Virus record (IMG/VR): IMGVR_UViG_3300035145_003993
Coordinates: 147,365 to 211,364 of that record
Direction: 5' to 3' (one strand)
DNA: 64,000 nucleotides
Under the pieces are notes generated by a model. That model worked only from the letters and a program-made list of their open reading frames with translations. It had not been told where the DNA came from and searched no databases. Numbering within the stretch: position 1 is the stretch's first letter; each line of letters begins with the position of its first letter. The position numbers and the translations under genes were made by a program. Of this stretch, positions 1 through 64,000 are shown piece by piece.

Positions 1-269
1 CTAAATTTGTAACCTAACTCAGGATCAAATTTGTCAACAGCTTTAAGAAGTCCTATTGTACTTTCTTGAATAAGATCATCAAAATCTAAACCATTTCTAT
101 GATATTTTTTTGCAATTGAAATAACTAATCGATAATTTGACTCAATTAGCTTTTTTCTTGCTTTTTCATCACCTTTTTTAATTCTTCTTGATAATTCAAT
201 TTCCTCTTTTTTCTTTAATAAGGGATTTTCTTTAATAACTTTAGAGAAACTAGAGTGAATATTAACCAT
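1..269 (-). CDS. RNA polymerase sigma-70 family factor (RpoD/RpoS-like), N-terminal part, runs off the window edge
   Basis: Not in ORF track. Manual translation from ATG at 269 (AGGA RBS upstream): [89 protein letters not shown], matching sigma regions 1.2 and 2.1-2.3 (LxxxEE; NxRLVxxIAKKY; DLIQE..GLxKAVDKFD...GYKF). Confidence 0.9.
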
Positions 270-302
270 TAATTGTCCTTTAATTATATAGGTTTTTTGT
301 TA

Positions 303-331
303 ATTATACTATATATCAATTATAATTACAC
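303..331 (-). promoter_or_regulatory. Promoter GTGTAA-N17-TATAAT upstream of the sigma gene
   Basis: Forward attata at 303-308 and ttacac at 326-331, exact 17-nt spacer; the same pair recurs at four other gene-upstream sites. Confidence 0.75.
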
Positions 332-509
332 GCGATTTTTCTTTTTCTTTTAATCTTTCATTAGGTACACGATCATAGTCGTATGGATTAGGAATTTCAA
401 TTCTTAACATTCTATCATTTTCATCATAGAAATTTTCTTTTTGTTTTTCATAAATAGATTTTTTAATTAAAAGGTCATCTATAATACTGATTTCAATTTT
501 AGAATTCAT
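309..509 (-). CDS. hypothetical protein, 66 aa
   Basis: ORF in operon context with AAGGA RBS; no recognisable motif. Confidence 0.6.
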   Translation of the reverse strand: MNSKIEISIIDDLLIKKSIYEKQKENFYDENDRMLRIEIPNPYDYDRVPNERLKEKEKSRVIIIDI

Positions 510-532
510 AATTTTCCTTTCATGACTCTATA

Positions 533-2164
533 TTAATACATATCATCTGATAGTTGAACTAATTGAACTCCTCCATGACCGTCATTACTATTTAAAACAA
601 TACACCCTACTGATATTAGACTATTACATACACTAACTGCGTTTGATATTGCAGTTGCAGTAACTTTTTGTGGATCAATAATTCCTTCATCAATCATATC
701 AACATACGATTCAGTACGAACATCATATCCATAATTCCAATCTCTATTGTTTTTTATCATTTCAATAATATAATCAACTGGTTTATCTCCATTTTGCAAA
801 ATCTTTTTCAATGGAGACATACATGCGTCAGAAACAATTTTTGAAACAGTGCTATCTAGCAAGGATTCTTCTTTGCTTTCTTCTAAAAGATTTATTCCTG
901 CTCTTGCCAAAGCAATCCCACCACCTGGCAAGAATCCACTTTCAATAGCAGCTTTCGTTGCATGAAGAGCATCATCGATTCTATCTACTAATTCTAATAA
1001 CTCAGATTCTGTATGAGCTCCAATTGAAAGAACAGCAACAATACCTTTATTAATAATAAGCCTTTGTTTATAAAAGACTTCATCTTCCTTTGAAAGAGTT
1101 TTATCTTCTAATTTTTTCTCAACAGCCTTCGAAATTTCATCAGAGTTTTCACAAGAAGCACATTCAACAAAAAGAGTTGAATTATGATTTGTTTCGATCT
1201 TTTTAGAATTCCCTAAGTCTGAAAGGAGAACATTAGACATTTCTCTTTCATCTAAATCATAGAAAACTTTTGTTCCTAAAGCTTTAGCGAGATCATTTAA
1301 AATTTGATTTCTTTTTTCACCATAAAATGGAGATCTAACTGCACAAACTTGCAAAGTACCTTTTGAAACATTAGCTAACAAAGATTGAATTACTTCTTGT
1401 TCATAGTCATTTGCAATAATAAATAAAGATTTTCCAGTTTGATGTATTTTTTCTAAAATCGGAAGAATTTGTGAAAGACTATTTAATTTACAACTTAGGA
1501 TTAAAATTAAAGGATCATCTAAAACTGTTTTTGATTTTTCATTGTCATTAATAAAATAAGGTGAAACATATCCACGATCAATTTTAACACCACGAACTAA
1601 TTTAAGCTCTGTATTTGTAGTTTTAGATTTTTCGACTGTAACTAGTCCAGAAGAACCTACTTCTGACATTGCGTTAGCAATCAAGTTACCAATATATTCG
1701 TCACCGTTAGCACTAATTGTTGCAACTTGCCTTATTTCTTCATTAGAAGAAACTTTCTTTGATTTTTTAGATAATATTTCAACAACATCAGAAACCTTTT
1801 TATTTAAGTAAGAAGTGATTTCTGATGGTGATCCTATTCCTGTTTGCAAAGCTTGAGATGCTCTAAAATATAATTCTTTAGCTAAAACAGTTGAAGTTGT
1901 ACTTCCATCACCCGCTACAGTTGCTGTATTTTCGCTAGCTTGTTTTAAAAGTTTTGCGCCAAGATCTTCAACTCTATTTTGTAGAACAATACTTTTAGCT
2001 ACTGTTGCACCATCTTTAGTTAAATGAGGAGGTTCGTTATTTTTTTCTATTAATACTAATTTACCTCTTGGTCCCATTGTGATTGAAACAGCATCACAAA
2101 GTTTTTTTACTCCACTTTTTAGATGATTTTGTGCTTCTTCATCAAAGTATATTAAGTCTGACAT
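533..2164 (-). CDS. groEL: Phage-encoded group I chaperonin (GroEL-like)
   Basis: TMGPRGKLV, TKDGATVAK, AGDGSTTSTVL, ISANGD, DRGYVSPYF, GFLPGGG, GIIDP motifs; no GGM tail. Confidence 0.96.
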   Translation of the reverse strand: MSDLIYFDEEAQNHLKSGVKKLCDAVSITMGPRGKLVLIEKNNEPPHLTKDGATVAKSIVLQNRVEDLGAKLLKQASENTATVAGDGSTTSTVLAKELYFRASQALQTGIGSPSEITSYLNKKVSDVVEILSKKSKKVSSNEEIRQVATISANGDEYIGNLIANAMSEVGSSGLVTVEKSKTTNTELKLVRGVKIDRGYVSPYFINDNEKSKTVLDDPLILILSCKLNSLSQILPILEKIHQTGKSLFIIANDYEQEVIQSLLANVSKGTLQVCAVRSPFYGEKRNQILNDLAKALGTKVFYDLDEREMSNVLLSDLGNSKKIETNHNSTLFVECASCENSDEISKAVEKKLEDKTLSKEDEVFYKQRLIINKGIVAVLSIGAHTESELLELVDRIDDALHATKAAIESGFLPGGGIALARAGINLLEESKEESLLDSTVSKIVSDACMSPLKKILQNGDKPVDYIIEMIKNNRDWNYGYDVRTESYVDMIDEGIIDPQKVTATAISNAVSVCNSLISVGCIVLNSNDGHGGVQLVQLSDDMY

Positions 2165-2173
2165 TATTGTTGT

Positions 2174-2392
2174 TTATCCTTTCAACAAAGTCTTTTGTGT
2201 GTTTTCTGACAAAGACTCGTTTTTTGTCATTGTTGCGATTGAAGATGCACTAAGCATCCTTTTTTCATTAGTCAATACATCCTTGGCAAAATATAAATCA
2301 CCTGATTGGATTGCAACCTCATTTTCACTAATGATATTTTTATTTCTTAATTCTAACAAAATACTATTTGATAATACACTTTCAGTCGTCAT
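2174..2392 (-). CDS. hypothetical protein, 72 aa
   Basis: ORF tightly packed between exonuclease and groEL; no GroES-like motif seen. Confidence 0.65.
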   Translation of the reverse strand: MTTESVLSNSILLELRNKNIISENEVAIQSGDLYFAKDVLTNEKRMLSASSIATMTKNESLSENTQKTLLKG

Positions 2393-3203
2393 TATTTATA
2401 TTCCTTTCTAAAGATTTAAAAGTTTGTATATACTTTTCCCATGACTTATCTTTTCCTATTATAGAATTAAATTTAAAATTTATAAATTCTTTTTTTAATA
2501 AGTCCCAATTAAAAATTTTATTTTCACTTAATACGAAGTTTTTTTCTTCATCAACTAAATCATGAAATTTTATCATAAATTTGTTTTTATTAAATTTTTC
2601 TCTATTATTTTCTTCTGTTAAAAAATTCTCTAATAATTCTTTATTAGAAAGAAGCTTTTGAGCTTTTTTATTACCGATCCCGTTAAATCCTATAATATTA
2701 TCTGATTTGTCTCCTACAAGAGATTTCCAATCAACATAGTTGTATTCTGTTTTTTCTAGAAAACACTTTCTTACTGGATTATATAGTTTTATATTACTTG
2801 AAATTATTTGTATAAAGTCAGTATCTGATGAAACGATTGTGACATTTTCGTTATGATGTTTTTGTGTTGCAATATGTGCTATGACATCATCACATTCATA
2901 GTCATCATGTTTAATAATTTTAAAAGGAAAATATTCTTTTAAAAGTCTTATAATTTCTTTTTTTTGTGACTGAAAATTGTCTTTATCGTGATAAACTCTT
3001 TGTCCTTTATAATCAGGAGAAATTTCTAATCTTTTTTTAGGAATACCTTCCAAAACAAAATAACAAACATCAGGATCGAATTTTTCTACTAAAGGTCTTA
3101 AACTTCTAAAAAAATTAAATATAGTTGAATAATCTCCTTTATTCATTCTAGAATAACGCGATCTATAAATTAAATTATATCCATCAAGAAGTAGTACTTT
3201 CAT
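2382..3203 (-). CDS. 5'-3' exonuclease / flap endonuclease (T4 RNase H / Pol I N-terminal-like), paralog 1
   Basis: LLDGYNL, YKGQR, YECDDVIA, VSSDTDFIQ, LVGDKSDNIIGFNGIGNKKA (H3TH). Start moved to ATG 3203 (MKVLLLDG). Confidence 0.92.
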   Translation of the reverse strand: MKVLLLDGYNLIYRSRYSRMNKGDYSTIFNFFRSLRPLVEKFDPDVCYFVLEGIPKKRLEISPDYKGQRVYHDKDNFQSQKKEIIRLLKEYFPFKIIKHDDYECDDVIAHIATQKHHNENVTIVSSDTDFIQIISSNIKLYNPVRKCFLEKTEYNYVDWKSLVGDKSDNIIGFNGIGNKKAQKLLSNKELLENFLTEENNREKFNKNKFMIKFHDLVDEEKNFVLSENKIFNWDLLKKEFINFKFNSIIGKDKSWEKYIQTFKSLERNINNDD

Positions 3204-3669
3204 TATTGATTTCTTCTTTTTCTTTACCATTAATAATACTAGTATTTAAAATATTTGTATTGTCAATAATATTTGCTGTTTGACCATTATCTAAATTAAT
3301 CTTTATTTGATTATTTTTTATAATACTATTATTTGTCTCATTTTTACACTTTAAAGAATCTCTATTTAATTTTTCTTCCACTATATTAAAGAATTCTTCT
3401 TCGAGATTAATTGCACTTTCAATCATTTTACTAATAGAAGATTTTGCTCTTTCTAAAATAAATTCATTAACTTCATCTAAATCTTCAAAAGTATTATCTA
3501 ACTTATCTATACTAATTTTTTTACCTTTTTTATTAGGTAATAAAACTTTATAATTAGTTACTTCACCTTCTAGATCTTTTATGACAATTTGCTCTACTAT
3601 CTTTACAGGTATAATAGCTTGCTTGTCTTTTAAAATAGTATATAAAATTTGCCCTACTTCATATGACAT
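3184..3669 (-). CDS. hypothetical protein, 161 aa
   Basis: ORF on main coding strand, overlaps the next gene. Confidence 0.7.
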   Translation of the reverse strand: MSYEVGQILYTILKDKQAIIPVKIVEQIVIKDLEGEVTNYKVLLPNKKGKKISIDKLDNTFEDLDEVNEFILERAKSSISKMIESAINLEEEFFNIVEEKLNRDSLKCKNETNNSIIKNNQIKINLDNGQTANIIDNTNILNTSIINGKEKEEINNESTTS

Positions 3670-3671
3670 TT

Positions 3672-3998
3672 TTATTTCTCTTTTATGTTTTTATTTATTT
3701 TATCATTTATTTTATTTCCAAGTTTTGATGCTTTATTTAAAGGCATTAATCCTAATGCCTCCCTAACTTGGTCGTATAATTCTTCGCTTAATTTGCTTTT
3801 TAATTGCATCATATTTGCGTATGAATGTAAAACTATTTCTCTTTCAACATCATCTTCTTCAATTTTTCTAGATTCATACATAAACAAAACAGAAGGCATG
3901 TTTTCTTCATTATTTAAATTAACAAAAGGAAGTCCTCCAGTTATTGTTTCCTCACCTTTACTAAAATCTTCATAACATATTTCTGGCTGTCTTTTCAT
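3672..3998 (-). CDS. hypothetical protein, 108 aa
   Basis: ORF with AAGGA RBS. Confidence 0.7.
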   Translation of the reverse strand: MKRQPEICYEDFSKGEETITGGLPFVNLNNEENMPSVLFMYESRKIEEDDVEREIVLHSYANMMQLKSKLSEELYDQVREALGLMPLNKASKLGNKINDKINKNIKEK

Positions 3999-4047
3999 AC
4001 AATATCCTTTTTTTGTCTATTATATGAAATATAATGTCTTATTAAAA

Positions 4048-6471
4048 TTATAATTTCATTTTTTTAATTTTATCATCTATTGTATTTTTGACCTGGACTC
4101 TTTTGATACTGTCTTTTAAATAATTATCTTTTATAACACTGTTATTTTTAAAAACATATTCATTAAAATCTTGAAGCATTTTTTTCGTTTCAGAAAATGA
4201 CGAATTATTAATTTCTTTTAATTTTTTCCCGTATTCTGATTTTTGAAAATCTTTTGGATCATAATCTATATCAAATAAATTTGTGTCTGATAGATATTTT
4301 AATCCGTCGATTTTTTCTAAATCTTCATATCTTTTATCAAGTTCGTCATTTAAATTATTATATTTTTGTTCTGTCATTTTTTTATTATCATCATATAATT
4401 TAAGAACATTTTGATATTCTTTTGAAAATAAAGACTGAAAGTATTCAATCACTTTAATATACGTTTCAGCAATTTCTTTTTGAATAAAACCTTCAATATT
4501 AGATATTTCATCGTCGTCAGTACTTAAAATTTCGTTAATAAAGTCTTCGTTATTTTCTAATTCATTTATTTTCATAAAATTTGTATTTAACCAATTAAAT
4601 ATAGCAATATATTTTTCTTGATAACTCATTTCAAAAAATTTAAGACTAAAAATAATTCTATCAGTAATTATCTTCTCTAATTCTTGAAGATAATTGCTAT
4701 TCTCTATTGAGTCTTTAAAAGTTTTATATGAACTTTCATTTTTAAAGTCTTCAAAATTGTGATCAATATTTTTTTTAAATAAATTTTTATCTTTACTCTT
4801 AATTTTAATATCATCTAATAATAAATTATAATATTGTTTTATATACGAATCAGAATCTTCTTGTATACTTTTTTTAATATTACTAATTTCTTCTTGTTTT
4901 AATTTATCGTCAGAATTTTTTAAATCGTCTATTTTTTCTTCGAAATTTTTTAATTCTTTTTTATATATATCTTTTTCGTCAATAAATATTTGATCAGTTA
5001 GATAGTCATTTATGTAACCTTTGAGATCATTATCTTTGATGTAATTTAAAAAACCTCCAATGTTATCTTGAATTTTATTTTGAATTAGTTCATTAAAAGT
5101 TTTATCTTGAATTTTATTTACTTTTTTAAAATCTGTATTAGAAACAAGGCTTTTGTCTACACCATAATCAAGATTATATTCATTAACAGCTTTTACTAAA
5201 AGTAAGTCAATTATAATGCAAGAAGCAAGTCTATATTGATCTTTATAATATTTATTTATTTTATCTAAATCTTCATCAGATTTTTCTATTTCAAAAGTTT
5301 TATTATTTAAATCTTTTTTTTCTGATTCAGAACTGTTTTCAATCTTATCTCCTAGATCATTAAATTTTTTATTAGTTTTTTCGTTTTTATTAACTTGTTT
5401 TAAAGATTCTGTTTTAAAGTCAAATTTCCCATCATTGATAATCTTTTGAATTTCTTCATTTTCTAAAAGAACTGCTACAGCTATAGAATTGGATAATTCT
5501 AGAATTAAAGAAGCAAATTTATCAATTTCAAAATCATTACCAATATTTTCTTTTAATATAATATTTTTATTATTAATTTGCAAAACTTTTTTTAATCTAT
5601 ATGAAGACTCGTTCTTTTTTGTGTCAACTAAAGAAGTTTTTTTTATCGATTTTAAATAACTTTTAAGTTTCTCTAAGAATTTTTTTGATGTTTTGTTTTT
5701 TATAATGTTATAAGAAGTATAAGTTCGATTTTCTAATACTTTTTTTATTAAATTGAAAGTTTCTTTGTCTTTTTTCTTAAGAACCTCGTTGTTCATAATA
5801 TCAAAAAATTCTGGGTGAGCTTTTTTACTTAAAAATAAATTTAATTTAGGTTTAAGTTTATTAACTTTTTGTATGTTTTTTCTTAAAAGTTGATCAATAA
5901 TAGTTTTTGTAGGTGATTCTATTTTATTATCTTCATTAGATATAAGTTCAATTTCATAAATCATCCAAAAGATTATAAGTTGATACATATCATGGTCAAT
6001 ATTATTGTATTTTGCATATAAATTTTTATTATACAATTTCCCAGTTAAAAGATCAGATAAATTAATTTTGTCAAATATTGTTACACCTGGAACACTTAAA
6101 GCAAAAGTAGATAATTCTGAATTTGATATTCCTGCTTTGTTTAACATAGACTTTGTTGTATTGTCTATATTAGATATTGTTCTATCACTTGAATCAACAA
6201 AACTTACTCTTGCGTCTTTTAATGCTCTTTTAAAATCTTCATCTGACATGTTTTTTAATATTTTTGCTCTAAAGGTAAGCCATCCAGATTTTATTGTGAA
6301 TTTTGCTAATTGTGATAAAAACTTAGAACTATCACCCATAAATGAACTAACATCTCCAACAACGTCGGTTGTTATACCTTTTAATAATTCCTTATCAGAG
6401 CTGTCTTCTAAAATAATTTTTTTATTAAAAATCTTTAATACTTTATTTTTCATAGTGTTTATCTTCTTCAT
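4048..6471 (-). CDS. large K/N/D/E-rich hypothetical protein, about 800 aa (possible virion-internal protein)
   Basis: Long ORF, helical/low-complexity composition; alternative start at 6453. Confidence 0.7.
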   Translation of the reverse strand: MKKINTMKNKVLKIFNKKIILEDSSDKELLKGITTDVVGDVSSFMGDSSKFLSQLAKFTIKSGWLTFRAKILKNMSDEDFKRALKDARVSFVDSSDRTISNIDNTTKSMLNKAGISNSELSTFALSVPGVTIFDKINLSDLLTGKLYNKNLYAKYNNIDHDMYQLIIFWMIYEIELISNEDNKIESPTKTIIDQLLRKNIQKVNKLKPKLNLFLSKKAHPEFFDIMNNEVLKKKDKETFNLIKKVLENRTYTSYNIIKNKTSKKFLEKLKSYLKSIKKTSLVDTKKNESSYRLKKVLQINNKNIILKENIGNDFEIDKFASLILELSNSIAVAVLLENEEIQKIINDGKFDFKTESLKQVNKNEKTNKKFNDLGDKIENSSESEKKDLNNKTFEIEKSDEDLDKINKYYKDQYRLASCIIIDLLLVKAVNEYNLDYGVDKSLVSNTDFKKVNKIQDKTFNELIQNKIQDNIGGFLNYIKDNDLKGYINDYLTDQIFIDEKDIYKKELKNFEEKIDDLKNSDDKLKQEEISNIKKSIQEDSDSYIKQYYNLLLDDIKIKSKDKNLFKKNIDHNFEDFKNESSYKTFKDSIENSNYLQELEKIITDRIIFSLKFFEMSYQEKYIAIFNWLNTNFMKINELENNEDFINEILSTDDDEISNIEGFIQKEIAETYIKVIEYFQSLFSKEYQNVLKLYDDNKKMTEQKYNNLNDELDKRYEDLEKIDGLKYLSDTNLFDIDYDPKDFQKSEYGKKLKEINNSSFSETKKMLQDFNEYVFKNNSVIKDNYLKDSIKRVQVKNTIDDKIKKMKL

Positions 6472-6715
6472 ATAATTTTAAACTAATACCATAATTATCA
6501 GAACAGTAATTAATTAAGCTTATTTCGAAGTCATTTAATGTATGTTTATACGATTGACTATTCCTAGTAGAAAAATATTTTCTAATTTTAGGTTGCGAAT
6601 ATCTCATAATATATTTTTTAACAATTAACCAATTGTCTTCTTTATATATATCTAATAACTCTTCAAGAAGTTCTATAATTGTTTCCTTATGGTTTTGATC
6701 TATAGTGTTAAACAT
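6443..6715 (-). CDS. hypothetical protein, 90 aa
   Basis: ORF coupled to upstream gene by TAATG overlap at 6715. Confidence 0.7.
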   Translation of the reverse strand: MFNTIDQNHKETIIELLEELLDIYKEDNWLIVKKYIMRYSQPKIRKYFSTRNSQSYKHTLNDFEISLINYCSDNYGISLKLYEEDKHYEK

Positions 6716-7674
6716 TAAAATACTCCAAAATAATTTAGTTCAATACAATTATTATTTGATAAATCATCTATTTGTTTATTACTTTGAGTTATTTTAAAGT
6801 CTTGTAATAAAATATTTTTTTCTAAACCAGGTTCATAAATTAAAATCGACTCTAGATTAGTAAGACTTTTTAAATAAGAAACGAACTCTTTATATAGTAG
6901 ATATTGTATTAAACTTTTACAATCATTTTTTTTATTTAAATGACTTTGATTAAGAATAATATCTTTGCAGTAATTTGAAGAAATTTTATATTCATATTTA
7001 ACGTTTAAATAATCATACAATTTAAAATCAAACTTTTCTTCATTAGTATTAAAACTATATGATTTATTCATAATGATTGATTTAAAATCATTAAAACAAC
7101 TTAAATAAGATTTTAATTGATAACTTTCTGGGATTTTTATAAAAGAATTATTTAAACAATCATAAATATTAGATTTTGTTTCGTAAGAATTGTCAATTAA
7201 AATAGACCTATTATTTTTATTTGTAAAAGTTCCTTCTCTATTTTTATAATGACAAAAATTATAAATTCCTTCTAAATAAATTATATCTAAGTTAGAATCC
7301 CATAATATCGGAATAAATTTGGTTTCATTTTTTTTTATATTGATTTGTTGCCAATAATTTTTATTTTTTGATTTATTAAACAATTCTAATATTATAGAAA
7401 TAATTCTGTAGATGTTCGAATTAGTTTTGTAAAAGTTATTGATATTTTCGAGACTAATTCCTTTTATATCTCTTAGTTTTTGTGTTCTAAAGTCTATAAC
7501 AAATTCAGATCTTTCTTTAGACCATCTTACTGGAAATAACATGTTTGATGTAAATTCATAGCACTTCTTTTTTGAAATGATTCTTAATAAGTTTTTGTAA
7601 AAAACTAAACTTTTATTAATTGTATTAATTTGATTTAAATGATATGGTTTTGTAACATTAATAATTTCAAACAT
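6715..7674 (-). CDS. hypothetical protein, 319 aa
   Basis: Long ORF; no motif recognised. Confidence 0.7.
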   Translation of the reverse strand: MFEIINVTKPYHLNQINTINKSLVFYKNLLRIISKKKCYEFTSNMLFPVRWSKERSEFVIDFRTQKLRDIKGISLENINNFYKTNSNIYRIISIILELFNKSKNKNYWQQINIKKNETKFIPILWDSNLDIIYLEGIYNFCHYKNREGTFTNKNNRSILIDNSYETKSNIYDCLNNSFIKIPESYQLKSYLSCFNDFKSIIMNKSYSFNTNEEKFDFKLYDYLNVKYEYKISSNYCKDIILNQSHLNKKNDCKSLIQYLLYKEFVSYLKSLTNLESILIYEPGLEKNILLQDFKITQSNKQIDDLSNNNCIELNYFGVF

Positions 7675-7680
7675 CTACAA

Positions 7681-8388
7681 TTAAGAATTAATTTTTTTTA
7701 AAAATTCAATTATTTCTTTTTTCTCTTGGATAGACTCTTCGACTTCTGTATCGACATTACCTACCTTTATTACTGAAATTGGTGATGCCAATTTTTCTTC
7801 TGCTTTCTCTTTTGGCATATCTTGTAAATCTTCTAATTGATCTTTTCTACTTTGTGATCTTTTTAATTCACTTTTTGTTGCTTCTGATTTTCCAATAATA
7901 ATTTTTAAATCTTTAGGGCTATAAGCTGCTTTTCCGTTTACGTCAAGTAAAGTTATTTGTACGAGACCTTTTAAGAATACGTGTAAAGCCTTTTTTTCGT
8001 CACCTGTAAGCTTGTTAAAATATTTTTCTAAATCTTCATGAACACTTTTCTTAGAAAGAGAATGCGACGCTCTAAACTGATTTAGAATACTTTTAAGTTT
8101 ATCAAAATTATCAGCATCTGCTAAGTTAATAGTAGAAGGAGATTCATCTGGAGTATCATCAATCATTTCTTCTTTATCGTCAACTCTTTCTTCTTTATTA
8201 TCATCTCCTATTTCAGATGAGTCATTAGATTCTTCTTCATCTTCTTTGAGATTTTTTTCTAAATCTTGATGATAAGTTCCTCTACTTCTAGAGTCAGCAA
8301 TAAATTCATTTTGATTTTCTTTAACTTTTTCCCAAGAGTTTTCTTCTTTTAATATTTCTTCAAGTTTGTTTAAAATATCAAAATTCAT
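7681..8388 (-). CDS. acidic hypothetical protein, 235 aa
   Basis: ORF with GGAGG RBS; N-terminal ILxE-type leader. Confidence 0.75.
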   Translation of the reverse strand: MNFDILNKLEEILKEENSWEKVKENQNEFIADSRSRGTYHQDLEKNLKEDEEESNDSSEIGDDNKEERVDDKEEMIDDTPDESPSTINLADADNFDKLKSILNQFRASHSLSKKSVHEDLEKYFNKLTGDEKKALHVFLKGLVQITLLDVNGKAAYSPKDLKIIIGKSEATKSELKRSQSRKDQLEDLQDMPKEKAEEKLASPISVIKVGNVDTEVEESIQEKKEIIEFLKKINS

Positions 8389-8558
8389 TATTTATCCTCC
8401 CAGACAATTCTGTTTTGCCATCTTTCATTATACTGAGCATTTCGAAGTCTTCTTCTTTCGTCTTCTTCTCTAATATGATTTTCAATTTGACGTCTTTGTT
8501 GATTATCAATTTGTCTTTTATCTAGATCTTTTATAAACTTATCAAATTCAAATTCCAT
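8388..8558 (-). CDS. small hypothetical protein, 56 aa (missed by ORF track)
   Basis: AAGGA RBS, ATG at 8558, MEFEFDKFIKDLDKRQIDNQQRRQIENHIREEDERRRLRNAQYNERWQNRIVWEDK, stop overlaps next start (TAATG at 8386-8390). Confidence 0.7.
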   Translation of the reverse strand: MEFEFDKFIKDLDKRQIDNQQRRQIENHIREEDERRRLRNAQYNERWQNRIVWEDK

Positions 8559-8572
8559 TGTTATTTCCTTAT

Positions 8573-8923
8573 CTATTTGTATATAATTATTTTAATTTTA
8601 TAATTATTTTCAAAAACGTTATATAATTTATATTTTAATAATGATTTTTTACCATTAAATATAGATTCTTCAAAGTCTTCTAACCCAATTGAAATGTTAA
8701 TTTCTTTATTTATAAATAACTTCTGTAAAGACTTTTTATTAATTTTGAATGTAACCTTATATTTACTTTTTGAATTAACGTATGATAAAATAGAAAACTT
8801 TTCATTAAATAACTTAATCCATAGATTATTGTTATTAATATTAGAAGAAGAAAGATTATCTAAATCAATTATATCTTCTAGATCCTTAGACAAAAATAAT
8901 CTTTCTTCTTCACTATTCTGCAT
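8573..8923 (-). CDS. hypothetical protein, 116 aa
   Basis: ORF on main strand, overlaps neighbour. Confidence 0.6.
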   Translation of the reverse strand: MQNSEEERLFLSKDLEDIIDLDNLSSSNINNNNLWIKLFNEKFSILSYVNSKSKYKVTFKINKKSLQKLFINKEINISIGLEDFEESIFNGKKSLLKYKLYNVFENNYKIKIIIYK

Positions 8924-9260
8924 AATAATACATTACATCTTTTTTGATTTTGTCTATATCTTTTGAAGCTTCTAATTCTAGTTCTGAAACTCTTCCTGAA
9001 TAAGAATGGATAATAATTCCTACAGATAATTTTCTAAATCTCAATTCAATATCAGCATCACATTCATTAGTATATTTTAGTATTTCTACAATAAATGACT
9101 CAAAAAACTTTACACTTTCAAACAAATATACTTTTTTTAATTTCTTCTCTTCGACATTTATCCATTTAGACTTTTTTACTTTTAAAGGTTTAAAACTGTC
9201 TTGAACCTTTAAATTAGAATTTTCATTTAAATAGTTTTGCATCAGGTTTTTTAAATACAT
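8913..9260 (-). CDS. degenerate pterin-4a-carbinolamine dehydratase (PhhB/DCoH)-like protein
   Basis: W...L.K.Y.F...F...I.......I......V.I.H......ELE.S..ID pattern fits the PCD fold, but the HHP catalytic motif is absent. Confidence 0.45.
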   Translation of the reverse strand: MYLKNLMQNYLNENSNLKVQDSFKPLKVKKSKWINVEEKKLKKVYLFESVKFFESFIVEILKYTNECDADIELRFRKLSVGIIIHSYSGRVSELELEASKDIDKIKKDVMYYYAE

Positions 9261-9275
9261 TATTATTCCTTGAAT

Positions 9276-12200
9276 TTACTTTGTCTTTTTTCTAGACTTT
9301 CTAGTTTTAGGCAACTTAATAGTTTCTAAACCAAACTCAGAATCTAAATAATCTGCAAAGTCTTTTCCAATTAATAAACTTCCATATAATTCTTTGTAAT
9401 TTTCAAGAGCTTCCTTTGAATCTTTACCAATTTTATCAAATACTTTTGGAATTAATACATCGAAATCTGTTCTATTTTTAAATTCTGATGATGCAAATGC
9501 TTTAATAATTGATTCATCAATATCACTATCAGACATAGAATAAATGTGATTTATTAATTCATCTGCTGTTGTTTTAGTTAATATTTTTAGATCTTCATAT
9601 ACTGATCCAATGATTCCATTTGGACTAAACATATCATCTAATAATTTTTCAACGTCTTTTCTATTAAATTCGCCACCAAAAAAACTTTTAAGCTGATCAT
9701 CTTCATCCCTATTAGAATTTAATTTTTCTACTTTACCTATAAGATATCCTTTTCCTGGATTTAAAAAATAATCTCTTTGACTATCTCTTGTACTTTTTGC
9801 AGATGATTTTGATATCCCTTTAGATCCGGAAGATCCTAGTCCCGATAGTTTTTGAACTACATTAGCAATTGAAACAAAAATATTTTGTCCTTCATCTTTT
9901 TTGATTTGCTCAATTCTTGGACTAGATGGACTTAATCCTGGTGCAAGAATATCTTTTCCATAATGAGTATCAAAATATTCTTTAGTTGCTTTAATAATAC
10001 TATTTTTTGTTCTTCCTTGGATTTTTTTCTTATAGAAATTATCAAGTAAACCTATAACATATAAAGAAAAACCTGATTGATTTCCAAGAGAAGCTTCAAG
10101 AACTAAGTAAGAAGAAAAACCTTTATCATTTTTCGATAAATCCTTTAGTAATTCATTATAACTAGCTTCATCATCATCTGATAGTATTTTAATAGAATTT
10201 ATTTTTTCTGAAATTTCTTGTGCGACAGAATCATCTCTAGCTTCATCAAAATATCTTTGGAGTAATTTAGTATCTGTTAATATTTTACTAATTTCTGAAA
10301 AGTAATCTGAAACGTCTTCTAGTTTCTTTGATCTTTTGTATTTTCCTTGTAATTCTAATTGTTTTAATTGTGAAGAAGAAATAGCCACATCTGCTTCGTC
10401 TTCGTTTTTAGAAGGAACTCTTACGAATGATTTATCATCAATCAAATCAAGCTTAACCAAACGTTCAGTCCATCTATCTGCTGCTGCAGAATATATTCGA
10501 GCTTTTTCATCTGGATTACATGAATAAAACAACTCTTGAGACCAAGCCTTTTGAGCTAATTGTCTAACACCTGCTCCACTTGCAAACTGGCCATAGGACA
10601 TATGAGAAATATCAACGTCAGTAAGGTTTTCTTTTTTATCAAGACCAAACTTAGAAACATGTTCTTGTGTCTTTTTAATTACATCATCTATAGATGCATA
10701 ATTGTCATATAAGTCTCTATAGAACTTTCTTTTTTTATCTACATTAATAATATTAATTTTATCTTTGTATGATAGTCTTTCTAGAATTTCTTTAATTTCA
10801 TTTTCTTCTTCTTCACTCAAATCTTCAGCAGGAATAGTGTCTGGTATATTAATAATATTACCAAATTCATCTTCTTCGATTGGATTAAAAATATCTGGAT
10901 TAACTCTTTCTGTAGATTTCTTATATAAATCATTTAAACGTTTAATATCATCAGAAATTTGTTTCATATATTTCTGAAGTTCGAAAACAGTTAATGATAA
11001 ATTTCTATTTTTACTAGAATAATCTTCTAATTCTTTTGTAACATTAATTTCTTCTTCAATATAAAAATTGTCATCTTGATCAGGATCATCAGATATTCTT
11101 TTATCAAATTCAATATTTTGCTGTTTAAGCTTTTCTAATTCATCGTCAGATAATCTAGGTTCTAAATCAAAATCAGCAGTATATTCTTGATTTAAAGGGT
11201 ACATAATATCTAATTCTTGTTTGAGTTCTTGAATACTTTTATTTCTAGAAGAACCAGATCTAGACCATAGTCTTAATAGTACTTGTTCTCTAATTAAATC
11301 ACTTTCTAAGTCAAAGTCGCCTCTAGATAATTCTTCTTTAACATCTACAATAATTGATCTTATTTCTTCACTAGACAAACTTTTTCCAAGACCGACACTT
11401 CTTCTAAAACTCGAAACAGCGTTTTTAAGATTTAATTTTTGCGCTTTGTCTAGGGAAGAAATCATTCTGTCTTTTTCTGAATCACTAATTCCTAACATCA
11501 TATTAGACTGAGATTCGAGTGTTAAATAAACTTCTATTGACATTATTATCCAAAGTTTTCTTTTTGCTAATAGAGATAAATCATTTTCTTGACTAACACC
11601 CGAATTTTTGAGCTTATTTGAAACATAAACAACTAATTGATCCCAAGGTTGTAATACAGCAGACTTTTGACCGGCAACATATTTACCTGTTCCCGTAAAA
11701 CCTAAAGCTTTTGCTATTTTGTTATTTGAAGGACCTTTTGAAAATCTTTTTTGTTCTTTAGATTTAACTTTTTTATAAATAGATTCAACAGGTTGTGATA
11801 AACTAGGTGCTGGTTTTAAATCACTATCAGGCAAATCATCTAAATCTATTTCTGAAAAGTCTTCTTCGTCTTTTTTCTGTTGAACGCTATCTAAATCTTC
11901 AGATCCAAATTCATCGTCTAATTGTTGTTGAATCATTTCTAGTTCTTCTTGAGAAGGACCCTCAATATTATCTAAACTTCTTCTTCTTCTTCTTGAAGTT
12001 CTTGATTCTAATAAATCAATTTTATCTTCTATTGATTTAATTAATATATTCTCTAGTTTTAAATCTAATTCTTTGTTAACATAGTTAACTTTATCTAATT
12101 CTTCGTTAATTAAAGAGTCAAAGTCTCTAATACTTTTTGAATATTTTAAATCAATAGATTCTTTTATTTCTTTAATAAAATCATTCGTGATATTATTTTT

Positions 12201-12410
12201 CAAAAATTCAAAAATATATTTTTCATTTGGAAGATCTCCATTAGTTAAATTTAAAGATCTAACTAAACATTTGAATTCTTCAAAAAGAACTTTATTTTTA
12301 TTTAAATCACTCTCGCTTAATCTTGAAAGAGCATAAAACTTTCTTTGATAATCTTTGTTTTTAAAAGAAAGAAGTTTATTAACTCTATATTTTAGTTTGT
12401 TATTCGTCAT
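9276..12410 (-). CDS. large hypothetical protein, 1044 aa, with acidic linkers
   Basis: Long ORF; possible HTH-like segment (LTDVDISHMSYGQFASGAGVRQLAQKAW). Confidence 0.75.
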   Translation of the reverse strand: MTNNKLKYRVNKLLSFKNKDYQRKFYALSRLSESDLNKNKVLFEEFKCLVRSLNLTNGDLPNEKYIFEFLKNNITNDFIKEIKESIDLKYSKSIRDFDSLINEELDKVNYVNKELDLKLENILIKSIEDKIDLLESRTSRRRRRSLDNIEGPSQEELEMIQQQLDDEFGSEDLDSVQQKKDEEDFSEIDLDDLPDSDLKPAPSLSQPVESIYKKVKSKEQKRFSKGPSNNKIAKALGFTGTGKYVAGQKSAVLQPWDQLVVYVSNKLKNSGVSQENDLSLLAKRKLWIIMSIEVYLTLESQSNMMLGISDSEKDRMISSLDKAQKLNLKNAVSSFRRSVGLGKSLSSEEIRSIIVDVKEELSRGDFDLESDLIREQVLLRLWSRSGSSRNKSIQELKQELDIMYPLNQEYTADFDLEPRLSDDELEKLKQQNIEFDKRISDDPDQDDNFYIEEEINVTKELEDYSSKNRNLSLTVFELQKYMKQISDDIKRLNDLYKKSTERVNPDIFNPIEEDEFGNIINIPDTIPAEDLSEEEENEIKEILERLSYKDKINIINVDKKRKFYRDLYDNYASIDDVIKKTQEHVSKFGLDKKENLTDVDISHMSYGQFASGAGVRQLAQKAWSQELFYSCNPDEKARIYSAAADRWTERLVKLDLIDDKSFVRVPSKNEDEADVAISSSQLKQLELQGKYKRSKKLEDVSDYFSEISKILTDTKLLQRYFDEARDDSVAQEISEKINSIKILSDDDEASYNELLKDLSKNDKGFSSYLVLEASLGNQSGFSLYVIGLLDNFYKKKIQGRTKNSIIKATKEYFDTHYGKDILAPGLSPSSPRIEQIKKDEGQNIFVSIANVVQKLSGLGSSGSKGISKSSAKSTRDSQRDYFLNPGKGYLIGKVEKLNSNRDEDDQLKSFFGGEFNRKDVEKLLDDMFSPNGIIGSVYEDLKILTKTTADELINHIYSMSDSDIDESIIKAFASSEFKNRTDFDVLIPKVFDKIGKDSKEALENYKELYGSLLIGKDFADYLDSEFGLETIKLPKTRKSRKKTK

Positions 12411-12784
12411 TATTTTTGACCTTTATTAATAATTTGTGTTGCTGATTTCCAAATTTTTTCTGCTAAATCATCTGAAATGTCTTTATTATCATCTAATATT
12501 GATATCATAGCAGAAGATAACTCAACAGATTTCGGGACATAATTTTTATCTCTTACATTATGATTTTTTTTTAACATTGATACAGAGACAAAGTCATCTG
12601 CTGTAAGAGGAGTATTTAATTCTAAGTCTAGTTCTTTTTGATCTCCGTTTAATTTAGATCCTGTAGTATCAAACATTGTTGTTCGACTGCTTGTAAATCC
12701 ATCTGGAAACATTTCTTTTATGCTATTTTCAAACAAAATGTTTTTAACAATATCTCTAAGATCTTTTTTTGTCAAGTTACTCAT
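12410..12784 (-). CDS. hypothetical protein, 124 aa
   Basis: ORF with RBS; leader LRDIVKNILFE. Confidence 0.7.
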   Translation of the reverse strand: MSNLTKKDLRDIVKNILFENSIKEMFPDGFTSSRTTMFDTTGSKLNGDQKELDLELNTPLTADDFVSVSMLKKNHNVRDKNYVPKSVELSSAMISILDDNKDISDDLAEKIWKSATQIINKGQK

Positions 12785-12831
12785 ATTACTATAGCCTTAT
12801 TTTTATAATAATTATTTAATGTAAAAAGATT

Positions 12832-13149
12832 TTAGTGATATTTTATTTTATTTTCAAATCCTTCTTCATTAAGGACTATACTTTCTAAAACTAAATTAAG
12901 TATATTTATTGAATAAGAAAGACTTGATATATCTTTTTGTAATAAAAAGTTATTCTCTTCTATAGCATTAATTCTTTTTTTTAAAAAAATATTTTCTTCT
13001 TGAAGAGAATTTAATTCTTTTTTGTTTTCTTCTATTTGATTATTAAGATTATTAAGACTTTGTAATACTTCAAAAAAATTATTAATATTTTTTTTAATCT
13101 TTTTTAAATGGTGAATTTTCTTCGATTGCACTGTACAAGTCCTTTTCAT
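12832..13149 (-). CDS. coiled-coil hypothetical protein, about 105 aa
   Basis: Heptad-like L/I spacing; the true start is probably internal. Confidence 0.55.
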   Translation of the reverse strand: MKRTCTVQSKKIHHLKKIKKNINNFFEVLQSLNNLNNQIEENKKELNSLQEENIFLKKRINAIEENNFLLQKDISSLSYSINILNLVLESIVLNEEGFENKIKYH

Positions 13150-13396
13150 TAATATCTTTAAGATTGTTTACTTTTTTATTTTTTAATTCATCAATTCTTT
13201 CGTGAACAAGTTCTTTTAAGTAAAGATCGTCATTAACATATTTTTCGGCCATTAATCTAAAAAATTTTTGCATTGACATTTCATCTAAAAAAAGCTTTGT
13301 CCTAAGTTTCTTGTGTAATTCTCCAGGAAACTCAACATGAATTGTTTTATTATTAATAATTTTTTTGACTTGTTTATTTAATCGTTTATTTTTCAT
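13094..13396 (-). CDS. ribbon-helix-helix (Arc/CopG/ParG-like) DNA-binding protein
   Basis: KTIHVEFPGELHKKLRTKLFLDEMSMQKFFRLMAEKYV: alternating beta strand, Pro, helix, SM-turn, helix. Confidence 0.6.
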   Translation of the reverse strand: MKNKRLNKQVKKIINNKTIHVEFPGELHKKLRTKLFLDEMSMQKFFRLMAEKYVNDDLYLKELVHERIDELKNKKVNNLKDINEKDLYSAIEENSPFKKD

Positions 13397-14184
13397 TATC
13401 CTTGTTTAACTGCACCTGTTGCTGTATTATGTTTTGTGTTGTCTAAAACATGTTCAGGATATTCAATACCAAATTTACTATAAAGTTCTTTGTGATATAA
13501 ATCATCAAATTCTTGAACATTTTTTTCTATATTATCTCCACTATTTAATACTAATACATTTTTAGCTGCTTGTTTAACAATAAGTTCTTTAGCAAAAAGT
13601 TTATCAAAATTTTTATATGCTTTTATAGCTGCTTTAACATACTCTTTGACATCTGCTTCTTTTTCACTTATTTTTTTTACTAATGATGTACCTTGAGAAA
13701 CAACATTATCTAAAGATTTAATAGAACTCTCTAAATTTTCTACAGAGTCTTCTAGATCTTTTTCTGATTCTTCAAATATAAAATAATTTTTTAATGAATT
13801 TTTTCCAATTTTGAAGTTTTCATCTAGTTGACTTTCTATATAATCTTCAATTTTATTTATTTCTTCACCATTGATATGCTTCTTTTGCTCTTTTTCTAAT
13901 TTATTTATTTTTTTTGTAAGAGTTTCAACAGCTGCAATACTATAACCAATATCTTGAGTTTCTTGTTCACTTTTGTCAACAGGGTCTTCAGTGATATCTT
14001 CGTTAGAAGTCTCAGAACTTTCATCGGGAGTCTCAGAACCTTCATCGGGAGTCTCAGAACCTTCACCATCTTCGTCAGGCATATCAAAAGAAGGATTTTC
14101 ATCTTCTTCTACTAATAAACTTTTAAGACTTAAAAAACTATTTTTTTCTGTTAACACTTTATCAACTTTATTTAAAAAATTCAT
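13396..14184 (-). CDS. acidic hypothetical protein, 262 aa, with PDEGSET repeats
   Basis: ORF; LLVEE/LTE leader; internal heptapeptide repeats. Confidence 0.75.
   Translation of the reverse strand: MNFLNKVDKVLTEKNSFLSLKSLLVEEDENPSFDMPDEDGEGSETPDEGSETPDESSETSNEDITEDPVDKSEQETQDIGYSIAAVETLTKKINKLEKEQKKHINGEEINKIEDYIESQLDENFKIGKNSLKNYFIFEESEKDLEDSVENLESSIKSLDNVVSQGTSLVKKISEKEADVKEYVKAAIKAYKNFDKLFAKELIVKQAAKNVLVLNSGDNIEKNVQEFDDLYHKELYSKFGIEYPEHVLDNTKHNTATGAVKQG
14008..14065. repeat. 21-bp tandem repeat, about 2.8 copies, in frame (PDE[G/S]SET)
   Basis: agtctcagaactttcatcggg / agtctcagaaccttcatcggg / agtctcagaaccttca. Confidence 0.9.
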
Positions 14185-14193
14185 TATAACACC

Positions 14194-14916
14194 TTACAAT
14201 ATTTGTGATATTTTATCTGCTTTTTTAATTCTATCTTCAATAACTGACCATTTAAGTTCTTTCATCATTGCGAATACATACATTTTTCTATTTTTTAAAT
14301 AGTCCCTATAATAACTGTGTTCCCAACAATCCATTACAATAACTGGTATCATTCCAATCATTACATTTAAACTATGTAAATCTATAATAGTATTAACATA
14401 TCTTTTAAGATATATGTCATAATAAGTAACTGCCCAACCATTTCTAGCTGAAAGACAACATGCAATAAAATCTTCTTGCCACGCATCAAAACTTCCAAAG
14501 TCTCTAGCAAGCCTCATATAGCTTAATGAATTCATAGTAATATTACTATTTAAATCAGAAATATTTTCAAAATATAATCCATGAAGAAATGCTGCATTGT
14601 GATTATATGTTTCGTCTACTTTTAAGCTTCTAAATGATGAATGATTTAAATTAGCTAAAGATTTATCAACGCCATCAAGATTAGCAGAAATTTCATTTAA
14701 TTGTTTAGCATAACCTTCTAATAATTCTTGATGAGATTTTTTAGTTTTTGAAGATAAAAGTTCAGTCTGTAAATCAAACTTTCCTGCTTCAATAACATAA
14801 GCCTCTGATAGAAGACTTTTTGGATTACTTGTTTCTTTCTTATTGTTTTTATTCAATCCATTTTCGCTCAAAGATGAATCTACAGCTTCTTTAATAATTT
14901 TATCTAAATTTTTCAT
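14194..14916 (-). CDS. Fe/Mn superoxide dismutase family protein with N-terminal extension
   Basis: Metal ligands in SHQELLEGY, NAAFLHGLYFENI, MDCWEHSYY; FGSFDAW; GWAV. Confidence 0.88.
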   Translation of the reverse strand: MKNLDKIIKEAVDSSLSENGLNKNNKKETSNPKSLLSEAYVIEAGKFDLQTELLSSKTKKSHQELLEGYAKQLNEISANLDGVDKSLANLNHSSFRSLKVDETYNHNAAFLHGLYFENISDLNSNITMNSLSYMRLARDFGSFDAWQEDFIACCLSARNGWAVTYYDIYLKRYVNTIIDLHSLNVMIGMIPVIVMDCWEHSYYRDYLKNRKMYVFAMMKELKWSVIEDRIKKADKISQIL

Positions 14917-15374
14917 AAACTAAAATTGTCCTCAAATTCTTTAATAGGTACGTCTAAATATTCTTCGTTAGAGTCTATATCATATACATTTGATTTTATA
15001 TCAACATTAAAAGACTTTTTATATTTAACTTTTTTATTAGGTGGAAAAATTTCACCTTTATTATTTTTACTAGGTTTCTTAGATTCTTTATCTTTTTCGT
15101 TTATTTGATAATAAGATTTTGACATTTCTAAACTATCAAGGCCTTCACCCGGAAATAGTAATCTAACAAAAAATTCACCACCTTTTTCAATAACATTAAT
15201 TACTGTATATAAAAAACCCGCTTTGTCTTTAACTTTTAAACCTCTAGCAGAAGCTATTAAGTCATTATCATCTTTGTCTCTAACTTCAATTTCATTTAAA
15301 TTTAAATAATGATCAATTCTTTTTTCATATTCTTCTTTTAAAAGATCAAATATTTGATTACTATTATTTTTCAT
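14913..15374 (-). CDS. hypothetical protein, 153 aa
   Basis: ORF coupled by ATGA overlap to the SOD gene. Confidence 0.7.
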   Translation of the reverse strand: MKNNSNQIFDLLKEEYEKRIDHYLNLNEIEVRDKDDNDLIASARGLKVKDKAGFLYTVINVIEKGGEFFVRLLFPGEGLDSLEMSKSYYQINEKDKESKKPSKNNKGEIFPPNKKVKYKKSFNVDIKSNVYDIDSNEEYLDVPIKEFEDNFSL

Positions 15375-15473
15375 TTAATTTATCTTTCTTGTGTAATACG
15401 CTAATAGAAAGCATACTAAAATTATATATATTATATATTAATTATATTTGTTTATTTAATCAATACAGGTAAA

Positions 15474-15890
15474 TTATTCTTTGTATTGTTCAACAATAAT
15501 AGAAGACTGTTTAAGAATACAAACTCCTGACATATCTCTATATTCTTCTTTGTATACAACCTTCTTGATTCCACTATTAATAATTGCCATAGCACAGTTT
15601 TCGCAAGGACTTAATGTTATATACATTACCTTATCTTTTGGATTATTATAATCAAGTTTTAAAAGAGCATTTATTTCAGCATGCAACAATCCGCTACATC
15701 CAGGTTCACTAGATTTAGGTTCGTTTAGCATTCCAGAAGCTCGTCCATTATATCCTAAAGAAAGTACTTGTGTGTTATCTGACGTTACTATAAGTGCTCC
15801 AACTTTAAAATCTGGATGATGACTTCTTTGTGCAATTGTTTCTGTCATTTTCATCCATATTTTATCCCATGAGGGCCTATTTATATTCAT
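15474..15890 (-). CDS. dCMP deaminase
   Basis: VGALIV, GYNG, HAEINA, PCENC zinc motifs. Confidence 0.93.
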   Translation of the reverse strand: MNINRPSWDKIWMKMTETIAQRSHHPDFKVGALIVTSDNTQVLSLGYNGRASGMLNEPKSSEPGCSGLLHAEINALLKLDYNNPKDKVMYITLSPCENCAMAIINSGIKKVVYKEEYRDMSGVCILKQSSIIVEQYKE

Positions 15891-15911
15891 AACTATTTTC
15901 TCCGAGGTTTT

Positions 15912-16388
15912 ATGTCTTATTTGTTATTAGAAAATTATATTAAATCTATTATAGAAAAAAATACAATTAAAGAACTACATGTTTTTGATTTTGATATGAC
16001 TTTATACAATCATAATAAAAAAGATTGGTTTGAAGATGTCATGTTAAATTTAAAAAAATCTTTAAAAGATCCAAGTGTAAGAGTTATTTTATGCACAGCA
16101 AGAGAAAAAAGCGAAAATTTTATATTAAAAACTGAGAAGTTGCTTTCTACACGTAAAATGTCTCTTGAAGACTTTAATGAGTGTTATTTTAAATCAATAC
16201 ATAGAAAAGAAAAAACTCCGATTTATAAATCTAATGTCATTTTAGATGAAGTTAGTTCTAACACTAATATTGTAAAAGTAAAGTTTTGGGATGATCGTGA
16301 AGATACTCTTAATCAAGTTAAAAAAGATTTAAAAAAATATAACGAAAATATAATTTATATTCCTGTTAATCCTTTAAAAATTGCATAA
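15912..16388 (+). CDS. HAD-superfamily phosphatase (PNKP / Swiss-Army-Knife-like HAD)
   Basis: VFDFDMTLY motif I, LCTAR motif II, FWDDR motif IV; GAGG RBS; one of very few plus-strand genes. Confidence 0.75.
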   Translation: MSYLLLENYIKSIIEKNTIKELHVFDFDMTLYNHNKKDWFEDVMLNLKKSLKDPSVRVILCTAREKSENFILKTEKLLSTRKMSLEDFNECYFKSIHRKEKTPIYKSNVILDEVSSNTNIVKVKFWDDREDTLNQVKKDLKKYNENIIYIPVNPLKIA

Positions 16389-17228
16389 ATCTTTTTTCCA
16401 AGATAATATTTTTCTTTCAAGTTTTAAACTTTTATCTTTTTCATTTGCGTCTTTCAAAGTTATTCTATTCCAAGGGTATAATTTTCCTGTATTAGAAGAA
16501 GTAGATATTGTTTCTATTCCTTTAATAGAATATAAATAAATTTTACTGTCATCAATTTCAACGTTTCTTTTAAATTTTAAAACTTTTGGTGGTCTTCCCA
16601 TTTCAGACATTTCACTATCTTGTATTAATAATTCTTTACTAGTCCAAGGAATTGCAAATTTAATTGCGTCTTCTTTATAAGGAGTTACATAAGAGTATTT
16701 ATTTAAGCAATTAAATCTACTTTGACTTCCATGATAATATACTCTTTTCGAAATTTCAGGTATATAATATTGAGGTTTTACTTTAAAAGGAATAAAAATA
16801 TGGATTTCTTTTTTATCATCGGGACAAGAAAACCATAGTTTGTAAGCATCTGCAAATCCTTGTATTCCTTTACAGAATATTTTTTCTTTTCTCGCAACGA
16901 ATAAAAATAAACATTTTTCAATTTCATTAGGTAAAAGTTTAAAGTAATATGAATATTCTCTTCTCTGTAATATTTGATCAGGGCTAGATTCGTTTGTTGC
17001 ATTAAAAAAAGAAGCTCTTAGAAAAGATGTATTTTTTTCATGATAAGGAAAATATTTTCTAATCTCTTTTTCAGCTAATTTAAGTCTATGTCCTTCTATG
17101 ACTTTATCGTATCTTAAAGGTCTTAAAACTTTTTTATATTTTTTGTCTTTTGAAATAAACCAAATATCTGATGTTAGAAACTTTGTACCTAAGTTTTTAA
17201 TTTCAATAGGGACATTAATTTTTTTCAT
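16374..17228 (-). CDS. hypothetical protein with possible ADP-ribosyltransferase-fold C-terminal domain
   Basis: YYHGSQSRF...YVTPYKEDAIKFA resembles the H-G-[ST] / Y-x-[TS]...A-x-x-[FY] ART core. Confidence 0.4.
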   Translation of the reverse strand: MKKINVPIEIKNLGTKFLTSDIWFISKDKKYKKVLRPLRYDKVIEGHRLKLAEKEIRKYFPYHEKNTSFLRASFFNATNESSPDQILQRREYSYYFKLLPNEIEKCLFLFVARKEKIFCKGIQGFADAYKLWFSCPDDKKEIHIFIPFKVKPQYYIPEISKRVYYHGSQSRFNCLNKYSYVTPYKEDAIKFAIPWTSKELLIQDSEMSEMGRPPKVLKFKRNVEIDDSKIYLYSIKGIETISTSSNTGKLYPWNRITLKDANEKDKSLKLERKILSWKKDLCNF

Positions 17229-17273
17229 TATTTCTCTTTTTATTATGTTTTAATTTTATTTTAAATTATTATA

Positions 17274-18134
17274 TTAAGACAATATTGCTTTGACATAATC
17301 TTTAATTAATTTGTGAGCATTTATAACTGTTTTACCTTGTACTCTTGACATCGTTAAAGAGTTAATAATCATGTTTCTATTAGCCAAACTAAGTTGATCA
17401 GGTGAAAGTATAAACTGCCTAAAACATTCTGCAAAAAACTCTCTTTCATCTGTAGATCCATATTCTGAAGGCATGTGTTTCATAATTGACTCAATCATGT
17501 TTTCTATTTTAGATAATGGTGTAAACTTATCAGATAACTCATAATCTTTACAAATTTGAGAAGAAATACTAGAAAAGCCACCTTCAGAATTATTATCAAG
17601 AAAGTCAGCAAAATCATAAAATGATTCTTCAGCATCGTTTAAAAGTTTTTCGTTTCTTTCATCATCATTATTGTTTTCTATTATATCTTTTATAGACTTA
17701 AGCTCTCTAATAATATTTGTATAAGTTTCTCCTATTAATGTTATATACTCACTTGAATCTGATGAAACAAAATTAACGTGTATACAATGACCTATTTCAT
17801 GTACTAAAGTGTTTATAAGTTGTTCTTCATTTTTAAATTTACTTAAATCAAAAACAATAGCTTTAATATCAGTTTCTAAAAAAGCTTTCCAGTTATGTAA
17901 AGCTGATTTAAAATTTTTATCAATTTCAGCTCTTTCTTTATTACCCTTAACAATGACAAGACTTTTAAACAATTCTGATAATGGTGTGTTTATTCTGAAC
18001 TGTTTAAATTTAATATTAACGTTTTCTAACCCACTAATCAAATTATTTGTCATATAAAAATCATCTTCTGCATTTTTTGAAAAATAAACTTTTATACCAT
18101 AATAGTTTTCTATTCTCGTAAATTCAATATTCAT
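17274..18134 (-). CDS. zinc metallopeptidase (HEXXH, anthrax lethal factor/MtfA-like)
   Basis: TLVHEIGHCIH plus downstream YGSTDEREFFAECFRQF..P..L third-ligand motif. Confidence 0.75.
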   Translation of the reverse strand: MNIEFTRIENYYGIKVYFSKNAEDDFYMTNNLISGLENVNIKFKQFRINTPLSELFKSLVIVKGNKERAEIDKNFKSALHNWKAFLETDIKAIVFDLSKFKNEEQLINTLVHEIGHCIHVNFVSSDSSEYITLIGETYTNIIRELKSIKDIIENNNDDERNEKLLNDAEESFYDFADFLDNNSEGGFSSISSQICKDYELSDKFTPLSKIENMIESIMKHMPSEYGSTDEREFFAECFRQFILSPDQLSLANRNMIINSLTMSRVQGKTVINAHKLIKDYVKAILS

Positions 18135-18739
18135 ATATCACCTAACTTGATTAAATGTCTAATTAAATTATTATCTTTCTCTTTAAAAGTCGTATAATGT
18201 TTTGCACAACGTGGCTCGTACATTCCTTTTGAACCAACTCTCTCTTCAGCAGATGCATTATTTATATCAAACATAGCTTCAGTAAAATAAGCATCTTGAT
18301 CACAATCAGTACAGACTGCTGGGCATATTTCTATTTTTGTTGCCCAAGGCATTATATTTTTTATATTCTCAAAAGGTACCTCGTTTGCGTCTAATTGAAT
18401 TGATGACACAATTATATTAATACCTTTACGATATAAAGAAATTAAAACAGAATCAATATCATGTATCATAAATGCTTCATCTACAGCAATCACTGTATTC
18501 GAATTATACATGTCTTCATTGACATAGCACAATATTTCTTCAGCATGATTAATACAAAATGCAGGATATGTTGCTCCTGTATGTGTGCTTATAGCTTCTT
18601 TCGTATAACGATTATCTCTTTTAGCTTTAAATGCTATTACTTTACGACCTTTATATAAAGATCGGTCTATATCTGACATTAGTTTTGTCGTTTTAGATCC
18701 GAACATAGGCCCTGTATATATTTTAAATGTTGGATTCAT
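18131..18739 (-). CDS. tdk: thymidine kinase (type II)
   Basis: GPMFGSKTT P-loop, VDEA Walker B, AVCTDC and YEPRCAKHY zinc/lasso motifs. Confidence 0.93.
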   Translation of the reverse strand: MNPTFKIYTGPMFGSKTTKLMSDIDRSLYKGRKVIAFKAKRDNRYTKEAISTHTGATYPAFCINHAEEILCYVNEDMYNSNTVIAVDEAFMIHDIDSVLISLYRKGINIIVSSIQLDANEVPFENIKNIMPWATKIEICPAVCTDCDQDAYFTEAMFDINNASAEERVGSKGMYEPRCAKHYTTFKEKDNNLIRHLIKLGDI

Positions 18740-18828
18740 CTTCTATTTCTACTATCTTTATCATTTTCAATAACTTCTAATATCTCATTTTTACTAAATT
18801 TTTCTGGATTTAAAATTTCTTTAGACAC
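18736..18828 (-). CDS. small ORF, 30 aa (missed by track)
   Basis: AAGGA RBS then GTG; MSKEILNPEKFSKNEILEVIENDKDSRNRR; stop overlaps tdk ATG (ATGA). Confidence 0.45.
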   Translation of the reverse strand: MSKEILNPEKFSKNEILEVIENDKDSRNRR

Positions 18829-18837
18829 TTTTTCCTT

Positions 18838-19728
18838 TCAAGGTACGATATAAGCTGACCTAATATTAATTGTAAGTTCGATATCTACATCTTCTGGTAA
18901 AGAAATCTCACCAGCCGCTCTTACACTAAGTATCTTAAGAAATTCATAATCTGTCCATAAATCTTTTAAAACATTAGACTGTTTAAGAGTTACATCAACA
19001 TTTAAAGATTGATTTCTCCAAAGAAGATGAACGAATGAAATATTTTTATTTCCAGAATATGAAAAATTCCTATTATCTAATTTATTTTTTTTGCGTGAAT
19101 TACTTAAACCTGATCTTTCTAGAAATATTCTATTAGATAATTTATCTATAATTTGATTATAATATTTATTTTTTTCGGGATTATTTAATATTGTGTAATC
19201 AATATTATTGATGTCGATTTTTTCTTTACATTTTATGTCTAATAGTTCATTTTTTCCGCTCTTTATCACTAAAGATTTTATTAATTCTTGCGTAGGAATT
19301 TCGTTTAAAGAATTAATAAAAGAAATAGATTTTTGGCAATTTTCTTCAAGATTTTCACTTTCTATAAGTAAAACATTTGGATAATATTTTAAATTTGATT
19401 TAAGCAAATCTTCATAATATTTTCTTACTATTAGTATGCTATTTTCATCTTGACATTCATCACCTCTGATTTTTAATCTTTCTAAGATTGTTTTTTCACT
19501 AGGTAATAAAACAATATAAAGTATGTCAAGTCTATTTAGTTCTTTTAAAAGTTTATCATACCAAATCGATTCTATTCCTCTATCATAGAGTTTTGAATAA
19601 ACAATCATTGACATACAACTTCTATCTTGAATATTATAGATATAACCTGTTTCTTTATGAATTTTATTAAATAATGTAGTTTTACCACTACAGTCAGGTC
19701 CTTCAATAATAATATGTTGAAATCTCAT
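18838..19728 (-). CDS. dNMP (thymidylate) kinase fused to a degenerate ThyA/dCMP-hydroxymethylase-like C-terminal domain
   Basis: IIIEGPDCSGKTT P-loop and DRS motif; C-terminal ISFVHLLWRNQSLNVDVTLKQSNVLKDLWTDYEF resembles the TS-family Q-F/Y-x-x-R...RSxD...D/N segment. Confidence 0.7.
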   Translation of the reverse strand: MRFQHIIIEGPDCSGKTTLFNKIHKETGYIYNIQDRSCMSMIVYSKLYDRGIESIWYDKLLKELNRLDILYIVLLPSEKTILERLKIRGDECQDENSILIVRKYYEDLLKSNLKYYPNVLLIESENLEENCQKSISFINSLNEIPTQELIKSLVIKSGKNELLDIKCKEKIDINNIDYTILNNPEKNKYYNQIIDKLSNRIFLERSGLSNSRKKNKLDNRNFSYSGNKNISFVHLLWRNQSLNVDVTLKQSNVLKDLWTDYEFLKILSVRAAGEISLPEDVDIELTINIRSAYIVP

Positions 19729-19748
19729 TTAAAACCTTTTTATATTTT

Positions 19749-19777
19749 ATTGTATTAACTAATATGTATATTTACAT
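19749..19777 (-). promoter_or_regulatory. Promoter variant ATGTAA-N17-TACAAT upstream of the kinase gene
   Basis: One mismatch in each box, 17-nt spacer, intergenic. Confidence 0.55.
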
Positions 19778-19791
19778 ACAAAGGAAAAACA

Positions 19792-20001
19792 ATGTACCAA
19801 ATTTTAGAAAATTATATACAACTTGTATTTGAAAACGAAAAAAATAAAAACAAAACGTTTAAAGATATACTTAATAGTTTAAAAAATAGTCAAAATCCTA
19901 AAAAGGTACTAAGAAATACAGATCCTATAGAAAGAAATACAGATCAAATAGGATTTGACCAATTAATTAAAAAATCTAGTAATTCTAATCAAACGCGTTA
20001 A
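19792..20001 (+). pseudogene. short plus-strand ORF (69 aa), probable gene remnant with leader motif
   Basis: AAGGA RBS, MYQILENYIQLVFE leader, internal 14-bp direct repeat aagaaatacagatc (19911 and 19932), 3' end overlaps the dnaE-C stop. Confidence 0.4.
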
Positions 20002-23000
20002 TCTTTTTAAGCTTAGCTAAACTTGATGACATACCCCAGTTAACATCATTACTAATATCAGCCAACCAAGTTGTAAATTCAATTTCACCTTCCATATCTC
20101 CCCATACTCGAAGCCATCCACTTCGATTATCAATATCGACGCATTTCCATCTCATAAATGATTTACCGTTTTTAGTTGTTTTTCTAATAACTTCTGTAAC
20201 AGTAAACCATCCAATTCCACGCTCACCTTTTGGTATATCAAAAATACTATTGATTTGCTTCTGTTTTAGTTTTTTAACTAAGCTTGGTGGAAACAATAAA
20301 TCGTCATTTGCATCATTACTGAGTTCAAAATAGTTTTTAATTTTAGTACTTCTTGACCAATCACTAACAACTCTGTATTGTGAGATTAACTTTTCGACAA
20401 TTGGAATGATTTCTTCACCATTTTTATTTGCTTTTTTAATAGCAGTTTTTGTCATTCCAAAGCTTCCTTTCTTTAAAATCATATAATTATCCAAGATTAA
20501 ATCATGCATTTGTTTGTGATTGTCTAGTGTTCCATCTTGAAATTCTTGGAGTGACTTAAATGCTTCCATCTTTGTTAGTGATGAAAAAGCTGTTTTATTC
20601 ATTTTTGAATGTTTCCATTCTCCTTCTTTATTGTAAAAAAGATCTTGTAAATTATTATATGGTCTATTTACAAATATTTCTTCAACAGCTTTGTCACCTA
20701 CTCCTTTAAGAGATGTCAACGGAGGAACAAACGATTTTAAATCTTCTGAATATTCCCATTGAGATCCTGAGTGATTTATATCAATTGCTGATATGTCATA
20801 TCCTAGTGCCTTAATTTCTGCAATTACTTTGGACATTCCTTTAGGATTACCATTTTCTGATTGTAAAACAGTTGCTAGCCAGTCTGTTTCGTAGTGTGTA
20901 TGAAGCCACGCAGCGTAATATGAGTCGATTGCATAAGAAACAGCATGACTTTTATTGAAACCGTAAACAGCAAAACCTTCTATTTCTTCCCAAAGTTTTT
21001 TAGATATATGTTCGGGTACATCATTAATTTCTTTTGCACCTTTAATAAACTTTTCTCTTGCAATTGTTTTTTCATCTTTTTTATTTCCCATTGTTGCGAG
21101 ATTATTCTTAACAAGGGTTTTTCTCAGCTTATCAGCTTCACCTGGATCAAAACCTGATAGTTTTTGTGCAAGTAACATAAATTGCTCTTGAAATACAACG
21201 TAAGAAAATGTTGGTCCTAAAACTTCTTCGATAATCGGATGATCGTATTTAATTTGTTCTGCGTTTTGTTTAGATTTAACATATTTTTTATGAACATTAG
21301 CTTTAAGAGGTCCAGGACGATAAATAGCAGTTAAAGCTGCTAATTCTTCAATACTTTCTGGTTTAGCTTCTAATGAAAAGTTTCTAGCTCCTGTATTTGT
21401 AAATTGGAATATTCCTACAAATCTTCCATCATGATATACATGCTTCCAGACATCTTGATCATTTTGTTCGTGAAATCTACAATTTAAATGTTTATCAAAG
21501 AATTTTTTAGCATCACTAAATTGTGGATTATTATTACCCTCCTTTTTAAGGATTCTATAAATACAATTTTCAATATCTTTTAATAAGGATAAACCTAAGA
21601 AATCAAATTTAATAAAACCATTATCTTCTAAGTTTCTAAAATTTAATCCTTCTGACCATGGTGTTTGTAATTCTCCTCTTACACCTACGATAGGCATAGT
21701 TGTTTCTAAATGTTCAGGATCAGCTACTAACACACCCCCTGCATGACGACCAATTGCTCTATTCTGCATAAACAAAGAAGCAATATGAGTTTCAACTTCA
21801 GGATATCTTTCCATAAAATCTTTATATTCTGGAGAATACTTTTTACAATCTTCATGCTTAAGAACAAAAACAGATTTTTCTTGATCGTCACCTTTTGCCA
21901 TTTTCATAACTTGATCGTGAAGAGGACCAGTTACTTTATTTACTTCATCATACGGAATATCATAAAACTTAGATATATCTTTAATAAGAGACTTAAGCTT
22001 TAAAGTATTAAAGTTAGAAACAGGAATAACAGCATCGTTTCCATATAATTCTTTTGCAGCATTAATTAACTCATCACGATCACCAGCATCTGTATCAATA
22101 TCAGGCCATGAAACCCTATGCCTTCCTAAGAATCTTGCCCAAAGAAGATCGTATGGAAGAGGGTCAACTTGTGTAATGCCTAATAAATAATTAACTAAAG
22201 AGCCAGCTCCTGATCCTCTTCCTGGCCCTAATAAAGTTTTCTTTTCAGCCTTCTTAAAAATTTCATACATCGTAATAAAATATGCTTCGTGACCAAGATA
22301 CTTTATATCTGATAATTCTTCTTTAGCACGATCAACATAAACTTGGTTTGTATGAAAACCATGGCTAACGAGTGAATCTTTAACTAAAGAAGATAAGTGT
22401 TGAAAAGGAGTTTTATTTGGAACGTTTATTGTAGGTAGTTTAACTCCTGTATCAATCCAAGTATCTTCAAATTCATTCCAAACGATATCATGAGTTCGAT
22501 TAATAGCATCACGAACTAATTCTTCATTACCTTTATAAAATTCATAAGTAGGATATGAATCAAGAAATTCTTCCCACATTTGAGAAGCATTTTTTGGATA
22601 TAATTCACACTTAAGATCTTCAAATTCTGGAAGAGAAAGATTATCTCTTTTTCCTAACCAACCAAGTTTTTTATATAATTCTCGAGCTTGCCATTTTTCA
22701 TTTGAAGGGTAATGTGAATCTGCTGTACAAATAAGAGGAATACCTGTTAATTTATGGTGTTCTATAAGATAATCATTAACAGTATGCTGTTTTTCTAATT
22801 TATTAAACTGTAATTCAAGTTTAAAATTGTTTTCTCCAACACAAGAAACAAACCTATCTGTTAGATTTAATAATTCTTTCTGAATTTGTTCACGTGATTG
22901 ATTATGAACTTCACCTCTTAAAATACGATTACTATAAATACCACCAAGGCAGTTGTGCACTAAAATATTGTTAGCAAAAAAATTGTGATTACCTTCAACA

Positions 23001-23080
23001 GTAATGTCGTAAACGTCAGAAGTCTCATCTATTTCTTCAATAATTTCAACTTCAATAAATTTTGTTTGAATGTCTTTCAA
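19985..23080 (-). CDS. dnaE: DNA polymerase III alpha, C-terminal part (IntC 43 aa + 988 aa C-extein)
   Basis: TTG start with AGGA RBS; LVHN|CLGG junction; ADSHY, GRGSGAGSL, PDIDTD, GRHAGG, KFDFLGL, FNKSHA motifs; C-terminal OB-like region. Confidence 0.96.
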   Translation of the reverse strand: MKDIQTKFIEVEIIEEIDETSDVYDITVEGNHNFFANNILVHNCLGGIYSNRILRGEVHNQSREQIQKELLNLTDRFVSCVGENNFKLELQFNKLEKQHTVNDYLIEHHKLTGIPLICTADSHYPSNEKWQARELYKKLGWLGKRDNLSLPEFEDLKCELYPKNASQMWEEFLDSYPTYEFYKGNEELVRDAINRTHDIVWNEFEDTWIDTGVKLPTINVPNKTPFQHLSSLVKDSLVSHGFHTNQVYVDRAKEELSDIKYLGHEAYFITMYEIFKKAEKKTLLGPGRGSGAGSLVNYLLGITQVDPLPYDLLWARFLGRHRVSWPDIDTDAGDRDELINAAKELYGNDAVIPVSNFNTLKLKSLIKDISKFYDIPYDEVNKVTGPLHDQVMKMAKGDDQEKSVFVLKHEDCKKYSPEYKDFMERYPEVETHIASLFMQNRAIGRHAGGVLVADPEHLETTMPIVGVRGELQTPWSEGLNFRNLEDNGFIKFDFLGLSLLKDIENCIYRILKKEGNNNPQFSDAKKFFDKHLNCRFHEQNDQDVWKHVYHDGRFVGIFQFTNTGARNFSLEAKPESIEELAALTAIYRPGPLKANVHKKYVKSKQNAEQIKYDHPIIEEVLGPTFSYVVFQEQFMLLAQKLSGFDPGEADKLRKTLVKNNLATMGNKKDEKTIAREKFIKGAKEINDVPEHISKKLWEEIEGFAVYGFNKSHAVSYAIDSYYAAWLHTHYETDWLATVLQSENGNPKGMSKVIAEIKALGYDISAIDINHSGSQWEYSEDLKSFVPPLTSLKGVGDKAVEEIFVNRPYNNLQDLFYNKEGEWKHSKMNKTAFSSLTKMEAFKSLQEFQDGTLDNHKQMHDLILDNYMILKKGSFGMTKTAIKKANKNGEEIIPIVEKLISQYRVVSDWSRSTKIKNYFELSNDANDDLLFPPSLVKKLKQKQINSIFDIPKGERGIGWFTVTEVIRKTTKNGKSFMRWKCVDIDNRSGWLRVWGDMEGEIEFTTWLADISNDVNWGMSSSLAKLKKINAFD
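22952..23080 (-). mobile_element. Split intein C-fragment (DnaE), 43 aa
   Basis: Blocks F/G: VYDITVEGNHNFFANNILVHN, followed by Cys+1 at 22949-22951. Confidence 0.95.
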
Positions 23081-23099
23081 AATTATTCCTTTTTATTAG

Positions 23100-23128
23100 A
23101 ATATAATACAATTAGTTAATATTTACAC
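23100..23128 (-). promoter_or_regulatory. Promoter GTGTAA-N17-TATATT upstream of dnaE-C
   Basis: -35 box lies in the last codons of the endonuclease gene; -10 box is 19 nt before the TTG start. Confidence 0.6.
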
Positions 23129-24062
23129 TTTCATTAATTAAATCAATTGTATTATCAATTTCATTTTCCCATATAATCAAGTAGTTATAGTTTCTTTTTT
23201 TTGCTATCTTCATTTTGTAAGAATCAGCATTCCAAATATCACCTGCTTTTATTTTTCCTCTTGGGAAATCAAGAATGCTATTTTCATTATATAGAGAAGG
23301 GTGTGCGTGCCAAAATAGACCATGGCATTCAATGATTAAATTAAACTTTGGCAGATAAAAATCATATATGTAACATCTTTTGTTGTATAATAATTCATCT
23401 TTTGTCAAATTAATTCGATATTGAATAGAATAGTCAATGTTATTTTCTCTTAATAATCTTTCAATTCTTTTTTCTGTTTTAGGTTGTGATGTTTTTTTAA
23501 GAGCACCAATTGCACCTTTAACAGCTCTTTCTGAAATTATTGCATTTGCATTATCCTTACTTAATCCTTTCTTAAGCCAAAACTCAATGCAAAATGGAGA
23601 ATTTGATCGTTTATAGTTAGATAAACTTTCTTTTGCATCTTCAATATTTTCCGTTTTTTCTATCCAATACTCTAAAGTTTGTTTTTGGTTGTAAGGTTTA
23701 CCTGACTTTTTTCTAGTTTTAACTGTTCCTTTTTGTCCTTTTAAAGAAGTCTTCAAATAGTAACTTTCAATTTCTTTTATTGAAGTGTTTTTTGGAAATT
23801 TAAACTGACTTCTGAATGCTGTTGAAGTTTTTTGATTATCTACATGAAGCTTAAAACCGATTTTGTCTTTTAAAAGAATAGAAAAAGTTTGCTGTGATAT
23901 ATTTAACTCATTAAAGCATTTTCTATTGTCACGATTAATCATTTGATATAACATTGAAAACGAGTAAAGTTTATTAATAAAACCTTGTATTTCTTCTTTT
24001 GAGTAATAAGAAAAAAGTATTTCTTCTCTAATTTTCCATATATTTGTTTTTTTTGTTTTCAT
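23112..24062 (-). CDS. free-standing homing endonuclease, Vsr-like/DUF559 (EDxHD-type), inside the fractured dnaE
   Basis: SQPKTE...YIYDFYL...IIECHGLFWH...ADSYK...LIIWENE; position between IntN and IntC; AGGAGG RBS. Confidence 0.85.
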   Translation of the reverse strand: MKTKKTNIWKIREEILFSYYSKEEIQGFINKLYSFSMLYQMINRDNRKCFNELNISQQTFSILLKDKIGFKLHVDNQKTSTAFRSQFKFPKNTSIKEIESYYLKTSLKGQKGTVKTRKKSGKPYNQKQTLEYWIEKTENIEDAKESLSNYKRSNSPFCIEFWLKKGLSKDNANAIISERAVKGAIGALKKTSQPKTEKRIERLLRENNIDYSIQYRINLTKDELLYNKRCYIYDFYLPKFNLIIECHGLFWHAHPSLYNENSILDFPRGKIKAGDIWNADSYKMKIAKKRNYNYLIIWENEIDNTIDLINESVNIN

Positions 24063-24099
24063 TATATTATCCTCCTAGGCACATATTATATATTCTGCT

Positions 24100-25017
24100 T
24101 CAGAGGTTAATATTAATAATTATATCACCTTTAACAATATCTTTTGTATCAATCCATCCTTTGTCTTTAACAAGAACACGATGATCAGGTGTAAGTTTGA
24201 TTTCGTTACCTTCTTTGTCTTTAATTCTCATAAGCTTAGCACCTCCTCGGGTTTTGTCACCCCAGATTACTTTTTTAAATTCAGCTTTGCTAGTATATTC
24301 ATTATAAGAAAGAACTTGGATTTCTTCACCTTTATTAAATCTTTCTACAACTTCTTTAATAGATAGATTTCCAGATGAAGTTTGTAAAGTTGTGTCAGGA
24401 TGAAGACAAGCTGTAGATATGTGTAATCCTTCACCATGTTCTTGAAGCATTTGAAAATCAATACGTGGGTATCTATAAAAACCATATTTATACGATTTTT
24501 TAACTAAAGTAAATAAATTGTGAAGACCTTTTTGGTTTTTTGCTGTAACTACCAAATGATATCTTCTTTTCCACTCATCTTTAAGGATATCAACATTTTT
24601 TGTTTCATCTTCGTCTTCAACAACTAATCCGCCACTTTCATCATCTGCGTCAATATCAACTTTTTCTTTTGATTTCCTTTCAGCAGCAGCGGCAGATTTT
24701 GCGTCTTTTACTGCTTGTTTGTGAGCAGCATATTCTTCAGACCATTGTTGAAGTGAAGGAACAAAATAAAATTCAACTCCATAAATTTGTCTATAATTCC
24801 TTCCTGATTTTTGCATTCTAATTGTATGAGATCTTGCATGAGCAAGACCATTACCGTTACCATGGTCTGTTAGTGCCCATGCATCCATACCCTGAGATTC
24901 AGACAAAACAAAATCAATATGATCAGATGGGTATCCTAATCCATCGAATGTTGAAAACGTGCTGTGTGCATGAAGACCGACAAATCTATCTGGTGGTGTT
25001 ATTAAATCAATAGACAA
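24100..25017 (-). CDS. dnaE: DNA polymerase III alpha, N-terminal PHP part (203 aa N-extein + IntN 102 aa)
   Basis: LHAHSTFSTFDG, ALTDHGN, YGVEFY, HLVVTAKNQKG, YRYPRID PHP motifs; ISTA|CLHPDT junction; TTG start. Confidence 0.96.
   Translation of the reverse strand: MSIDLITPPDRFVGLHAHSTFSTFDGLGYPSDHIDFVLSESQGMDAWALTDHGNGNGLAHARSHTIRMQKSGRNYRQIYGVEFYFVPSLQQWSEEYAAHKQAVKDAKSAAAAERKSKEKVDIDADDESGGLVVEDEDETKNVDILKDEWKRRYHLVVTAKNQKGLHNLFTLVKKSYKYGFYRYPRIDFQMLQEHGEGLHISTACLHPDTTLQTSSGNLSIKEVVERFNKGEEIQVLSYNEYTSKAEFKKVIWGDKTRGGAKLMRIKDKEGNEIKLTPDHRVLVKDKGWIDTKDIVKGDIIININL
24103..24408 (-). mobile_element. Split intein N-fragment (DnaE), 102 aa
   Basis: Cys1 block A CLHPDT, block B TPDH, then a stop codon. 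Confidence 0.95.
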
Positions 25018-25045
25018 ATTATATACCTTTCTTTTTTTATTTATT

Positions 25046-25294
25046 TTATTTTTCTGATTTTAAAATGTTAATAACTTTTATATCACGAGTTTTAATATCA
25101 TATATTTTATTACTATTTACATCAAGCATTTTATAACTAAAAAATCTTTTATTTCCGTATTTTGTTTTATTTTCAAATAAAAAATTTCTATCTAAAACCA
25201 AAGCTGTTCTCGGACCTGAAAATTGATTTCTAAATATTTTATGTTCAAATGTTACAAGATCAGAAACTTCTAATCCTTTTGAATAAGAAGACAT
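25046..25294 (-). CDS. hypothetical protein, 82 aa
   Basis: ORF with AAGGA RBS. Confidence 0.65.
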   Translation of the reverse strand: MSSYSKGLEVSDLVTFEHKIFRNQFSGPRTALVLDRNFLFENKTKYGNKRFFSYKMLDVNSNKIYDIKTRDIKVINILKSEK

Positions 25295-25341
25295 ATAAAT
25301 TCCTTATTTTTATATTTCATTTAAATGTTTTTTTATAGTTT

Positions 25342-25370
25342 ATTATATTTATTAAATAATTAATTTACAC
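25342..25370 (-). promoter_or_regulatory. Promoter GTGTAA-N17-TATAAT heading the dnaE operon
   Basis: Perfect match, intergenic. Confidence 0.75.
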
Positions 25371-25394
25371 TTAAAAAATACAATAAGGTTTATA

Positions 25395-25493
25395 ATGAAA
25401 ACTAAAGAAATATTAAGAGAATGGAATTTATTTTTAAAAAATATATTGAGACTCTTATTTCTTAAATATTGTATTATACTAATCGTTCAATAA
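25395..25493 (+). pseudogene. 32-codon plus-strand stub with leader-like start
   Basis: AAGG RBS, MKTKEILREWNLFLKN...; resembles the start of ORF 36142-36564 (MKNIYEMFNQWRQFLLDE). Confidence 0.3.
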
Positions 25494-26657
25494 TTTTAAA
25501 GTTCTTTCTTGATTAAATCTCATAACTTTTCCATATTGTAATTTAAAACTTTCAACACAGTTTACAATATTATTTGGACTTTGAGCATCTTCACAGTGTG
25601 TATTAAAAAAATCAATTAAAGTTTCTAATGATTTTAAACCTCCACCAAGATTCCAATAACATTCTCCTGCGAACCACATTCTAGATCTATTAGGCATCCA
25701 CCTATTTTTAATACACTGTTTTATTTCTTTGTTAAGGTAATCATTTTTTGTATTTCCATTCATAATATCTTTTTTTGATAAAACGGGAGTAAAAGTATTA
25801 TTTAATAAATTGTTATAAGACTTTTCATCTAAAAGTTTTTTTGAAATACTATCTACACTATCTAAAAAACTTATTTCTTTAATTCTACATTTTCTAATAC
25901 AAATTTCTCTAAATGCTAATTGTCTAAGAATAGGTATAATTGGATTATCCTTTTCAATAAACCTTGGAGAAAGTGATAAAACTAAATGTGTTATTACCCT
26001 TGGATCAATTAAACCATGATGTAAAAATTTAGAAAGTTTTGTACTTCCTTCTCTTTCATTTCTTGTTTTATGATAAGATAAAACCTTTTCTTTGAATCTT
26101 TTTAAAATGTTACAAACATTTTTATGAGTTTTCAAAGATAAATTATGATTAATTTTATATAATTCGCCTATACTCCCAAAATCATTTATTTTATTATAAT
26201 TACAAAATATTTCTTCTTTCTTTAGTCTATTTTTTGTCCAATAGATCCATCTACTTTTTGCTGTCATTTTTGTACAAGACTCAATATAAGAGTCAGAATC
26301 GACTTCTTCTACATTAATATTATTAAATTTTAATTTTTCTGAAAAAAGAGGTTTATCGTAATATACTTTTTCGATATTTTCATTTTTACAAAAATCTTCA
26401 ATTAATGCAACAGGATTTTTTGATTTAATTATTTTAAGATTTAAATCATAATTTTCTTTTAATCTGCTTGAAAAATAATTTAATGATTCGTAATAAAATA
26501 GATTATTATTATTTTTATAATAATTTTTATTATTATCATTTAAATAATAATTTGAAATATATACAACACAAATATTTTTATAAGAAGATATAGCTTTTTT
26601 AAAAATAAAACTGTTTGTTCTAAAAGAATGATCAATTATAATTAGACATTTAGACAT
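25479..26657 (-). CDS. phrB: DNA photolyase/cryptochrome family protein (compact, divergent)
   Basis: YHKTRN...STKLSKFLHHGLI, RQLAFRE, GNT, WMPNRSRMWFA, EDAQSPNN FAD-binding motifs. Confidence 0.8.
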   Translation of the reverse strand: MSKCLIIIDHSFRTNSFIFKKAISSYKNICVVYISNYYLNDNNKNYYKNNNNLFYYESLNYFSSRLKENYDLNLKIIKSKNPVALIEDFCKNENIEKVYYDKPLFSEKLKFNNINVEEVDSDSYIESCTKMTAKSRWIYWTKNRLKKEEIFCNYNKINDFGSIGELYKINHNLSLKTHKNVCNILKRFKEKVLSYHKTRNEREGSTKLSKFLHHGLIDPRVITHLVLSLSPRFIEKDNPIIPILRQLAFREICIRKCRIKEISFLDSVDSISKKLLDEKSYNNLLNNTFTPVLSKKDIMNGNTKNDYLNKEIKQCIKNRWMPNRSRMWFAGECYWNLGGGLKSLETLIDFFNTHCEDAQSPNNIVNCVESFKLQYGKVMRFNQERTLKLLND

Positions 26658-26691
26658 ATAAACTCTTTTTATTAATTATTATTTATTTTTT

Positions 26692-26754
26692 AATATAATC
26701 ATTATTATTCTTATTTACACATAAAACTATAATTAATTAATATTTAATTTACAC
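26692..26754 (-). promoter_or_regulatory. Tandem promoters GTGTAA-N17-TATAGT (26726-26754) and GTGTAA-N17-TATATT (26692-26720) upstream of photolyase
   Basis: Two copies, both with 17-nt spacers, intergenic. Confidence 0.65.
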
Positions 26755-26772
26755 GCAAAAGTATGGTATAAG

Positions 26773-27003
26773 CTAAGTCTCAGATTTAGTTACCCACAGA
26801 CCGTCTTGATTTTCTAAATCCATTGTTTCTCTAGACGATCCATTTAAGTAAACAATTAGACCTTTAACAAAGTAATGATCTTGAATAATTTCTGTAACTA
26901 AACAGTTATTTTTTATCCTTTCACCATAAAAAAATATATCAATCATGTCACCTTCTTTTAACTGTGATACTTCGTGTATTTCATTTTTATAATTACTGGA
27001 CAT
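26773..27003 (-). CDS. hypothetical protein, 76 aa
   Basis: ORF on main strand. Confidence 0.6.
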   Translation of the reverse strand: MSSNYKNEIHEVSQLKEGDMIDIFFYGERIKNNCLVTEIIQDHYFVKGLIVYLNGSSRETMDLENQDGLWVTKSET

Positions 27004-28174
27004 TGATTTTAGGTTTTCCCCATCTAAGTGTTATTTGTGTATTGTTATTTAACATGTTTGTGCAAATATTAAAAGGTTCTACGTCATAGAATTTTAAAAT
27101 CTTATAAAGATCATCATACAAATAATCTATTCCTTCTTCCAAGATTTGGGTACCATTAAAAACATTTAAATCACCTTCAGCAATTACAGGACCTATCCTA
27201 CACATTATCTCTTCTATAATTGCATTAAATGCTGATTCAACTTGATTTGCATTAACAACGAAAGAGAATTCATTAGGAATTGTATTGAGTGTGTTTCCGC
27301 TTATAGACTGTAGTGCGCTTGTATTTGCATTGTCTACACCTAAAGTATATACAGTAATACAAGGATCTATTGCTGTAGAGTAAATGCAATTGTTATCATT
27401 AATATTTCTTATGTTGTTTTGAACAAAAGACTGAGAAGGCCCTGATCCTTCATTTGGCGATCCATCTGATATTAAGAGAATGTAATAAGACTCGTAGTTT
27501 GTCGTCTGTATTTGTGTCATTGCTTCTTGTAAAGGTGCTATAAAGTTTGTTCCACCTCCCGGACTTCTATTATTAACAATTGAAAGAACAGATTGCTTAT
27601 GCTGTTGATTTTTTCCTATACTTGAAGAAACTATTATATTACTATTGTATAATATAACAGAGTAACTTAAATTAAAATCAGAGTTAACAAATTGACTAAC
27701 TGTATCTCTAAGTTGAACTATTCTGTTTCCACTCATTGAACCACTATAATCTAAAAGCATTATTACAGCTGCATCTATTAAGTCAACGTCATGAACTTCT
27801 TCAGGGACAGTTATTATAACTGACTTGGTAGTTTGTCCGCGTCCTGGGTTATAAGAAGAAGTTATTCCGTATTTTCTATTACAATAGTTTTCAACACTAC
27901 ACTCTAGTCCTAGATCTATACATTGAAAGTTTGGTGTAACGTTAGTTGAAAGTGACGAAGCGCAATTATTTAAAAAATTAGGTGTACAAATTTCTTCAGT
28001 ACTATTTGTCTCAATAATAGAAATTCCTAGATTTACACTACAAGAATCTAAAACTTGTTTTTCTTCCAATATGTTTAAAGATATTCTACCGTATTGTATT
28101 GTTATAAATGCTAAAGTTGATAACACAGCAGACAATAACATAATAGTTAGTGCTGCAAATCCTTTGTTTTTCAT
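26993..28174 (-). CDS. TadG-like membrane-anchored vWA domain protein
   Basis: N-terminal KG|FAAL prepilin-like site and hydrophobic helix, QVLDSCS; intact MIDAS (DYSGS, GGTNF, LISDG). Confidence 0.75.
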   Translation of the reverse strand: MKNKGFAALTIMLLSAVLSTLAFITIQYGRISLNILEEKQVLDSCSVNLGISIIETNSTEEICTPNFLNNCASSLSTNVTPNFQCIDLGLECSVENYCNRKYGITSSYNPGRGQTTKSVIITVPEEVHDVDLIDAAVIMLLDYSGSMSGNRIVQLRDTVSQFVNSDFNLSYSVILYNSNIIVSSSIGKNQQHKQSVLSIVNNRSPGGGTNFIAPLQEAMTQIQTTNYESYYILLISDGSPNEGSGPSQSFVQNNIRNINDNNCIYSTAIDPCITVYTLGVDNANTSALQSISGNTLNTIPNEFSFVVNANQVESAFNAIIEEIMCRIGPVIAEGDLNVFNGTQILEEGIDYLYDDLYKILKFYDVEPFNICTNMLNNNTQITLRWGKPKINVQ

Positions 28175-28194
28175 GATTTATCTCTCCATATATT

Positions 28195-28223
28195 ATAATA
28201 TAAGGATTTGTTTTAAATTACAA
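28195..28223 (-). promoter_or_regulatory. Promoter variant TTGTAA-N17-TATTAT upstream of the vWA gene
   Basis: One mismatch in each box, 17-nt spacer. Confidence 0.45.
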
Positions 28224-28988
28224 ATTAGACTTTTTTAGATAAATAAGATGTCTTGTACCATGATAATTTTTATTTTCTATATTATCAATAGTCCAGTAAT
28301 GATTTGTTTTTTTAATGTTTCTATAAAAATCTTTCATTAATAAAACGTCTATATTAACGCCTTGATTTTTTAATATATCAACAGCTAATAAGTTTGAATT
28401 AAATTTTCTATCTCTACGAATAGCCTTTAATTCAACATATTTATCTTCATCAGGATGGTAAAAATCTGGCGTATATTGCTTGTCTCTTCCTGCATAATTT
28501 ACAGTAAAAGTTTTATGTTCATAAATATAAGGCTTATTTGTTGCTTCGCACCATCTTGCATAATCTGCCTCTAATCCTGATTTGAAAAAATAATTACTTG
28601 GTAAATCTCTTCTAAATCCTAATCTTCCATTTGAAGGTATTTCGTGTAAACCACTACTTTGAGCTTTATATTGGCAATCTTTACTACAATATTTAGTAGC
28701 TTGTCCTATTGGCTTTTGATATGATTTTCCACAAAAATTACAATTTAAATCGATTCTTTCATGACGATTTTCTTTTAAATAACATTCTCGTCTACAATAT
28801 TTTTTATCTCTTTTAGCTTTAAATTTATTGTTACAAGAAAGACAATTTTTATAAACATATTTTGAAGAATTTTTGTCTTTACAGACCTTTGAACAAAACT
28901 TTGATGAAGAAGCTCTTGATGCTGGTTTTTTATAAATAGATTTACACTCTTGACACGTTAACTCTACTTGATTACTTTTTCTAGGCAT
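28218..28988 (-). CDS. PD-(D/E)xK endonuclease (T7 endonuclease I-like) with N-terminal CxxC/CSxxC zinc-finger repeats; probable free-standing homing endonuclease
   Basis: KSGLEAD...YIYE...YTPDFY...YVELK; three CxxC...CSxxC-type units. Confidence 0.75.
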   Translation of the reverse strand: MPRKSNQVELTCQECKSIYKKPASRASSSKFCSKVCKDKNSSKYVYKNCLSCNNKFKAKRDKKYCRRECYLKENRHERIDLNCNFCGKSYQKPIGQATKYCSKDCQYKAQSSGLHEIPSNGRLGFRRDLPSNYFFKSGLEADYARWCEATNKPYIYEHKTFTVNYAGRDKQYTPDFYHPDEDKYVELKAIRRDRKFNSNLLAVDILKNQGVNIDVLLMKDFYRNIKKTNHYWTIDNIENKNYHGTRHLIYLKKSNL

Positions 28989-29053
28989 AGTTTATCTCCT
29001 TATAAAGTAATTATCTTACAGTACAGATAGTTGTCATAACAAATTATTTATTT

Positions 29054-29263
29054 TTATAAGACATTAAAAGACATTATATTGTAAGGAACAATTTCAATTT
29101 CATTATTAATTAACAAGTAAATCATTGCATAAAAATTATTATCTTTTTTAATGTCTATTACTAAACCTACTTTTTCTTTTTCGTTCGAATATAAAAAATT
29201 ATATTTAATTATTTGACCTATTTTTAAATCTAAAATTAATTTTTTATTATTCTTAAACTCCAA
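29054..29263 (-). CDS. hypothetical protein, 69 aa
   Basis: Small ORF overlapping the fpg stop. Confidence 0.55.
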   Translation of the reverse strand: MEFKNNKKLILDLKIGQIIKYNFLYSNEKEKVGLVIDIKKDNNFYAMIYLLINNEIEIVPYNIMSFNVL

Positions 29264-30047
29264 TGACTTGTCTTTCTTTTACCCAATGTGTAGTTCTATT
29301 ATCTGGAGTTATTTCTTTAATTACTTTATATTTGTTATAATCTCTTTTTCTACCATAAACAACAAAACCTTGTGTAGCAGAACCAGATTCACCGTCAAAA
29401 GTATAATAGCTTTGAATTGTAGCTCCTTGCTGGTTGTATGACTTATTTATTACAAATCTAATTGCTTTGTCTAGTGTTACTAGGTTTTCGTCTGTTAAAT
29501 CTTTTATAAAAGAATAAGGATTAATACATGAATACCATAAAGACTCTGCTTTAATATAATTTCCAATTCCAGAAATTATATTTTGATTCATTAGAACACA
29601 ACATATATTTTTATGATTATACTTTCTTAAAATATTGACAAAATTATTAGGTGGATTAGAAAGCATATCAGGACCTATAGACTTAAGTTTTTTTTCTAAG
29701 TCTAATCTTTTTTTAATTTGAAAAGTGCCAAAATTTCTGGTGTCATTAAAGTAAAGAGTATCATTCTCATAGAAAGTAAACTCTATTCTTGAATGTTTTG
29801 ACTTTTCTCGAGACCAATTACCAGTCATTCCTAAAGTATTAAAAACAATTACATCACCTAAATCCATCCAGATGAACTTACCTTTGCAATTAAAGGATTC
29901 AATTTCTTTACCAAATAAAGATTTTATTCCTGGTATTGGCTTTTTTACATATCGTCCACTCAATACATTAACAGATTTAATCATATAGTATCTAAAGTTT
30001 TGATTTAGTCTTTCAACAAATAGTTTAACTTCAGGTCCCTCTGGCAT
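29253..30047 (-). CDS. mutM: Fpg/Nei DNA glycosylase-AP lyase
   Basis: N-terminal MPEGPEV, KGK, LGMTG, DxRNFG, H2TH MNQNIISGIGNYIKAESL, zincless finger ending RTTHW. Confidence 0.93.
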   Translation of the reverse strand: MPEGPEVKLFVERLNQNFRYYMIKSVNVLSGRYVKKPIPGIKSLFGKEIESFNCKGKFIWMDLGDVIVFNTLGMTGNWSREKSKHSRIEFTFYENDTLYFNDTRNFGTFQIKKRLDLEKKLKSIGPDMLSNPPNNFVNILRKYNHKNICCVLMNQNIISGIGNYIKAESLWYSCINPYSFIKDLTDENLVTLDKAIRFVINKSYNQQGATIQSYYTFDGESGSATQGFVVYGRKRDYNKYKVIKEITPDNRTTHWVKERQVIGV

Positions 30048-30051
30048 ATTG

Positions 30052-30264
30052 TTAGTCCTTTAAAATAGATTTATTAACTTCTGGATCATCAATTTCAGTG
30101 TTTACAACATTCTTTTCAAAAACACCTTTTTTAGGTAATGTTTGATCATGAATTTTATTAGCTAAATCATTTTTACCTATCCAGCTTAAAATTTCCATTA
30201 AAGGATGAGCAATGATATTATGTACTGCATAATTTTTAAAAAATTTTTCATATTTAAGATTCAC
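30052..30264 (-). CDS. hypothetical protein, 70 aa
   Basis: ORF with HNIIAHP motif; in operon. Confidence 0.65.
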   Translation of the reverse strand: MNLKYEKFFKNYAVHNIIAHPLMEILSWIGKNDLANKIHDQTLPKKGVFEKNVVNTEIDDPEVNKSILKD

Positions 30265-30574
30265 TAAATACCTCTAATATATCTTCATCTCTAAAATATA
30301 CTTTTTCATTATTTTCTCCTAATGCAACGTAATAGCCTAAAGGAAAATTCTTTGTTTGAAAATGTATAGGAATTGCTGTTATTTTTTCATTAGATTCTTT
30401 ATCAATAAATGATATTAAATAAGACTTTTCGAAAAAAAATCTTCTTTCAACCATTGTGTTATAAAGATCTTCGTATTTTGCTTTTTTATAGTGTTTTGTA
30501 TCTTTAAAAGACCAAAATTTAAGTGTATCTTTATTCAATCGCGTCTTCATAAGGTTCTTCAATAAATTCACCAT
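30254..30574 (-). CDS. hypothetical protein, about 100 aa
   Basis: ORF in operon; the true start is probably internal (MKTRL). Confidence 0.55.
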   Translation of the reverse strand: MVNLLKNLMKTRLNKDTLKFWSFKDTKHYKKAKYEDLYNTMVERRFFFEKSYLISFIDKESNEKITAIPIHFQTKNFPLGYYVALGENNEKVYFRDEDILEVFSES

Positions 30575-30980
30575 TTTCTACTATTCTGTCAAGGTAATCT
30601 TCTAATTGTTCAAATGAAGTACAGACCTTAATACCACTTCTTGCTAACATTAAATTAAATTTAGCACCTTCAGGTAAACCTGCACAAAAATAAATAATAG
30701 GTTTGTTAAATGCAAAAGCATAACCAGCTTCCCAAATTGTTCCAATATCTTTGTCTCTAGTGTTTACTAACAAAAAGTCAGCTGTTTGAATGTGGTGAAG
30801 ATTACCTGTAAAAGTTTCGTCTTGCACACTTTTTGGTGCATTTGGAGGACAAATAAAAATTCTGCGAGGTGAAGCTAATTCAAAATTATTTGATCGATCA
30901 TCAAAAATTTTTTCAAGTTGAGTAAGTTCTTCGTCTTGTGTAGGATTAAACCAACCACTAGCTAAATAAATCTTTTTCAT
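30531..30980 (-). CDS. nucleoside 2-deoxyribosyltransferase / N-glycosidase family (NDT, MilB, DNPH1-like)
   Basis: KIYLASGWF, ELASP, TADFLL, DKDIGTIWEAGYA (Glu nucleophile), KPII. Start set at ATG 30980 with AAGGA RBS. Confidence 0.85.
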   Translation of the reverse strand: MKKIYLASGWFNPTQDEELTQLEKIFDDRSNNFELASPRRIFICPPNAPKSVQDETFTGNLHHIQTADFLLVNTRDKDIGTIWEAGYAFAFNKPIIYFCAGLPEGAKFNLMLARSGIKVCTSFEQLEDYLDRIVENGEFIEEPYEDAIE

Positions 30981-31061
30981 TAAAATATTCCTTTTATAAT
31001 AATTTTTTCTAAGTTTGTAATTGTTTTTCAATAAAGTTTACTATTTTTAATAACTTTAAAA

Positions 31062-32027
31062 TTAATTGTTGAATTGTTTTTTAACTTGATTTATGGCTCT
31101 TACATCATCATTCCACATCCTTGTAAAGATTTTTTCTTCACCAGATTTATTGCCGTTTAATTCTTCGCGGCGACAAGGGTAAATTGAATCTTCTTCATTG
31201 AATTCAAACAAATCGTTTTTAGGCTCTGGATGATATAAATTAGTTCCTTTTGAAGTAAAAGTACCATCTGCTTGTTTAACTCTAAATGTTCTAACATAAT
31301 GCATGTCAGGTTTTTCAAAATCTAAGCAAGTTGCAACTTCAGGAATTCTTTCAACAACTAGTCTTGCTATTTTAGTAGCAATAATATTATCAACCTCAGG
31401 CTGAATTTGTACATCTTGTCTTTGTTTAATAAGACCAATTAAATCTTTTAAATTAAACCTTGCAATATAAAATGTTTCGATAGATTTTGGCATAATAACT
31501 CTAGCGTCCATTAAAGAAATTAGTTTTGAATCTACCATATCAGAATATAATTGTTTTGCAGCAGCAGCAACTTCAATAAATCTATGGTAAAAATCAGAAT
31601 TTTCAATAGACTCTGGAACTAAAATATTATCGTGTCGTAGGTCTCTATCACCTGTGCATTGAGCAGCAAATGATCCTGCTCTGTGTCTAATTAAGTGTGT
31701 TACGGTTTGAGTATCAATACCACTTATCCTAAAAGTAAATCCTAAACATTCCATAGGCGTTGGTAAGGCTCTAAAATTTAGTACGTCTTGAAGGTTTTGT
31801 GAGGCCTCTTCAGGTGAAGCATTATTAAAGTCAGTTTCAAAAGGTCGATCAGCCCATGTTGCCTTGGTCATATTCCAAGCTATTTCTTGTGCTTGCTTTT
31901 GTGTTGGAGCATCAATCACTTCAATTTTAAGTGATTCTAAATTGTTAATATAGTTTGTAACAGGAACTTCGTTAAACTTTAAAAGCATAGGAAGTTGAAT
32001 CTTATCTAAATCATTATTAATTGGCAA
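31062..32027 (-). CDS. divergent ThyX (flavin-dependent thymidylate synthase)-like paralog
   Basis: PME..FTFRISG...HLIRHRAGSFAAQCTGDR, DARVIMP, N..L....KQR; motif altered versus RHRxxSxxxxSxRY; TTG start with AAGGAG RBS. Confidence 0.8.
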   Translation of the reverse strand: MPINNDLDKIQLPMLLKFNEVPVTNYINNLESLKIEVIDAPTQKQAQEIAWNMTKATWADRPFETDFNNASPEEASQNLQDVLNFRALPTPMECLGFTFRISGIDTQTVTHLIRHRAGSFAAQCTGDRDLRHDNILVPESIENSDFYHRFIEVAAAAKQLYSDMVDSKLISLMDARVIMPKSIETFYIARFNLKDLIGLIKQRQDVQIQPEVDNIIATKIARLVVERIPEVATCLDFEKPDMHYVRTFRVKQADGTFTSKGTNLYHPEPKNDLFEFNEEDSIYPCRREELNGNKSGEEKIFTRMWNDDVRAINQVKKQFNN

Positions 32028-32054
32028 ATTTTTTCTCCTTGTTATTTACCATTC

Positions 32055-32083
32055 ATTATAAAATTAAAAATTTTATTTTACAC
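32055..32083 (-). promoter_or_regulatory. Promoter GTGTAA-N17-TATAAT upstream of the ThyX paralog and NDT
   Basis: Perfect match immediately upstream of the gene. Confidence 0.75.
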
Positions 32084-32752
32084 TAAATTATTCTTTTTAC
32101 TAATCATATCTTCTAATTGTTCTAGTAAAACAATATTTTCTTTAAAAATTAAATTTTCTTTTTTTATTTTTGCAACTGCTTCATCAAATGTTAATTTATT
32201 TAAATCTTGATATGTTTTTAACACTTCATAATCACTATCTAATTCTGCTTTAATTGAATCAGACCTTTGTATGTCTATGTAAAAAATATTTCTATTAATT
32301 GCATATTGTATTTCTTTAACTAAATTTAAAAATATATCTTTTTTAAATGAAAAAATATTTTCTATATTAAGATTAGTAATAGAAGAATATTCAATTATTC
32401 CTTCATCATTTTTTTTGTCTGACTGAAAATAGAGTTTGCAATATTTATTTTTAATAAAAAAGAAAGAATAAGAATTTACTATTTGTAAATCGATTTCAAT
32501 TGTAAATTCATCGCAAAAATCTAAAGAGTGATTAAAGTTTGTTTGATATTTTTTACTAAATAACTGTGTATAGTTGCTTGTAAACGTTAAGTACATTATT
32601 CCTGGATCAATAACTAAAGTCATATTTCCAGTTTGAATGAGACCTAAAGAATAAATAATATCGTATTCGATTGTGTCCCAAACTTTACTTAAAAATTCAT
32701 AAGATCTAAATTTCTTGTTAGTATAAAAATCTAGATCTTCATGAAAAAACAT
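32078..32752 (-). CDS. hypothetical protein, 224 aa
   Basis: ORF within the nucleotide cluster. Confidence 0.65.
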   Translation of the reverse strand: MFFHEDLDFYTNKKFRSYEFLSKVWDTIEYDIIYSLGLIQTGNMTLVIDPGIMYLTFTSNYTQLFSKKYQTNFNHSLDFCDEFTIEIDLQIVNSYSFFFIKNKYCKLYFQSDKKNDEGIIEYSSITNLNIENIFSFKKDIFLNLVKEIQYAINRNIFYIDIQRSDSIKAELDSDYEVLKTYQDLNKLTFDEAVAKIKKENLIFKENIVLLEQLEDMISKKNNLV

Positions 32753-32753
32753 T

Positions 32754-33140
32754 TTAATAACCTTTTTGTAGCCTTTTTCTAATTATTTCGTCTTTAATAT
32801 TAAATGCATTATAAAATTCATTAACATCAACGCCGATTAAAATCATTAATGAGAAAAAATAATTAAAAGCATCTACTATTTCTTCTAAAAATTCATCTCT
32901 ATCAATTTCAGGCATATCTGTTTCTCGATGAGGCTTCCAATTTTTTAAATGTTGAAGTGCCTCAAACATTTCTTCAACTCCTTTTAAAGCTGTTTCACGT
33001 AATAAATTTTGATTTTCTTTTTTTGAAATATCTACAGGCCATTCGTTTGTATAAGAATCAGGAAACTTATCTTGAATAAGTTTCATAAACGATTGTCTTT
33101 TATTAAAGATTTCAACAAGTTTATCATTTTCTAATGTCAT
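32754..33140 (-). CDS. all-alpha NTP pyrophosphatase (MazG/dimeric dUTPase/T4 gp56 dCTPase-like)
   Basis: EEMFEAL..LKNWKPHR and EEIVDAFNYF (ExxE / ExxD metal motifs). Confidence 0.82.
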   Translation of the reverse strand: MTLENDKLVEIFNKRQSFMKLIQDKFPDSYTNEWPVDISKKENQNLLRETALKGVEEMFEALQHLKNWKPHRETDMPEIDRDEFLEEIVDAFNYFFSLMILIGVDVNEFYNAFNIKDEIIRKRLQKGY

Positions 33141-33142
33141 AT

Positions 33143-33373
33143 TTATTGTACTTTTTCTTCTTGAGTTTCGCTTAACTTTTCTTGTGAATTAGATAACATT
33201 TTATTAATTTGTTCGTTAAAAATTTCTTGATATTGTTCGTTAACTGTAAGTTTGTTTTCTTCATTAATTTCTAATGATACCATCCTGAGATGGTCAACAA
33301 TGTCTGTTCCAGTTAAGATTGCCATTTGAATTAGTTTAGCAATATGTGCTATTGTAGTATCATGTAATAACAA
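33143..33373 (-). CDS. hypothetical protein, 76 aa
   Basis: ORF with AAGGAG RBS. Confidence 0.7.
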   Translation of the reverse strand: MLLHDTTIAHIAKLIQMAILTGTDIVDHLRMVSLEINEENKLTVNEQYQEIFNEQINKMLSNSQEKLSETQEEKVQ

Positions 33374-33383
33374 AATTTTCTCC

Positions 33384-33746
33384 TTAAATTACTACTGGTG
33401 ATTTGCTTAATTTTTGTGTTATAATATCTGAATCGTGATCTAATGCTTTAAGCATAGAAATACCTTCTATCGTTTTAATTGATTTTAAAACTGTTATGAA
33501 TTTATCTTTTCCTTCAACAAATTTTTCAATATATGAAACGTTTAATTCAATTATTCTATGACCATTTGAAGATACAATATCTGAAACTGGTCTTGTTTGT
33601 CTGACTGTTACGATTCCTGGTAAGGCCCTCATGTCAGTCATAATATCAAGAACTGTAGGGTCTTCTCTATCTTCTATTTTAATTCTACATCTAATTAAAG
33701 TATTAATTAAGTCTTCATGTCTTTCAACGAGTAATTTTTTCTTCAT
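33384..33746 (-). CDS. hypothetical protein, 120 aa
   Basis: ORF with AAGGAG RBS, LLVE leader. Confidence 0.7.
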   Translation of the reverse strand: MKKKLLVERHEDLINTLIRCRIKIEDREDPTVLDIMTDMRALPGIVTVRQTRPVSDIVSSNGHRIIELNVSYIEKFVEGKDKFITVLKSIKTIEGISMLKALDHDSDIITQKLSKSPVVI

Positions 33747-33781
33747 TAATAATCTCCTTTATAATGTAGTAATTATTTCTT

Positions 33782-34504
33782 TTACTCGTGATTATTAATA
33801 TAACTGTTAACAGTTTCTGGCCAAAGATCTTTAATAATATCTAACATTCTAAATGCTAATTGTTGAATTTCCCATTGAGCTCCTTCATGTGTTCTTAAAT
33901 TTATAAACTTTAATATGTTATTTAAATTCGCAGAAGCGTAATATTCTGTATAAAGATTTTGTGGTAAAATTCCACGCGCTTGTTCTCTGCATATACCATT
34001 GTTTACTAAATCATCAAATAATTTTAAAGAATTTTTGTGATAATTTTTAATAACATTCGATGCTTTAGTTTTAATTTTAACGCTACTTACTGCAGAGTCA
34101 ATTTCTAATATAGGATCAATTAATTCATCTTGATTTGAAGATTGTCTATTTGATTTGTGTTGAGTTCTAAATTGATTAGGTTCATAAAATTCTATATTAG
34201 AATCTGTATATCTTCTAGAGATTTCGTTGTATGACCAAGTTCTGTGTCTATGATGTTGTGATCGAACAAATAATGGAACTTTAATTCTAAAAGTTGCAAA
34301 ATTATGTTCTAAAGTAGATGTATGTTTATGTTTAATTAAATAATTAATTAACTTTTTATCTTTATTATCAAGACTTTCTTTGTGAACTCCGAATGATACC
34401 CTTGCTGAATTTACTATTGTAATATCTTCGCCAACATATTGAACTAATTCTATTTTTCCTATGCCATCTTCATACAGATTTTTTTCAATAGTATCTATTT
34501 TCAA
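33782..34504 (-). CDS. thyX: flavin-dependent thymidylate synthase ThyX (canonical)
   Basis: NSARVSF, HTSTLEH, RHRTWSYNEISRRY, EQARGILP, FINLR...AQWEI. Confidence 0.96.
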   Translation of the reverse strand: MKIDTIEKNLYEDGIGKIELVQYVGEDITIVNSARVSFGVHKESLDNKDKKLINYLIKHKHTSTLEHNFATFRIKVPLFVRSQHHRHRTWSYNEISRRYTDSNIEFYEPNQFRTQHKSNRQSSNQDELIDPILEIDSAVSSVKIKTKASNVIKNYHKNSLKLFDDLVNNGICREQARGILPQNLYTEYYASANLNNILKFINLRTHEGAQWEIQQLAFRMLDIIKDLWPETVNSYINNHE

Positions 34505-34509
34505 ATTTA

Positions 34510-35274
34510 TTATCCTTCACTTTTTTGATTATTTAATGGCTTTTCAAAGTGATAAAAAGCTCCTCCTGTGTGACCGTCGTGAATTAGAGTTGCAAAACAC
34601 CTTGCAACAGGACCACCTAATTTATCCTTAAGTTTTTTATAAAAAGGATGATTTTTAATTTCTTTTGGAATTCTCCACGAAGAAGATGTAGAATATCCTG
34701 TATCATATTTAATAAAGTCAAACCCTGTATCTGTACCTAGCTTAATAAAATTTTCATGAACTGGAAAGTTAACATGTCCAATTTTATGTTCCTTTTCAGG
34801 TGAATGAAATTGTGTGTCTTGTGTATTCATTGGGAATCCTAGTACCATTCTCCCACCAGGTCGAAGAACTCTATAAAGCTCTTTCATAATATATGGATAA
34901 TTGTGGTCTTCAATATGTTCAAAAACTTCTGACGAAACCATGATATCAAACATTTCGTCACTATATGGGAGTCCTGTTGTGATATCATGTTGCTTTAATT
35001 GAAATTTGTTACTTTGCTTAGACCAAGCCATATCGATATATTTTTGTTGATAGTCAATACCATAATACTCAGTAAAAACAAAAAGACTTTTCATAAATGT
35101 CCAGAGTCTACCATTATAACATCCAATATCAAGAAGTTTTGGCTGATTTTTTCCATCATATCCATTTGAAGAGCACCACTTACGAACAGCTTCAACTAAA
35201 TAATTTTGAGAAAAAACAATAAATTGACAATCAATTAAAGTTTGTGGGTGAGACTTTTTTTGTATCGCAGCCAT
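34510..35274 (-). CDS. class I SAM-dependent methyltransferase
   Basis: LLDIGCYNG motif I, YGID, DITTGLPY...FD, SEVFEHI, RVLRPGG. Confidence 0.9.
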   Translation of the reverse strand: MAAIQKKSHPQTLIDCQFIVFSQNYLVEAVRKWCSSNGYDGKNQPKLLDIGCYNGRLWTFMKSLFVFTEYYGIDYQQKYIDMAWSKQSNKFQLKQHDITTGLPYSDEMFDIMVSSEVFEHIEDHNYPYIMKELYRVLRPGGRMVLGFPMNTQDTQFHSPEKEHKIGHVNFPVHENFIKLGTDTGFDFIKYDTGYSTSSSWRIPKEIKNHPFYKKLKDKLGGPVARCFATLIHDGHTGGAFYHFEKPLNNQKSEG

Positions 35275-35324
35275 ATGGTTACATACCTTTCTTATTTTTT
35301 ATAATTTTATTAATTTGTTTTATT

Positions 35325-35353
35325 ATTATATTAATATTAGTTTTATTTTACAC
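35325..35353 (-). promoter_or_regulatory. Promoter GTGTAA-N17-TATAAT heading the MTase-thyX operon
   Basis: Perfect match, intergenic. Confidence 0.75.
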
Positions 35354-35359
35354 TAAAAA

Positions 35360-36142
35360 TTAATCAATATTGTAATATAATTTTTCTGCCCAAGGTATAA
35401 CATCCCATTTTTTTGCTGAAATGTTGTGGTGTCCTACAATACTATATTTAGAAGCTTCTTTCACAGACATTACATCTAAACTTTCACAAACTGGTTTGTC
35501 TGTGAGATTAGTTGCTTCTCTTAATGATTGTAAAAATTGTTTGCAAACATCTGCAAAATCGTCACCAATCATTACTAATTTTCTTCCTTTTACTCTATTA
35601 TCTGGTATTTTACAAACTTGAAGTGATGCATCTGGGTACCAATTTTTAGTTTTTTCCCAATATTTTTCATCTGGATGCATGCAAATATCAATACCAATAG
35701 AGTATTTATTAAATTTTCCTGCATGATAAGCAGCTAAACCTGTATCTAAGCATTGTAAAATTTCATATTCACCTGTTTTATGATTTCTTCCAATTAAAAA
35801 ATGTGAAGAAACGTGTCTTCCTCTTGCAAGATTAAAAACATTATAACAGTGTCTAGAATTTAATCCTCCCCAATGTACACAAATAGATGTAGGATCAGAT
35901 TTTCTTTTATACCAATTTTTTGTACCATCATCAAGTTCGTATAAAGGCGCAGACCAATCAATTTCTAAAGGAGAATCAATTGGAACGACTTTTCCCATAT
36001 GCATTATGATAGGCATCCCATAATATTGTCTAACTGCTCTATGAGTTGCTGGTCCATATATACCATCTGCTTTAACACCTACTTCTTGTTGAAGTGATAT
36101 TACATATTCTTTGTTTTTATTTAAAGTACTAAACTGTTCCAT
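35360..36142 (-). CDS. endolysin: peptidoglycan-binding domain plus N-acetylmuramoyl-L-alanine amidase (Amidase_2)
   Basis: LQ..VGVKADGIYGPAT; ICVHW, SSHFLI, AYHAG..N..SIGID, VGHH...K.D. Confidence 0.85.
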   Translation of the reverse strand: MEQFSTLNKNKEYVISLQQEVGVKADGIYGPATHRAVRQYYGMPIIMHMGKVVPIDSPLEIDWSAPLYELDDGTKNWYKRKSDPTSICVHWGGLNSRHCYNVFNLARGRHVSSHFLIGRNHKTGEYEILQCLDTGLAAYHAGKFNKYSIGIDICMHPDEKYWEKTKNWYPDASLQVCKIPDNRVKGRKLVMIGDDFADVCKQFLQSLREATNLTDKPVCESLDVMSVKEASKYSIVGHHNISAKKWDVIPWAEKLYYNID

Positions 36143-36564
36143 TATCTATTATTACCTTCAATTCTATCTTTAATTCTATCTTTAATTATTTCTTCCTTGT
36201 TAGGATAAGATTTTATAACTATTTTAAGACATTTTTCTGTTAATTTTATTAAAGATTTTACATCATCATCAGTTATAGGTTCATTTTTATTTTTTTTAAA
36301 ACTTTTTTTAAGTTTAAAAAGACTTTCATCATCTGTAGACATTTCTAAATATTCTAAATAAGAATTAATATTTAACAATAATGAATTAATCATTCTGTCT
36401 GCAGATTCTGGTGTTTTTAAACTTAGTTTAACAAATCCTATAGCTTCATCATAGTCTAAATCCATCTGCTTTTCACTAATTTCTGTAATGATTTCTTTAT
36501 TTGGCAAATTTTCATCTAGTAGAAATTGTCTCCATTGATTAAACATTTCGTATATATTTTTCAT
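36142..36564 (-). CDS. hypothetical protein, 140 aa
   Basis: ORF with AAGGA RBS; WRQFLLDE leader. Confidence 0.7.
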   Translation of the reverse strand: MKNIYEMFNQWRQFLLDENLPNKEIITEISEKQMDLDYDEAIGFVKLSLKTPESADRMINSLLLNINSYLEYLEMSTDDESLFKLKKSFKKNKNEPITDDDVKSLIKLTEKCLKIVIKSYPNKEEIIKDRIKDRIEGNNR

Positions 36565-36575
36565 AAATAATCCTT

Positions 36576-37562
36576 TTAATAATCTAAATTTTCTTCGTAA
36601 TCATCATATTCATCAGAATCACCAAATTCAGTAAATGCAGTTGCTGTATTTAAAACATATTTTCCTAAGACATTTTGTAAGTCTTCTGTTCCAACTTCAT
36701 TTTTTGCTCTATTTATCATATCCTCATTGATATTACTACCGTCGAGAGCGCCACAAATTTTCAAAGATCCAAGAGCTGTCATTAGATTTATTATTTCGTC
36801 ACTTGCATTTTGAGTTCTTAGAAAATTAATTTTTTCTTGAACGCTATCTTTAATTCTTTTCTTTTCAGAAGGTTTTACATTATAGACACCTCCTTGAGAA
36901 AATAAATCGTTTTCATCTTCAGACTGCTCTAAATTTAGTGGCTGTCTAAAGAAACTAATAACATCATCATTTTTTCCTGAAATGACATTTTGACTCCACT
37001 CTTCTAGGCTATCAAATTTATTAATACCTAAATCACCTTCAATATCATCTTTATTTAAGCTCAATTCTTCATAGACATCATCTGATAAGTTTAAAGAATT
37101 TGACAGTAATTCTTGAAATAAAAGAACTAAAGGATTTTCTTGATTTTCTTGATTTATAGGATTAGAATCGATTCCAAAAACAGATTTAATAGCAGATAAT
37201 TCTTTGTCTGTAAGTTGTTTAAAATCATTATTATTAATCCTTCTAGTAAAAGAATCTTTAACGCTATTAGGAATACTATTAGGATTGCCAATCTCTTTTG
37301 CTGTGTTTACTATAGCTGTTTCTTCGTTAGGTTTTAATTTAGTATTTTTCCCTATTTGAGTTCCTAAAATACCTGTTGTTCCTATTGCTAATATTAATAT
37401 TTTTTCTAATGGTGTTGTATTAGAAACGAATTTTTTTATATTTTTTAAAAAATTTTCGTCTATTCTATTATTTTTATTTAAAATACTTTCAAATATATAG
37501 TCTATTTCATCGTAGTAAAATATTTGATTTTTAATATAACTTTCTAATAATTGATTTGTCAT
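36576..37562 (-). CDS. hypothetical protein, 328 aa, with a short hydrophobic segment
   Basis: ORF; LLESYIK leader; ILILAIGTTGILG segment. Confidence 0.7.
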   Translation of the reverse strand: MTNQLLESYIKNQIFYYDEIDYIFESILNKNNRIDENFLKNIKKFVSNTTPLEKILILAIGTTGILGTQIGKNTKLKPNEETAIVNTAKEIGNPNSIPNSVKDSFTRRINNNDFKQLTDKELSAIKSVFGIDSNPINQENQENPLVLLFQELLSNSLNLSDDVYEELSLNKDDIEGDLGINKFDSLEEWSQNVISGKNDDVISFFRQPLNLEQSEDENDLFSQGGVYNVKPSEKKRIKDSVQEKINFLRTQNASDEIINLMTALGSLKICGALDGSNINEDMINRAKNEVGTEDLQNVLGKYVLNTATAFTEFGDSDEYDDYEENLDY

Positions 37563-37595
37563 ATAATATTCTTTCTATTAAATTTATAATAAATA

Positions 37596-38201
37596 TTATT
37601 CTAAATCAAAACTTACAGAAACTTTTCCTTTTAATCGTGGTATTCTTAATTGCTGGACTATATTGTGTTCTTTTGCCTCTTCAGCTTCTAAAAACCAATC
37701 TGCGTGACCTTTGTCATGAATTAAGTTTAAGAAATAATCATCCGGCTTTCCACAATTTCGTGCCATCATAGTATATAATTTTTTATTTAATCGTTCAGAC
37801 TCGCGTGCATCAGCTTTAAGTTCTTCAACTTTACCAAAAGCCATTGAAGAAACATCATGAATCATTAGTACAGAATCTTTGTCCATAAATCGTAAACCTT
37901 CGTCACCAAAAGAAGCTAATAAAGCTCCACATGACATTGCTTTTCCTTTAACAATAGTTGCTACAGGAATTGTTGATGATTTAATTGTAGCTATCATTGA
38001 TAATAGTGAATAAGCTTGACCTCCAAATGAATCAATAACAATAGGTATAATTTTTTGCCCAGTATTTTGAGCAGCACTAACGAGAGTTGAAAATTCGCTA
38101 GCAGACTCTTCAGTAAATTCATTTACAGTTATAACTACAGGATCGTTTCTTAGCTCAAGATCCTTGATTAGTGGAGATATCTCAGCAACAAAATTAATCA
38201 T
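37596..38201 (-). CDS. clpP: ClpP-like serine protease
   Basis: IDSFGG, GKAMSCG (catalytic Ser), LMIHD (His), WF..AEEA.E. Confidence 0.9.
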   Translation of the reverse strand: MINFVAEISPLIKDLELRNDPVVITVNEFTEESASEFSTLVSAAQNTGQKIIPIVIDSFGGQAYSLLSMIATIKSSTIPVATIVKGKAMSCGALLASFGDEGLRFMDKDSVLMIHDVSSMAFGKVEELKADARESERLNKKLYTMMARNCGKPDDYFLNLIHDKGHADWFLEAEEAKEHNIVQQLRIPRLKGKVSVSFDLE

Positions 38202-38445
38202 TTAACATTCCTCTCAAAGAATCAATTGTCATTAATCCAACTTTTCTTGACACTTCTTTGTCATCAACTACCTTAATAAATGTAGGAACATTCATAACAT
38301 GATATTTACATGACTTAACAGTATCTTCAGATATATCAATAATCTCAATTGATAATTCGTTTTTAATATTTTCTGTTAGTCTATTTTTCATTTGCTTACA
38401 CGGCCCACACCAAGGAGCACTAAAAAATAAAATTTTTGTATTCAT
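38194..38445 (-). CDS. trxA: thioredoxin
   Basis: FSAPWCGPCK, cis-Pro VPT. Confidence 0.93.
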   Translation of the reverse strand: MNTKILFFSAPWCGPCKQMKNRLTENIKNELSIEIIDISEDTVKSCKYHVMNVPTFIKVVDDKEVSRKVGLMTIDSLRGMLND

Positions 38446-38502
38446 AAACCACCTTTTTAATTTTTATATATTATATTAATAAAAAGTTTTTTTTATTAAT
38501 TA

Positions 38503-39468
38503 TTAAGCTATATTTTCCCAACCCCAACTGTCACCACTCATACCATCAGCATTATAGTCTGTAACAGTTCCTTCGAAGAAGTTTTTAAAACTGTCACCAT
38601 TAATAATCCAGTCTAACCAATCTAGCGGATTATGTTTGACTTTAAAATTAGGCTTTAAACCTAACTGAATTAAGCGACGGTCTGCAAGATATCTGATGTA
38701 TTGCTTAACCTCTTCTTTGTCTAATCCTTCAATATGACCCATTTCATAAGCTAAATCAATAACTTTGTCTTCTAATTTTACAGCTTGACGATACATTTTA
38801 TAAATTGATTTTTTAAATTCGTCATTTACAATTCGTGGATGTTCTTTTACAAACTCTCTAAATAGATGAGTCATGCCTTGAACGTGCATCGTCTCGTCGC
38901 GGATAGACCATTCAACGATTTCACACATTCCTTTCATTTTTCCAAACCTTTGGTAATTTAATAACATTACAAATGCTGAAAATAGACTCATTCCTTCATT
39001 ACACGCAGACTGCGCAAGAGCTAGTCCTAGTCCTTTTTTAGTACTTACATCGTTTTGTTGCATGAACTCAATTTTATCACTCATTTCTTTATATTCAAGA
39101 AACGCGCCATATTCTTCTTCAGACAATCCTAGTGTATCGTTCAAGAGAGCATAGCTTCTTTGATGTGTGCCTTCACGATTTGCAAAACTTAATAGCATAC
39201 TCCTAATTTCATTATTTTTAAACTTAGGAATAAACAGATCACAATAATTACCACCTACTTGCACATCACTTTGTGTAAATAGTCTAAGAATTTGTGTAAT
39301 ATGGTTTTTTTCTTCTAAAGATATTTTTCCACCTTTCCACTGATTGACATCTTCAGCTAACTTTGCTTCCCAACTTCCCCAGTGAATCTTTTCATGACTT
39401 TCTGCGATTTCCATTGCCCAAGCATACTTGAAGGGCTTATATGTTGTATTGTATTTTAGTAATGACAT
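38503..39468 (-). CDS. nrdB: ribonucleotide reductase class Ia beta subunit
   Basis: LFTQSD, REGTHQRSY (radical Tyr), EGMSL, RDETMH di-iron ligands, NFFE. Confidence 0.95.
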   Translation of the reverse strand: MSLLKYNTTYKPFKYAWAMEIAESHEKIHWGSWEAKLAEDVNQWKGGKISLEEKNHITQILRLFTQSDVQVGGNYCDLFIPKFKNNEIRSMLLSFANREGTHQRSYALLNDTLGLSEEEYGAFLEYKEMSDKIEFMQQNDVSTKKGLGLALAQSACNEGMSLFSAFVMLLNYQRFGKMKGMCEIVEWSIRDETMHVQGMTHLFREFVKEHPRIVNDEFKKSIYKMYRQAVKLEDKVIDLAYEMGHIEGLDKEEVKQYIRYLADRRLIQLGLKPNFKVKHNPLDWLDWIINGDSFKNFFEGTVTDYNADGMSGDSWGWENIA

Positions 39469-39501
39469 ACGTTTAACCTTTGTAAAAACCTTGTATAATA
39501 A

Positions 39502-40563
39502 TTATCCTTGACAGCTTAAACATTCATCAGGATCAGCGAAATCTTGTAACTTATCTTGCTTAACCTTCTGACTAACCTTTTCAGCTGAAGCTCCTGCGTT
39601 TGTCCTTAGATAATATAATCCTTTTAACTTCTTTTTCCAAGCTCTAATATGTACTGCATTAACATAAGATTTATCAGTACCAGCGGGAAAGAATAAATTA
39701 ACACTTTGACCTTGGCAAATAAATTCTTGTCTATCACCTGCGTGATCTATAATCCATCTTTGATCTAATTCAAATGCTGTTTTAAATACTTCTTTATGCC
39801 AATCTGACATGTATTCAAGGTGTTGAACAGATCCTTCTGCTAAGATAATAGATTTCCATTGTTCATTCATCCAAGATTCAATATCAATTTTTTCTACATT
39901 GTCAGCATACTCTCTTAAAACTTTTTCTAAGTGATGATTTTTCACTAAATAAGAACCTACTCTTGTTCTATGTGTATATGCATTACTTTTCCAAGGTTCA
40001 ATAGATGGTGAAGTCCCTGCAATAATAGAAGAATTAGCATTTGGAGCAATTGCTAATAGATGAGAATTCCTAACTCCGTAACCAGATCCATCAGGACATT
40101 CACCTTTTTTAATCGCCAACTCTTTTGTACGCTGTTTTGCTTTTTCTTTAATTAATGAGAATATATTAATATTTGTTGCTTTTGCAATCCCTGATTCAAA
40201 CGGAATATTTTTTGATTGAAGATAGGAGTGAAATCCCATTGCACCTAAACCAAGTGATCTTTCTCTCATAGCGGAAAATTTTGCTTTGTGCAAATAGTCA
40301 GGAGCATTTTCAATAAAAAATTGTAGGACGTTATCTAAATACTCTATTAAATCTTCAACAATATTTGTGTCTTTCCATTCATCAAACTTTTCAACATTTA
40401 GTGAGCTTAAACAACATACTGCACTTCTTTCAGGAGATGTTGCCAAATGGATCTCATTACAATTGTGAACGAGCATGTTATTTGCAAAAAAATTTTTATT
40501 GTCTTTAACAGTTATGTCAAAAACAGGTTCTTTTGTTTCTCTTTTAATTATTTTTAATCCCAT
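39502..40563 (-). CDS. nrdA: ribonucleotide reductase alpha, C-terminal part (IntC 34 aa + 319 aa)
   Basis: LVHN|CNEI junction, CCLSSLN, RSLGLGAMG, AIAPNANSS, QGQSVN, LYYLR, C-terminal CLSC. Confidence 0.96.
   Translation of the reverse strand: MGLKIIKRETKEPVFDITVKDNKNFFANNMLVHNCNEIHLATSPERSAVCCLSSLNVEKFDEWKDTNIVEDLIEYLDNVLQFFIENAPDYLHKAKFSAMRERSLGLGAMGFHSYLQSKNIPFESGIAKATNINIFSLIKEKAKQRTKELAIKKGECPDGSGYGVRNSHLLAIAPNANSSIIAGTSPSIEPWKSNAYTHRTRVGSYLVKNHHLEKVLREYADNVEKIDIESWMNEQWKSIILAEGSVQHLEYMSDWHKEVFKTAFELDQRWIIDHAGDRQEFICQGQSVNLFFPAGTDKSYVNAVHIRAWKKKLKGLYYLRTNAGASAEKVSQKVKQDKLQDFADPDECLSCQG
40462..40563 (-). mobile_element. Split intein C-fragment (NrdA), 34 aa
   Basis: VFDITVKDNKNFFANNMLVHN, followed by Cys+1 at 40459-40461. 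Confidence 0.95.
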
Positions 40564-41302
40564 ATTTTCTACCTTTTATCCATTCTTCACTGTTAAGTGC
40601 ATCGATTTCTTTTTTGCTCATTTGTTTTGAAACTTTAAGTTTTTCGTTAGTGTACCAATTTTTTCCTGATAATGACTTAGAAAGTTTATTATTATGGCTA
40701 TTCGTTCTTTTATATTTAAAATCACTGTCATTTAAGTTATACAAATCTTTCATTGCGTTTACAAAACCTTTTAAGCCCGATCCATATTTTTTAAATCTAA
40801 ATTTTGAATAAGACTTTGGAAAACCATAAACTTCTGAACTATATATTTGCCACTTTCTTTTAGGTAGCTGTCCTTCTTTTTGAAAATAAGTAAAAGCTGA
40901 TTTTAATATTTCTTCATCAGTAAAACCTGTGTATGTTGGATTTTTTTCTCCTGATGTTGCAATAGAATTTTTTAGTCGCCATTCACTATATTTTTCATCA
41001 GGAACTATCCATCCACCATCACCACCCGTAGTCATATTATAACCCTTTTTAAAAGTATCATAATATTCAATGTAATACTTTTCTTTTTCTAAAGCTTCTT
41101 TTTTAGTATAACATTCAAAAATTATTTTAGATACTATATTTTTAGGACCGTATTTTCTAATTGCTTTATAAAAATGTGTATCATGACCTGATTGTGCATT
41201 TGTAATATGTTTGTGTAGTCTTTTTGACAAAGTTAGTCCAGTGTATCCAATGTATGACTTGTTTGTTTGTTTAAAAGTGTGCATGTATATTATATATTTC
41301 AA
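40544..41302 (-). CDS. free-standing GIY-YIG homing endonuclease inside the fractured nrdA
   Basis: YIIY...SYIGYT, RLHKH, FYKAIRKYG, E..YI...GYNMT.GG; TTG start with AAGGAG RBS; 20-nt overlap with the nrdA-C start. Confidence 0.9.
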   Translation of the reverse strand: MKYIIYMHTFKQTNKSYIGYTGLTLSKRLHKHITNAQSGHDTHFYKAIRKYGPKNIVSKIIFECYTKKEALEKEKYYIEYYDTFKKGYNMTTGGDGGWIVPDEKYSEWRLKNSIATSGEKNPTYTGFTDEEILKSAFTYFQKEGQLPKRKWQIYSSEVYGFPKSYSKFRFKKYGSGLKGFVNAMKDLYNLNDSDFKYKRTNSHNNKLSKSLSGKNWYTNEKLKVSKQMSKKEIDALNSEEWIKGRKYGIKNN

Positions 41303-41360
41303 ACTATCTCCTTATGTTAGTAAATGAATTTCAACATTAAATATACATCTAACAATCAAA

Positions 41361-42527
41361 TTAAGAAAAAACTAATTCATCGTCTTCTTTAAGATCTTTA
41401 GCTTTTACATATCCTCTATTTACAGTATATACTTTGTGATCAGGAGTACAAACAATTTTTTTACCAGTTTCTTCATCTATTATTTCAAGTACTTCTGCAC
41501 TTTTACTAATTAATCCTGCATCAGTAATTTCTTTGTATTCAATTTCTTTTGTATCAATATTATAAGACAACACAAAAATTTCTTTTCCTTCATGAAAAAG
41601 ATCAACAACTTCTTCTAATGATACCTGTGCATTTGGCACATTGTCAATTAACACATCAATCTTCGTATCTCCTGTTAAGCAAAGATTTGATCCATGTATC
41701 TTAAGTCCTAAATCTTTTTGATATTGAGGTAAGTGTTTATTTGCTTCTGAAATGAAGTTAATATATGGCTCGCCTGTTCTAAATCTGACTTTTAGTATTC
41801 TTTGCCATAATTCTCTTGCGTCAACTGTGTCTCTTATTGTTTTATCATTAGGATCAATTAAATTCCATTTTTCGCCTTTAGATACTGCTTCCATAAATTC
41901 GTCTGTTACATTTACTGCATTGTTTAAATTAAAACATTTACGATTTACGTCTCCTCCTGTTGGAAGTCGAATACTTAAAAATTCAATAATATCAGGATGA
42001 GAAACATCCATATAAGCTGCATAGCTTCCTTTCCTAGTTTTTCCTTGTCTATAAGCAGTCATATCACTATCTGCAGATTTTAAAAAAGGAATTGGTCCTG
42101 GTGATATTGAAGAATTAGATCTAACTTTAGACCAATGACCTCCTACACCACCACCTTTTACAGACATCCAACGTAATTCATTTGAATGATCTATAAGACC
42201 TTCTAAAGAGTCATCAACATAACTTAAAAAACAAGAAATAGGAAGTCCTAATTCTGTACCACCGGGAACGGGAGCATTAGATAAGATTGGAGAACTAAAC
42301 ATAAACCAACCTTTTGCCGCGTAATTATAAATTCTTTGTGCAAGTGACAAATCATATTTTTTATTTTGAAAATCGTAAGAGAATGCTACAGCTGCCCTTG
42401 CAAAACTTTCTTGAGGAGACTCCTCGTGATCTTGCATATAATAGTCTCTAAGTAATTTTCGTGAAAAATTTGTTAATTTATCGTCATAATCTAAGTTAAT
42501 ACTAATACCATAGCATTCTTTTTTCAT
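41361..42527 (-). CDS. nrdA: ribonucleotide reductase alpha, N-terminal part (282 aa + IntN 106 aa)
   Basis: FSSPILSN, PISCFL, GGGVG, QGKTRKGS, TGEPYI, HGSNL|CLTGDT junction. Confidence 0.96.
   Translation of the reverse strand: MKKECYGISINLDYDDKLTNFSRKLLRDYYMQDHEESPQESFARAAVAFSYDFQNKKYDLSLAQRIYNYAAKGWFMFSSPILSNAPVPGGTELGLPISCFLSYVDDSLEGLIDHSNELRWMSVKGGGVGGHWSKVRSNSSISPGPIPFLKSADSDMTAYRQGKTRKGSYAAYMDVSHPDIIEFLSIRLPTGGDVNRKCFNLNNAVNVTDEFMEAVSKGEKWNLIDPNDKTIRDTVDARELWQRILKVRFRTGEPYINFISEANKHLPQYQKDLGLKIHGSNLCLTGDTKIDVLIDNVPNAQVSLEEVVDLFHEGKEIFVLSYNIDTKEIEYKEITDAGLISKSAEVLEIIDEETGKKIVCTPDHKVYTVNRGYVKAKDLKEDDELVFS
41364..41681 (-). mobile_element. Split intein N-fragment (NrdA), 106 aa
   Basis: Cys1 CLTGDT, block B CTPDH, RGYV.A.DL...D.L, then a stop codon. 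Confidence 0.95.
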
Positions 42528-42541
42528 ATTTTATTCCTTAT

Positions 42542-43015
42542 TCAATCTGAACTTCCGATTTTACCTTTTTTTCTTGTAGAAAGTTTGGATAGATTTAAGT
42601 ATTCTTCTTCGCCAATTTCAGAATATTCGTTGTCACACTTAACTACAATAATTTGAACAGGAAGTTTTTCGCCATGTTTTATATTATACTCTTCGTTACT
42701 AACGTTTACAAGATTTACAAATATTTCACCAGTATAACCTTCATCAATTACTCCAGCACGATATTTCAAAGGAGTTTTTGTAATTGATCCTCTTTCTTTA
42801 ATTAAAGTTACATATCCAGGAGGAGTAAAAACGTGTAAACCTGTTGAGACCATTGATCCTTTTTTATTATTTAAGGAAGGCATTATTGATACATCATCAC
42901 CTGAATTGTACAGATCTAGTCCCGCACTTTCACCGTTATATGCTGGAACATAATTACTTATATTATTAGATTTTAAAACTTTCTTTAATTCTTCTTTACA
43001 ATAAATCTTAATCAT
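42542..43015 (-). CDS. dut: trimeric dUTPase
   Basis: SAGLDL, ERGS, GVIDEGYTGEI, VQ, RKKGKIGSS (motifs 1-5). Confidence 0.92.
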   Translation of the reverse strand: MIKIYCKEELKKVLKSNNISNYVPAYNGESAGLDLYNSGDDVSIMPSLNNKKGSMVSTGLHVFTPPGYVTLIKERGSITKTPLKYRAGVIDEGYTGEIFVNLVNVSNEEYNIKHGEKLPVQIIVVKCDNEYSEIGEEEYLNLSKLSTRKKGKIGSSD

Positions 43016-44384
43016 CTTTTTTATTGACTTCTTTCCACTTTTCTCTTAATTTTTCTTTCATTGTGTGATTATCTTGTGATACAACTTCATTTAAAGTTAA
43101 TTCTGTATCATCTATAATTTCAAATTTTGACTTAGCAGTATCAATATTAATTGGAAATAATAAACCATCTCGCCCTGCTCTATTTTTTGCTACAAAAATT
43201 CTTCCACTTCCAGTTGATTTTTCCATAGGTTTTCTACTTATCGAAATAACAACATCAGCGACTTGAGCTTTACCATACGATTCACCTAAATTTTCTAAAC
43301 CTACAACGTCAGACTTAGATGAATCTTTATTTGCTTGAGAAGCTGTCCAAATAGGGATATTAAGTTCTACTGCAAGATTTCTTAATTCTGTATATATTAA
43401 TTTTAATTCATGCCTTAATGAATCATAAGCTTTTGATGATTTCATAACATCAGCATAATCAACTGTTACAAGACTTGGTTTAAACCCTTTTAAAGTAAGT
43501 TTTTCAATATGATTCCTTAATGTCATTACTGAAGCTGAACCTGTCGGGTATTCTTTGATAATAAGTTTTCCTAATTCCATAGACTTATATTTATCAATAA
43601 CTTCATTTTTCCTATCAATGATTTCATTTGAAGGAATGTCGCATAGATTAGAATCGTATCTTTTTCCTGTATCATGTTCTGATAGTTCGAAAGTATAATG
43701 AATTACATTTTTGCCTGCCCTCATTGCTGAACAGCCCATAGCTACCAAAAAATGTGATTTACCAACACCTGTATTAGCTGCAACGACGCCTAATTCTCCT
43801 CTTCCTAAACCACCTCTAAGAATATCTGGAGCATCAATTCTATCAAGACCCGTTGGACAAACTTGACGATTTATTTGAACAAACCTAGCTTCAATGTCAT
43901 CAAAAAAATTGTGACCTGCAGTATTTGGAAGACCTACTGAAATAGCTTCTTTCATTATATTTAATACTGATTCATATTTTTCAGTTTGTATTAATTCTAC
44001 ACTTTGTTCTAAAGCATCTCTAAAGGCTTGTCTTTTACAAAATTCAAGAGACTTATCTTTAACATACTGAAGATCTCCTACATCAGGATTAGTTTTCATT
44101 CGATGAAGATATTCAATAATCTGATCTCTTAAGACAGAATCTTTTGACTTTGATAAATCTTCTTTTATAATTGTAATAAGGATTGTAAGAGTTGGAAATG
44201 TTTTATATTTGTTATAATAAGAGTAGTACCTTTCACAAAGAAAAGAAAGATATTTTAAATCAAAATAATCTGAATTCATTACTTCGATCATTTGAGCAGA
44301 CCAGTTAACGTCAGTAAGCATGCTTTGAAAAACTTTTTCTTGAAAAGCCTTTCCAAATTTAGAAAAGTTTTTTTCTTGACTCAT
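43008..44384 (-). CDS. dnaB: replicative DNA helicase (DnaB/T4 gp41-like, SF4)
   Basis: ANTGVGKS, TFELS, VDYAD, WTASQAN, KNRAGRDG. Confidence 0.92.
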   Translation of the reverse strand: MSQEKNFSKFGKAFQEKVFQSMLTDVNWSAQMIEVMNSDYFDLKYLSFLCERYYSYYNKYKTFPTLTILITIIKEDLSKSKDSVLRDQIIEYLHRMKTNPDVGDLQYVKDKSLEFCKRQAFRDALEQSVELIQTEKYESVLNIMKEAISVGLPNTAGHNFFDDIEARFVQINRQVCPTGLDRIDAPDILRGGLGRGELGVVAANTGVGKSHFLVAMGCSAMRAGKNVIHYTFELSEHDTGKRYDSNLCDIPSNEIIDRKNEVIDKYKSMELGKLIIKEYPTGSASVMTLRNHIEKLTLKGFKPSLVTVDYADVMKSSKAYDSLRHELKLIYTELRNLAVELNIPIWTASQANKDSSKSDVVGLENLGESYGKAQVADVVISISRKPMEKSTGSGRIFVAKNRAGRDGLLFPINIDTAKSKFEIIDDTELTLNEVVSQDNHTMKEKLREKWKEVNKKDD

Positions 44385-45352
44385 TAAATATTATTCCTTA
44401 AACAAGATTTGATTGATATTAGAAATTCGTGTATATTATAAAAATTTAATCCTTCGCGATTTAAAATTTTTAATAATTTAAATTTGTTTATTTTAGATTC
44501 TTTATTTTCGTATTGGTAATTAATTTTTTTTATTTGATTAGCACTTAACATTAAAGAGTCTAAATACATTAATTTCCAATTTTTTATTAATTGATCTTTA
44601 TTTTCTATTATATTAGAATAAAGCTTTATTTTACATTTGTTTTTAACTTTTTCATTTGATTCATTAATTATATCATTTATTGTCAAGTCTCTTTTCTGGA
44701 TTAAATCTGGAAACCGTTTGGACATGGTTTTAATACCTGCTCCTTTGATACCTTTTATTCCGTCACTTACGTCACCTGCAAAACATCTTGTTAAACAAAA
44801 ATTATATGCAGGAACTTGCCACTTTTCTAATATATATTTTTCATCAATTAAACACTTCTTGTTAGGAGACCAAATTTTAGTATTTTCATCTAATAATTGA
44901 TAATAGTCCTTATCAGAAGTAACAATTATTTTTTTATCATTTGAAATTTTTGTTTTTACTAAATAAGAAATTATATCATCTGCTTCACAATCATCTACAT
45001 AAATTTGTGTTACAGGAGTTTCGTATAAAATTTCTACTAAAATTTTTAACTGATTGTTTCTATTTTCTGATGTGTCGGGAATGTCTTTATAATATTCACT
45101 TCTATTTAGTCTTACTGGTCTTCTTCCTTCTTTGTAAGAAGGATCAATGTTTCTTCTTCTGAGAGATCCTCCACCTTCCCAAGCAACAATAATTTTTTGT
45201 GGCCTGAATTTGGTAGACAAATACTCAATATTTTTTAAAAAGCCAATAATTCCACCGCATAGCTGTCCATTCAATGATTTTGATGGATTAGCTGCAAAGT
45301 GTCTCATAAAAACATTCAAGCCATCGATGTAAATTATTGGCTTGTCTATCAT
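44384..45352 (-). CDS. 5'-3' exonuclease (T4 RNase H-like), paralog 2
   Basis: IDGLNVF, AWEG, YKEGR, EADDII, TSDKDYYQL, GDVSDGIKGIKGAG. Confidence 0.92.
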   Translation of the reverse strand: MIDKPIIYIDGLNVFMRHFAANPSKSLNGQLCGGIIGFLKNIEYLSTKFRPQKIIVAWEGGGSLRRRNIDPSYKEGRRPVRLNRSEYYKDIPDTSENRNNQLKILVEILYETPVTQIYVDDCEADDIISYLVKTKISNDKKIIVTSDKDYYQLLDENTKIWSPNKKCLIDEKYILEKWQVPAYNFCLTRCFAGDVSDGIKGIKGAGIKTMSKRFPDLIQKRDLTINDIINESNEKVKNKCKIKLYSNIIENKDQLIKNWKLMYLDSLMLSANQIKKINYQYENKESKINKFKLLKILNREGLNFYNIHEFLISIKSCLRNNI

Positions 45353-45357
45353 TTTAC

Positions 45358-46575
45358 CTACTTTAACATTTTAAAAGCTTCTTCATGAACTTCCATTATA
45401 TGTTGAGAAACAGCTTCAATATCTGTATAACTTTCTGGATCAATATCAGGATCTTCTGTTTCATTTTTTCTAATCATAGCTTTTTCAAGAATCATATCAA
45501 TATATTGTCCATATTCAGGATGATTAATGATTTCGTGAAAATCAGCCTTATAAAACTTTTTTGTTACAATTTGTTCACCTTCATTATTATAAACTTCTAA
45601 ATGCTTCCAAGCTCCATTTCCTCCAACTTCAATAGTATATCCGCTATGCTCATCTTGTCCATGTCTTCTTAGCATGTCAAACATTTGTTCGTGTTCTTTG
45701 ATTCCTTTTCCAAAATGAATCTCAAAATTACATGTTCTAAATGGAGCAGAAACTTTGTTTTTTATAGTTTTAGCTGAAACGTTGATTCCAATTGGTTCTT
45801 TATCTTTATTAAGAATTTGAGATCCCGCTCCTAATTTAATTCTTACAGAAGAATGAAAAGGAATTGACATTCCACCGGGTGTTGTAGTAGGATCTCCATA
45901 TAGTACACCAACTTTTGTACGTATTTGATTAAGACATACAAATAAAACTTTTTCATTTGCAATAACACCAGTAATTTTTCTCATTCCTTTTGATATTGCT
46001 CTTGCTTGGAGTCCAATACTTTCTTTTTCATAATCTCCCGTTAATTCAGCTCTAGGTGAAGTTGCTGCAACTGAATCCCAGATAATTGTTACTGGCACAT
46101 CTTTATTCATAGCTTTTGCTTTAATAATAGTACTTTCAGCAATACTTAAAACTTCTTCAGTACAGTGTGTGTCTACATAAACAAATCTTTTTGATATATC
46201 TACACCTAAAATCTTTAGATTTTCTACAGATGTAGCGTTTTCTGTATCGATGTATACAACAATACCACCCATTTGTTGGGTTGATTTTGCAATTTGAGTT
46301 GCAATATGAGATTTACCAATTGAAGGTGGACCAAATATTTCTACGATTCTACCTTCAGGTAAACCACCATTCTTTTGATTTGAGATAATGTAATCTAATT
46401 GTTTAGACCCTGTGCTTATCCATCTACTAACGTGTGTAGGTGACTCGTCAGTACTAAGATTATAAGCTACTCTTGATCCTCTTTCTTTATTTAAGGATTT
46501 AATTAAGTCAGATGTAAAGTCATCTAATTCTTCTTTAGACTCTTTTTTTGACTTTTTTGTTCTTGTTTTAGTCAT
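45358..46575 (-). CDS. recA: RecA/UvsX-like recombinase
   Basis: GRIVEIFGPPSIGKS, YIDTE, WDSVAA, NQIR, TPGG..I.FHSSVR, KNKVSAPFR. Confidence 0.95.
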   Translation of the reverse strand: MTKTRTKKSKKESKEELDDFTSDLIKSLNKERGSRVAYNLSTDESPTHVSRWISTGSKQLDYIISNQKNGGLPEGRIVEIFGPPSIGKSHIATQIAKSTQQMGGIVVYIDTENATSVENLKILGVDISKRFVYVDTHCTEEVLSIAESTIIKAKAMNKDVPVTIIWDSVAATSPRAELTGDYEKESIGLQARAISKGMRKITGVIANEKVLFVCLNQIRTKVGVLYGDPTTTPGGMSIPFHSSVRIKLGAGSQILNKDKEPIGINVSAKTIKNKVSAPFRTCNFEIHFGKGIKEHEQMFDMLRRHGQDEHSGYTIEVGGNGAWKHLEVYNNEGEQIVTKKFYKADFHEIINHPEYGQYIDMILEKAMIRKNETEDPDIDPESYTDIEAVSQHIMEVHEEAFKMLK

Positions 46576-46635
46576 TTATAATTCCTAGTTTATTTAATAA
46601 AAACCTAATAGTCTGTTTTGAATAGTTAATAATTT

Positions 46636-47421
46636 TTATAGTGAGTCTAGGTCTGCAAATGCATCATCTAAGCTTTTATATTTTCCAGAAATTTGATCAG
46701 GAGAATTTTCATCAACACTTTCTTTATTCGATCCTCCTCTTGTTGTTTCTTGCTTTGGATCATCATCTGAACTATTTAGCCATTCATTAATAATTCTTTC
46801 AAGATCTTCATAAGTTTTAAGTTCGAATAAATTATTAACATCTGGAATAGAGTCTAACCAATTCTTTGACTTTGAAGTATCTTCTGATAGAGGTGAATCT
46901 TTACCACGTGGTCTAACATCAGTAGATGCCCACATTTGTCCTGGATTCTTTTGACAAGTAATTCTTACGTCGCGCCCTTCATGAGGATCAGTAATATCAC
47001 CATAATCTTCATCTAGCATATAATTTAGAAGTGTTTGATAAACAGATTTACCAAATGCCCATAGTCTTACGCCTTTTTCTTCTTCACCTCTAACGATAAC
47101 AGGAGCATAGCATCTCATTTTTGGATAAAGCTTTTTAGCTAATTCATAGGATTCTTTAGTTCCTTCATCACGAAGTTTTGTAATAAGTTCTTGAATTGGA
47201 TCAGGCTTATCAAATTGATAAGGAGCAAGTAAACCAGGATTGTTTCCAATGTTATAATAAAACATTAGCTCTTTAAAAGGTTGACCATCATTATTAGGAT
47301 ATGCAAGAAGGCGAACAGTTGTTTCAGTACCTTCTTCAGGGCGCCACATTGTATTTTTCTTAGAATTTTGACCACTTAGTTGTCCAAGTTTCTTACGGAT
47401 TGCTGCTAGATCAATAGCCAT
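46636..47421 (-). CDS. single-stranded DNA-binding protein (T4 gp32-like)
   Basis: WRP...VRLL, PF, DPI, G..LW.FGK.VY, DITDP..GRD, acidic C-terminal tail (DDAFADLDSL); position next to recA. Confidence 0.75.
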   Translation of the reverse strand: MAIDLAAIRKKLGQLSGQNSKKNTMWRPEEGTETTVRLLAYPNNDGQPFKELMFYYNIGNNPGLLAPYQFDKPDPIQELITKLRDEGTKESYELAKKLYPKMRCYAPVIVRGEEEKGVRLWAFGKSVYQTLLNYMLDEDYGDITDPHEGRDVRITCQKNPGQMWASTDVRPRGKDSPLSEDTSKSKNWLDSIPDVNNLFELKTYEDLERIINEWLNSSDDDPKQETTRGGSNKESVDENSPDQISGKYKSLDDAFADLDSL

Positions 47422-47502
47422 ATTTATTTGCCTTTCGGTTATTTGTTTAAATTTTTAATTGGATAATTTTTTAATTTTTTTGTGAAAACCAATTATGGAA
47501 TG

Positions 47503-47531
47503 ATTATATTTTATAATTTTTATTTTTACAC
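47503..47531 (-). promoter_or_regulatory. Promoter GTGTAA-N17-TATAAT heading the ssb-recA-helicase-nrd operon
   Basis: Perfect match, intergenic. Confidence 0.75.
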
Positions 47532-47538
47532 AAAATTA

Positions 47539-47766
47539 TTAATTTTTTTTGTTCAAATAATATTGAACTGATTTGTTTTTAGGTTTTTTACTTCTATGTT
47601 TATTATCAGTTTCTTTAGATGATTTATATTTAATTTTCTTATTAAAATCAACAGGGTTATCATTAGATTCACCTACTGGTAAACTATAACCACTAATTGA
47701 AGCTGAAGTTGAAAATTCTGATAAGAGGTTTTTTAAAACTCTTTCGTATATATCGTTTTCATTCAT
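47539..47766 (-). CDS. hypothetical protein, 75 aa
   Basis: ORF with AAGGA RBS; LLSE leader. Confidence 0.65.
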   Translation of the reverse strand: MNENDIYERVLKNLLSEFSTSASISGYSLPVGESNDNPVDFNKKIKYKSSKETDNKHRSKKPKNKSVQYYLNKKN

Positions 47767-47791
47767 ATTATATTCCTTTCTAGAGTAATTA

Positions 47792-48397
47792 TTAAAAAGG
47801 AACTGTATATAAGCCGTCTATTCTATCTTTTTCGTCTTTCATAATAATTTCATGTGCTGTTTGTAATACTAAAGATAATCTTGATTTATGATATCCATAA
47901 AATTTATTACTTTCGGACAAAACATTACCTAAAAGGAAAATTGCTTGCCATTCTTCCCATGAAAGATGAATTTTGTAAAATTGTAATAAATAAAGTGTCA
48001 TATCATTAACTTGATATTTTGGACACGATTCATTCCAATCATAGTATTGTCCTAATTTTTCTTTATGCCATTCTGATTTAGTCTCTACAAACCTATTTCT
48101 AGTTAAGGTCCCAACTCTTCCAATTATAGATAATAAGCAACACTTTATAATTGAAGCCTTATCTAAATCATAATTTAATTCTTTCATTAAAGAATTTGAC
48201 CTTTTAACTAGATTAATTGAATAATCAACTAACCCTCCAATTCCACAAAAAGGTTCTTTATCTTTTTGAGAATAAGAAGACAGTAAAATTCGTTGATCCA
48301 TAGATTCTACAAGTTTATCAATATTTTCATCTTTTAATTTAGAAAGTAAATTTGTATATTGATTCCATAAAACTTCTACGTCTCTTTCTTTGTACAT
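47792..48397 (-). CDS. HD-domain-like protein with lost metal ligands (probable pseudo-enzyme)
   Basis: GGLVDYS..., CLLSIIGRVG, SEWH...G..Y, L.LLQ.Y.I.L...E..AI follow the phage HD hydrolase layout, but the H, HD and D ligands are replaced. Confidence 0.55.
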   Translation of the reverse strand: MYKERDVEVLWNQYTNLLSKLKDENIDKLVESMDQRILLSSYSQKDKEPFCGIGGLVDYSINLVKRSNSLMKELNYDLDKASIIKCCLLSIIGRVGTLTRNRFVETKSEWHKEKLGQYYDWNESCPKYQVNDMTLYLLQFYKIHLSWEEWQAIFLLGNVLSESNKFYGYHKSRLSLVLQTAHEIIMKDEKDRIDGLYTVPF

Positions 48398-48407
48398 TTA
48401 AATCCTT

Positions 48408-48659
48408 TTATAATTTCCATTTGATTCCTGATATATTTTGGAATTTTTTTGTTAGTTTCTTTTTTTGTTGTGCTAATTCTATAATCTTTTCAGAATTATA
48501 TGTTTCTTTATTTAATTCAGTCATTAAGTCCTTTGATACATTTAAAAGGTCTTGAAGAGTTTCAAGTTGAATATCAGATCCTTTTATACTAATGTTTATA
48601 TCATGACCTTTTATAAACCTTGCAGCAGCTTGATGTAATAAATTTTCGTTAATGTTCAT
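48408..48659 (-). CDS. hypothetical protein, 83 aa
   Basis: ORF with GAGG RBS. Confidence 0.65.
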   Translation of the reverse strand: MNINENLLHQAAARFIKGHDINISIKGSDIQLETLQDLLNVSKDLMTELNKETYNSEKIIELAQQKKKLTKKFQNISGIKWKL

Positions 48660-48673
48660 TTTATCCTCTTATT

Positions 48674-49723
48674 CTAATCACACTCTGTGTTAAATTGTGA
48701 TATAGACACGGGAAAGTTTCCTAAGTCTTTATCGTTATATCCTTTCATAATTATACTTTTAAATTCATTTACATAGTCTTTTTCAACATCAAAAACTATT
48801 GCGTCATGAATAATGAATATAGGGATTGCTTTATTTAAATCTAAAATATTAGTTATTTCACTAAAATAAAGTAATGCAATATCTACTGCTGATGATTGAA
48901 CGTAATTATTTATTACTACATTCTTTCTTTTTTCATTCAGATTCCAAATTGGTCGACCATAAAAATTTCTTCTAACATTTTGTTTGTCAATTTTTGATGA
49001 TATTTCATATAAATAATCTAATTCAAAATGATCTTTAATAATTTCAAATATTTTAACTGCTTTGTTTGCTGAAATATTTCTAAGGTTTTCATGGCTTGCA
49101 CCATATAGTACAGATATTATTGCTCTTTTAATAATAGACCTGTCTATATCAAAATCTAACATGCTATTAATAGTTTCATATATATCACCATCAATATCTT
49201 TTCCAACTATTTTTAAACAAAATCTTGGTTCTAAATTTTGAAAATCTATACTTAATAGTTTACCATTATTAAACCTAGATTCGAAAATATTTCGACATCT
49301 TTTAGGTAAGACTAAAATATTTGGACTATTATTAACTGTCAATCTTCCAGAAATATTTTTTGAATTATCATAATTTGCTTTTCTTGAAAAGCCATTTCGT
49401 GGTTTAAATTGCTTTAAAACACTAGATATAGTTTGGTTTGTTTCAACAGAGTTAATTGCTTTATAGGCAATTAAATTAACTTTTGGTTTTTGTATTTTAT
49501 CGAATAAGTTAAAATATAAATTTAATTTATCTAAATAATTTTCTTCATCTAAAGAATTTATATGATTTAATAGTTCTTCTTTATGATTAAGAAATTCTTC
49601 TTGCAAATAGTTAGGTAATATTTCTACTTCATCATAATCTTCTGATAATGATGCTAAGAATTTGAAAAAGATTTTAAATTTATTATCATATTCAACATTG
49701 TATATTCTATATATTTTTTCCAT
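48674..49723 (-). CDS. polA: minimal family A DNA polymerase (polymerase domain only, no exonuclease domains)
   Basis: Motif A IDFQNLEPR, motif B RSIIKRAIISVLYG, NYVQSSAVD, motif C IHDAIVFD; 349 aa. Confidence 0.82.
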   Translation of the reverse strand: MEKIYRIYNVEYDNKFKIFFKFLASLSEDYDEVEILPNYLQEEFLNHKEELLNHINSLDEENYLDKLNLYFNLFDKIQKPKVNLIAYKAINSVETNQTISSVLKQFKPRNGFSRKANYDNSKNISGRLTVNNSPNILVLPKRCRNIFESRFNNGKLLSIDFQNLEPRFCLKIVGKDIDGDIYETINSMLDFDIDRSIIKRAIISVLYGASHENLRNISANKAVKIFEIIKDHFELDYLYEISSKIDKQNVRRNFYGRPIWNLNEKRKNVVINNYVQSSAVDIALLYFSEITNILDLNKAIPIFIIHDAIVFDVEKDYVNEFKSIIMKGYNDKDLGNFPVSISQFNTECD

Positions 49724-49729
49724 AAAAGA

Positions 49730-49758
49730 ATAATATTCTTAAATAATAAAATTTACAC
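49730..49758 (-). promoter_or_regulatory. Promoter GTGTAA-N17-TATTAT; -10 box 6 nt from the polA ATG (probably leaderless mRNA)
   Basis: 17-nt spacer; no SD between the -10 box and ATG. Confidence 0.6.
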
Positions 49759-49771
49759 TTTTATATTAAAA

Positions 49772-52306
49772 TTAATTTTTTGTAGGTAAAGGAGGCAAAT
49801 CGCTATTTTGTAAAGTAGGTAAAGGAGGTAAAGGAGGCAACTTTACCTTTTGCGAAGCAGGTAAAGGAGGTAAAGGAGAACTACTTTTTATTCTTTCACC
49901 TTCTCTTTTAAGTCTTTCTAATTCTTCTCTTCTTAAATTACTACTTTTTAATTTACTTTTTTTGTTTTTTATTTCATCTTCTTTATTATTACTATTTTCT
50001 TTGTTTTGCTGCGTTTCAATTTTTATTTCTTTTAATGTATGTTCATTATCATTATTTATAGGGTCATCGAACAAAGGATTTTGTAAATAGTGATAATAAT
50101 ATTTTAAAACTGTATCTACATACAATTTTGTTTTTTGTGATGAAAATATTATATTAGAAGCGTCTGCACCAGGGTTTTGTTTTTTATAACTAGTGATCGC
50201 TTTCCTAGTTCCACCTCCTCCAGCGTGATATGCAGAAAGCATTTGAACTAAATTATCATTAAAATTTGTTTTGTGAATATTAATAAGTTTAGCGGCTCCA
50301 AAAATATTTTGTGCTGGATCATCTTGATCAGTCACTCCCATATCTTTTGCGGTAAAGGGCATAAGTTGCATAAGACCTTGAGCACCCTTAGGACTCTTAG
50401 CGGTAGATATAAAGTCGCTTTCATACTTCATAAAAGCCCATAATAAAGCTTCTGGTAAGTAATACATCTCAGCAGCACCCTTGACTAAGCCTTTCCAGGG
50501 TTCTGCTCTTTTAACTTCGTTTTTATCATTGCGTGTTCTAACATCAGGATTTCTTTTGTAAACTATATATCCGTCTGTCTGATTTGTTTCTTTTTTGTTT
50601 CTTTGATTATTATTTTTTCTTTGATTTGATTTTTGACTGTATTTTGTAATTTCTTGGATAGCTTTTGTTTTATTTTGATCTTTACCATAAACTTTTAAAA
50701 CTTCTTCTTCTTTAACATCTTTTTTTCTAGTGTTTTTTACTTGTCTAAAAGAATCTTCAGACTTTGGCTTAGATTTATTAAGAGGGCTTGCATATACTTT
50801 TTCTTTAGACGACGGTTGACGTACATCTGCAAATCTTTCACGACCTCTTTTTATACTATTTGCTTTTGGTAAAGGTAAAAATGATCTATTTTCGTCGGTA
50901 TAATCTTCATATAAGTTATATGTTTGATCTTGAATAAAAGTAGGAATTTTACTTGTACTAAAAGATGAATTAAATTCTGGTTTAGTTATGTTTAAATCAT
51001 TATATATATTTTGAGAATCAAAATATATAAAACTTTTTTTATAGAAGTTATTTAAATTTATTAGACTAGAATTAGAACTAATATTAGACTTATCAATAAT
51101 ATCTGAAGTTTTTATTGAAAAGGTCATGACCTTTTCAATAAAATATTGTGATAGGAAATCATTGTCTTTAATAGATGAGCTAGATAAAATTTTGTCTTTT
51201 AATTTATATGGCTTGTTATTGACATTAATGAAATATATTTCTGGATCATAAAAATATATTCTATTATCATTTGTTTGAATAAAATCATCATACTGTTGTT
51301 TTTTAATCTTTTTTAAATCAATATCATTATCTTCTTTTTCTTCATCGGCGTAAACTTTTATTATAAGAAAATATTTTAAATTTATATTAATGACTTCATC
51401 AATATCTTGTATAGAGTTAATAATATCAAGACCAGAAGACTCATTCTCTAATGTATTTTTCTGGTCTCCTGGTAAATCGTAATAATAAGTTAAATTATTA
51501 ATTTTGGTTTGATCAATAAGTTTTATAGAATCTTTTATTTTAGATCTAGATTCATTAAGAGATATATTGTCTTGTAAAATTGATAACTTAGTTTCAGTAA
51601 AAAACTTTCTTTTAATATACGTGTTATCTGTATTGTCAAAAAGAGAGAAAAATTTAATTGTAAAAATTTTTTTATTTTTTATATTCTTGAATTGATTTTG
51701 TATTGCTTGTTTGATATCTGATTCACTAGTGACTTGTTTCTTATTGCTAAAATAATAACCTAAGATAAACTTAAGGTCATAATATGAAAGCGATTTTATG
51801 AAAAATCCTAATGTGTCAGATAAGTCTCCTTGTTTATTATTATAACTTGATTTTTGAAATCCAAAAAATGCATTTACTTCTCCTTTAAAATCATTTGTAT
51901 TTTTACTTTTTATAAAGCTTGACATATTTTTTGAATAGTCAATTTCTATTGAATTATTAAAAATAAAAAATTCTGTATTACTAAAAATTAAATCTATATT
52001 TGAACCATGTTCTTTTTTAATAATTAAATCTTTCTCAATTTCAGATTTAACATTTATAATTGGATTGTCACTTATATAAAATTTAAAATCTGAGCTGTCG
52101 ATATTATTATTAAAGATTAATCTAGTATTAAAAATAATTGAACTTTTGTTGATAAAGTCTGTTGCATCACTTAACTTTTCTATTTTTCCATTTACTAAAA
52201 AATTATACATAAAAGTGTTTTTATAAAAAAACAAGCTGTCATAGTTGTTTTTAAAATGACCTAGAGTTTTTATATTTAATTTTATAGGATTAATATTATT
52301 AGACAT
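49772..52306 (-). CDS. large protein with C-terminal lytic transglycosylase (SLT) domain, probably tail-associated
   Basis: KYESDF (catalytic Glu), SPKGAQGLMQLMP.TA, NIFGAA, AYHAG; located in the tail module; LPP-rich tail. Confidence 0.85.
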   Translation of the reverse strand: MSNNINPIKLNIKTLGHFKNNYDSLFFYKNTFMYNFLVNGKIEKLSDATDFINKSSIIFNTRLIFNNNIDSSDFKFYISDNPIINVKSEIEKDLIIKKEHGSNIDLIFSNTEFFIFNNSIEIDYSKNMSSFIKSKNTNDFKGEVNAFFGFQKSSYNNKQGDLSDTLGFFIKSLSYYDLKFILGYYFSNKKQVTSESDIKQAIQNQFKNIKNKKIFTIKFFSLFDNTDNTYIKRKFFTETKLSILQDNISLNESRSKIKDSIKLIDQTKINNLTYYYDLPGDQKNTLENESSGLDIINSIQDIDEVININLKYFLIIKVYADEEKEDNDIDLKKIKKQQYDDFIQTNDNRIYFYDPEIYFINVNNKPYKLKDKILSSSSIKDNDFLSQYFIEKVMTFSIKTSDIIDKSNISSNSSLINLNNFYKKSFIYFDSQNIYNDLNITKPEFNSSFSTSKIPTFIQDQTYNLYEDYTDENRSFLPLPKANSIKRGRERFADVRQPSSKEKVYASPLNKSKPKSEDSFRQVKNTRKKDVKEEEVLKVYGKDQNKTKAIQEITKYSQKSNQRKNNNQRNKKETNQTDGYIVYKRNPDVRTRNDKNEVKRAEPWKGLVKGAAEMYYLPEALLWAFMKYESDFISTAKSPKGAQGLMQLMPFTAKDMGVTDQDDPAQNIFGAAKLINIHKTNFNDNLVQMLSAYHAGGGGTRKAITSYKKQNPGADASNIIFSSQKTKLYVDTVLKYYYHYLQNPLFDDPINNDNEHTLKEIKIETQQNKENSNNKEDEIKNKKSKLKSSNLRREELERLKREGERIKSSSPLPPLPASQKVKLPPLPPLPTLQNSDLPPLPTKN

Positions 52307-52314
52307 TTTATTAT

Positions 52315-55300
52315 TTACCTCTGTGTAGTTTTAACATTATTTTGTAATATTAATCTTTGATCATAAAAAGGTTCTTTTTTATAATTTTCACCAACTACAA
52401 TAGTAATTTTTTTATTATTTTTTTTATTTTTATTATTTTTAAATTTATCTCTTCTTTTAGATAAATCATTTAAAGTTTTTTCATTTAGCATATCTTCTAT
52501 ATTTTTAAGTTGGCCATAATTGTCTCCATATGAAAGAGTTAACTGTGTAGTAAATTTTCCAGGCGAAAAGTTATGTGTAATTCCTGTTACAATATACTTG
52601 TTATCTAAAGTTGTCCCTGTTTCAAAATCTAAAAAGATACTTTGACCAAAATTGATCCAAGGACAGCCAAAAATTTCTACTGATGCTTGCGTAGGCATGA
52701 TAATAAGAGGTAATTGTTCTGAAATTCTGTCGTTAATAAGAGATTGATCATTCCTATCTGACCTTGTCATAAAAATCGTCGATAATTTATTGTCATTTAA
52801 TGTTGAAACGTTTGCATTCATCATTACAGAATTTTGTGATCCGAAAGATAAAGATGGATATATTTCTTTATAAATGTCTTTAACACTGCCTATAAAATTT
52901 TTATTGTTTATAAATCTAACGTAATTTATTTTATATTTGTCGTTCTCTTTTACTAATAATTTTTTTTCAACAAGATCATCAAGTTCTTTTTTCTGATTTT
53001 TAAAGTAGTTTTCTAAATTTTTTCTATCAACAGACACCTTTTCAGGTCTTTTGTTGTCTTTAAAGTCTTTCCTTGATAATATAAATTCTCCAACTGAATT
53101 GTTTATATTTCCAGAATATAATTCTTGAAGTACTTCAGACGAAGAACTAAATGGCGAATCTACTCTGTCAAAAATAGAAATTCTTAATATAGTTCTTTCT
53201 TCACCATTTTTTAATCCTATTGAAGATAGACAATCAAAATTCATATGGATAATAGGAATTTTAAATTTAATCTTATTAGCTGGAAAATCATCAGATAAAC
53301 CATATATATTTCTTAAAATTTTATTTTTTTCTTTTTCAAAAACACTTGTTCTACTATATGCTTCAAGTGGTCTAACTGGGTTTTTATATGATTTAATAGA
53401 TTTATTTTTTGATTTTGTGTCTCTTGATTCGTATAAAGAAGATAATCCTAAACTAATGTTATCAGGAGATCTAACAAAGTTTTGTATAATTTGTGTAATT
53501 AACGACTCAGGTGTTATTACAATATTTCTATTAAAAATATCTTCTAAAAAGTCTTTTAACATATTTTTATTAATTAAAAAACTTGATATACTTTCGTTTG
53601 ACATTTTTCCAGCATTTTCATTTGCTGTGTAAAATATTGTTTGAATTTCGTCAAATTGAGAAGATTTTTTACCTTTAATTTTAGCTAAATAAATTTGAAC
53701 TATTGTATTTATAATTGAACCTAAACTAACATATTGAATTTGGCTTTTTTCTGGGTAAAGTTTATCCGAAGTAGGATAGAAAAAATCGATAAATTCCAGA
53801 GATCCCATTATATTTTCTAATATTTTTCTTTTATTATCTACTTCTTCTGAGTCTTGTCTTGAAATACTATCTATAAGATTTATGATTTTTCTAATAGAAG
53901 CTAAAATGTTGTTTATTTTAGAAATAATTTCTTTTTTGCTATTAGATATGATATGAAAAAAATCTGGATCTTTACTTCCAAAAAGCAAATTATTAAAAAC
54001 TTTTCTATTATTTTCATCTAATTTATCTTTATAGTTTATTCTAAAGAATGTTTCACTTCCTGAAATTTCGATAACATTTGATAGATTTCCATTTATTATT
54101 GATAGTAGTTGTTCGTATTCTTTTTTAAACGTAGATAAAATACCAATTTGTTTTTTAGTTAATCTTAATGATTCGTTAAAAATCCCTTTTAGATTCTTAG
54201 TATTTAAATTATATCCTTCGAAAAATTTTGAGTCTTCACTATTTCTTAAATCCTTAATAATATTTTCTATATTGCTGAGTTCACTTTCGAATTCTGCTTG
54301 AGTAATTCTATTATCGACTCTTGATGAAATTTGTTGATTTTTAAATTCATGAGGTCCTTTCATTGCAATAGACAAATCAATGTTAACTAATCCTGTATTA
54401 TCTATAGAAAATGAAGAATTTACTATCATATATTTTTCTGCAACTCTAGAGTTACCTATAAAATATCCTAAAGGATTTTTCGGATTATCACTATCTGGAT
54501 TAGACCAGCCATATTCTAATAAAATTTCTGCGCCAAATTCTCCTAACAAATCAGGTTTTATAAAAGGAGCAATATCATTCATTCTAGTTCTATCATGTAA
54601 AACTAAGCTCAATCTTCCACTTTTATATGACATTAATCCTTTTGTAGGGTTTGCATTAATACTAAAACTTTTTAAAGTCATTAAAGGTTGTGTTGGATCA
54701 TTAACAGTAGTTTTTCTATTTGAATTTAAATTATTTTGACTATGTCCTATATTTTCATTTAAATTAACTAAAGTCTGAGGTGATGTAAAAAGAGACATAT
54801 TCGTTTTAAAAACATCATCACTTATTTTATCACCTGAAAATTCGTTATAATTTTTACTTTTATTATTAATATTACCATAAAGAAACGAATTCAGTGTAGA
54901 CGAAGTCGCATTAACAGAAAAACTTCTTATATTTCCTGTATTGTTTACTGAATTTAGATCTTGGCGTGATAATGAAGGCAATATGAATGTTGCATTAAAG
55001 TATGGATATGACTTATTCATTTCAAGTGTTGTAATACTATTAAAAAAAGTTGATACTTCTAAAGAATTTTGTGTTCCTATACGAATATTAGGATTTGTAA
55101 TCAATATCGATGAAACAGAAGTATCATACTTTTTTGGATTTTTAACATCCAAATTTAAAGATCTGTTAAGGAATTTTCTATTAAGATCAAATTTAACATT
55201 TCTTTTGTTTAAATCTATCCCGGTAAAAGAAGACAAAACTTTTATATCTCTTTTAAAAGATTTATTTGAAGCTATTAATTTAGAAGAAGCTTTATTTAAT

Positions 55301-55746
55301 AGTAAACCTATATTAAAGTTATCTTTAGAATCACTATGACCAAAAACAATTTGATCAATTATATTTTTATTATTTTTATTTTTATATATAGGATATTTTG
55401 AATAATCTGTATGTATAAAACAAAATGATTGACTTATGAAGTTTATGATATCTTTTTTTTCGTTATCACTAAAGACACCTTCAGCGTTAATAGTTTCGCA
55501 TATAAAAGAAATTATTTCGTATGTTGTATATCCAATATTAGTTAAAGATTGAAACAAATAGGTTAGTAATTCATAAAATTCTTCTTTTGTTTTAATCGAG
55601 TCACTAACGTCTAATACTTTTTGTTTTAGTATATCTTCACTTGACGAAATTTGTATATAATCTTTAATATTACTATTTTTTAAAACGGTATGGATTTTTC
55701 CAAAACTATTGTTTGATTTTATACTTCCATAGATTGTTGACGACAT
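52315..55746 (-). CDS. baseplate hub-like protein (T4 gp27/late control D-like), 1143 aa
   Basis: C-terminal FGCPWINFGQSIFLDF...Y.VTGITH.F..G.FTT.L pattern; LEYGWS; position in tail module. Confidence 0.55.
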   Translation of the reverse strand: MSSTIYGSIKSNNSFGKIHTVLKNSNIKDYIQISSSEDILKQKVLDVSDSIKTKEEFYELLTYLFQSLTNIGYTTYEIISFICETINAEGVFSDNEKKDIINFISQSFCFIHTDYSKYPIYKNKNNKNIIDQIVFGHSDSKDNFNIGLLLNKASSKLIASNKSFKRDIKVLSSFTGIDLNKRNVKFDLNRKFLNRSLNLDVKNPKKYDTSVSSILITNPNIRIGTQNSLEVSTFFNSITTLEMNKSYPYFNATFILPSLSRQDLNSVNNTGNIRSFSVNATSSTLNSFLYGNINNKSKNYNEFSGDKISDDVFKTNMSLFTSPQTLVNLNENIGHSQNNLNSNRKTTVNDPTQPLMTLKSFSINANPTKGLMSYKSGRLSLVLHDRTRMNDIAPFIKPDLLGEFGAEILLEYGWSNPDSDNPKNPLGYFIGNSRVAEKYMIVNSSFSIDNTGLVNIDLSIAMKGPHEFKNQQISSRVDNRITQAEFESELSNIENIIKDLRNSEDSKFFEGYNLNTKNLKGIFNESLRLTKKQIGILSTFKKEYEQLLSIINGNLSNVIEISGSETFFRINYKDKLDENNRKVFNNLLFGSKDPDFFHIISNSKKEIISKINNILASIRKIINLIDSISRQDSEEVDNKRKILENIMGSLEFIDFFYPTSDKLYPEKSQIQYVSLGSIINTIVQIYLAKIKGKKSSQFDEIQTIFYTANENAGKMSNESISSFLINKNMLKDFLEDIFNRNIVITPESLITQIIQNFVRSPDNISLGLSSLYESRDTKSKNKSIKSYKNPVRPLEAYSRTSVFEKEKNKILRNIYGLSDDFPANKIKFKIPIIHMNFDCLSSIGLKNGEERTILRISIFDRVDSPFSSSSEVLQELYSGNINNSVGEFILSRKDFKDNKRPEKVSVDRKNLENYFKNQKKELDDLVEKKLLVKENDKYKINYVRFINNKNFIGSVKDIYKEIYPSLSFGSQNSVMMNANVSTLNDNKLSTIFMTRSDRNDQSLINDRISEQLPLIIMPTQASVEIFGCPWINFGQSIFLDFETGTTLDNKYIVTGITHNFSPGKFTTQLTLSYGDNYGQLKNIEDMLNEKTLNDLSKRRDKFKNNKNKKNNKKITIVVGENYKKEPFYDQRLILQNNVKTTQR

Positions 55747-56030
55747 TATTCTATCTCTTCTTTAAGCTTTAGTATCTGTGTTAAATCAACAGGAATTCTT
55801 AAAACAACACCTTCAGGGACTTGAAGCCACCAGCCAATTCCACTAGCAGCAGCAATTATCCACCAGTTATTTGGATCATTGTAATACTCTTGAGAATAAT
55901 GATCAAGCCTTTTTCCTGATTCTGATTCTATCAAATCGTGATCAATGATGCCAGATTCAACAGCTTGGTAGATATAAGGAGATATGTTTACAAACTTGCC
56001 TTTTATTAATTTATATTTATCTATTGCCAT
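55746..56030 (-). CDS. LysM-like baseplate protein (P2 gpX / T4 gp53-like)
   Basis: RLDHYSQEYYNDPNNWWIIAAA...G..LRIP; tail module position. Confidence 0.7.
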   Translation of the reverse strand: MAIDKYKLIKGKFVNISPYIYQAVESGIIDHDLIESESGKRLDHYSQEYYNDPNNWWIIAAASGIGWWLQVPEGVVLRIPVDLTQILKLKEEIE

Positions 56031-56039
56031 TGTAATTCC

Positions 56040-58805
56040 TTATTTTTTTTCTATTTCATCATTAAAGAAAGTTTTATTAACAGCTCCAACATTGTAAATA
56101 GGTGCTCTCATAATTCCTTCGTGATCTAATCCAGGTGCTATATCGTGAATTGGAGAGAATCCCATTGTTATTTTTACCCCATGAGGAGCATTTGATCCTG
56201 GACTATTTGTATTCCATACTGATTCTTGATAGTTAACATCTAAACTTGTTATAAACCCAGCAAGTCCTTTTCCTTTTGACGATTCAAATGCTTTTGTATA
56301 AGGATTGTTTATATTACCTAACTCATCTTCAGAACTAAAAATATTTATTTGTTTTTGATCTTTGATTAAAGAATCTTTTTCTATTTTAAAAGACTCAGTA
56401 TTATTATTAACATAAATTTTAGGAATAGCTATAAAAGATATTAACCCTGTATCATTTTCTTCAATAAATAAAAAAACAAAAGATTTTTCTAATGAGAAAA
56501 TATTTTTCAAGGTATTATTTCCATCATCACCTGAAAATGCTATAAATCTGGCAAGAGAGTTATTACTTCTTAAACCAGATGCGTCAAATTTTTCTACAAA
56601 AACTGATTTTTTATTCTTAAAATAAGACGTTCTTAATTTATTCAAATCGTATAACATGTTATTTAAAATTTCTGATCCTTGGAAATTATAAGTACTAAGC
56701 TTATAATCATCATTTATATTATTTTGATTAAGAATTTTTTCTATTTTTTCTACGTCGTTTTTAGGTGCTTGAGAAATATCATCAGAAATATTAATTAAAG
56801 CACTTACACTTTTATACGCTTGTTGTTTTAATGCTTCACGATTAAAATCTAAAGTGCTTTTATGACGAGTAAAAAGTACATAAGCTTTTGTTTTACTGTT
56901 AAATATAATATTATTATTATGTTTAAATTTAATTCCTCTTAATTTTTTATTTCCATGTAGTCTTTTTAAATTTTCTAAACTATAATTTGATTTTAAAACA
57001 TCACCAACTCTTAATCTAATTAAAGGAGAAGCTGTTGGTACCTGTGTAAAAGGGAATCTAAAGTCTTTTAAATCTTTAAATTTGCCTGTATTTGCAGGAA
57101 TACCTTGAGACCATTGTGGATAAACCATAGAAACTATCTTGTTAACTTGATACCACATCAAATCAAAATCTTCAGATTGCATAGAATATAAAGAAAAAGT
57201 TAGATTTATAGATCTTGTTGTTTTAACATAATGTTTTACATCGTCAATTCTACCATATCCTGATGTTGAAGAATATTCTGGACTAAAAGAATCTGATATT
57301 GTGTCTAAAAACGCATGCATAGACACAATTTCATTAGTTCTTAAGTCATGCAAATAGAAAGGCATATATTCGTTATCTAAATAAGATTCAACTTGTTCGA
57401 CTAATTCTTGAGGTAGTCTTCTAGCAGAATTTTTAGATCCTGCTGAAAAGTTTTGATAGACTATATGATTTTGACTATCTCTTAATTTATGCTTAAAATA
57501 TTGAGTTGCTTTAAGTAGTTGTGGAAGCGTAGTTATTGATGTATTAAAGCTAGAATATTGATTTGGAAATTTTTCTTTCCATTTATATTTATATTCTTCT
57601 TTAAATAAAATCTCTTGATTATTAAATCTACTTCTATCTAATAAATCTTTTTTATCTTTGTCTTTGTCAAATATTGTTCTTGAAGGATCAAGTAAACGTT
57701 GAGTAGAATTCTTTCGATAGAGAGGATTAACACCAGGAATAGTAGTTTGTGTATTAAGTAAAGGATTATCTTTGTATATAATTAAATATCCTATATTAAT
57801 TCTTTCTAATATAAATTTAAAATAATATTGACTAAATTGGATAAAAAACTTATCAATAATATTTTCTTTTGAATCTTCTTTAGCTTTATAAAGTATTTCT
57901 GAATGCCAGTATGATTCTTGTTGAAATTTTCTAATAAGAAGAAAAAATCTATTTCTTCCTATTTTTGATATTCCTGTTAACGTTCTTCCTATATACTTAA
58001 AAAGTAATTCAAAGTTCGAATCTATTTGAGAATAATTTAGATCATATTTATCATTTTTATATAAATTTTTGTATTTTGGATCTGTATTTATAAACTTATC
58101 AAATCCGATAATAAAATATTTTATTAGATTTGCAAGCGAAAAAGTTTTTGAACTTCGTTTTATTCTTTTATCTCTATAAGAATTTAGTAATTTATCAAAA
58201 TAATATTTAATAGGATCAGGAATTAAATTATTTTTTAAATCATTTCCATAACCTGATAGAAACCAAAAAGATGATAAATAAACAATTGATTCAATTAAAT
58301 AATCAAAAATATAAGTAATTAATGATATATCTATTTTTGATCCATTTGGTCCTGTTTGTAAAAATAAACCTGCTGAATTAAACTCTATACCTGCAATCAT
58401 TTCAAGTTCTTCAGCATAAATTGCTCTATTAGAATCACCTTCAGCAAATATTGAATTATATCTTGAATAATATTTAACAGGTTTATCATATCCAAATGAC
58501 GGATTAACTAATAAATTTTCATTTCCTTGACTATTTTTTTTGGATGGAAAAATATCACTTTCTAAATCTTTTACACCAGATTCAAAAGAAACAATACCCA
58601 CTCCTTTATCTACTAACCCAGTAAGACCTTTAAGTCCTGCAGGCAAAGCGTTTGTTGAAGGTATTACTGTAGTATTATTTCCTGGACTTTTTGAAGAAAA
58701 ATAATCTTCTTGATTTTGTAATTTTTCTTGTGAAGCTTCACCAGGATTTTTAACTTCACCATCAATAATTATTTTTCCACTAGGATCCAAGATATACTTT
58801 GACAT
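56040..58805 (-). CDS. baseplate/tail-tube-initiator-like protein, 921 aa
   Basis: F.AFLDTISDSFSPEY....GYGR.D....Y..T.RSINLTF, LRVGD, GFITSL.V.Y...W: tube-like fold pattern. Confidence 0.55.
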   Translation of the reverse strand: MSKYILDPSGKIIIDGEVKNPGEASQEKLQNQEDYFSSKSPGNNTTVIPSTNALPAGLKGLTGLVDKGVGIVSFESGVKDLESDIFPSKKNSQGNENLLVNPSFGYDKPVKYYSRYNSIFAEGDSNRAIYAEELEMIAGIEFNSAGLFLQTGPNGSKIDISLITYIFDYLIESIVYLSSFWFLSGYGNDLKNNLIPDPIKYYFDKLLNSYRDKRIKRSSKTFSLANLIKYFIIGFDKFINTDPKYKNLYKNDKYDLNYSQIDSNFELLFKYIGRTLTGISKIGRNRFFLLIRKFQQESYWHSEILYKAKEDSKENIIDKFFIQFSQYYFKFILERINIGYLIIYKDNPLLNTQTTIPGVNPLYRKNSTQRLLDPSRTIFDKDKDKKDLLDRSRFNNQEILFKEEYKYKWKEKFPNQYSSFNTSITTLPQLLKATQYFKHKLRDSQNHIVYQNFSAGSKNSARRLPQELVEQVESYLDNEYMPFYLHDLRTNEIVSMHAFLDTISDSFSPEYSSTSGYGRIDDVKHYVKTTRSINLTFSLYSMQSEDFDLMWYQVNKIVSMVYPQWSQGIPANTGKFKDLKDFRFPFTQVPTASPLIRLRVGDVLKSNYSLENLKRLHGNKKLRGIKFKHNNNIIFNSKTKAYVLFTRHKSTLDFNREALKQQAYKSVSALINISDDISQAPKNDVEKIEKILNQNNINDDYKLSTYNFQGSEILNNMLYDLNKLRTSYFKNKKSVFVEKFDASGLRSNNSLARFIAFSGDDGNNTLKNIFSLEKSFVFLFIEENDTGLISFIAIPKIYVNNNTESFKIEKDSLIKDQKQINIFSSEDELGNINNPYTKAFESSKGKGLAGFITSLDVNYQESVWNTNSPGSNAPHGVKITMGFSPIHDIAPGLDHEGIMRAPIYNVGAVNKTFFNDEIEKK

Positions 58806-58810
58806 TTAAT

Positions 58811-59077
58811 TTACCCTTTAATAATAGGTTTCTTCTTTAAATATTCGTTAAGATCTACGTCTTCTTTATCTTTTAAGATCTTTACGTTTTCTTCTGTTAA
58901 ACTTTTTTCAAACTTATCAGATAACACATTAGTATGTTTATTAAACTTTTCTGAGATTAATTTAAAAGCTAATTCTTCGTCTATTCCTAAAAGATCTGCA
59001 TATACTTTAGACATTTCTTCTTTTATTTTGTTTAATTCTTTAAAATTACTTATATTTTTTTTTAAATTAAATTTCAT
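58811..59077 (-). CDS. hypothetical protein, 88 aa
   Basis: ORF with GGGG RBS. Confidence 0.65.
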   Translation of the reverse strand: MKFNLKKNISNFKELNKIKEEMSKVYADLLGIDEELAFKLISEKFNKHTNVLSDKFEKSLTEENVKILKDKEDVDLNEYLKKKPIIKG

Positions 59078-59096
59078 GTTATTTCCCCAGTGTTGA

Positions 59097-62063
59097 TTAC
59101 AGAGCTGATATTTCTGTTGATGACCCAGAATAGCTCACTGTTGCACTTTCAGTTAGACCGGGTTGACCTCTAAGATCGCTAGGATTAGTTGCTTGTCTCA
59201 AAAATCCACTTGATAGAAGTCCACTCCCTACTTTTCTGCCGTCTAAGTTAATATTAATAGGTTGTACTTGAGTATTATTATTATTTAAAGATTCTTGAGT
59301 AACTCTATTTCTATTTACTGCAATTTGTTCTTGAGTTTGATTTAAGTCATTCATTACTTGACTTCCAGCATATCTATTTTTATTTAACCCTTCTAAAACA
59401 TTTAAAGAATCTTTGATTTCTTCGTTATAATTCGATAGTATATCAAATCTATATTTAAGTCTATTTTCACTAATATTTAGTAGTTTTTCTTGTATTCTTA
59501 AAAGTTCTTGATTACTTTGACCTGGTCTTTTTTTGATTTCGTTTTCAACAATCGAGATAAGTGCTCCAACGCCTCTAGCTTGTTGCATATCTCCACCTTT
59601 TAATAGATTATATTTAAGCTGTTCATCAATATCAGATGCGTTAAATTCTAATCTTTTAGCTCTTTGTCTTTCTTCAGCTAATTCCCCGCCTGTGCCTGTA
59701 ACGTCAAATAATGCTAAAGTTTTTCCTAGAGTAGTATCTGCAAGTTGTCTTTGTACTTCATTAAAAGCTGTTCTAACAATTTGAATAACCATATCCCTAA
59801 TAAATCTAAAAACAGGCTTACCTAATTGAAACATTGAAGGAAGTATTTTTCCTGTAATTGAATCTAAAATTTTTCTTAAACTAGTTGTTATGCCTAATGC
59901 TTCATCTTCAGAAATGCTGAATATTCTTCTAAAATTTTCTCCTAACGATAAAGTGCTACCACTGTCAAGAAAATCAACTAAACTTACAAAACCATCTGCT
60001 AAAGTATCAATTAAACCTGGACCAATAGCTGCAAAACCTTTTAATAACTGTCCTACTAACTTTCCTCCGGCTTGAAATAAAGTCCCGCCTGGTCCACTTG
60101 AAATATTACTAAAATTTTTAAAGTTAAATATATTTTTTAAATAGTGTGAAAATTCTCTTTGAGCTTTATAAACATTCGTATTATCTTTAAAAGAAAGTCC
60201 TAAAACACTCGTTAGTTTATTCATAAATGGTTTTACAGAATTATCTAAAGCTTTGACATTAAACAAACCTTTTTTACCATTAGTACCTATTAAAATATCT
60301 ATAGTGTCTTCAATAGGTTTAAATGCATTCCTAAAACTTTTCATTAGAGAACTGTCTCTACCAAAATCAATACCTTTAAGATAAAATTCTTCAACTCTTT
60401 TAGACACTGCTTTAAATTTATCACTTAATCCTGTTGCTAGTATTAAAGAAGAACTTAATCCATCCATAAAAGATGACATAAAAGATGTATTTTGCATTAT
60501 ATTTTTAATTTCTTTTAAAGAACCAGACATATCATTAAAAGCTTTAAGTTGCTTAGCTTCAGGAGTATTATCTCTCATCTTTTTCATAGAATCTTCATAA
60601 GACATTCCTGCATTTCTAAAATCCATTAAAGCTTTAAGAGATGCAGCAGAAAGACCTGTAGTTGAAGCCATTAAAGATTTTTCGTGACGATTTAGTTGTT
60701 CGAATGATCTACCAGTAGCCATCATTGAATTTCTAAACATTTCAAATATTTCTTCAGGTTTTTCTGCTCGGATTAGTTTAAGAGCATCAACATTCATACC
60801 AAATGTCTGAGATAGCATAGCAGAGGTTTGTGCAGCAGATTCAAATGTATCTAATTTACTAAACATTGAGATTGCGTCTTGAGCTGAAAGTCCCATCTTT
60901 GTTAATTGAGCTGATGTTTCTTGTAATTCTCTTGTAGATAAATGACCAAAGTTTATAATATCTCTTTGAAGAGTTAGGAAATTTTTTGAAATAATTTTTC
61001 TATTAACACCTGTTTCTTTTGCAACTGCAGAAAGAGATTTTTGAATTCCTAAGAGAGTTACATTTATATTTTCTCCTCTTAGTGCTGCTTCTTGTGCAAT
61101 GAAAGCAACATCTTCAGCAGAAGCTCCTAATGATCTTATATTTTTTTCGAAAAAATTAAATTGCTCTGCAGAACCCATTGTTACTTTTGATAAACTTTCA
61201 CCAAAAATATCTGCATAAGGACCCATTTCATTCAACCTTTGTCCTAATGCTTGAATTCTATTTGCTATTCCCGCTGCACCTTTATCAAATAATTTAACAC
61301 TATCACTTGTAATATCCTTAAATTCTAATAAACTACTCCCAGAATTTTCAGCAAAATTTTGTATTGCTCGACCTGCGCCACTCCCAAATTTATTGGAAAT
61401 ATCAAACAACTCTTTGGTTGATTCGACTGCAGTTCCTATTGTCATCACAAGATCTTGTCTTAATGAATTTCCTATCTTAGCAGATGCAGCTCCTATCTTT
61501 AAAGGAAGAGCAATCATAAATTTTGCAAATTTAGATGCAAACTTTAATACCTGAAAGAATCCTGTCGCAAGAAATTCAACTGCTTTTCTTAACTTTATGG
61601 CAATTTTTATTAATTTAGTAAAAACAATTATTAAAGGATGATTTGCTATTGAATCTAATGCTTCTAACATAAAATCTTTTACTTTTGAAATAGAATTAGT
61701 AACTGGTTTTACAAATTTATTATTTGTAATATTTCCAAGAGCCATAATACTAGCACCTGCACTTGCTGACGCTAGTTTTATTTTAAGTAAACTTTTTTCA
61801 AATTTACCTAATTTAGAACTTTTAATTTTTTCTTTAAACATTTCAAATTGTTCATTGATTTTTTCTTGTGAATTAGTAAATTCTTTATATGACACAGCAA
61901 TTTGACTAAAGATTTTTTCTGTTAAGGCTAATTGGTTTTTTTGTTGATTTTGTAATATTTCTTCCTGATCTATTCTTGTTGATAACATATCAAGATAATT
62001 TGAAAGTAGTTCATTTTGTGTTCTTTGATTTTGAACTTGTTCTTGATTATCTGTGTCTGTCAT
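59097..62063 (-). CDS. tape measure protein (probable)
   Basis: Long A/G/S/L-rich helical ORF directly downstream of the tail chaperone pair and upstream of baseplate genes. Confidence 0.72.
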   Translation of the reverse strand: MTDTDNQEQVQNQRTQNELLSNYLDMLSTRIDQEEILQNQQKNQLALTEKIFSQIAVSYKEFTNSQEKINEQFEMFKEKIKSSKLGKFEKSLLKIKLASASAGASIMALGNITNNKFVKPVTNSISKVKDFMLEALDSIANHPLIIVFTKLIKIAIKLRKAVEFLATGFFQVLKFASKFAKFMIALPLKIGAASAKIGNSLRQDLVMTIGTAVESTKELFDISNKFGSGAGRAIQNFAENSGSSLLEFKDITSDSVKLFDKGAAGIANRIQALGQRLNEMGPYADIFGESLSKVTMGSAEQFNFFEKNIRSLGASAEDVAFIAQEAALRGENINVTLLGIQKSLSAVAKETGVNRKIISKNFLTLQRDIINFGHLSTRELQETSAQLTKMGLSAQDAISMFSKLDTFESAAQTSAMLSQTFGMNVDALKLIRAEKPEEIFEMFRNSMMATGRSFEQLNRHEKSLMASTTGLSAASLKALMDFRNAGMSYEDSMKKMRDNTPEAKQLKAFNDMSGSLKEIKNIMQNTSFMSSFMDGLSSSLILATGLSDKFKAVSKRVEEFYLKGIDFGRDSSLMKSFRNAFKPIEDTIDILIGTNGKKGLFNVKALDNSVKPFMNKLTSVLGLSFKDNTNVYKAQREFSHYLKNIFNFKNFSNISSGPGGTLFQAGGKLVGQLLKGFAAIGPGLIDTLADGFVSLVDFLDSGSTLSLGENFRRIFSISEDEALGITTSLRKILDSITGKILPSMFQLGKPVFRFIRDMVIQIVRTAFNEVQRQLADTTLGKTLALFDVTGTGGELAEERQRAKRLEFNASDIDEQLKYNLLKGGDMQQARGVGALISIVENEIKKRPGQSNQELLRIQEKLLNISENRLKYRFDILSNYNEEIKDSLNVLEGLNKNRYAGSQVMNDLNQTQEQIAVNRNRVTQESLNNNNTQVQPININLDGRKVGSGLLSSGFLRQATNPSDLRGQPGLTESATVSYSGSSTEISAL

Positions 62064-62119
62064 GTTTTTTACTCACTTAAATAATATAATAATTATTATT
62101 AAAAATAAAAGTCAATAAA

Positions 62120-62371
62120 CTAAAAGCTTTTTTTAAATATATTTTTTGAATTATTTAAACTTTTTGGATTTTGATTTATATTATTTTGTTTTTCTAAATT
62201 TTCTTTTAATTTCTGAATGAACCAAAATCTTTTCCAAACTGGTAAATTATAAGCATCTTTATAGTTAAAATTTAGATTGTTCATTAAAACAAATATTTGT
62301 TCTAATATAACTTCTTTATTTTCAGGAGTCAGGCCAAAAAAACGAGGCTCCGATTGGTAAATCAACCTCAC
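62120..62371 (-). CDS. C-terminal (gpT-like) segment of the tail assembly chaperone, probably reached by frameshift
   Basis: No convincing RBS or start; frame opens across the U7 run; IF.L...NF.Y.D.YNLP.W.R.WF motif. Confidence 0.65.
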   Translation of the reverse strand: MRLIYQSEPRFFGLTPENKEVILEQIFVLMNNLNFNYKDAYNLPVWKRFWFIQKLKENLEKQNNINQNPKSLNNSKNIFKKSF

Positions 62372-63161
62372 TTTCTTCGTGACAATGAGAACAAGTCATA
62401 TGAGATTTCATATCAATTCCTGGTTCATAATCATCTAAAAATCTTCTTAAAGCTAAAGAATCTCTTGCTGGCATATGTTGAACAAATAAATTAATTTTAT
62501 TTCTATCAGAAATTCCTTCAATTGATAAAATAGATCGTGATAGTCTATCTGTGACAGTATTTTCTGTGCTAAGACCACTTCTTTTCTTTCTATCACTAAT
62601 AATCATCATTTCTCTTTCATCGTGTCCTGTTAAAAATTTAACTTTTACAGACTTTTTAGTTACGGGAAGAGTAACTTCAAAAATGTTTTGTCCTAATTCA
62701 ACAGGATCAACTTTAAGTCTTTTAATTTCTAATTGTGAAAGATCAAATGTGCTTTTATTTGTACTACTACATTCAGGACAATTAATTTCTAATGTATAAT
62801 CAGATCCATAACCTGTAATTCTTAAAGCAATTAAAAGAGCATTTCTATCACCTGAAATTAGATCGTCTGGATTAATTTCTTTGTCAATTAAACAACTTTT
62901 AATTAGCTTTGAAATAACAGTACCGTTTTTAATATATGCTCGAGAAGTTAAAATGTCTTCTTCTCTTGCAGTCATAGGTTTAATTTCTACTGATTCTGTA
63001 CCTTGAAGTGAATTATTATTATAAATAACACCTCTAGAAGGTAAAGGAACTGCTTCAACTGCTATATCAATTCCAAAATCATCAAGCATTACATTTCTTT
63101 TTTGAATTGGGCCATTATCGTCAATATCCGACGGTTTAATCGGCTCGTTTAATTTATCCAT
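62322..63161 (-). CDS. tail assembly chaperone / baseplate hub assembly protein (gpG / T4 gp26-like)
   Basis: VPLPSRG..Y, MTAREEDIL, GDR.ALL..LRI.GYG..Y, CPEC, LP.T, CSHC, ending FFWP; GGAG RBS. Confidence 0.7.
   Translation of the reverse strand: MDKLNEPIKPSDIDDNGPIQKRNVMLDDFGIDIAVEAVPLPSRGVIYNNNSLQGTESVEIKPMTAREEDILTSRAYIKNGTVISKLIKSCLIDKEINPDDLISGDRNALLIALRITGYGSDYTLEINCPECSSTNKSTFDLSQLEIKRLKVDPVELGQNIFEVTLPVTKKSVKVKFLTGHDEREMMIISDRKKRSGLSTENTVTDRLSRSILSIEGISDRNKINLFVQHMPARDSLALRRFLDDYEPGIDMKSHMTCSHCHEESEVDLPIGASFFWPDS
62336..62342 (-). other. U7 slippery site (TCG TTT TTT TGG) for a +1/-2 frameshift
   Basis: Frame 0 gives FFWPDS-stop; shifted frame gives FFGLTPENKEV..., continuing to 62120. 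Confidence 0.65.
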
Positions 63162-63179
63162 TACAACTCCAAATATACA

Positions 63180-64000
63180 TTAATTGTTTATATCAATTAT
63201 AGAAGTATTATTATCTTCTGTAAAATCATTTATATCATTAATTAAATTATCTAATTTAATAGATGTAAATATATTTGATTTGAGTTCGTCACCAAAAAAT
63301 GATATTCCAATTGTTCCAGATAATGTATTCTCTAGTTTTTGTTGTCTAAATTTTTCTGTATTTAGAACAGAAACATCAACAAAATAATCTTTAATAACTC
63401 CTGCAGATTGATAACTTGATAAAAATTCTTCTAAAGAAGAAGATAATATAGATCGAGTATTAAATAAAGAATCGTTTTCTGAGTTTAAGCTGAACAGTAA
63501 AGGACTTCCATTAATTACTGGACTAGTAAGAAGTAAGTTTTTTAAATTTCTTTTAATATCTAAATAAATTCTTGTATTATGATATAAAGAAAAAACATTT
63601 TTTCTATCTTGGATTAATGTATTTGCTGATAGAGGTTTAATTTGTCTATTAGCTGAAATGATGCCTATAGGGTTAATATTATAATCTTTCTTTTTAGAAT
63701 TAATTAATAATTGATCGAAATCATTATTATTATAAATAAATTTTGAGTTAACAATATTAGTAATTGTTAGTATACTATTATCATAAGAAACATTATCTAT
63801 AGACTGACCTATTGATAAAGATTGTGATAAAGAATTAATAAAAACTAAAGAAGCTGGAATCTCTATTACTTTATCGTTAATTGATGCTTCACATCTATTT
63901 AATAAACTTATACTATATTTTGAATTAAAAAATCTTAAGTATTGATTATTAAAAGAATTATTAGTTCCATCTATTAGAGAAGATTTTATATTATCTCTTT
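63180..64000 (-). CDS. tail sheath-like protein, C-terminal part (start outside window; missed by track)
   Basis: Manual translation of segments at both ends and the middle: IPASLVF...YNINPI...SANTL...TRIYLDIKRNL...LLFSLN...L..YQSAGVIKDYFVD...LSGTIGI, a degenerate sheath domain pattern. Confidence 0.6.
   Translation of the reverse strand, partial: RDNIKSSLIDGTNNSFNNQYLRFFNSKYSISLLNRCEASINDKVIEIPASLVFINSLSQSLSIGQSIDNVSYDNSILTITNIVNSKFIYNNNDFDQLLINSKKKDYNINPIGIISANRQIKPLSANTLIQDRKNVFSLYHNTRIYLDIKRNLKNLLLTSPVINGSPLLFSLNSENDSLFNTRSILSSSLEEFLSSYQSAGVIKDYFVDVSVLNTEKFRQQKLENTLSGTIGISFFGDELKSNIFTSIKLDNLINDINDFTEDNNTSIIDINN

What the first reader, a model, noticed from the sequence alone, without database searches (positions are those of the whole stretch)
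26993..28174. Phage-borne TadG-like pseudopilin/vWA protein
It has a class III-like signal (MKNKG|FAAL plus a hydrophobic helix), a Tad-type QVLD segment, Cys-rich spacers and an intact MIDAS. This resembles the TadG/CpaL tip adhesins of Tad pili. A phage copy could enter the host pilus to alter adhesion or block pilus-dependent superinfection, and it hints at a Tad-piliated host.
Basis: partly seen in the sequence, partly recalled or inferred. Interest (0 to 1): 0.6.

Follow-up and report, generated by a model that had tools for sequence, protein, structure and literature searches.

The report
Phage-encoded TadG-like tip pilin
An uncultured marine T4-like jumbo phage carries a gene copied long ago from a bacterial Tad-pilus operon: a pilin-like stalk fused to a metal-dependent adhesion (vWA) domain, which probably lets the phage change the tip of its host's pili during infection.

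Summary
Window 26993-28174 (minus strand) is a 393-aa ORF. It has a prepilin-like N-terminus, a modelled pilin module, a vWA domain with a complete MIDAS, a small C-terminal beta domain and 10 invariant cysteines.

The TadG reading is largely supported:
- Pfam's Tad model does not hit the phage protein itself.
- The nearest cellular homologue (34-37% identity, full length) is the last gene of complete tad operons.
- 11 of 42 wider relatives match Pfam Tad.
- The N-terminal modules alone align by hhalign.
- The N-module model matches solved minor pilins at Z 6.4-7.2, a middling score.

The gene sits on a 211-kb T4-like viral contig with no other tad gene and no prepilin peptidase. The phage copies form one clade nested among cellular tad-locus proteins. 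The gene lies in a variable island, is absent from that position in many relatives, and diverges faster than its neighbours.

The most likely mechanism is inferred, not shown: the host's Tad machinery processes the protein and places it at the pilus tip, changing or blocking tip function. Prophage FimU minor pilins do this in Pseudomonas.

Processing, the host and the benefit to the phage are untested. I rate it a new variant of a known kind, of moderate to high interest.

The parts
26993..28174 (-). ORF of 393 aa (P0001): a TadG-like modular minor pilin with a vWA domain. The stop codon is at 26993-26995.
28182..28187 (-). GGAGAG ribosome-binding site, 7 nt upstream of the ATG
   Evidence: sequence read
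28160..28174 (-). Leader M1-G5 (MKNKG). The putative prepilin-peptidase site lies after G5.
   Evidence: G at -1 in 25/25, K/R at -2 in 25/25, leader length 4-24 aa. Cleavage is inferred, not tested.
28094..28159 (-). Hydrophobic alpha1-N segment, residues 6-27
   Evidence: Kyte-Doolittle window means up to 2.1. It forms part of helix 2-56 in both models.
28046..28060 (-). K39-Q40-x-L42-D43: the 'QVLD' motif, which aligns with the Q..AD motif of Tad-type N-termini
   Evidence: Q40 is invariant and K39, L42 and D43 are nearly invariant in A1. Q40 and D43 align with the Q..ADA consensus of Tad-positive relatives.
27785..28174 (-). Pilin module, residues 1-130: a long alpha1 helix, a short helix and a 3-stranded antiparallel sheet
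   Evidence: AF2 pLDDT 84-87. VIA-align Z 6.4-7.2 to EpsI, GspI, PilV, S. sanguinis PilB, PilE and PilX.
27203..27772 (-). vWA domain, residues 135-324
   Evidence: Pfam VWA E 1.3e-13. Foldseek matches to ANTXR and CMG2 vWA domains and to pilus-adhesin vWA domains, E about 1e-11.
27737..27751 (-). MIDAS D142-x-S144-x-S146. T209 (27548-27550) and D237 (27464-27466) complete the site.
   Evidence: All five are invariant in A1. D142, S146, T209 and D237 are invariant and S144 nearly invariant in A2.
26996..27202 (-). C-terminal beta-rich domain, residues 325-393, with invariant C325 and C371
   Evidence: AF2 strands at 336-392. The alignment to tad-locus homologues runs through this domain to residue 390.
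26773..27003 (-). 76-aa ORF that overlaps the vWA stop by 11 nt. It has no signal or membrane segment. It co-occurs with the vWA gene in relatives but is not shown to work with it.
   Evidence: No Pfam or PHROG hit. It resembles other small ORFs of the region.

Best explanation
**What it is.** The gene encodes a TadG/CpaL-class modular minor pilin that a lineage of uncultured marine T4-like jumbo phages acquired once from a bacterial tad (Flp/Tad, type IVc pilus) operon.

**Shown here**
- The domain layout: a prepilin-like signal, a pilin module, a vWA domain with a complete MIDAS and a C-terminal beta domain, with conserved cysteines.
- Homology to the terminal gene of tad operons.

**Inferred mechanism**
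1. The protein inserts in the host inner membrane by its N-terminal helix, with the cysteine-rich part in the periplasm.
2. The host's TadV/CpaA-type prepilin peptidase cuts it after G5.
3. It joins the host's TadE/TadF minor pilins in place of the host's own TadG, at the tip of the Tad pilus.
4. This either gives the tip a different vWA head or stalls tip assembly.

**Likely benefit to the phage.**
- The infected cell's pili stop serving as receptors for pilus-tip-binding competitors, or for the phage's own progeny. This would be superinfection exclusion of the kind shown for prophage FimU.
- A change in the infected cell's adhesion is the second option.
For: **Architecture**
- Searches give the signal, the pilin fold, the vWA domain with MIDAS and the 10 invariant cysteines.

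**Homology**
- P0001 against P0124: 34% identity over residues 5-390, E 9e-78.
- P0124, L013 and L014 end complete tad operons. P0176 (Tad plus VWA) does the same.
- 11 of 42 relatives match PF13400 Tad.
- hhalign on the N-modules alone gives 99.5% (E 4.5e-23) and 95.3% (E 2.4e-8).
- Language-model neighbours of residues 1-135 are Tad/TadG clusters. The scores are 0.83-0.86, so this is a lead only.

**Origin**
- In a quick maximum-likelihood tree the phage clade is monophyletic (SH-aLRT 100). It nests inside the cellular tad-locus clade (100), with the distant Tad-positive proteins on the other side.

**Selection on the cleavage site**
- G at -1 and K/R at -2 are invariant although leader length varies from 4 to 24 aa.

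**Accessory, fast-evolving character**
- The gene lies in a variable island. It is present in 15 of 27 related loci that have enough flank.
- It is 63% identical between two phages whose ThyX, NDT and DnaE are 77-83% identical.
- Its identity is decoupled from ThyX identity among relatives.

**Precedent**
- Prophage FimU minor pilins enter the P. aeruginosa type IV pilus and block tip-binding phages. PilA-like genes also occur in virulent phages (PMC12952977).
- CpaL and TadG are modelled at the Tad pilus tip together with the minor pilins (PMC11870444 and PMC12075869).

**Expression hint**
- Contigs from RNA libraries of one marine sample cover the gene at about 97% likeness.
Against: - Pfam Tad (PF13400) does not hit the phage protein itself, even at E up to 10.
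- The site after G5 lacks the E/F at +5/+6 described for Tad pilins (PMC11870444). Cleavage is therefore uncertain.
- The 211-kb contig (84% complete) has no peptidase A24 and no other tad homologue. Everything depends on an unknown host.
- No cellular homologue is closer than about 37% identity. The closest lie in 5.7-6 Mb genomes of 42-48% GC, one of them titled Myxococcales. The phage is 27% GC. Fit to the real host's TadE/TadF cannot be judged.
- RNA-library contigs do not prove transcription.
- The fold matches to pilins have middling Z, below 8.
- The tree is the quick version with a midpoint root and compositional heterogeneity.
Confidence: 0.5

Rival explanations
1. Pilus-independent membrane protein. 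The N-terminal helix is an uncleaved signal anchor. The disulfide-rich vWA head works in the periplasm on its own, for example by binding an envelope component or an incoming phage part to block superinfection, as T4 Imm and Sp do. On this reading the TadG ancestry only supplied the scaffold.
For: - The phage has no tad genes or peptidase.
- There is no E/F at +5/+6.
- Identity to any cellular TadG is at most 37%.
- The phage is T4-like by its large terminase, and T4-type phages make early membrane-anchored exclusion proteins. That last point is established knowledge and is also mentioned in PMC12952977.
Against: - G at -1 and K/R at -2 are invariant across leaders of 4-24 aa. This is hard to explain for a plain anchor.
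- The whole pilin module is conserved with tad-locus proteins, not just the helix.
Confidence: 0.2
2. Adhesion gene for the infected cell. The phage TadG enters the pilus tip mainly to give the infected cell a new or stronger MIDAS-dependent attachment to particles or to other cells, rather than to exclude other phages.
For: - The MIDAS is fully conserved.
- vWA tip proteins mediate adhesion or surface sensing: CpaL, S. sanguinis PilB and PilY1 (PMC11870444).
- Structural neighbours include the pilus adhesins SpaC, RrgA, GBS104 and Mfa5.
Against: - No ligand is known.
- The patchy distribution and faster, decoupled divergence fit a competitive arms race better than a conserved adhesion role.
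- The benefit of adhesion to a lytic phage is unclear.
Confidence: 0.15
3. Poison subunit. The phage TadG binds the host's TadE/TadF or the assembly platform but cannot prime fibre growth. Tad pili are then lost altogether.
For: - Minor-pilin complexes prime assembly, and loss of CpaL lowers piliation in Caulobacter (PMC11870444).
- The phage protein is strongly diverged from cellular TadG.
- Truncated phage PilA proteins were proposed to act this way (PMC12952977).
Against: A full-length vWA domain with an intact MIDAS, and a C-terminal domain kept under selection, would be unnecessary for a mere poison.
Confidence: 0.1
4. Virion protein: a vWA adhesin on the phage particle.
For: Some PHROG families with vWA-like matches are annotated as tail proteins (phrog_15205, E 0.0024).
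Against: - The gene lies among replication and nucleotide-metabolism genes (ThyX, NDT, Fpg, DnaE), far from the head and packaging genes.
- A prepilin-type hydrophobic N-terminus and homology to tad-operon genes do not fit a virion protein.
Confidence: 0.05

Closest known systems
TadG (Aggregatibacter and others) / CpaL (Caulobacter crescentus): the large minor pilin of Tad (type IVc) pili
   Same: - It has the same order of parts: a hydrophobic prepilin-like N-terminus, a pilin-like module and a vWA domain with MIDAS.
- The closest cellular homologues occupy the TadG position at the end of tad operons.
- There is no Glu at +5, as in CpaL (PMC11870444).
   Different: - It is encoded by a phage, with no other tad gene present.
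- It is smaller: 393 aa, against 626 or more residues for CpaL by the domain ranges in PMC11870444.
- The vWA domain is continuous, not split by two beta-barrel domains.
- It has extra invariant cysteines.
- Pfam Tad does not reach it.
PilB of Streptococcus sanguinis (PDB 7B7P): a bimodular type IVa pilin with a vWA module
   Same: - Both have a pilin module followed by a vWA module with MIDAS.
- The N-module model aligns to the PilB pilin module at Z 6.9, rmsd 2.9 over 86 residues.
- The whole model matches 7b7p and 7ba2 by Foldseek at E about 1e-9 to 1e-8.
   Different: - PilB belongs to a different pilus class (type IVa, in a monoderm).
- No sequence-level relationship was found.
- The phage protein's sequence relatives are tad-locus proteins.
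Prophage-encoded FimU (P-FimU) and phage PilA-like proteins (PMC12952977)
   Same: - A phage carries a single structural subunit of its host's type IV filament, without the machinery.
- P-FimU is diverse and acts at the pilus tip to block tip-binding phages. This is the functional model proposed here.
   Different: - P-FimU is a small type IVa minor pilin of temperate Pseudomonas phages.
- This protein is a Tad-class tip pilin with a vWA head, in uncultured marine T4-like jumbo phages.
- Its function is untested.
PilY1 / PilC tip adhesins of type IVa pili
   Same: Both are vWA-containing proteins displayed with the minor pilins at the pilus tip (PMC11870444).
   Different: PilY1 and PilC are not pilins: they have no class III signal or pilin module, and they are much larger.

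Membership tests
TadG/CpaL-class Tad minor pilin | N-terminal Tad-type segment recognised by Pfam PF13400 (Tad) | tested here: inconclusive
   - There is no direct hit on P0001 at E up to 1, nor in the genome at E up to 10.
- 11 of 42 full-length relatives match PF13400, best E 2.3e-7.
- The N-module profile aligns to those relatives at 95.3% probability, E 2.4e-8.
- Language-model neighbours are Tad clusters, at scores below 0.9.
TadG/CpaL-class Tad minor pilin | Full-length homology to proteins encoded at the TadG position of tad operons | tested here: met
   - P0124 shares 34% identity over residues 5-390, E 9e-78.
- L014 shares 37% and L013 36%.
- The operon content was verified by Pfam.
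TadG/CpaL-class Tad minor pilin | The gene lies in a tad locus, with TadV, TadE/F, TadA/B/C and RcpA/C | tested here: not met
   - The phage contig has no Peptidase_A24.
- It has no homologue of the other ten L014 tad-operon ORFs tested.
- It has no other class-III-like ORF.
- The contig is 84% complete.
TadG/CpaL-class Tad minor pilin | vWA domain with a complete MIDAS | tested here: met
   Pfam VWA E 1.3e-13. D142, S144, S146, T209 and D237 are conserved.
TadG/CpaL-class Tad minor pilin | Processing by the Tad prepilin peptidase and presence in Tad pili | not testable with these tools
   The only evidence is the conserved K/R-G|F site. The G-X4-E/F motif is absent.
Type IV pilin / pseudopilin superfamily | Class III signal: a short basic leader ending in Gly, followed by about 20 hydrophobic residues | tested here: met
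Type IV pilin / pseudopilin superfamily | Pilin fold: an extended alpha1 helix packed on an antiparallel beta sheet | tested here: met
   - The AF2 models show helix 2-56 and three strands, pLDDT 84-87.
- About 20 of the top 50 PDB representatives are pilins or pseudopilins, at Z 5.0-7.2.
- Z below 8 is middling on its own. The enrichment for pilins is what carries weight.
Type IV pilin / pseudopilin superfamily | Glu at +5 | tested here: not met
   Position +5 is T/V/I/L/A in 25/25. GspK-type and CpaL-type tip subunits also lack it (PMC11870444), so this does not exclude membership.
Phage-encoded pilus-subunit mimics (P-FimU type defence) | Incorporation into the host pilus and block of pilus-dependent phage adsorption | not testable with these tools
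   This rests on analogy with PMC12952977. The supporting pattern is an accessory, fast-diverging gene.

The most novel reading that the evidence does not exclude
During lytic infection, a widespread group of marine jumbo phages swaps the tip subunit of the host's Tad pilus for its own MIDAS-bearing version. This gives the infected cell a phage-chosen surface-binding specificity, for example to hold it on particles or next to fresh hosts. Different phage alleles would encode different specificities. On this reading the gene is a viral tool for steering host attachment behaviour in the sea, not only an exclusion device.
Probability: 0.12. Interest if true: 0.8.

Novelty: new variant of a known kind. 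Interest (0 to 1): 0.55.

Why it matters
Phage genes that replace single parts of host pili have only recently been shown to work as anti-phage defence, with FimU in Pseudomonas prophages. This finding would extend the idea in three ways:
- to the Tad pilus class;
- to a vWA-bearing tip adhesin;
- to virulent-looking T4-like jumbo phages that recur in seawater metagenomes (164 protein clusters, 13 studies).

It also gives a concrete handle on the unknown host, which should own a Tad system. And it offers a compact natural TadG variant of 393 aa, with a contiguous vWA domain, for studying how Tad tip complexes assemble.

Tried and rejected
- **Phage GenBank collection.** There was no tblastn or megablast match to the protein or to 20 kb around it. 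No cultured phage carries it.
- **PDB by sequence.** Only generic vWA domains matched.
- **Foldseek and ESM Atlas with the whole model.** The results were dominated by vWA domains. The nearest Atlas cluster is the phage family itself. I therefore folded the pilin module alone.
- **The search for related loci with a 14-sequence alignment.** It failed for lack of a conserved stretch. I repeated it with 4 sequences.
- **GTDB taxonomy of the closest cellular genomes.** None was returned. Only the record titles are available ('uncultured Myxococcales', 'Myxococcota').
- **Whole-record search of five related contigs that lack the gene at the syntenic site.** It found nothing, but those records are only 10-34% complete.
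- **The 76-aa overlapping ORF as a partner.** Rejected. It has no signal, so it would sit in a different compartment. It also belongs to a family of small ORFs scattered in the region.
- **Promoter scan.** Not above chance in this AT-rich DNA, so no timing class is assigned.
- **Careful tree.** It did not finish. The quick tree was used.
- **Complex prediction.** Not used. The host's TadE/TadF are unknown and I do not claim a specific pair binds.
- **Literature.** No paper on a phage-encoded TadG was found.
Full report
**1. The observation**

Window 26993-28174 (minus strand) is an uninterrupted ORF of 393 aa. A GGAGAG ribosome-binding site lies 7 nt before its ATG.

Pfam finds a vWA domain at residues 137-313 (E 1.3e-13). 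NCBIfam and PHROGs add only vWA-type matches.

A word-index search found 164 protein clusters. The 120 best listed are 54-100% identical; nearly all are 390-410 aa long and a few are shorter fragments. They come from marine metagenomes, on contigs of up to 256 kb.

An alignment of 25 of these homologues (A1) shows:
- an invariant G5, with K/R at -2 and F/I/M at +1;
- about 22 hydrophobic residues after the glycine;
- a leader that varies from 4 to 24 aa, and never Glu at +5;
- Q40 invariant, and K39, L42 and D43 nearly invariant;
- ten invariant cysteines;
- an invariant MIDAS (D142-x-S144-x-S146, T209, D237).

My own crude scan of all ORFs of 40 aa or more in the genome found no second protein with such an N-terminus.

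**2. The genome**

The window is the last 64 kb of a 211,364-bp IMG/VR viral contig. The contig has 27% GC and CheckV rates it 84% complete.

It encodes a major head protein, a portal and a large terminase. The nearest cultured relatives of the terminase are Flavobacterium phage immuto (40%) and Microcystis phage Mel-JY01 (38.5%). T4-like cyanophages and Pelagibacter phage Mosig follow at about 33%. This is a distant T4-like jumbo phage of unknown host.

The gene sits among replication and nucleotide-metabolism genes: ThyX, nucleoside deoxyribosyltransferase, Fpg/Nei, DnaE, RNR, DnaB and a UvsX-like recombinase. It is far from the head and packaging genes.

**3. Structure**

AlphaFold2 on A1 gave a confident model (pLDDT 86.9) with four parts:
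- one long helix (residues 2-56);
- a short helix and a three-stranded antiparallel sheet (82-129);
- a Rossmann-like vWA domain (135-324);
- a small beta domain (336-392).

The whole model matches vWA domains. These include ANTXR/CMG2, the pilus adhesins SpaC, RrgA, GBS104 and Mfa5, and the vWA pilin PilB of S. sanguinis.

I then folded residues 1-130 alone, using an 8-row alignment that includes cellular homologues (A5; pLDDT 84). Compared with 48,161 PDB representatives without Foldseek, about 20 of the top 50 rows are type IV pilins or pseudopilins:

| Match | PDB chain | Z |
|---|---|---|
| EpsI | 2ret_A | 7.2 |
| GspI | 3ci0_I | 7.1 |
| PilV | 5v23 | 6.9 |
| PilB pilin module | 7b7p_A | 6.9 |
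| PilE | 4noa | 6.5 |
| PilX | 2opd | 6.4 |

The Z values are middling, and unrelated folds are mixed in. The enrichment for a rare fold class is what counts here.

**4. Relatives**

A profile search of 1.84 billion representatives gave 1,969 hits. Beyond the phage family there are full-length relatives of 400-457 aa.

Pfam on 42 of them found VWA in all. Tad (PF13400) was found in 11 and TadE in one.

Their genomic context is decisive.
- **P0124** is 34% identical to the phage protein over residues 5-390 (E 9e-78). It is the last gene after RcpC, secretin, a TadZ-like ATPase, TadA, TadB, TadC and two small ORFs.
- **L013 and L014** are the best two hits in 185,579 species genomes. They share 36-37% identity over residues 2-390 and 5-390.
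  - L014 is titled 'uncultured Myxococcales' and L013 'uncultured bacterium'.
  - Their GC is 42-48%, and their genomes are 5.7-6 Mb.
  - Both show the same ORF layout as the P0124 locus.
- **The L014 operon** was verified by Pfam. It runs Peptidase_A24, TadE, RcpC, secretin, TadZ-like, TadA, TadB, TadC and a TPR protein. A 100-aa ORF that looks like a lipoprotein by eye follows, and then the homologue.
- **P0176** is more distant. It carries Tad plus VWA and ends an equivalent operon.

Cut before the vWA domain, the phage N-modules still align by hhalign. Against the P0124 group the probability is 99.5% (E 4.5e-23). Against the distant Tad-positive group it is 95.3% (E 2.4e-8). In these alignments the conserved glycine and the Q..D motif are in register.

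Some close cellular relatives (P0129, P0130) are not next to tad genes within the DNA available.

**5. Origin**

In a quick maximum-likelihood tree of 52 proteins, the 12 phage sequences form one clade (SH-aLRT 100). That clade lies inside the clade of cellular tad-locus proteins (100). P0128 and P0133 branch first (94), and all distant Tad-positive proteins are on the other side.

This fits a single, old capture from a bacterial tad operon. The gene's GC is now 31%, against 42-48% in the nearest cellular loci.

Caveats: the root is a midpoint root, the composition is heterogeneous, the careful search did not finish, and the exact sister group is unresolved.

Among L014's eleven operon ORFs tested, only the TadG-like one has a homologue in the phage genome. 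Neither Peptidase_A24 nor Pfam Tad is found there.

**6. Behaviour within the phage lineage**

In two 254-256 kb relatives the order is conserved: ThyX, NDT, small ORFs, an epimerase, a 259-aa ORF, the vWA gene and then a 76-aa ORF with the same 11-nt overlap. A 552-aa ORF on the opposite strand and DnaE follow.

I fetched 55 related viral loci by ThyX. The vWA gene is present in 15 of the 27 that have at least 7 kb of flank. In the others the space between the 256-aa ORF and DnaE differs:
- it holds other cargo, for example nine tandem ~160-aa paralogues in L123;
- or it holds nothing, as in L141 and L142.

The records lacking the gene are fragments (10-34% complete). Absence is therefore shown only for the syntenic site.

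Between the window and L093 the protein is 63% identical, while ThyX, NDT and DnaE are 77-83% identical. Across relatives its identity is decoupled from that of ThyX:

| Locus | ThyX identity | vWA identity |
|---|---|---|
| L096 | 85% | 61% |
| L150 | 66% | 77% |
| L134 | 76% | 39% |

So this is an accessory, relatively fast-evolving and probably exchanged gene. That pattern is expected for a surface or competition function. The same was reported for phage FimU proteins (PMC12952977).

**7. Occurrence and expression**

Near-identical DNA occurs in seawater, marine and wetland metagenomes from 13 studies.

Contigs from three metatranscriptome libraries of one marine sample cover much of the gene and its neighbours at about 95-99% likeness. 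For example, one contig spans 27504-28258 with 18 differences.

This is compatible with transcription but does not prove it. DNA can be present in RNA libraries, and contigs show neither strand nor level.

**8. Mechanism**

Shown:
- the domain layout;
- the conserved peptidase-like site;
- the intact metal site;
- the cysteine pattern;
- descent from tad-operon TadG-like genes.

The cysteine pattern suggests an oxidising, extracytoplasmic location. That location is itself an inference.

From established knowledge of the family, TadG/CpaL-type proteins are modelled at the Tad pilus tip. They form a complex there with the small minor pilins TadE/F (CpaJ/K) (PMC11870444 and PMC12075869). TadG was reported in fibre preparations. 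Tip-most subunits such as GspK and CpaL lack the usual Glu or aromatic residue after the cleavage site.

Inferred: the phage protein uses the host's peptidase and assembly machinery, takes the TadG place and changes or blocks the tip.

The best functional precedent is P-FimU. It enters the P. aeruginosa pilus without harming it and blocks phages that bind the tip. The same paper notes PilA-like genes in virulent phages and recalls T4's early exclusion proteins.

My confidence:
- about 0.85-0.9 that this is a TadG-class homologue with a pilin module;
- about 0.5 that it acts through a host Tad pilus;
- about 0.3 that exclusion of other phages is the selected benefit.

The rivals are a pilus-independent periplasmic anchor protein, an adhesion gene for the infected cell, a poison subunit and a virion protein.

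**9. Comparison and novelty**

It works like TadG/CpaL and like PilB of S. sanguinis.

By descent it belongs to the TadG-like proteins of tad operons. It fails two formal membership features: a direct Pfam Tad hit and residence in a tad locus. It is also smaller than CpaL and has an undivided vWA domain.

Phage-borne single pilus subunits are known (FimU, PilA). I found no report of a phage-borne Tad-class tip pilin or of a vWA-bearing one. I therefore rate it a new variant of a known kind.

**10. Limits**

The host is unknown. 'A Tad-piliated host' is a prediction, not a finding.

Processing, localisation and phenotype need experiments.

Noticed in passing
window 19985-25017 (minus strand): DnaE (DNA polymerase III alpha) is a 'fractured gene'.
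- 24100-25017 encodes the PHP domain plus an N-terminal intein half.
- 23112-24062 is a free-standing HNH-type or homing-endonuclease-like ORF.
- 19985-23080 encodes a C-terminal intein piece plus the polymerase core.
- Relatives L093 and L094 have one unsplit 1191-aa DnaE.
   Followed up: partly
window 39502-42527 (minus strand): The ribonucleotide reductase large subunit is split in the same way.
- 41361-42527 is the N part plus an intein N-half.
- 40544-41302 is a GIY-YIG endonuclease ORF.
- 39502-40563 is an intein C-piece plus the C part.

That makes two split-intein genes with free-standing endonucleases in one window.
   Followed up: partly
window 25046-28988, compared with L096-L150: The stretch between the conserved 256-aa Cys-rich HNH-like ORF (28218-28988) and DnaE is a variable island in related phages.
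- Some carry the vWA gene plus the 76-aa ORF.
- Some carry other cargo. L123 has nine tandem ~160-aa paralogues at 13826-18258.
- L141 and L142 have nothing between the two flanking genes.
   Followed up: partly
window 29054-29263, 26773-27003, 25046-25294: Several 69-82 aa ORFs look like one family of small soluble proteins, sharing a G-D-L/M-I/V ... I-G-I/L-I/V pattern. Many copies occur in relatives. They have no Pfam or PHROG hit. One of them overlaps the vWA gene's stop by 11 nt.
   Followed up: no
window 25479-26657 (minus strand): A conserved 392-aa ORF with no Pfam or PHROG hit. ORFs with very similar N-termini stand in the same region of related loci (L125 17300-18559, L144 14203-15396).
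   Followed up: no
window 4048-6471, 9276-12410, 49772-62063 (minus strand): Five ORFs of 807-1143 aa have no Pfam hit. An 844-aa ORF (49772-52306) carries an SLT lytic transglycosylase domain. These are possibly virion or injection proteins that lie apart from the head module.
   Followed up: no
L014 9551-9853; P0124 and P0176 loci: In the bacterial tad operons, a ~100-122 aa ORF always directly precedes the TadG-like gene. In L014 it is lipoprotein-like, with a Cys after a hydrophobic leader, and it has no Pfam family. The phage has no counterpart.
   Followed up: no

Follow-up and report, generated by a model that had tools for sequence, protein, structure and literature searches.

The nrdA gene of this phage is interrupted immediately before the codon of its catalytic cysteine, which raises the question whether the two fragments are rejoined into a working ribonucleotide reductase (RNR) alpha subunit and, if so, whether the joining is a site of regulation. 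In the window, i.e. the whole stretch of 64,000 nucleotides that was analysed, it is very probable that we are looking at a fractured class I nrdA, which carries a mobile unit of N-intein (IntN), GIY-YIG endonuclease gene and C-intein (IntC) and whose products are trans-spliced to a working 601-aa alpha subunit.

Organization of the fractured nrdA locus

All features of this locus lie on the minus strand. The N-fragment ORF (41361..42527) encodes NrdA residues 1-282 followed by the 106-aa IntN. Its extein part (41682..42527), which ends with ...KIHGSNL, matches the Pfam families Ribonuc_red_lgN and Ribonuc_red_lgC, and IntN (41361..41681, including the stop codon) starts with Cys1 (CLTGDT), contains the block B motif TPDH and gives an Intein_splicing match (36.4 bits) at the C-terminus of the ORF. 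The C-fragment ORF (39502..40563) encodes the 34-aa IntC followed by NrdA residues 283-601, with Pfam matches to Intein_splicing at its N-terminus and to Ribonuc_red_lgC. IntC (40462..40563), which ends with ...NFFANNMLVHN, covers positions 125-155 of Intein_splicing, and the C-extein (39502..40461; 319 aa and a stop) starts with Cys+1 (CNEI) and finishes with a CLSC tail. Between the two intein halves lies a free-standing GIY-YIG homing endonuclease gene (40544..41302; 252 aa with a TTG start; Pfam GIY-YIG, 35.7 bits), whose 3' end overlaps the start of the C-fragment by 20 nt. The locus is a fractured gene in the sense of Dassa et al. 2009: two ORFs on the same strand, one ending with an N-intein and the other starting with a C-intein, enclose an endonuclease gene. 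Further along are nrdB for the RNR small subunit (38503..39468; Pfam Ribonuc_red_sm, E 9e-68; PDB 9dws, E 1.5e-127) and a gene for thioredoxin (38194..38445; WCGPC, Pfam Thioredoxin), the likely reductant of the RNR.

The insertion point and the predicted spliced product

To model the spliced product, we used an uninterrupted 601-aa NrdA homologue (P0021) from a Tara Oceans contig. In the alignment with it, the 282 aa of the N-extein and the 319 aa of the C-extein add up to 601 aa, with the junction HGSNL|CNEI. An empty allele (L006), which encodes an uninterrupted homologue 99.6% identical to the N-extein protein, matches the window DNA up to 41683 and picks up again at 40461; in this alignment the mobile element is an insertion of exactly 1220 bp (40462..41681) that separates the Leu282 codon from the one for the catalytic cysteine. 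The boundaries of the element are therefore fixed by the uninterrupted homologue together with the exact insertion.

In the alignment with E. coli NrdA (L001), Cys+1 falls on C439, the thiyl-radical cysteine, and N437, E441, C225, C462, Y730/Y731 and the C-terminal cysteine pair are conserved as well. The junction, the N-x-C-x-E loop, the 601-aa product and the identity of Cys+1 with the radical cysteine, all proposed in the initial annotation, are borne out by the alignments with P0021 and E. coli NrdA. The position itself is nothing new: seven fractured nrdA loci (NrdA-1 to -7) were described from GOS metagenomes by Dassa et al. 2009 (PMC2677866), who already placed the intein directly N-terminal to the thiyl-radical cysteine and found this to be the commonest intein site in RNRs. 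As all the catalytic, redox-pair and radical-transfer residues tested are present, the product is predicted to be a class I RNR alpha subunit. The best PDB matches of the NrdA exteins are the short alpha chains 6dqw and 6dqx (E 1e-64 and 1e-62, respectively, for the C-extein).

The initial annotation also held that dNTP supply depends on trans-splicing. This applies to the phage-encoded RNR only: there is neither NrdD (PF13597) nor a second PF02867 locus in the 211-kb record, which is about 84% complete, and for the infected cell as a whole the claim goes too far, since the host has its own enzyme.

Splicing elements and relationship to known split inteins

All the residues of class 1 splicing are found in the translations, namely Cys1 and T79-P-D-H82 of IntN, the block F Asp, H33-N34 of IntC, and Cys+1, so that by sequence this is a canonical class 1 intein, predicted to splice. 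IntN matches the structure of the NrdJ-1 intein (8ubs, E 1e-16); it is acidic, and IntC is basic. The predicted binding of IntN to IntC has an ipSAE of 0.72, compared with 0.00 for the best control. Of 78 solved complexes 51 attain the mark of the IntN-IntC pair, as do 2 of 108 mismatched pairs, although the prediction may draw on split-intein structures that the model has memorised. The runs share at least 94% of contacts with a partner pLDDT of at least 75, and the predicted interface takes in residues 282-286 of chain 1 and 24-35 of chain 2.

The closeness to NrdA-2 suggested by the initial annotation is confirmed by comparison with the published intein: IntN is identical at 92 of 106 positions (about 87%; 14 differences) and IntC at 31 of 34 (about 91%; 3 differences), as counted by eye on the printed sequence with one letter lost in OCR restored from the adjoining printed DNA. 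The exact motifs of the window's intein have no match in the supplement of Pinto et al., because NrdA-2 differs at those positions. Both have an acidic IntN of 106 aa and a basic IntC of 34 aa, and the loci share host gene, SNL|CNE insertion point, layout and a homing-endonuclease gene between the intein halves. As host protein, integration point and high similarity all agree, the window copy can be classified by sequence as an NrdA-2-type allelic split intein, being another allele with 14 + 3 aa differences. NrdA-2, with its SNL/CNE junction, splices in cis (about 87%) and, in vitro, in trans as well, as assayed in a foreign extein, mCherry (Pinto et al. 2020, PMC7090010).

From these features we infer the following course for the window copy. 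The two nrdA halves would be translated separately, and the acidic IntN would pair with the basic IntC. Class 1 trans-splicing would then proceed through the acyl shift at Cys1, transesterification to Cys+1, cyclisation of Asn34 and the S-to-N shift, ligating ...GSNL to CNEI.... The resulting alpha subunit of 601 aa would use the former Cys+1 as its thiyl-radical cysteine.

Other natural split inteins offer partial parallels. NrdJ-1 (PDB 8ubs/9omb) is a natural split intein of related fold in a fractured phage RNR gene, but it sits one residue more C-terminal, after the catalytic Cys, with Ser+1 (PMC2677866), and its host enzyme is a class II RNR. The cyanobacterial DnaE split intein (Npu/Ssp) likewise trans-splices naturally with Cys1 and Cys+1 and relies on electrostatic pairing between an acidic IntN and a basic IntC, whereas its halves are encoded at distant places in the genome and enclose no endonuclease gene; those of the window are adjacent and flank the endonuclease gene.

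Is trans-splicing redox-controlled or dispensable?

The initial annotation proposed a redox checkpoint, in which oxidation of Cys1 and/or Cys+1, e.g. to a disulfide, blocks trans-splicing and the phage thioredoxin relieves the block, so that dNTP synthesis is redox-gated. This finds no support here, and we regard it as unlikely; its specific form, in which a Cys1-Cys+1 disulfide reversibly stops NrdA trans-splicing until thioredoxin frees it and thereby makes dNTP production follow the redox state inside the infected cell, is quite unlikely. Residues 1 and +1 are indeed both cysteines that lie within the predicted IntN-IntC interface and could in principle form a disulfide, as in redox-controlled inteins, but Cys1/Cys+1 pairs are common in class 1 inteins and hence generic, and the bacterial cytoplasm is reducing. 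The thioredoxin gene next to nrdB is in the same position in two intein-free relatives (L010 and L011); therefore it is not tied to the intein, and the need of RNR for a reductant explains its presence. Precedents exist in the Pab PolII intein, where a Cys1-Cys+1 disulfide blocks splicing (PMC3922620), in the Pab MoaA intein, where a Cys-3/Cys1 trap controls it (PMC10663303), and in the internal disulfide of Mma PolII. However, these are cis-splicing archaeal inteins and the window's intein is split, and there is no Cys at -3 to form a MoaA-type CxxC with Cys1, as the N-extein ends with ...K-I-H-G-S-N-L. The in-vitro trans-splicing assays of NrdA-2 contained 2 mM DTT, but this was the shared buffer for all inteins of that study and does not indicate a need specific to NrdA-2. 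Besides, the closest relatives lack the element altogether, which argues against an adaptive role. In our preferred reading, splicing is taken to be constitutive and unregulated, which is an assumption, and the element is regarded as selfish, not as a regulator.

The intein halves might also not splice at all and act as dimerisation tags that hold the NrdA fragments together non-covalently, like the tails in phage Aeh1. The nrdA-a/mobE/nrdA-b arrangement of Aeh1 resembles the window in that a free-standing homing endonuclease gene, which overlaps the downstream fragment, splits a phage nrdA within the active-site barrel, and the RNR formed by NrdA-a and NrdA-b has full activity without splicing (PMC3045599); the predicted binding of IntN and IntC would fit such a role as well. 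In Aeh1, however, the endonuclease is of the HNH type, there is no intein, the fragments are assembled by charged tails, and the split follows the catalytic cysteine loop instead of immediately preceding the catalytic cysteine. In the window and related loci the catalytic splicing residues are all conserved, the close relative NrdA-2 splices efficiently, and an intein fold of about 140 aa would stay inside the N-x-C-x-E loop beside the radical cysteine, so that we consider this explanation very unlikely. Extremely unlikely is a decaying nrdA, inactivated by the insertion in a phage that uses the host RNR: the record is a metagenomic assembly, but the two ORFs are intact, many independent contigs show the same architecture, and the extein substitutions are overwhelmingly synonymous (synonymous to non-synonymous codon differences of 21:1 in the N-extein and 63:12 in the C-extein), a pattern of purifying selection on the nrdA exteins as judged from the codons.

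The homing endonuclease and the probable spread of the element

In the reading we prefer, trans-splicing of a selfish element, the endonuclease would carry the 1220-bp unit into empty nrdA alleles by homing. The GIY-YIG domain (PF01541) spans residues 2-89 with the motif ...YIIYMH...SYIGYTG, the protein matches PHROG 314 "homing endonuclease" (E 1e-25), and six related viral contigs carry the gene at this position with 80-88% identity. By its N-terminal catalytic domain it is a GIY-YIG homing endonuclease, with cleavage and homing predicted, and the empty-allele sequence around ...TCAAATCTA|TGTAATGAA... is its putative target.

Among relatives in which the site is occupied, IntN is 90-98% identical and the exteins are just 78-84% identical, while the closest extein (99.6% identical) is without the element. 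This mismatch and the empty closest allele indicate horizontal movement, and the sequences thus point to an element that moves among nrdA alleles, though the intein could also be more conserved than the exteins through stronger constraint.

The 5' UTR of the endonuclease gene is predicted to fold into an RNA hairpin (41283..41348) that encloses the Shine-Dalgarno sequence AAGGAG (41308-41313) and the TTG start (41300-41302), and that would probably limit translation of the endonuclease. Its MFE is -14.1 kcal/mol with a z-score of -1.18, which is not significant against shuffles, and therefore we keep it as a suggestion only. Close loci preserve the sequence of the stem, with no compensatory changes among them, and a divergent allele (L013) has a different hairpin over its SD and ATG. 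The hairpin and the endonuclease/C-fragment overlap are shared with the fractured genes of Dassa et al. 2009, who found endonuclease UTR hairpins in 15 of 16 loci (PMC2677866), and in Aeh1 a hairpin regulates the endonuclease (PMC2677866, PMC3045599). Inspection by eye of the 58-nt spacer upstream of the endonuclease gene revealed no T4-type late promoter (TATAAATA), and a sigma-70 scan gave no enrichment over shuffles (48 found against 39 ± 6) and showed a single terminator-like site, inside the N-extein; we use none of this as evidence.

The host phage and its second split intein

The split intein and the gene arrangement were published in 2009 and the window adds one more allele, so that the finding is an ordinary one. 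Its modest value is context: NrdA-2 loci are known from short read assemblies, whereas the window copy places an NrdA-2-type intein in a large marine phage of at least 211 kb that is uncultured and whose genome is nearly complete (the record being about 84% complete), and the matched empty allele defines the homing site to the base. In the GenBank phage collection, no intein exceeds 60% identity and no phage DnaB exceeds 38%. What is new here is this host phage, a second fractured gene in it, dnaE with a Vsr-like endonuclease, and the opposite charge polarity of the nrdA and dnaE split inteins. That the opposite polarity may keep the two co-resident inteins orthogonal is a more modest reading than redox gating, and a likelier one. 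Two natural split inteins of opposite polarity in one genome may interest engineers of orthogonal split inteins.

Structure of the fractured nrdA gene

The reported interval consists of three successive ORFs, all on the (-) strand. In Pfam, the nrdA N fragment (41361..42527, 388 aa) matches Ribonuc_red_lgN and Ribonuc_red_lgC (profile positions 2-212), with Intein_splicing at its end. It is followed by a GIY-YIG protein of 252 aa (40544..41302), with a TTG start and AAGGAG five bases upstream, and by the nrdA C fragment (39502..40563, 353 aa), which opens with the final 31 positions of Intein_splicing ahead of the remainder of Ribonuc_red_lgC.

The junction was located by aligning both fragments to a natural uninterrupted homologue rather than to the joined exteins. 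This homologue (P0021, 601 aa) came from the protein search; over residues 1-282 it is 100% (BLASTP) or 99.6% (tblastn) identical to the N fragment. In the alignment, the N fragment tracks P0021 to KIHGSNL and the C fragment takes over at CNEIHL, giving an N-extein of 282 aa, an IntN of 106 aa, an IntC of 34 aa and a C-extein of 319 aa (282 + 319 = 601). P0021 is encoded on the Tara Oceans contig L006, whose DNA aligns with 42866..41683 and then again from 40461 onward, so the element is a 1220-bp insertion placed exactly between the codons for Leu282 and Cys. When aligned with E. coli NrdA (sequence from NC_000913), Cys+1 falls on C439, and N437, E441, C225, C462, Y730/Y731 and the C-terminal cysteine pair are conserved. 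The initial annotation, which read a GSNL/CNEI junction and a 601-aa alpha subunit, was right in every detail, and its N-x-C-x-E loop, in which the splice nucleophile is the thiyl-radical cysteine, is borne out by the position of Cys+1 and the retained N437 and E441.

Predicted splicing competence and relation to NrdA-2

The intein has the complete set of class 1 canonical residues (Cys1, block B TPDH, block F Asp, terminal His-Asn and Cys+1), and a search with its IntN recovers the solved structure of the NrdJ-1 split intein (8ubs, E 1e-16). Complex prediction for residues 278-388 of the N fragment and residues 1-40 of the C fragment gave an ipSAE of 0.72, whereas the best of three controls scored 0.00, with contact agreement between runs of at least 94% and partner pLDDT of at least 75. 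Of 78 solved complexes 51 attain this mark, as do 2 of 108 mismatched pairs; because solved split-intein complexes exist, the pass may in part reflect the predictor's memory of them. The predicted complex shows that the pair resembles a working split intein, which speaks to likeness and not to activity.

The metagenomic split intein NrdA-2 is printed with the junction residues SNL/CNE (Pinto et al. 2020). By a count made by eye, IntN (106 aa) carries 14 differences from it and IntC (34 aa) 3 (about 87% and 91% identity), which upholds the suspected closeness; the intein is an allele of NrdA-2, not an identical copy. NrdA-2 cis-splices at roughly 75-98% in E. coli, and its trans-splicing in vitro has an optimum of 21-30 degrees C in a buffer with 2 mM DTT (Pinto et al. 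2020). The structural reading of the fractured gene is thus correct but already in print: 26 fractured loci, seven of them NrdA, were described by Dassa et al. 2009 (PMC2677866), who place the NrdA intein immediately N-terminal to the thiyl-radical cysteine, the most frequent intein site in RNRs, and the NrdJ insertion site one residue further along. In those loci, the endonuclease gene overlaps the downstream fragment, as it does here by 20 nt, and RNA hairpins cover the endonuclease start (PMC2677866). In the window, the SD and TTG start of the endonuclease lie within a hairpin at 41283..41348 (-14.1 kcal/mol, with a z of only -1.18); the hairpin's stem is retained in close loci, while the divergent allele L013 covers its SD and ATG with a different hairpin. 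NrdA-2 also has an acidic IntN and a basic IntC (PMC2677866), similar to the net charges of -12 and +2 found here.

In the 211-kb record (about 84% complete), we found neither a further RNR large subunit (PF02867) nor an NrdD (PF13597). The only large subunit found is the two fragments, and therefore the phage's own RNR depends on them. The earlier claim that dNTP supply depends on trans-splicing holds for this phage-encoded RNR and does not extend further, as the record is incomplete and the host encodes an RNR too. The fragments might instead assemble non-covalently without splicing, as in phage Aeh1 (PMC3045599), which is unlikely given the conserved splicing residues and the activity of NrdA-2.

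It was also proposed that, with Cys1 and Cys+1 sensitive to oxidation and a thioredoxin nearby, splicing might act as a redox checkpoint. Such control is real in other inteins: a Cys1-Cys+1 disulfide stops splicing in Pab PolII, and a Cys-3/Cys1 trap acts in control of Pab MoaA (PMC3922620; PMC10663303). Against this precedent, the N-extein of the nrdA gene has no Cys-3, and thioredoxin adjoins nrdB also in the intein-free relatives L010 (a 107-kb contig) and L011; the gene is present because RNR itself needs reductant, via the C-terminal CLSC tail. The pairing of Cys1 with Cys+1 is common among class 1 inteins, and close relatives manage without the element. The proposal is thus unsupported, and we regard redox gating as quite improbable.

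Distribution and probable mobility of the element

Among the best 120 protein-search matches, split N fragments account for about 30 clusters, and about 90 are NrdA proteins of 594-611 aa without interruption. In six occupied contigs (L012, L015-L018 and L020) the layout dUTPase, nrdA-N, GIY-YIG, nrdA-C, nrdB is kept, with thioredoxin after nrdB wherever the compared stretch extends so far. Their IntN is 90-98% identical to that of the window and their exteins only 78-84%, while the closest extein overall is that of L006, in which the element is absent. This discordance fits a mobile element homing between diverged nrdA alleles. On the upstream side of the insertion site, the window and L006 are 97.6% identical in DNA; on the downstream side (38593-40461 versus L006:1186-3057) they are 89.4% identical. 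The first 300 nt downstream, at 89-92%, are the most diverged stretch near the site; identity then climbs to 98-99%, apart from a dip to 78% in a single 100-nt block further on, where the C-extein has its 3' end. This asymmetry could be the trace of a co-conversion tract or of a recombination breakpoint at the element, a single pair being no proof.

A second allelic family (L013 and L014) occupies the same site, with 51% identity to the window in IntN and 58% in the endonuclease. An exhaustive HMMER search with IntN returned 1425 representative proteins; among the best 150, IntN lies at the extreme C-terminus (split-like) in 97, the SNL/C junction is present in 47, and a few, such as P0223, have a contiguous intein at the same site. 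On L013, a 117-kb phage contig, a recA/uvsX-like gene looks broken (726-3035), with a 245-aa RecA_N ORF followed by a 448-aa ORF with Vsr/DUF559-like and RecA_N matches, and may be a further endonuclease-fractured gene.

A second fractured gene, dnaE

Scanning the whole genome for inteins revealed a single other split intein, likewise inside the window and on the (-) strand. The dnaE N fragment (24100..25017, 305 aa) contains a PHP domain and a 102-aa IntN, and the C fragment (19985..23080, 1031 aa) a 43-aa IntC followed by DNA_pol3_alpha, with the junction HISTA/CLGG. Between them lies a 316-aa ORF (23112..24062, (-) strand) that matches PHROG endonuclease families and, weakly, Vsr (E 0.008). 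The locus resembles the DnaE loci with Vsr-like endonucleases in Dassa et al. 2009 (PMC2677866). A 392-aa ORF adjoining dnaE (25479-26657, (-) strand) matches nothing in Pfam at E 0.01.

The nrdA and dnaE inteins are 34% identical in IntN and 47% in IntC, and block G is near-identical (NFFANNM/ILVHN). Their charge polarity is reversed (40462-41681 and 22952-24405): -12 for IntN and +2 for IntC in nrdA, +2 and -8 in dnaE. Opposite polarity could keep the two inteins from cross-reacting and favour correct pairing.

Host phage and gene neighbourhood

The window covers bases 147365-211364 of a 211,364-bp record that is about 84% complete by CheckV, so the AT-rich phage genome measures at least 211 kb; GC content is about 25-32%. 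Among GenBank phages, the nrdA intein has no close relative (all below 60% identity), and DnaB helicase identity is 38% at most (top match Microcystis phage Mel-JY01). The host phage belongs to an uncultured marine lineage. The order of replication and nucleotide-metabolism genes is shared with related contigs (107-240 kb) found in samples from the Delaware coast, Tara Oceans and JGI.

The fractured nrdA is flanked upstream by dUTPase and a DnaB-like helicase and downstream by nrdB, thioredoxin and ClpP. NrdB (38503-39468, (-) strand) has a very close match in PDB 9dws (E 1.5e-127); its radical position is still Tyr (motif EGTHQRSY, read by eye), with Asp as first metal ligand. The RNR is of the short type, with an alpha subunit of 601 aa that lacks an ATP cone and is nearest to PDB 6dqw and 6dqx.
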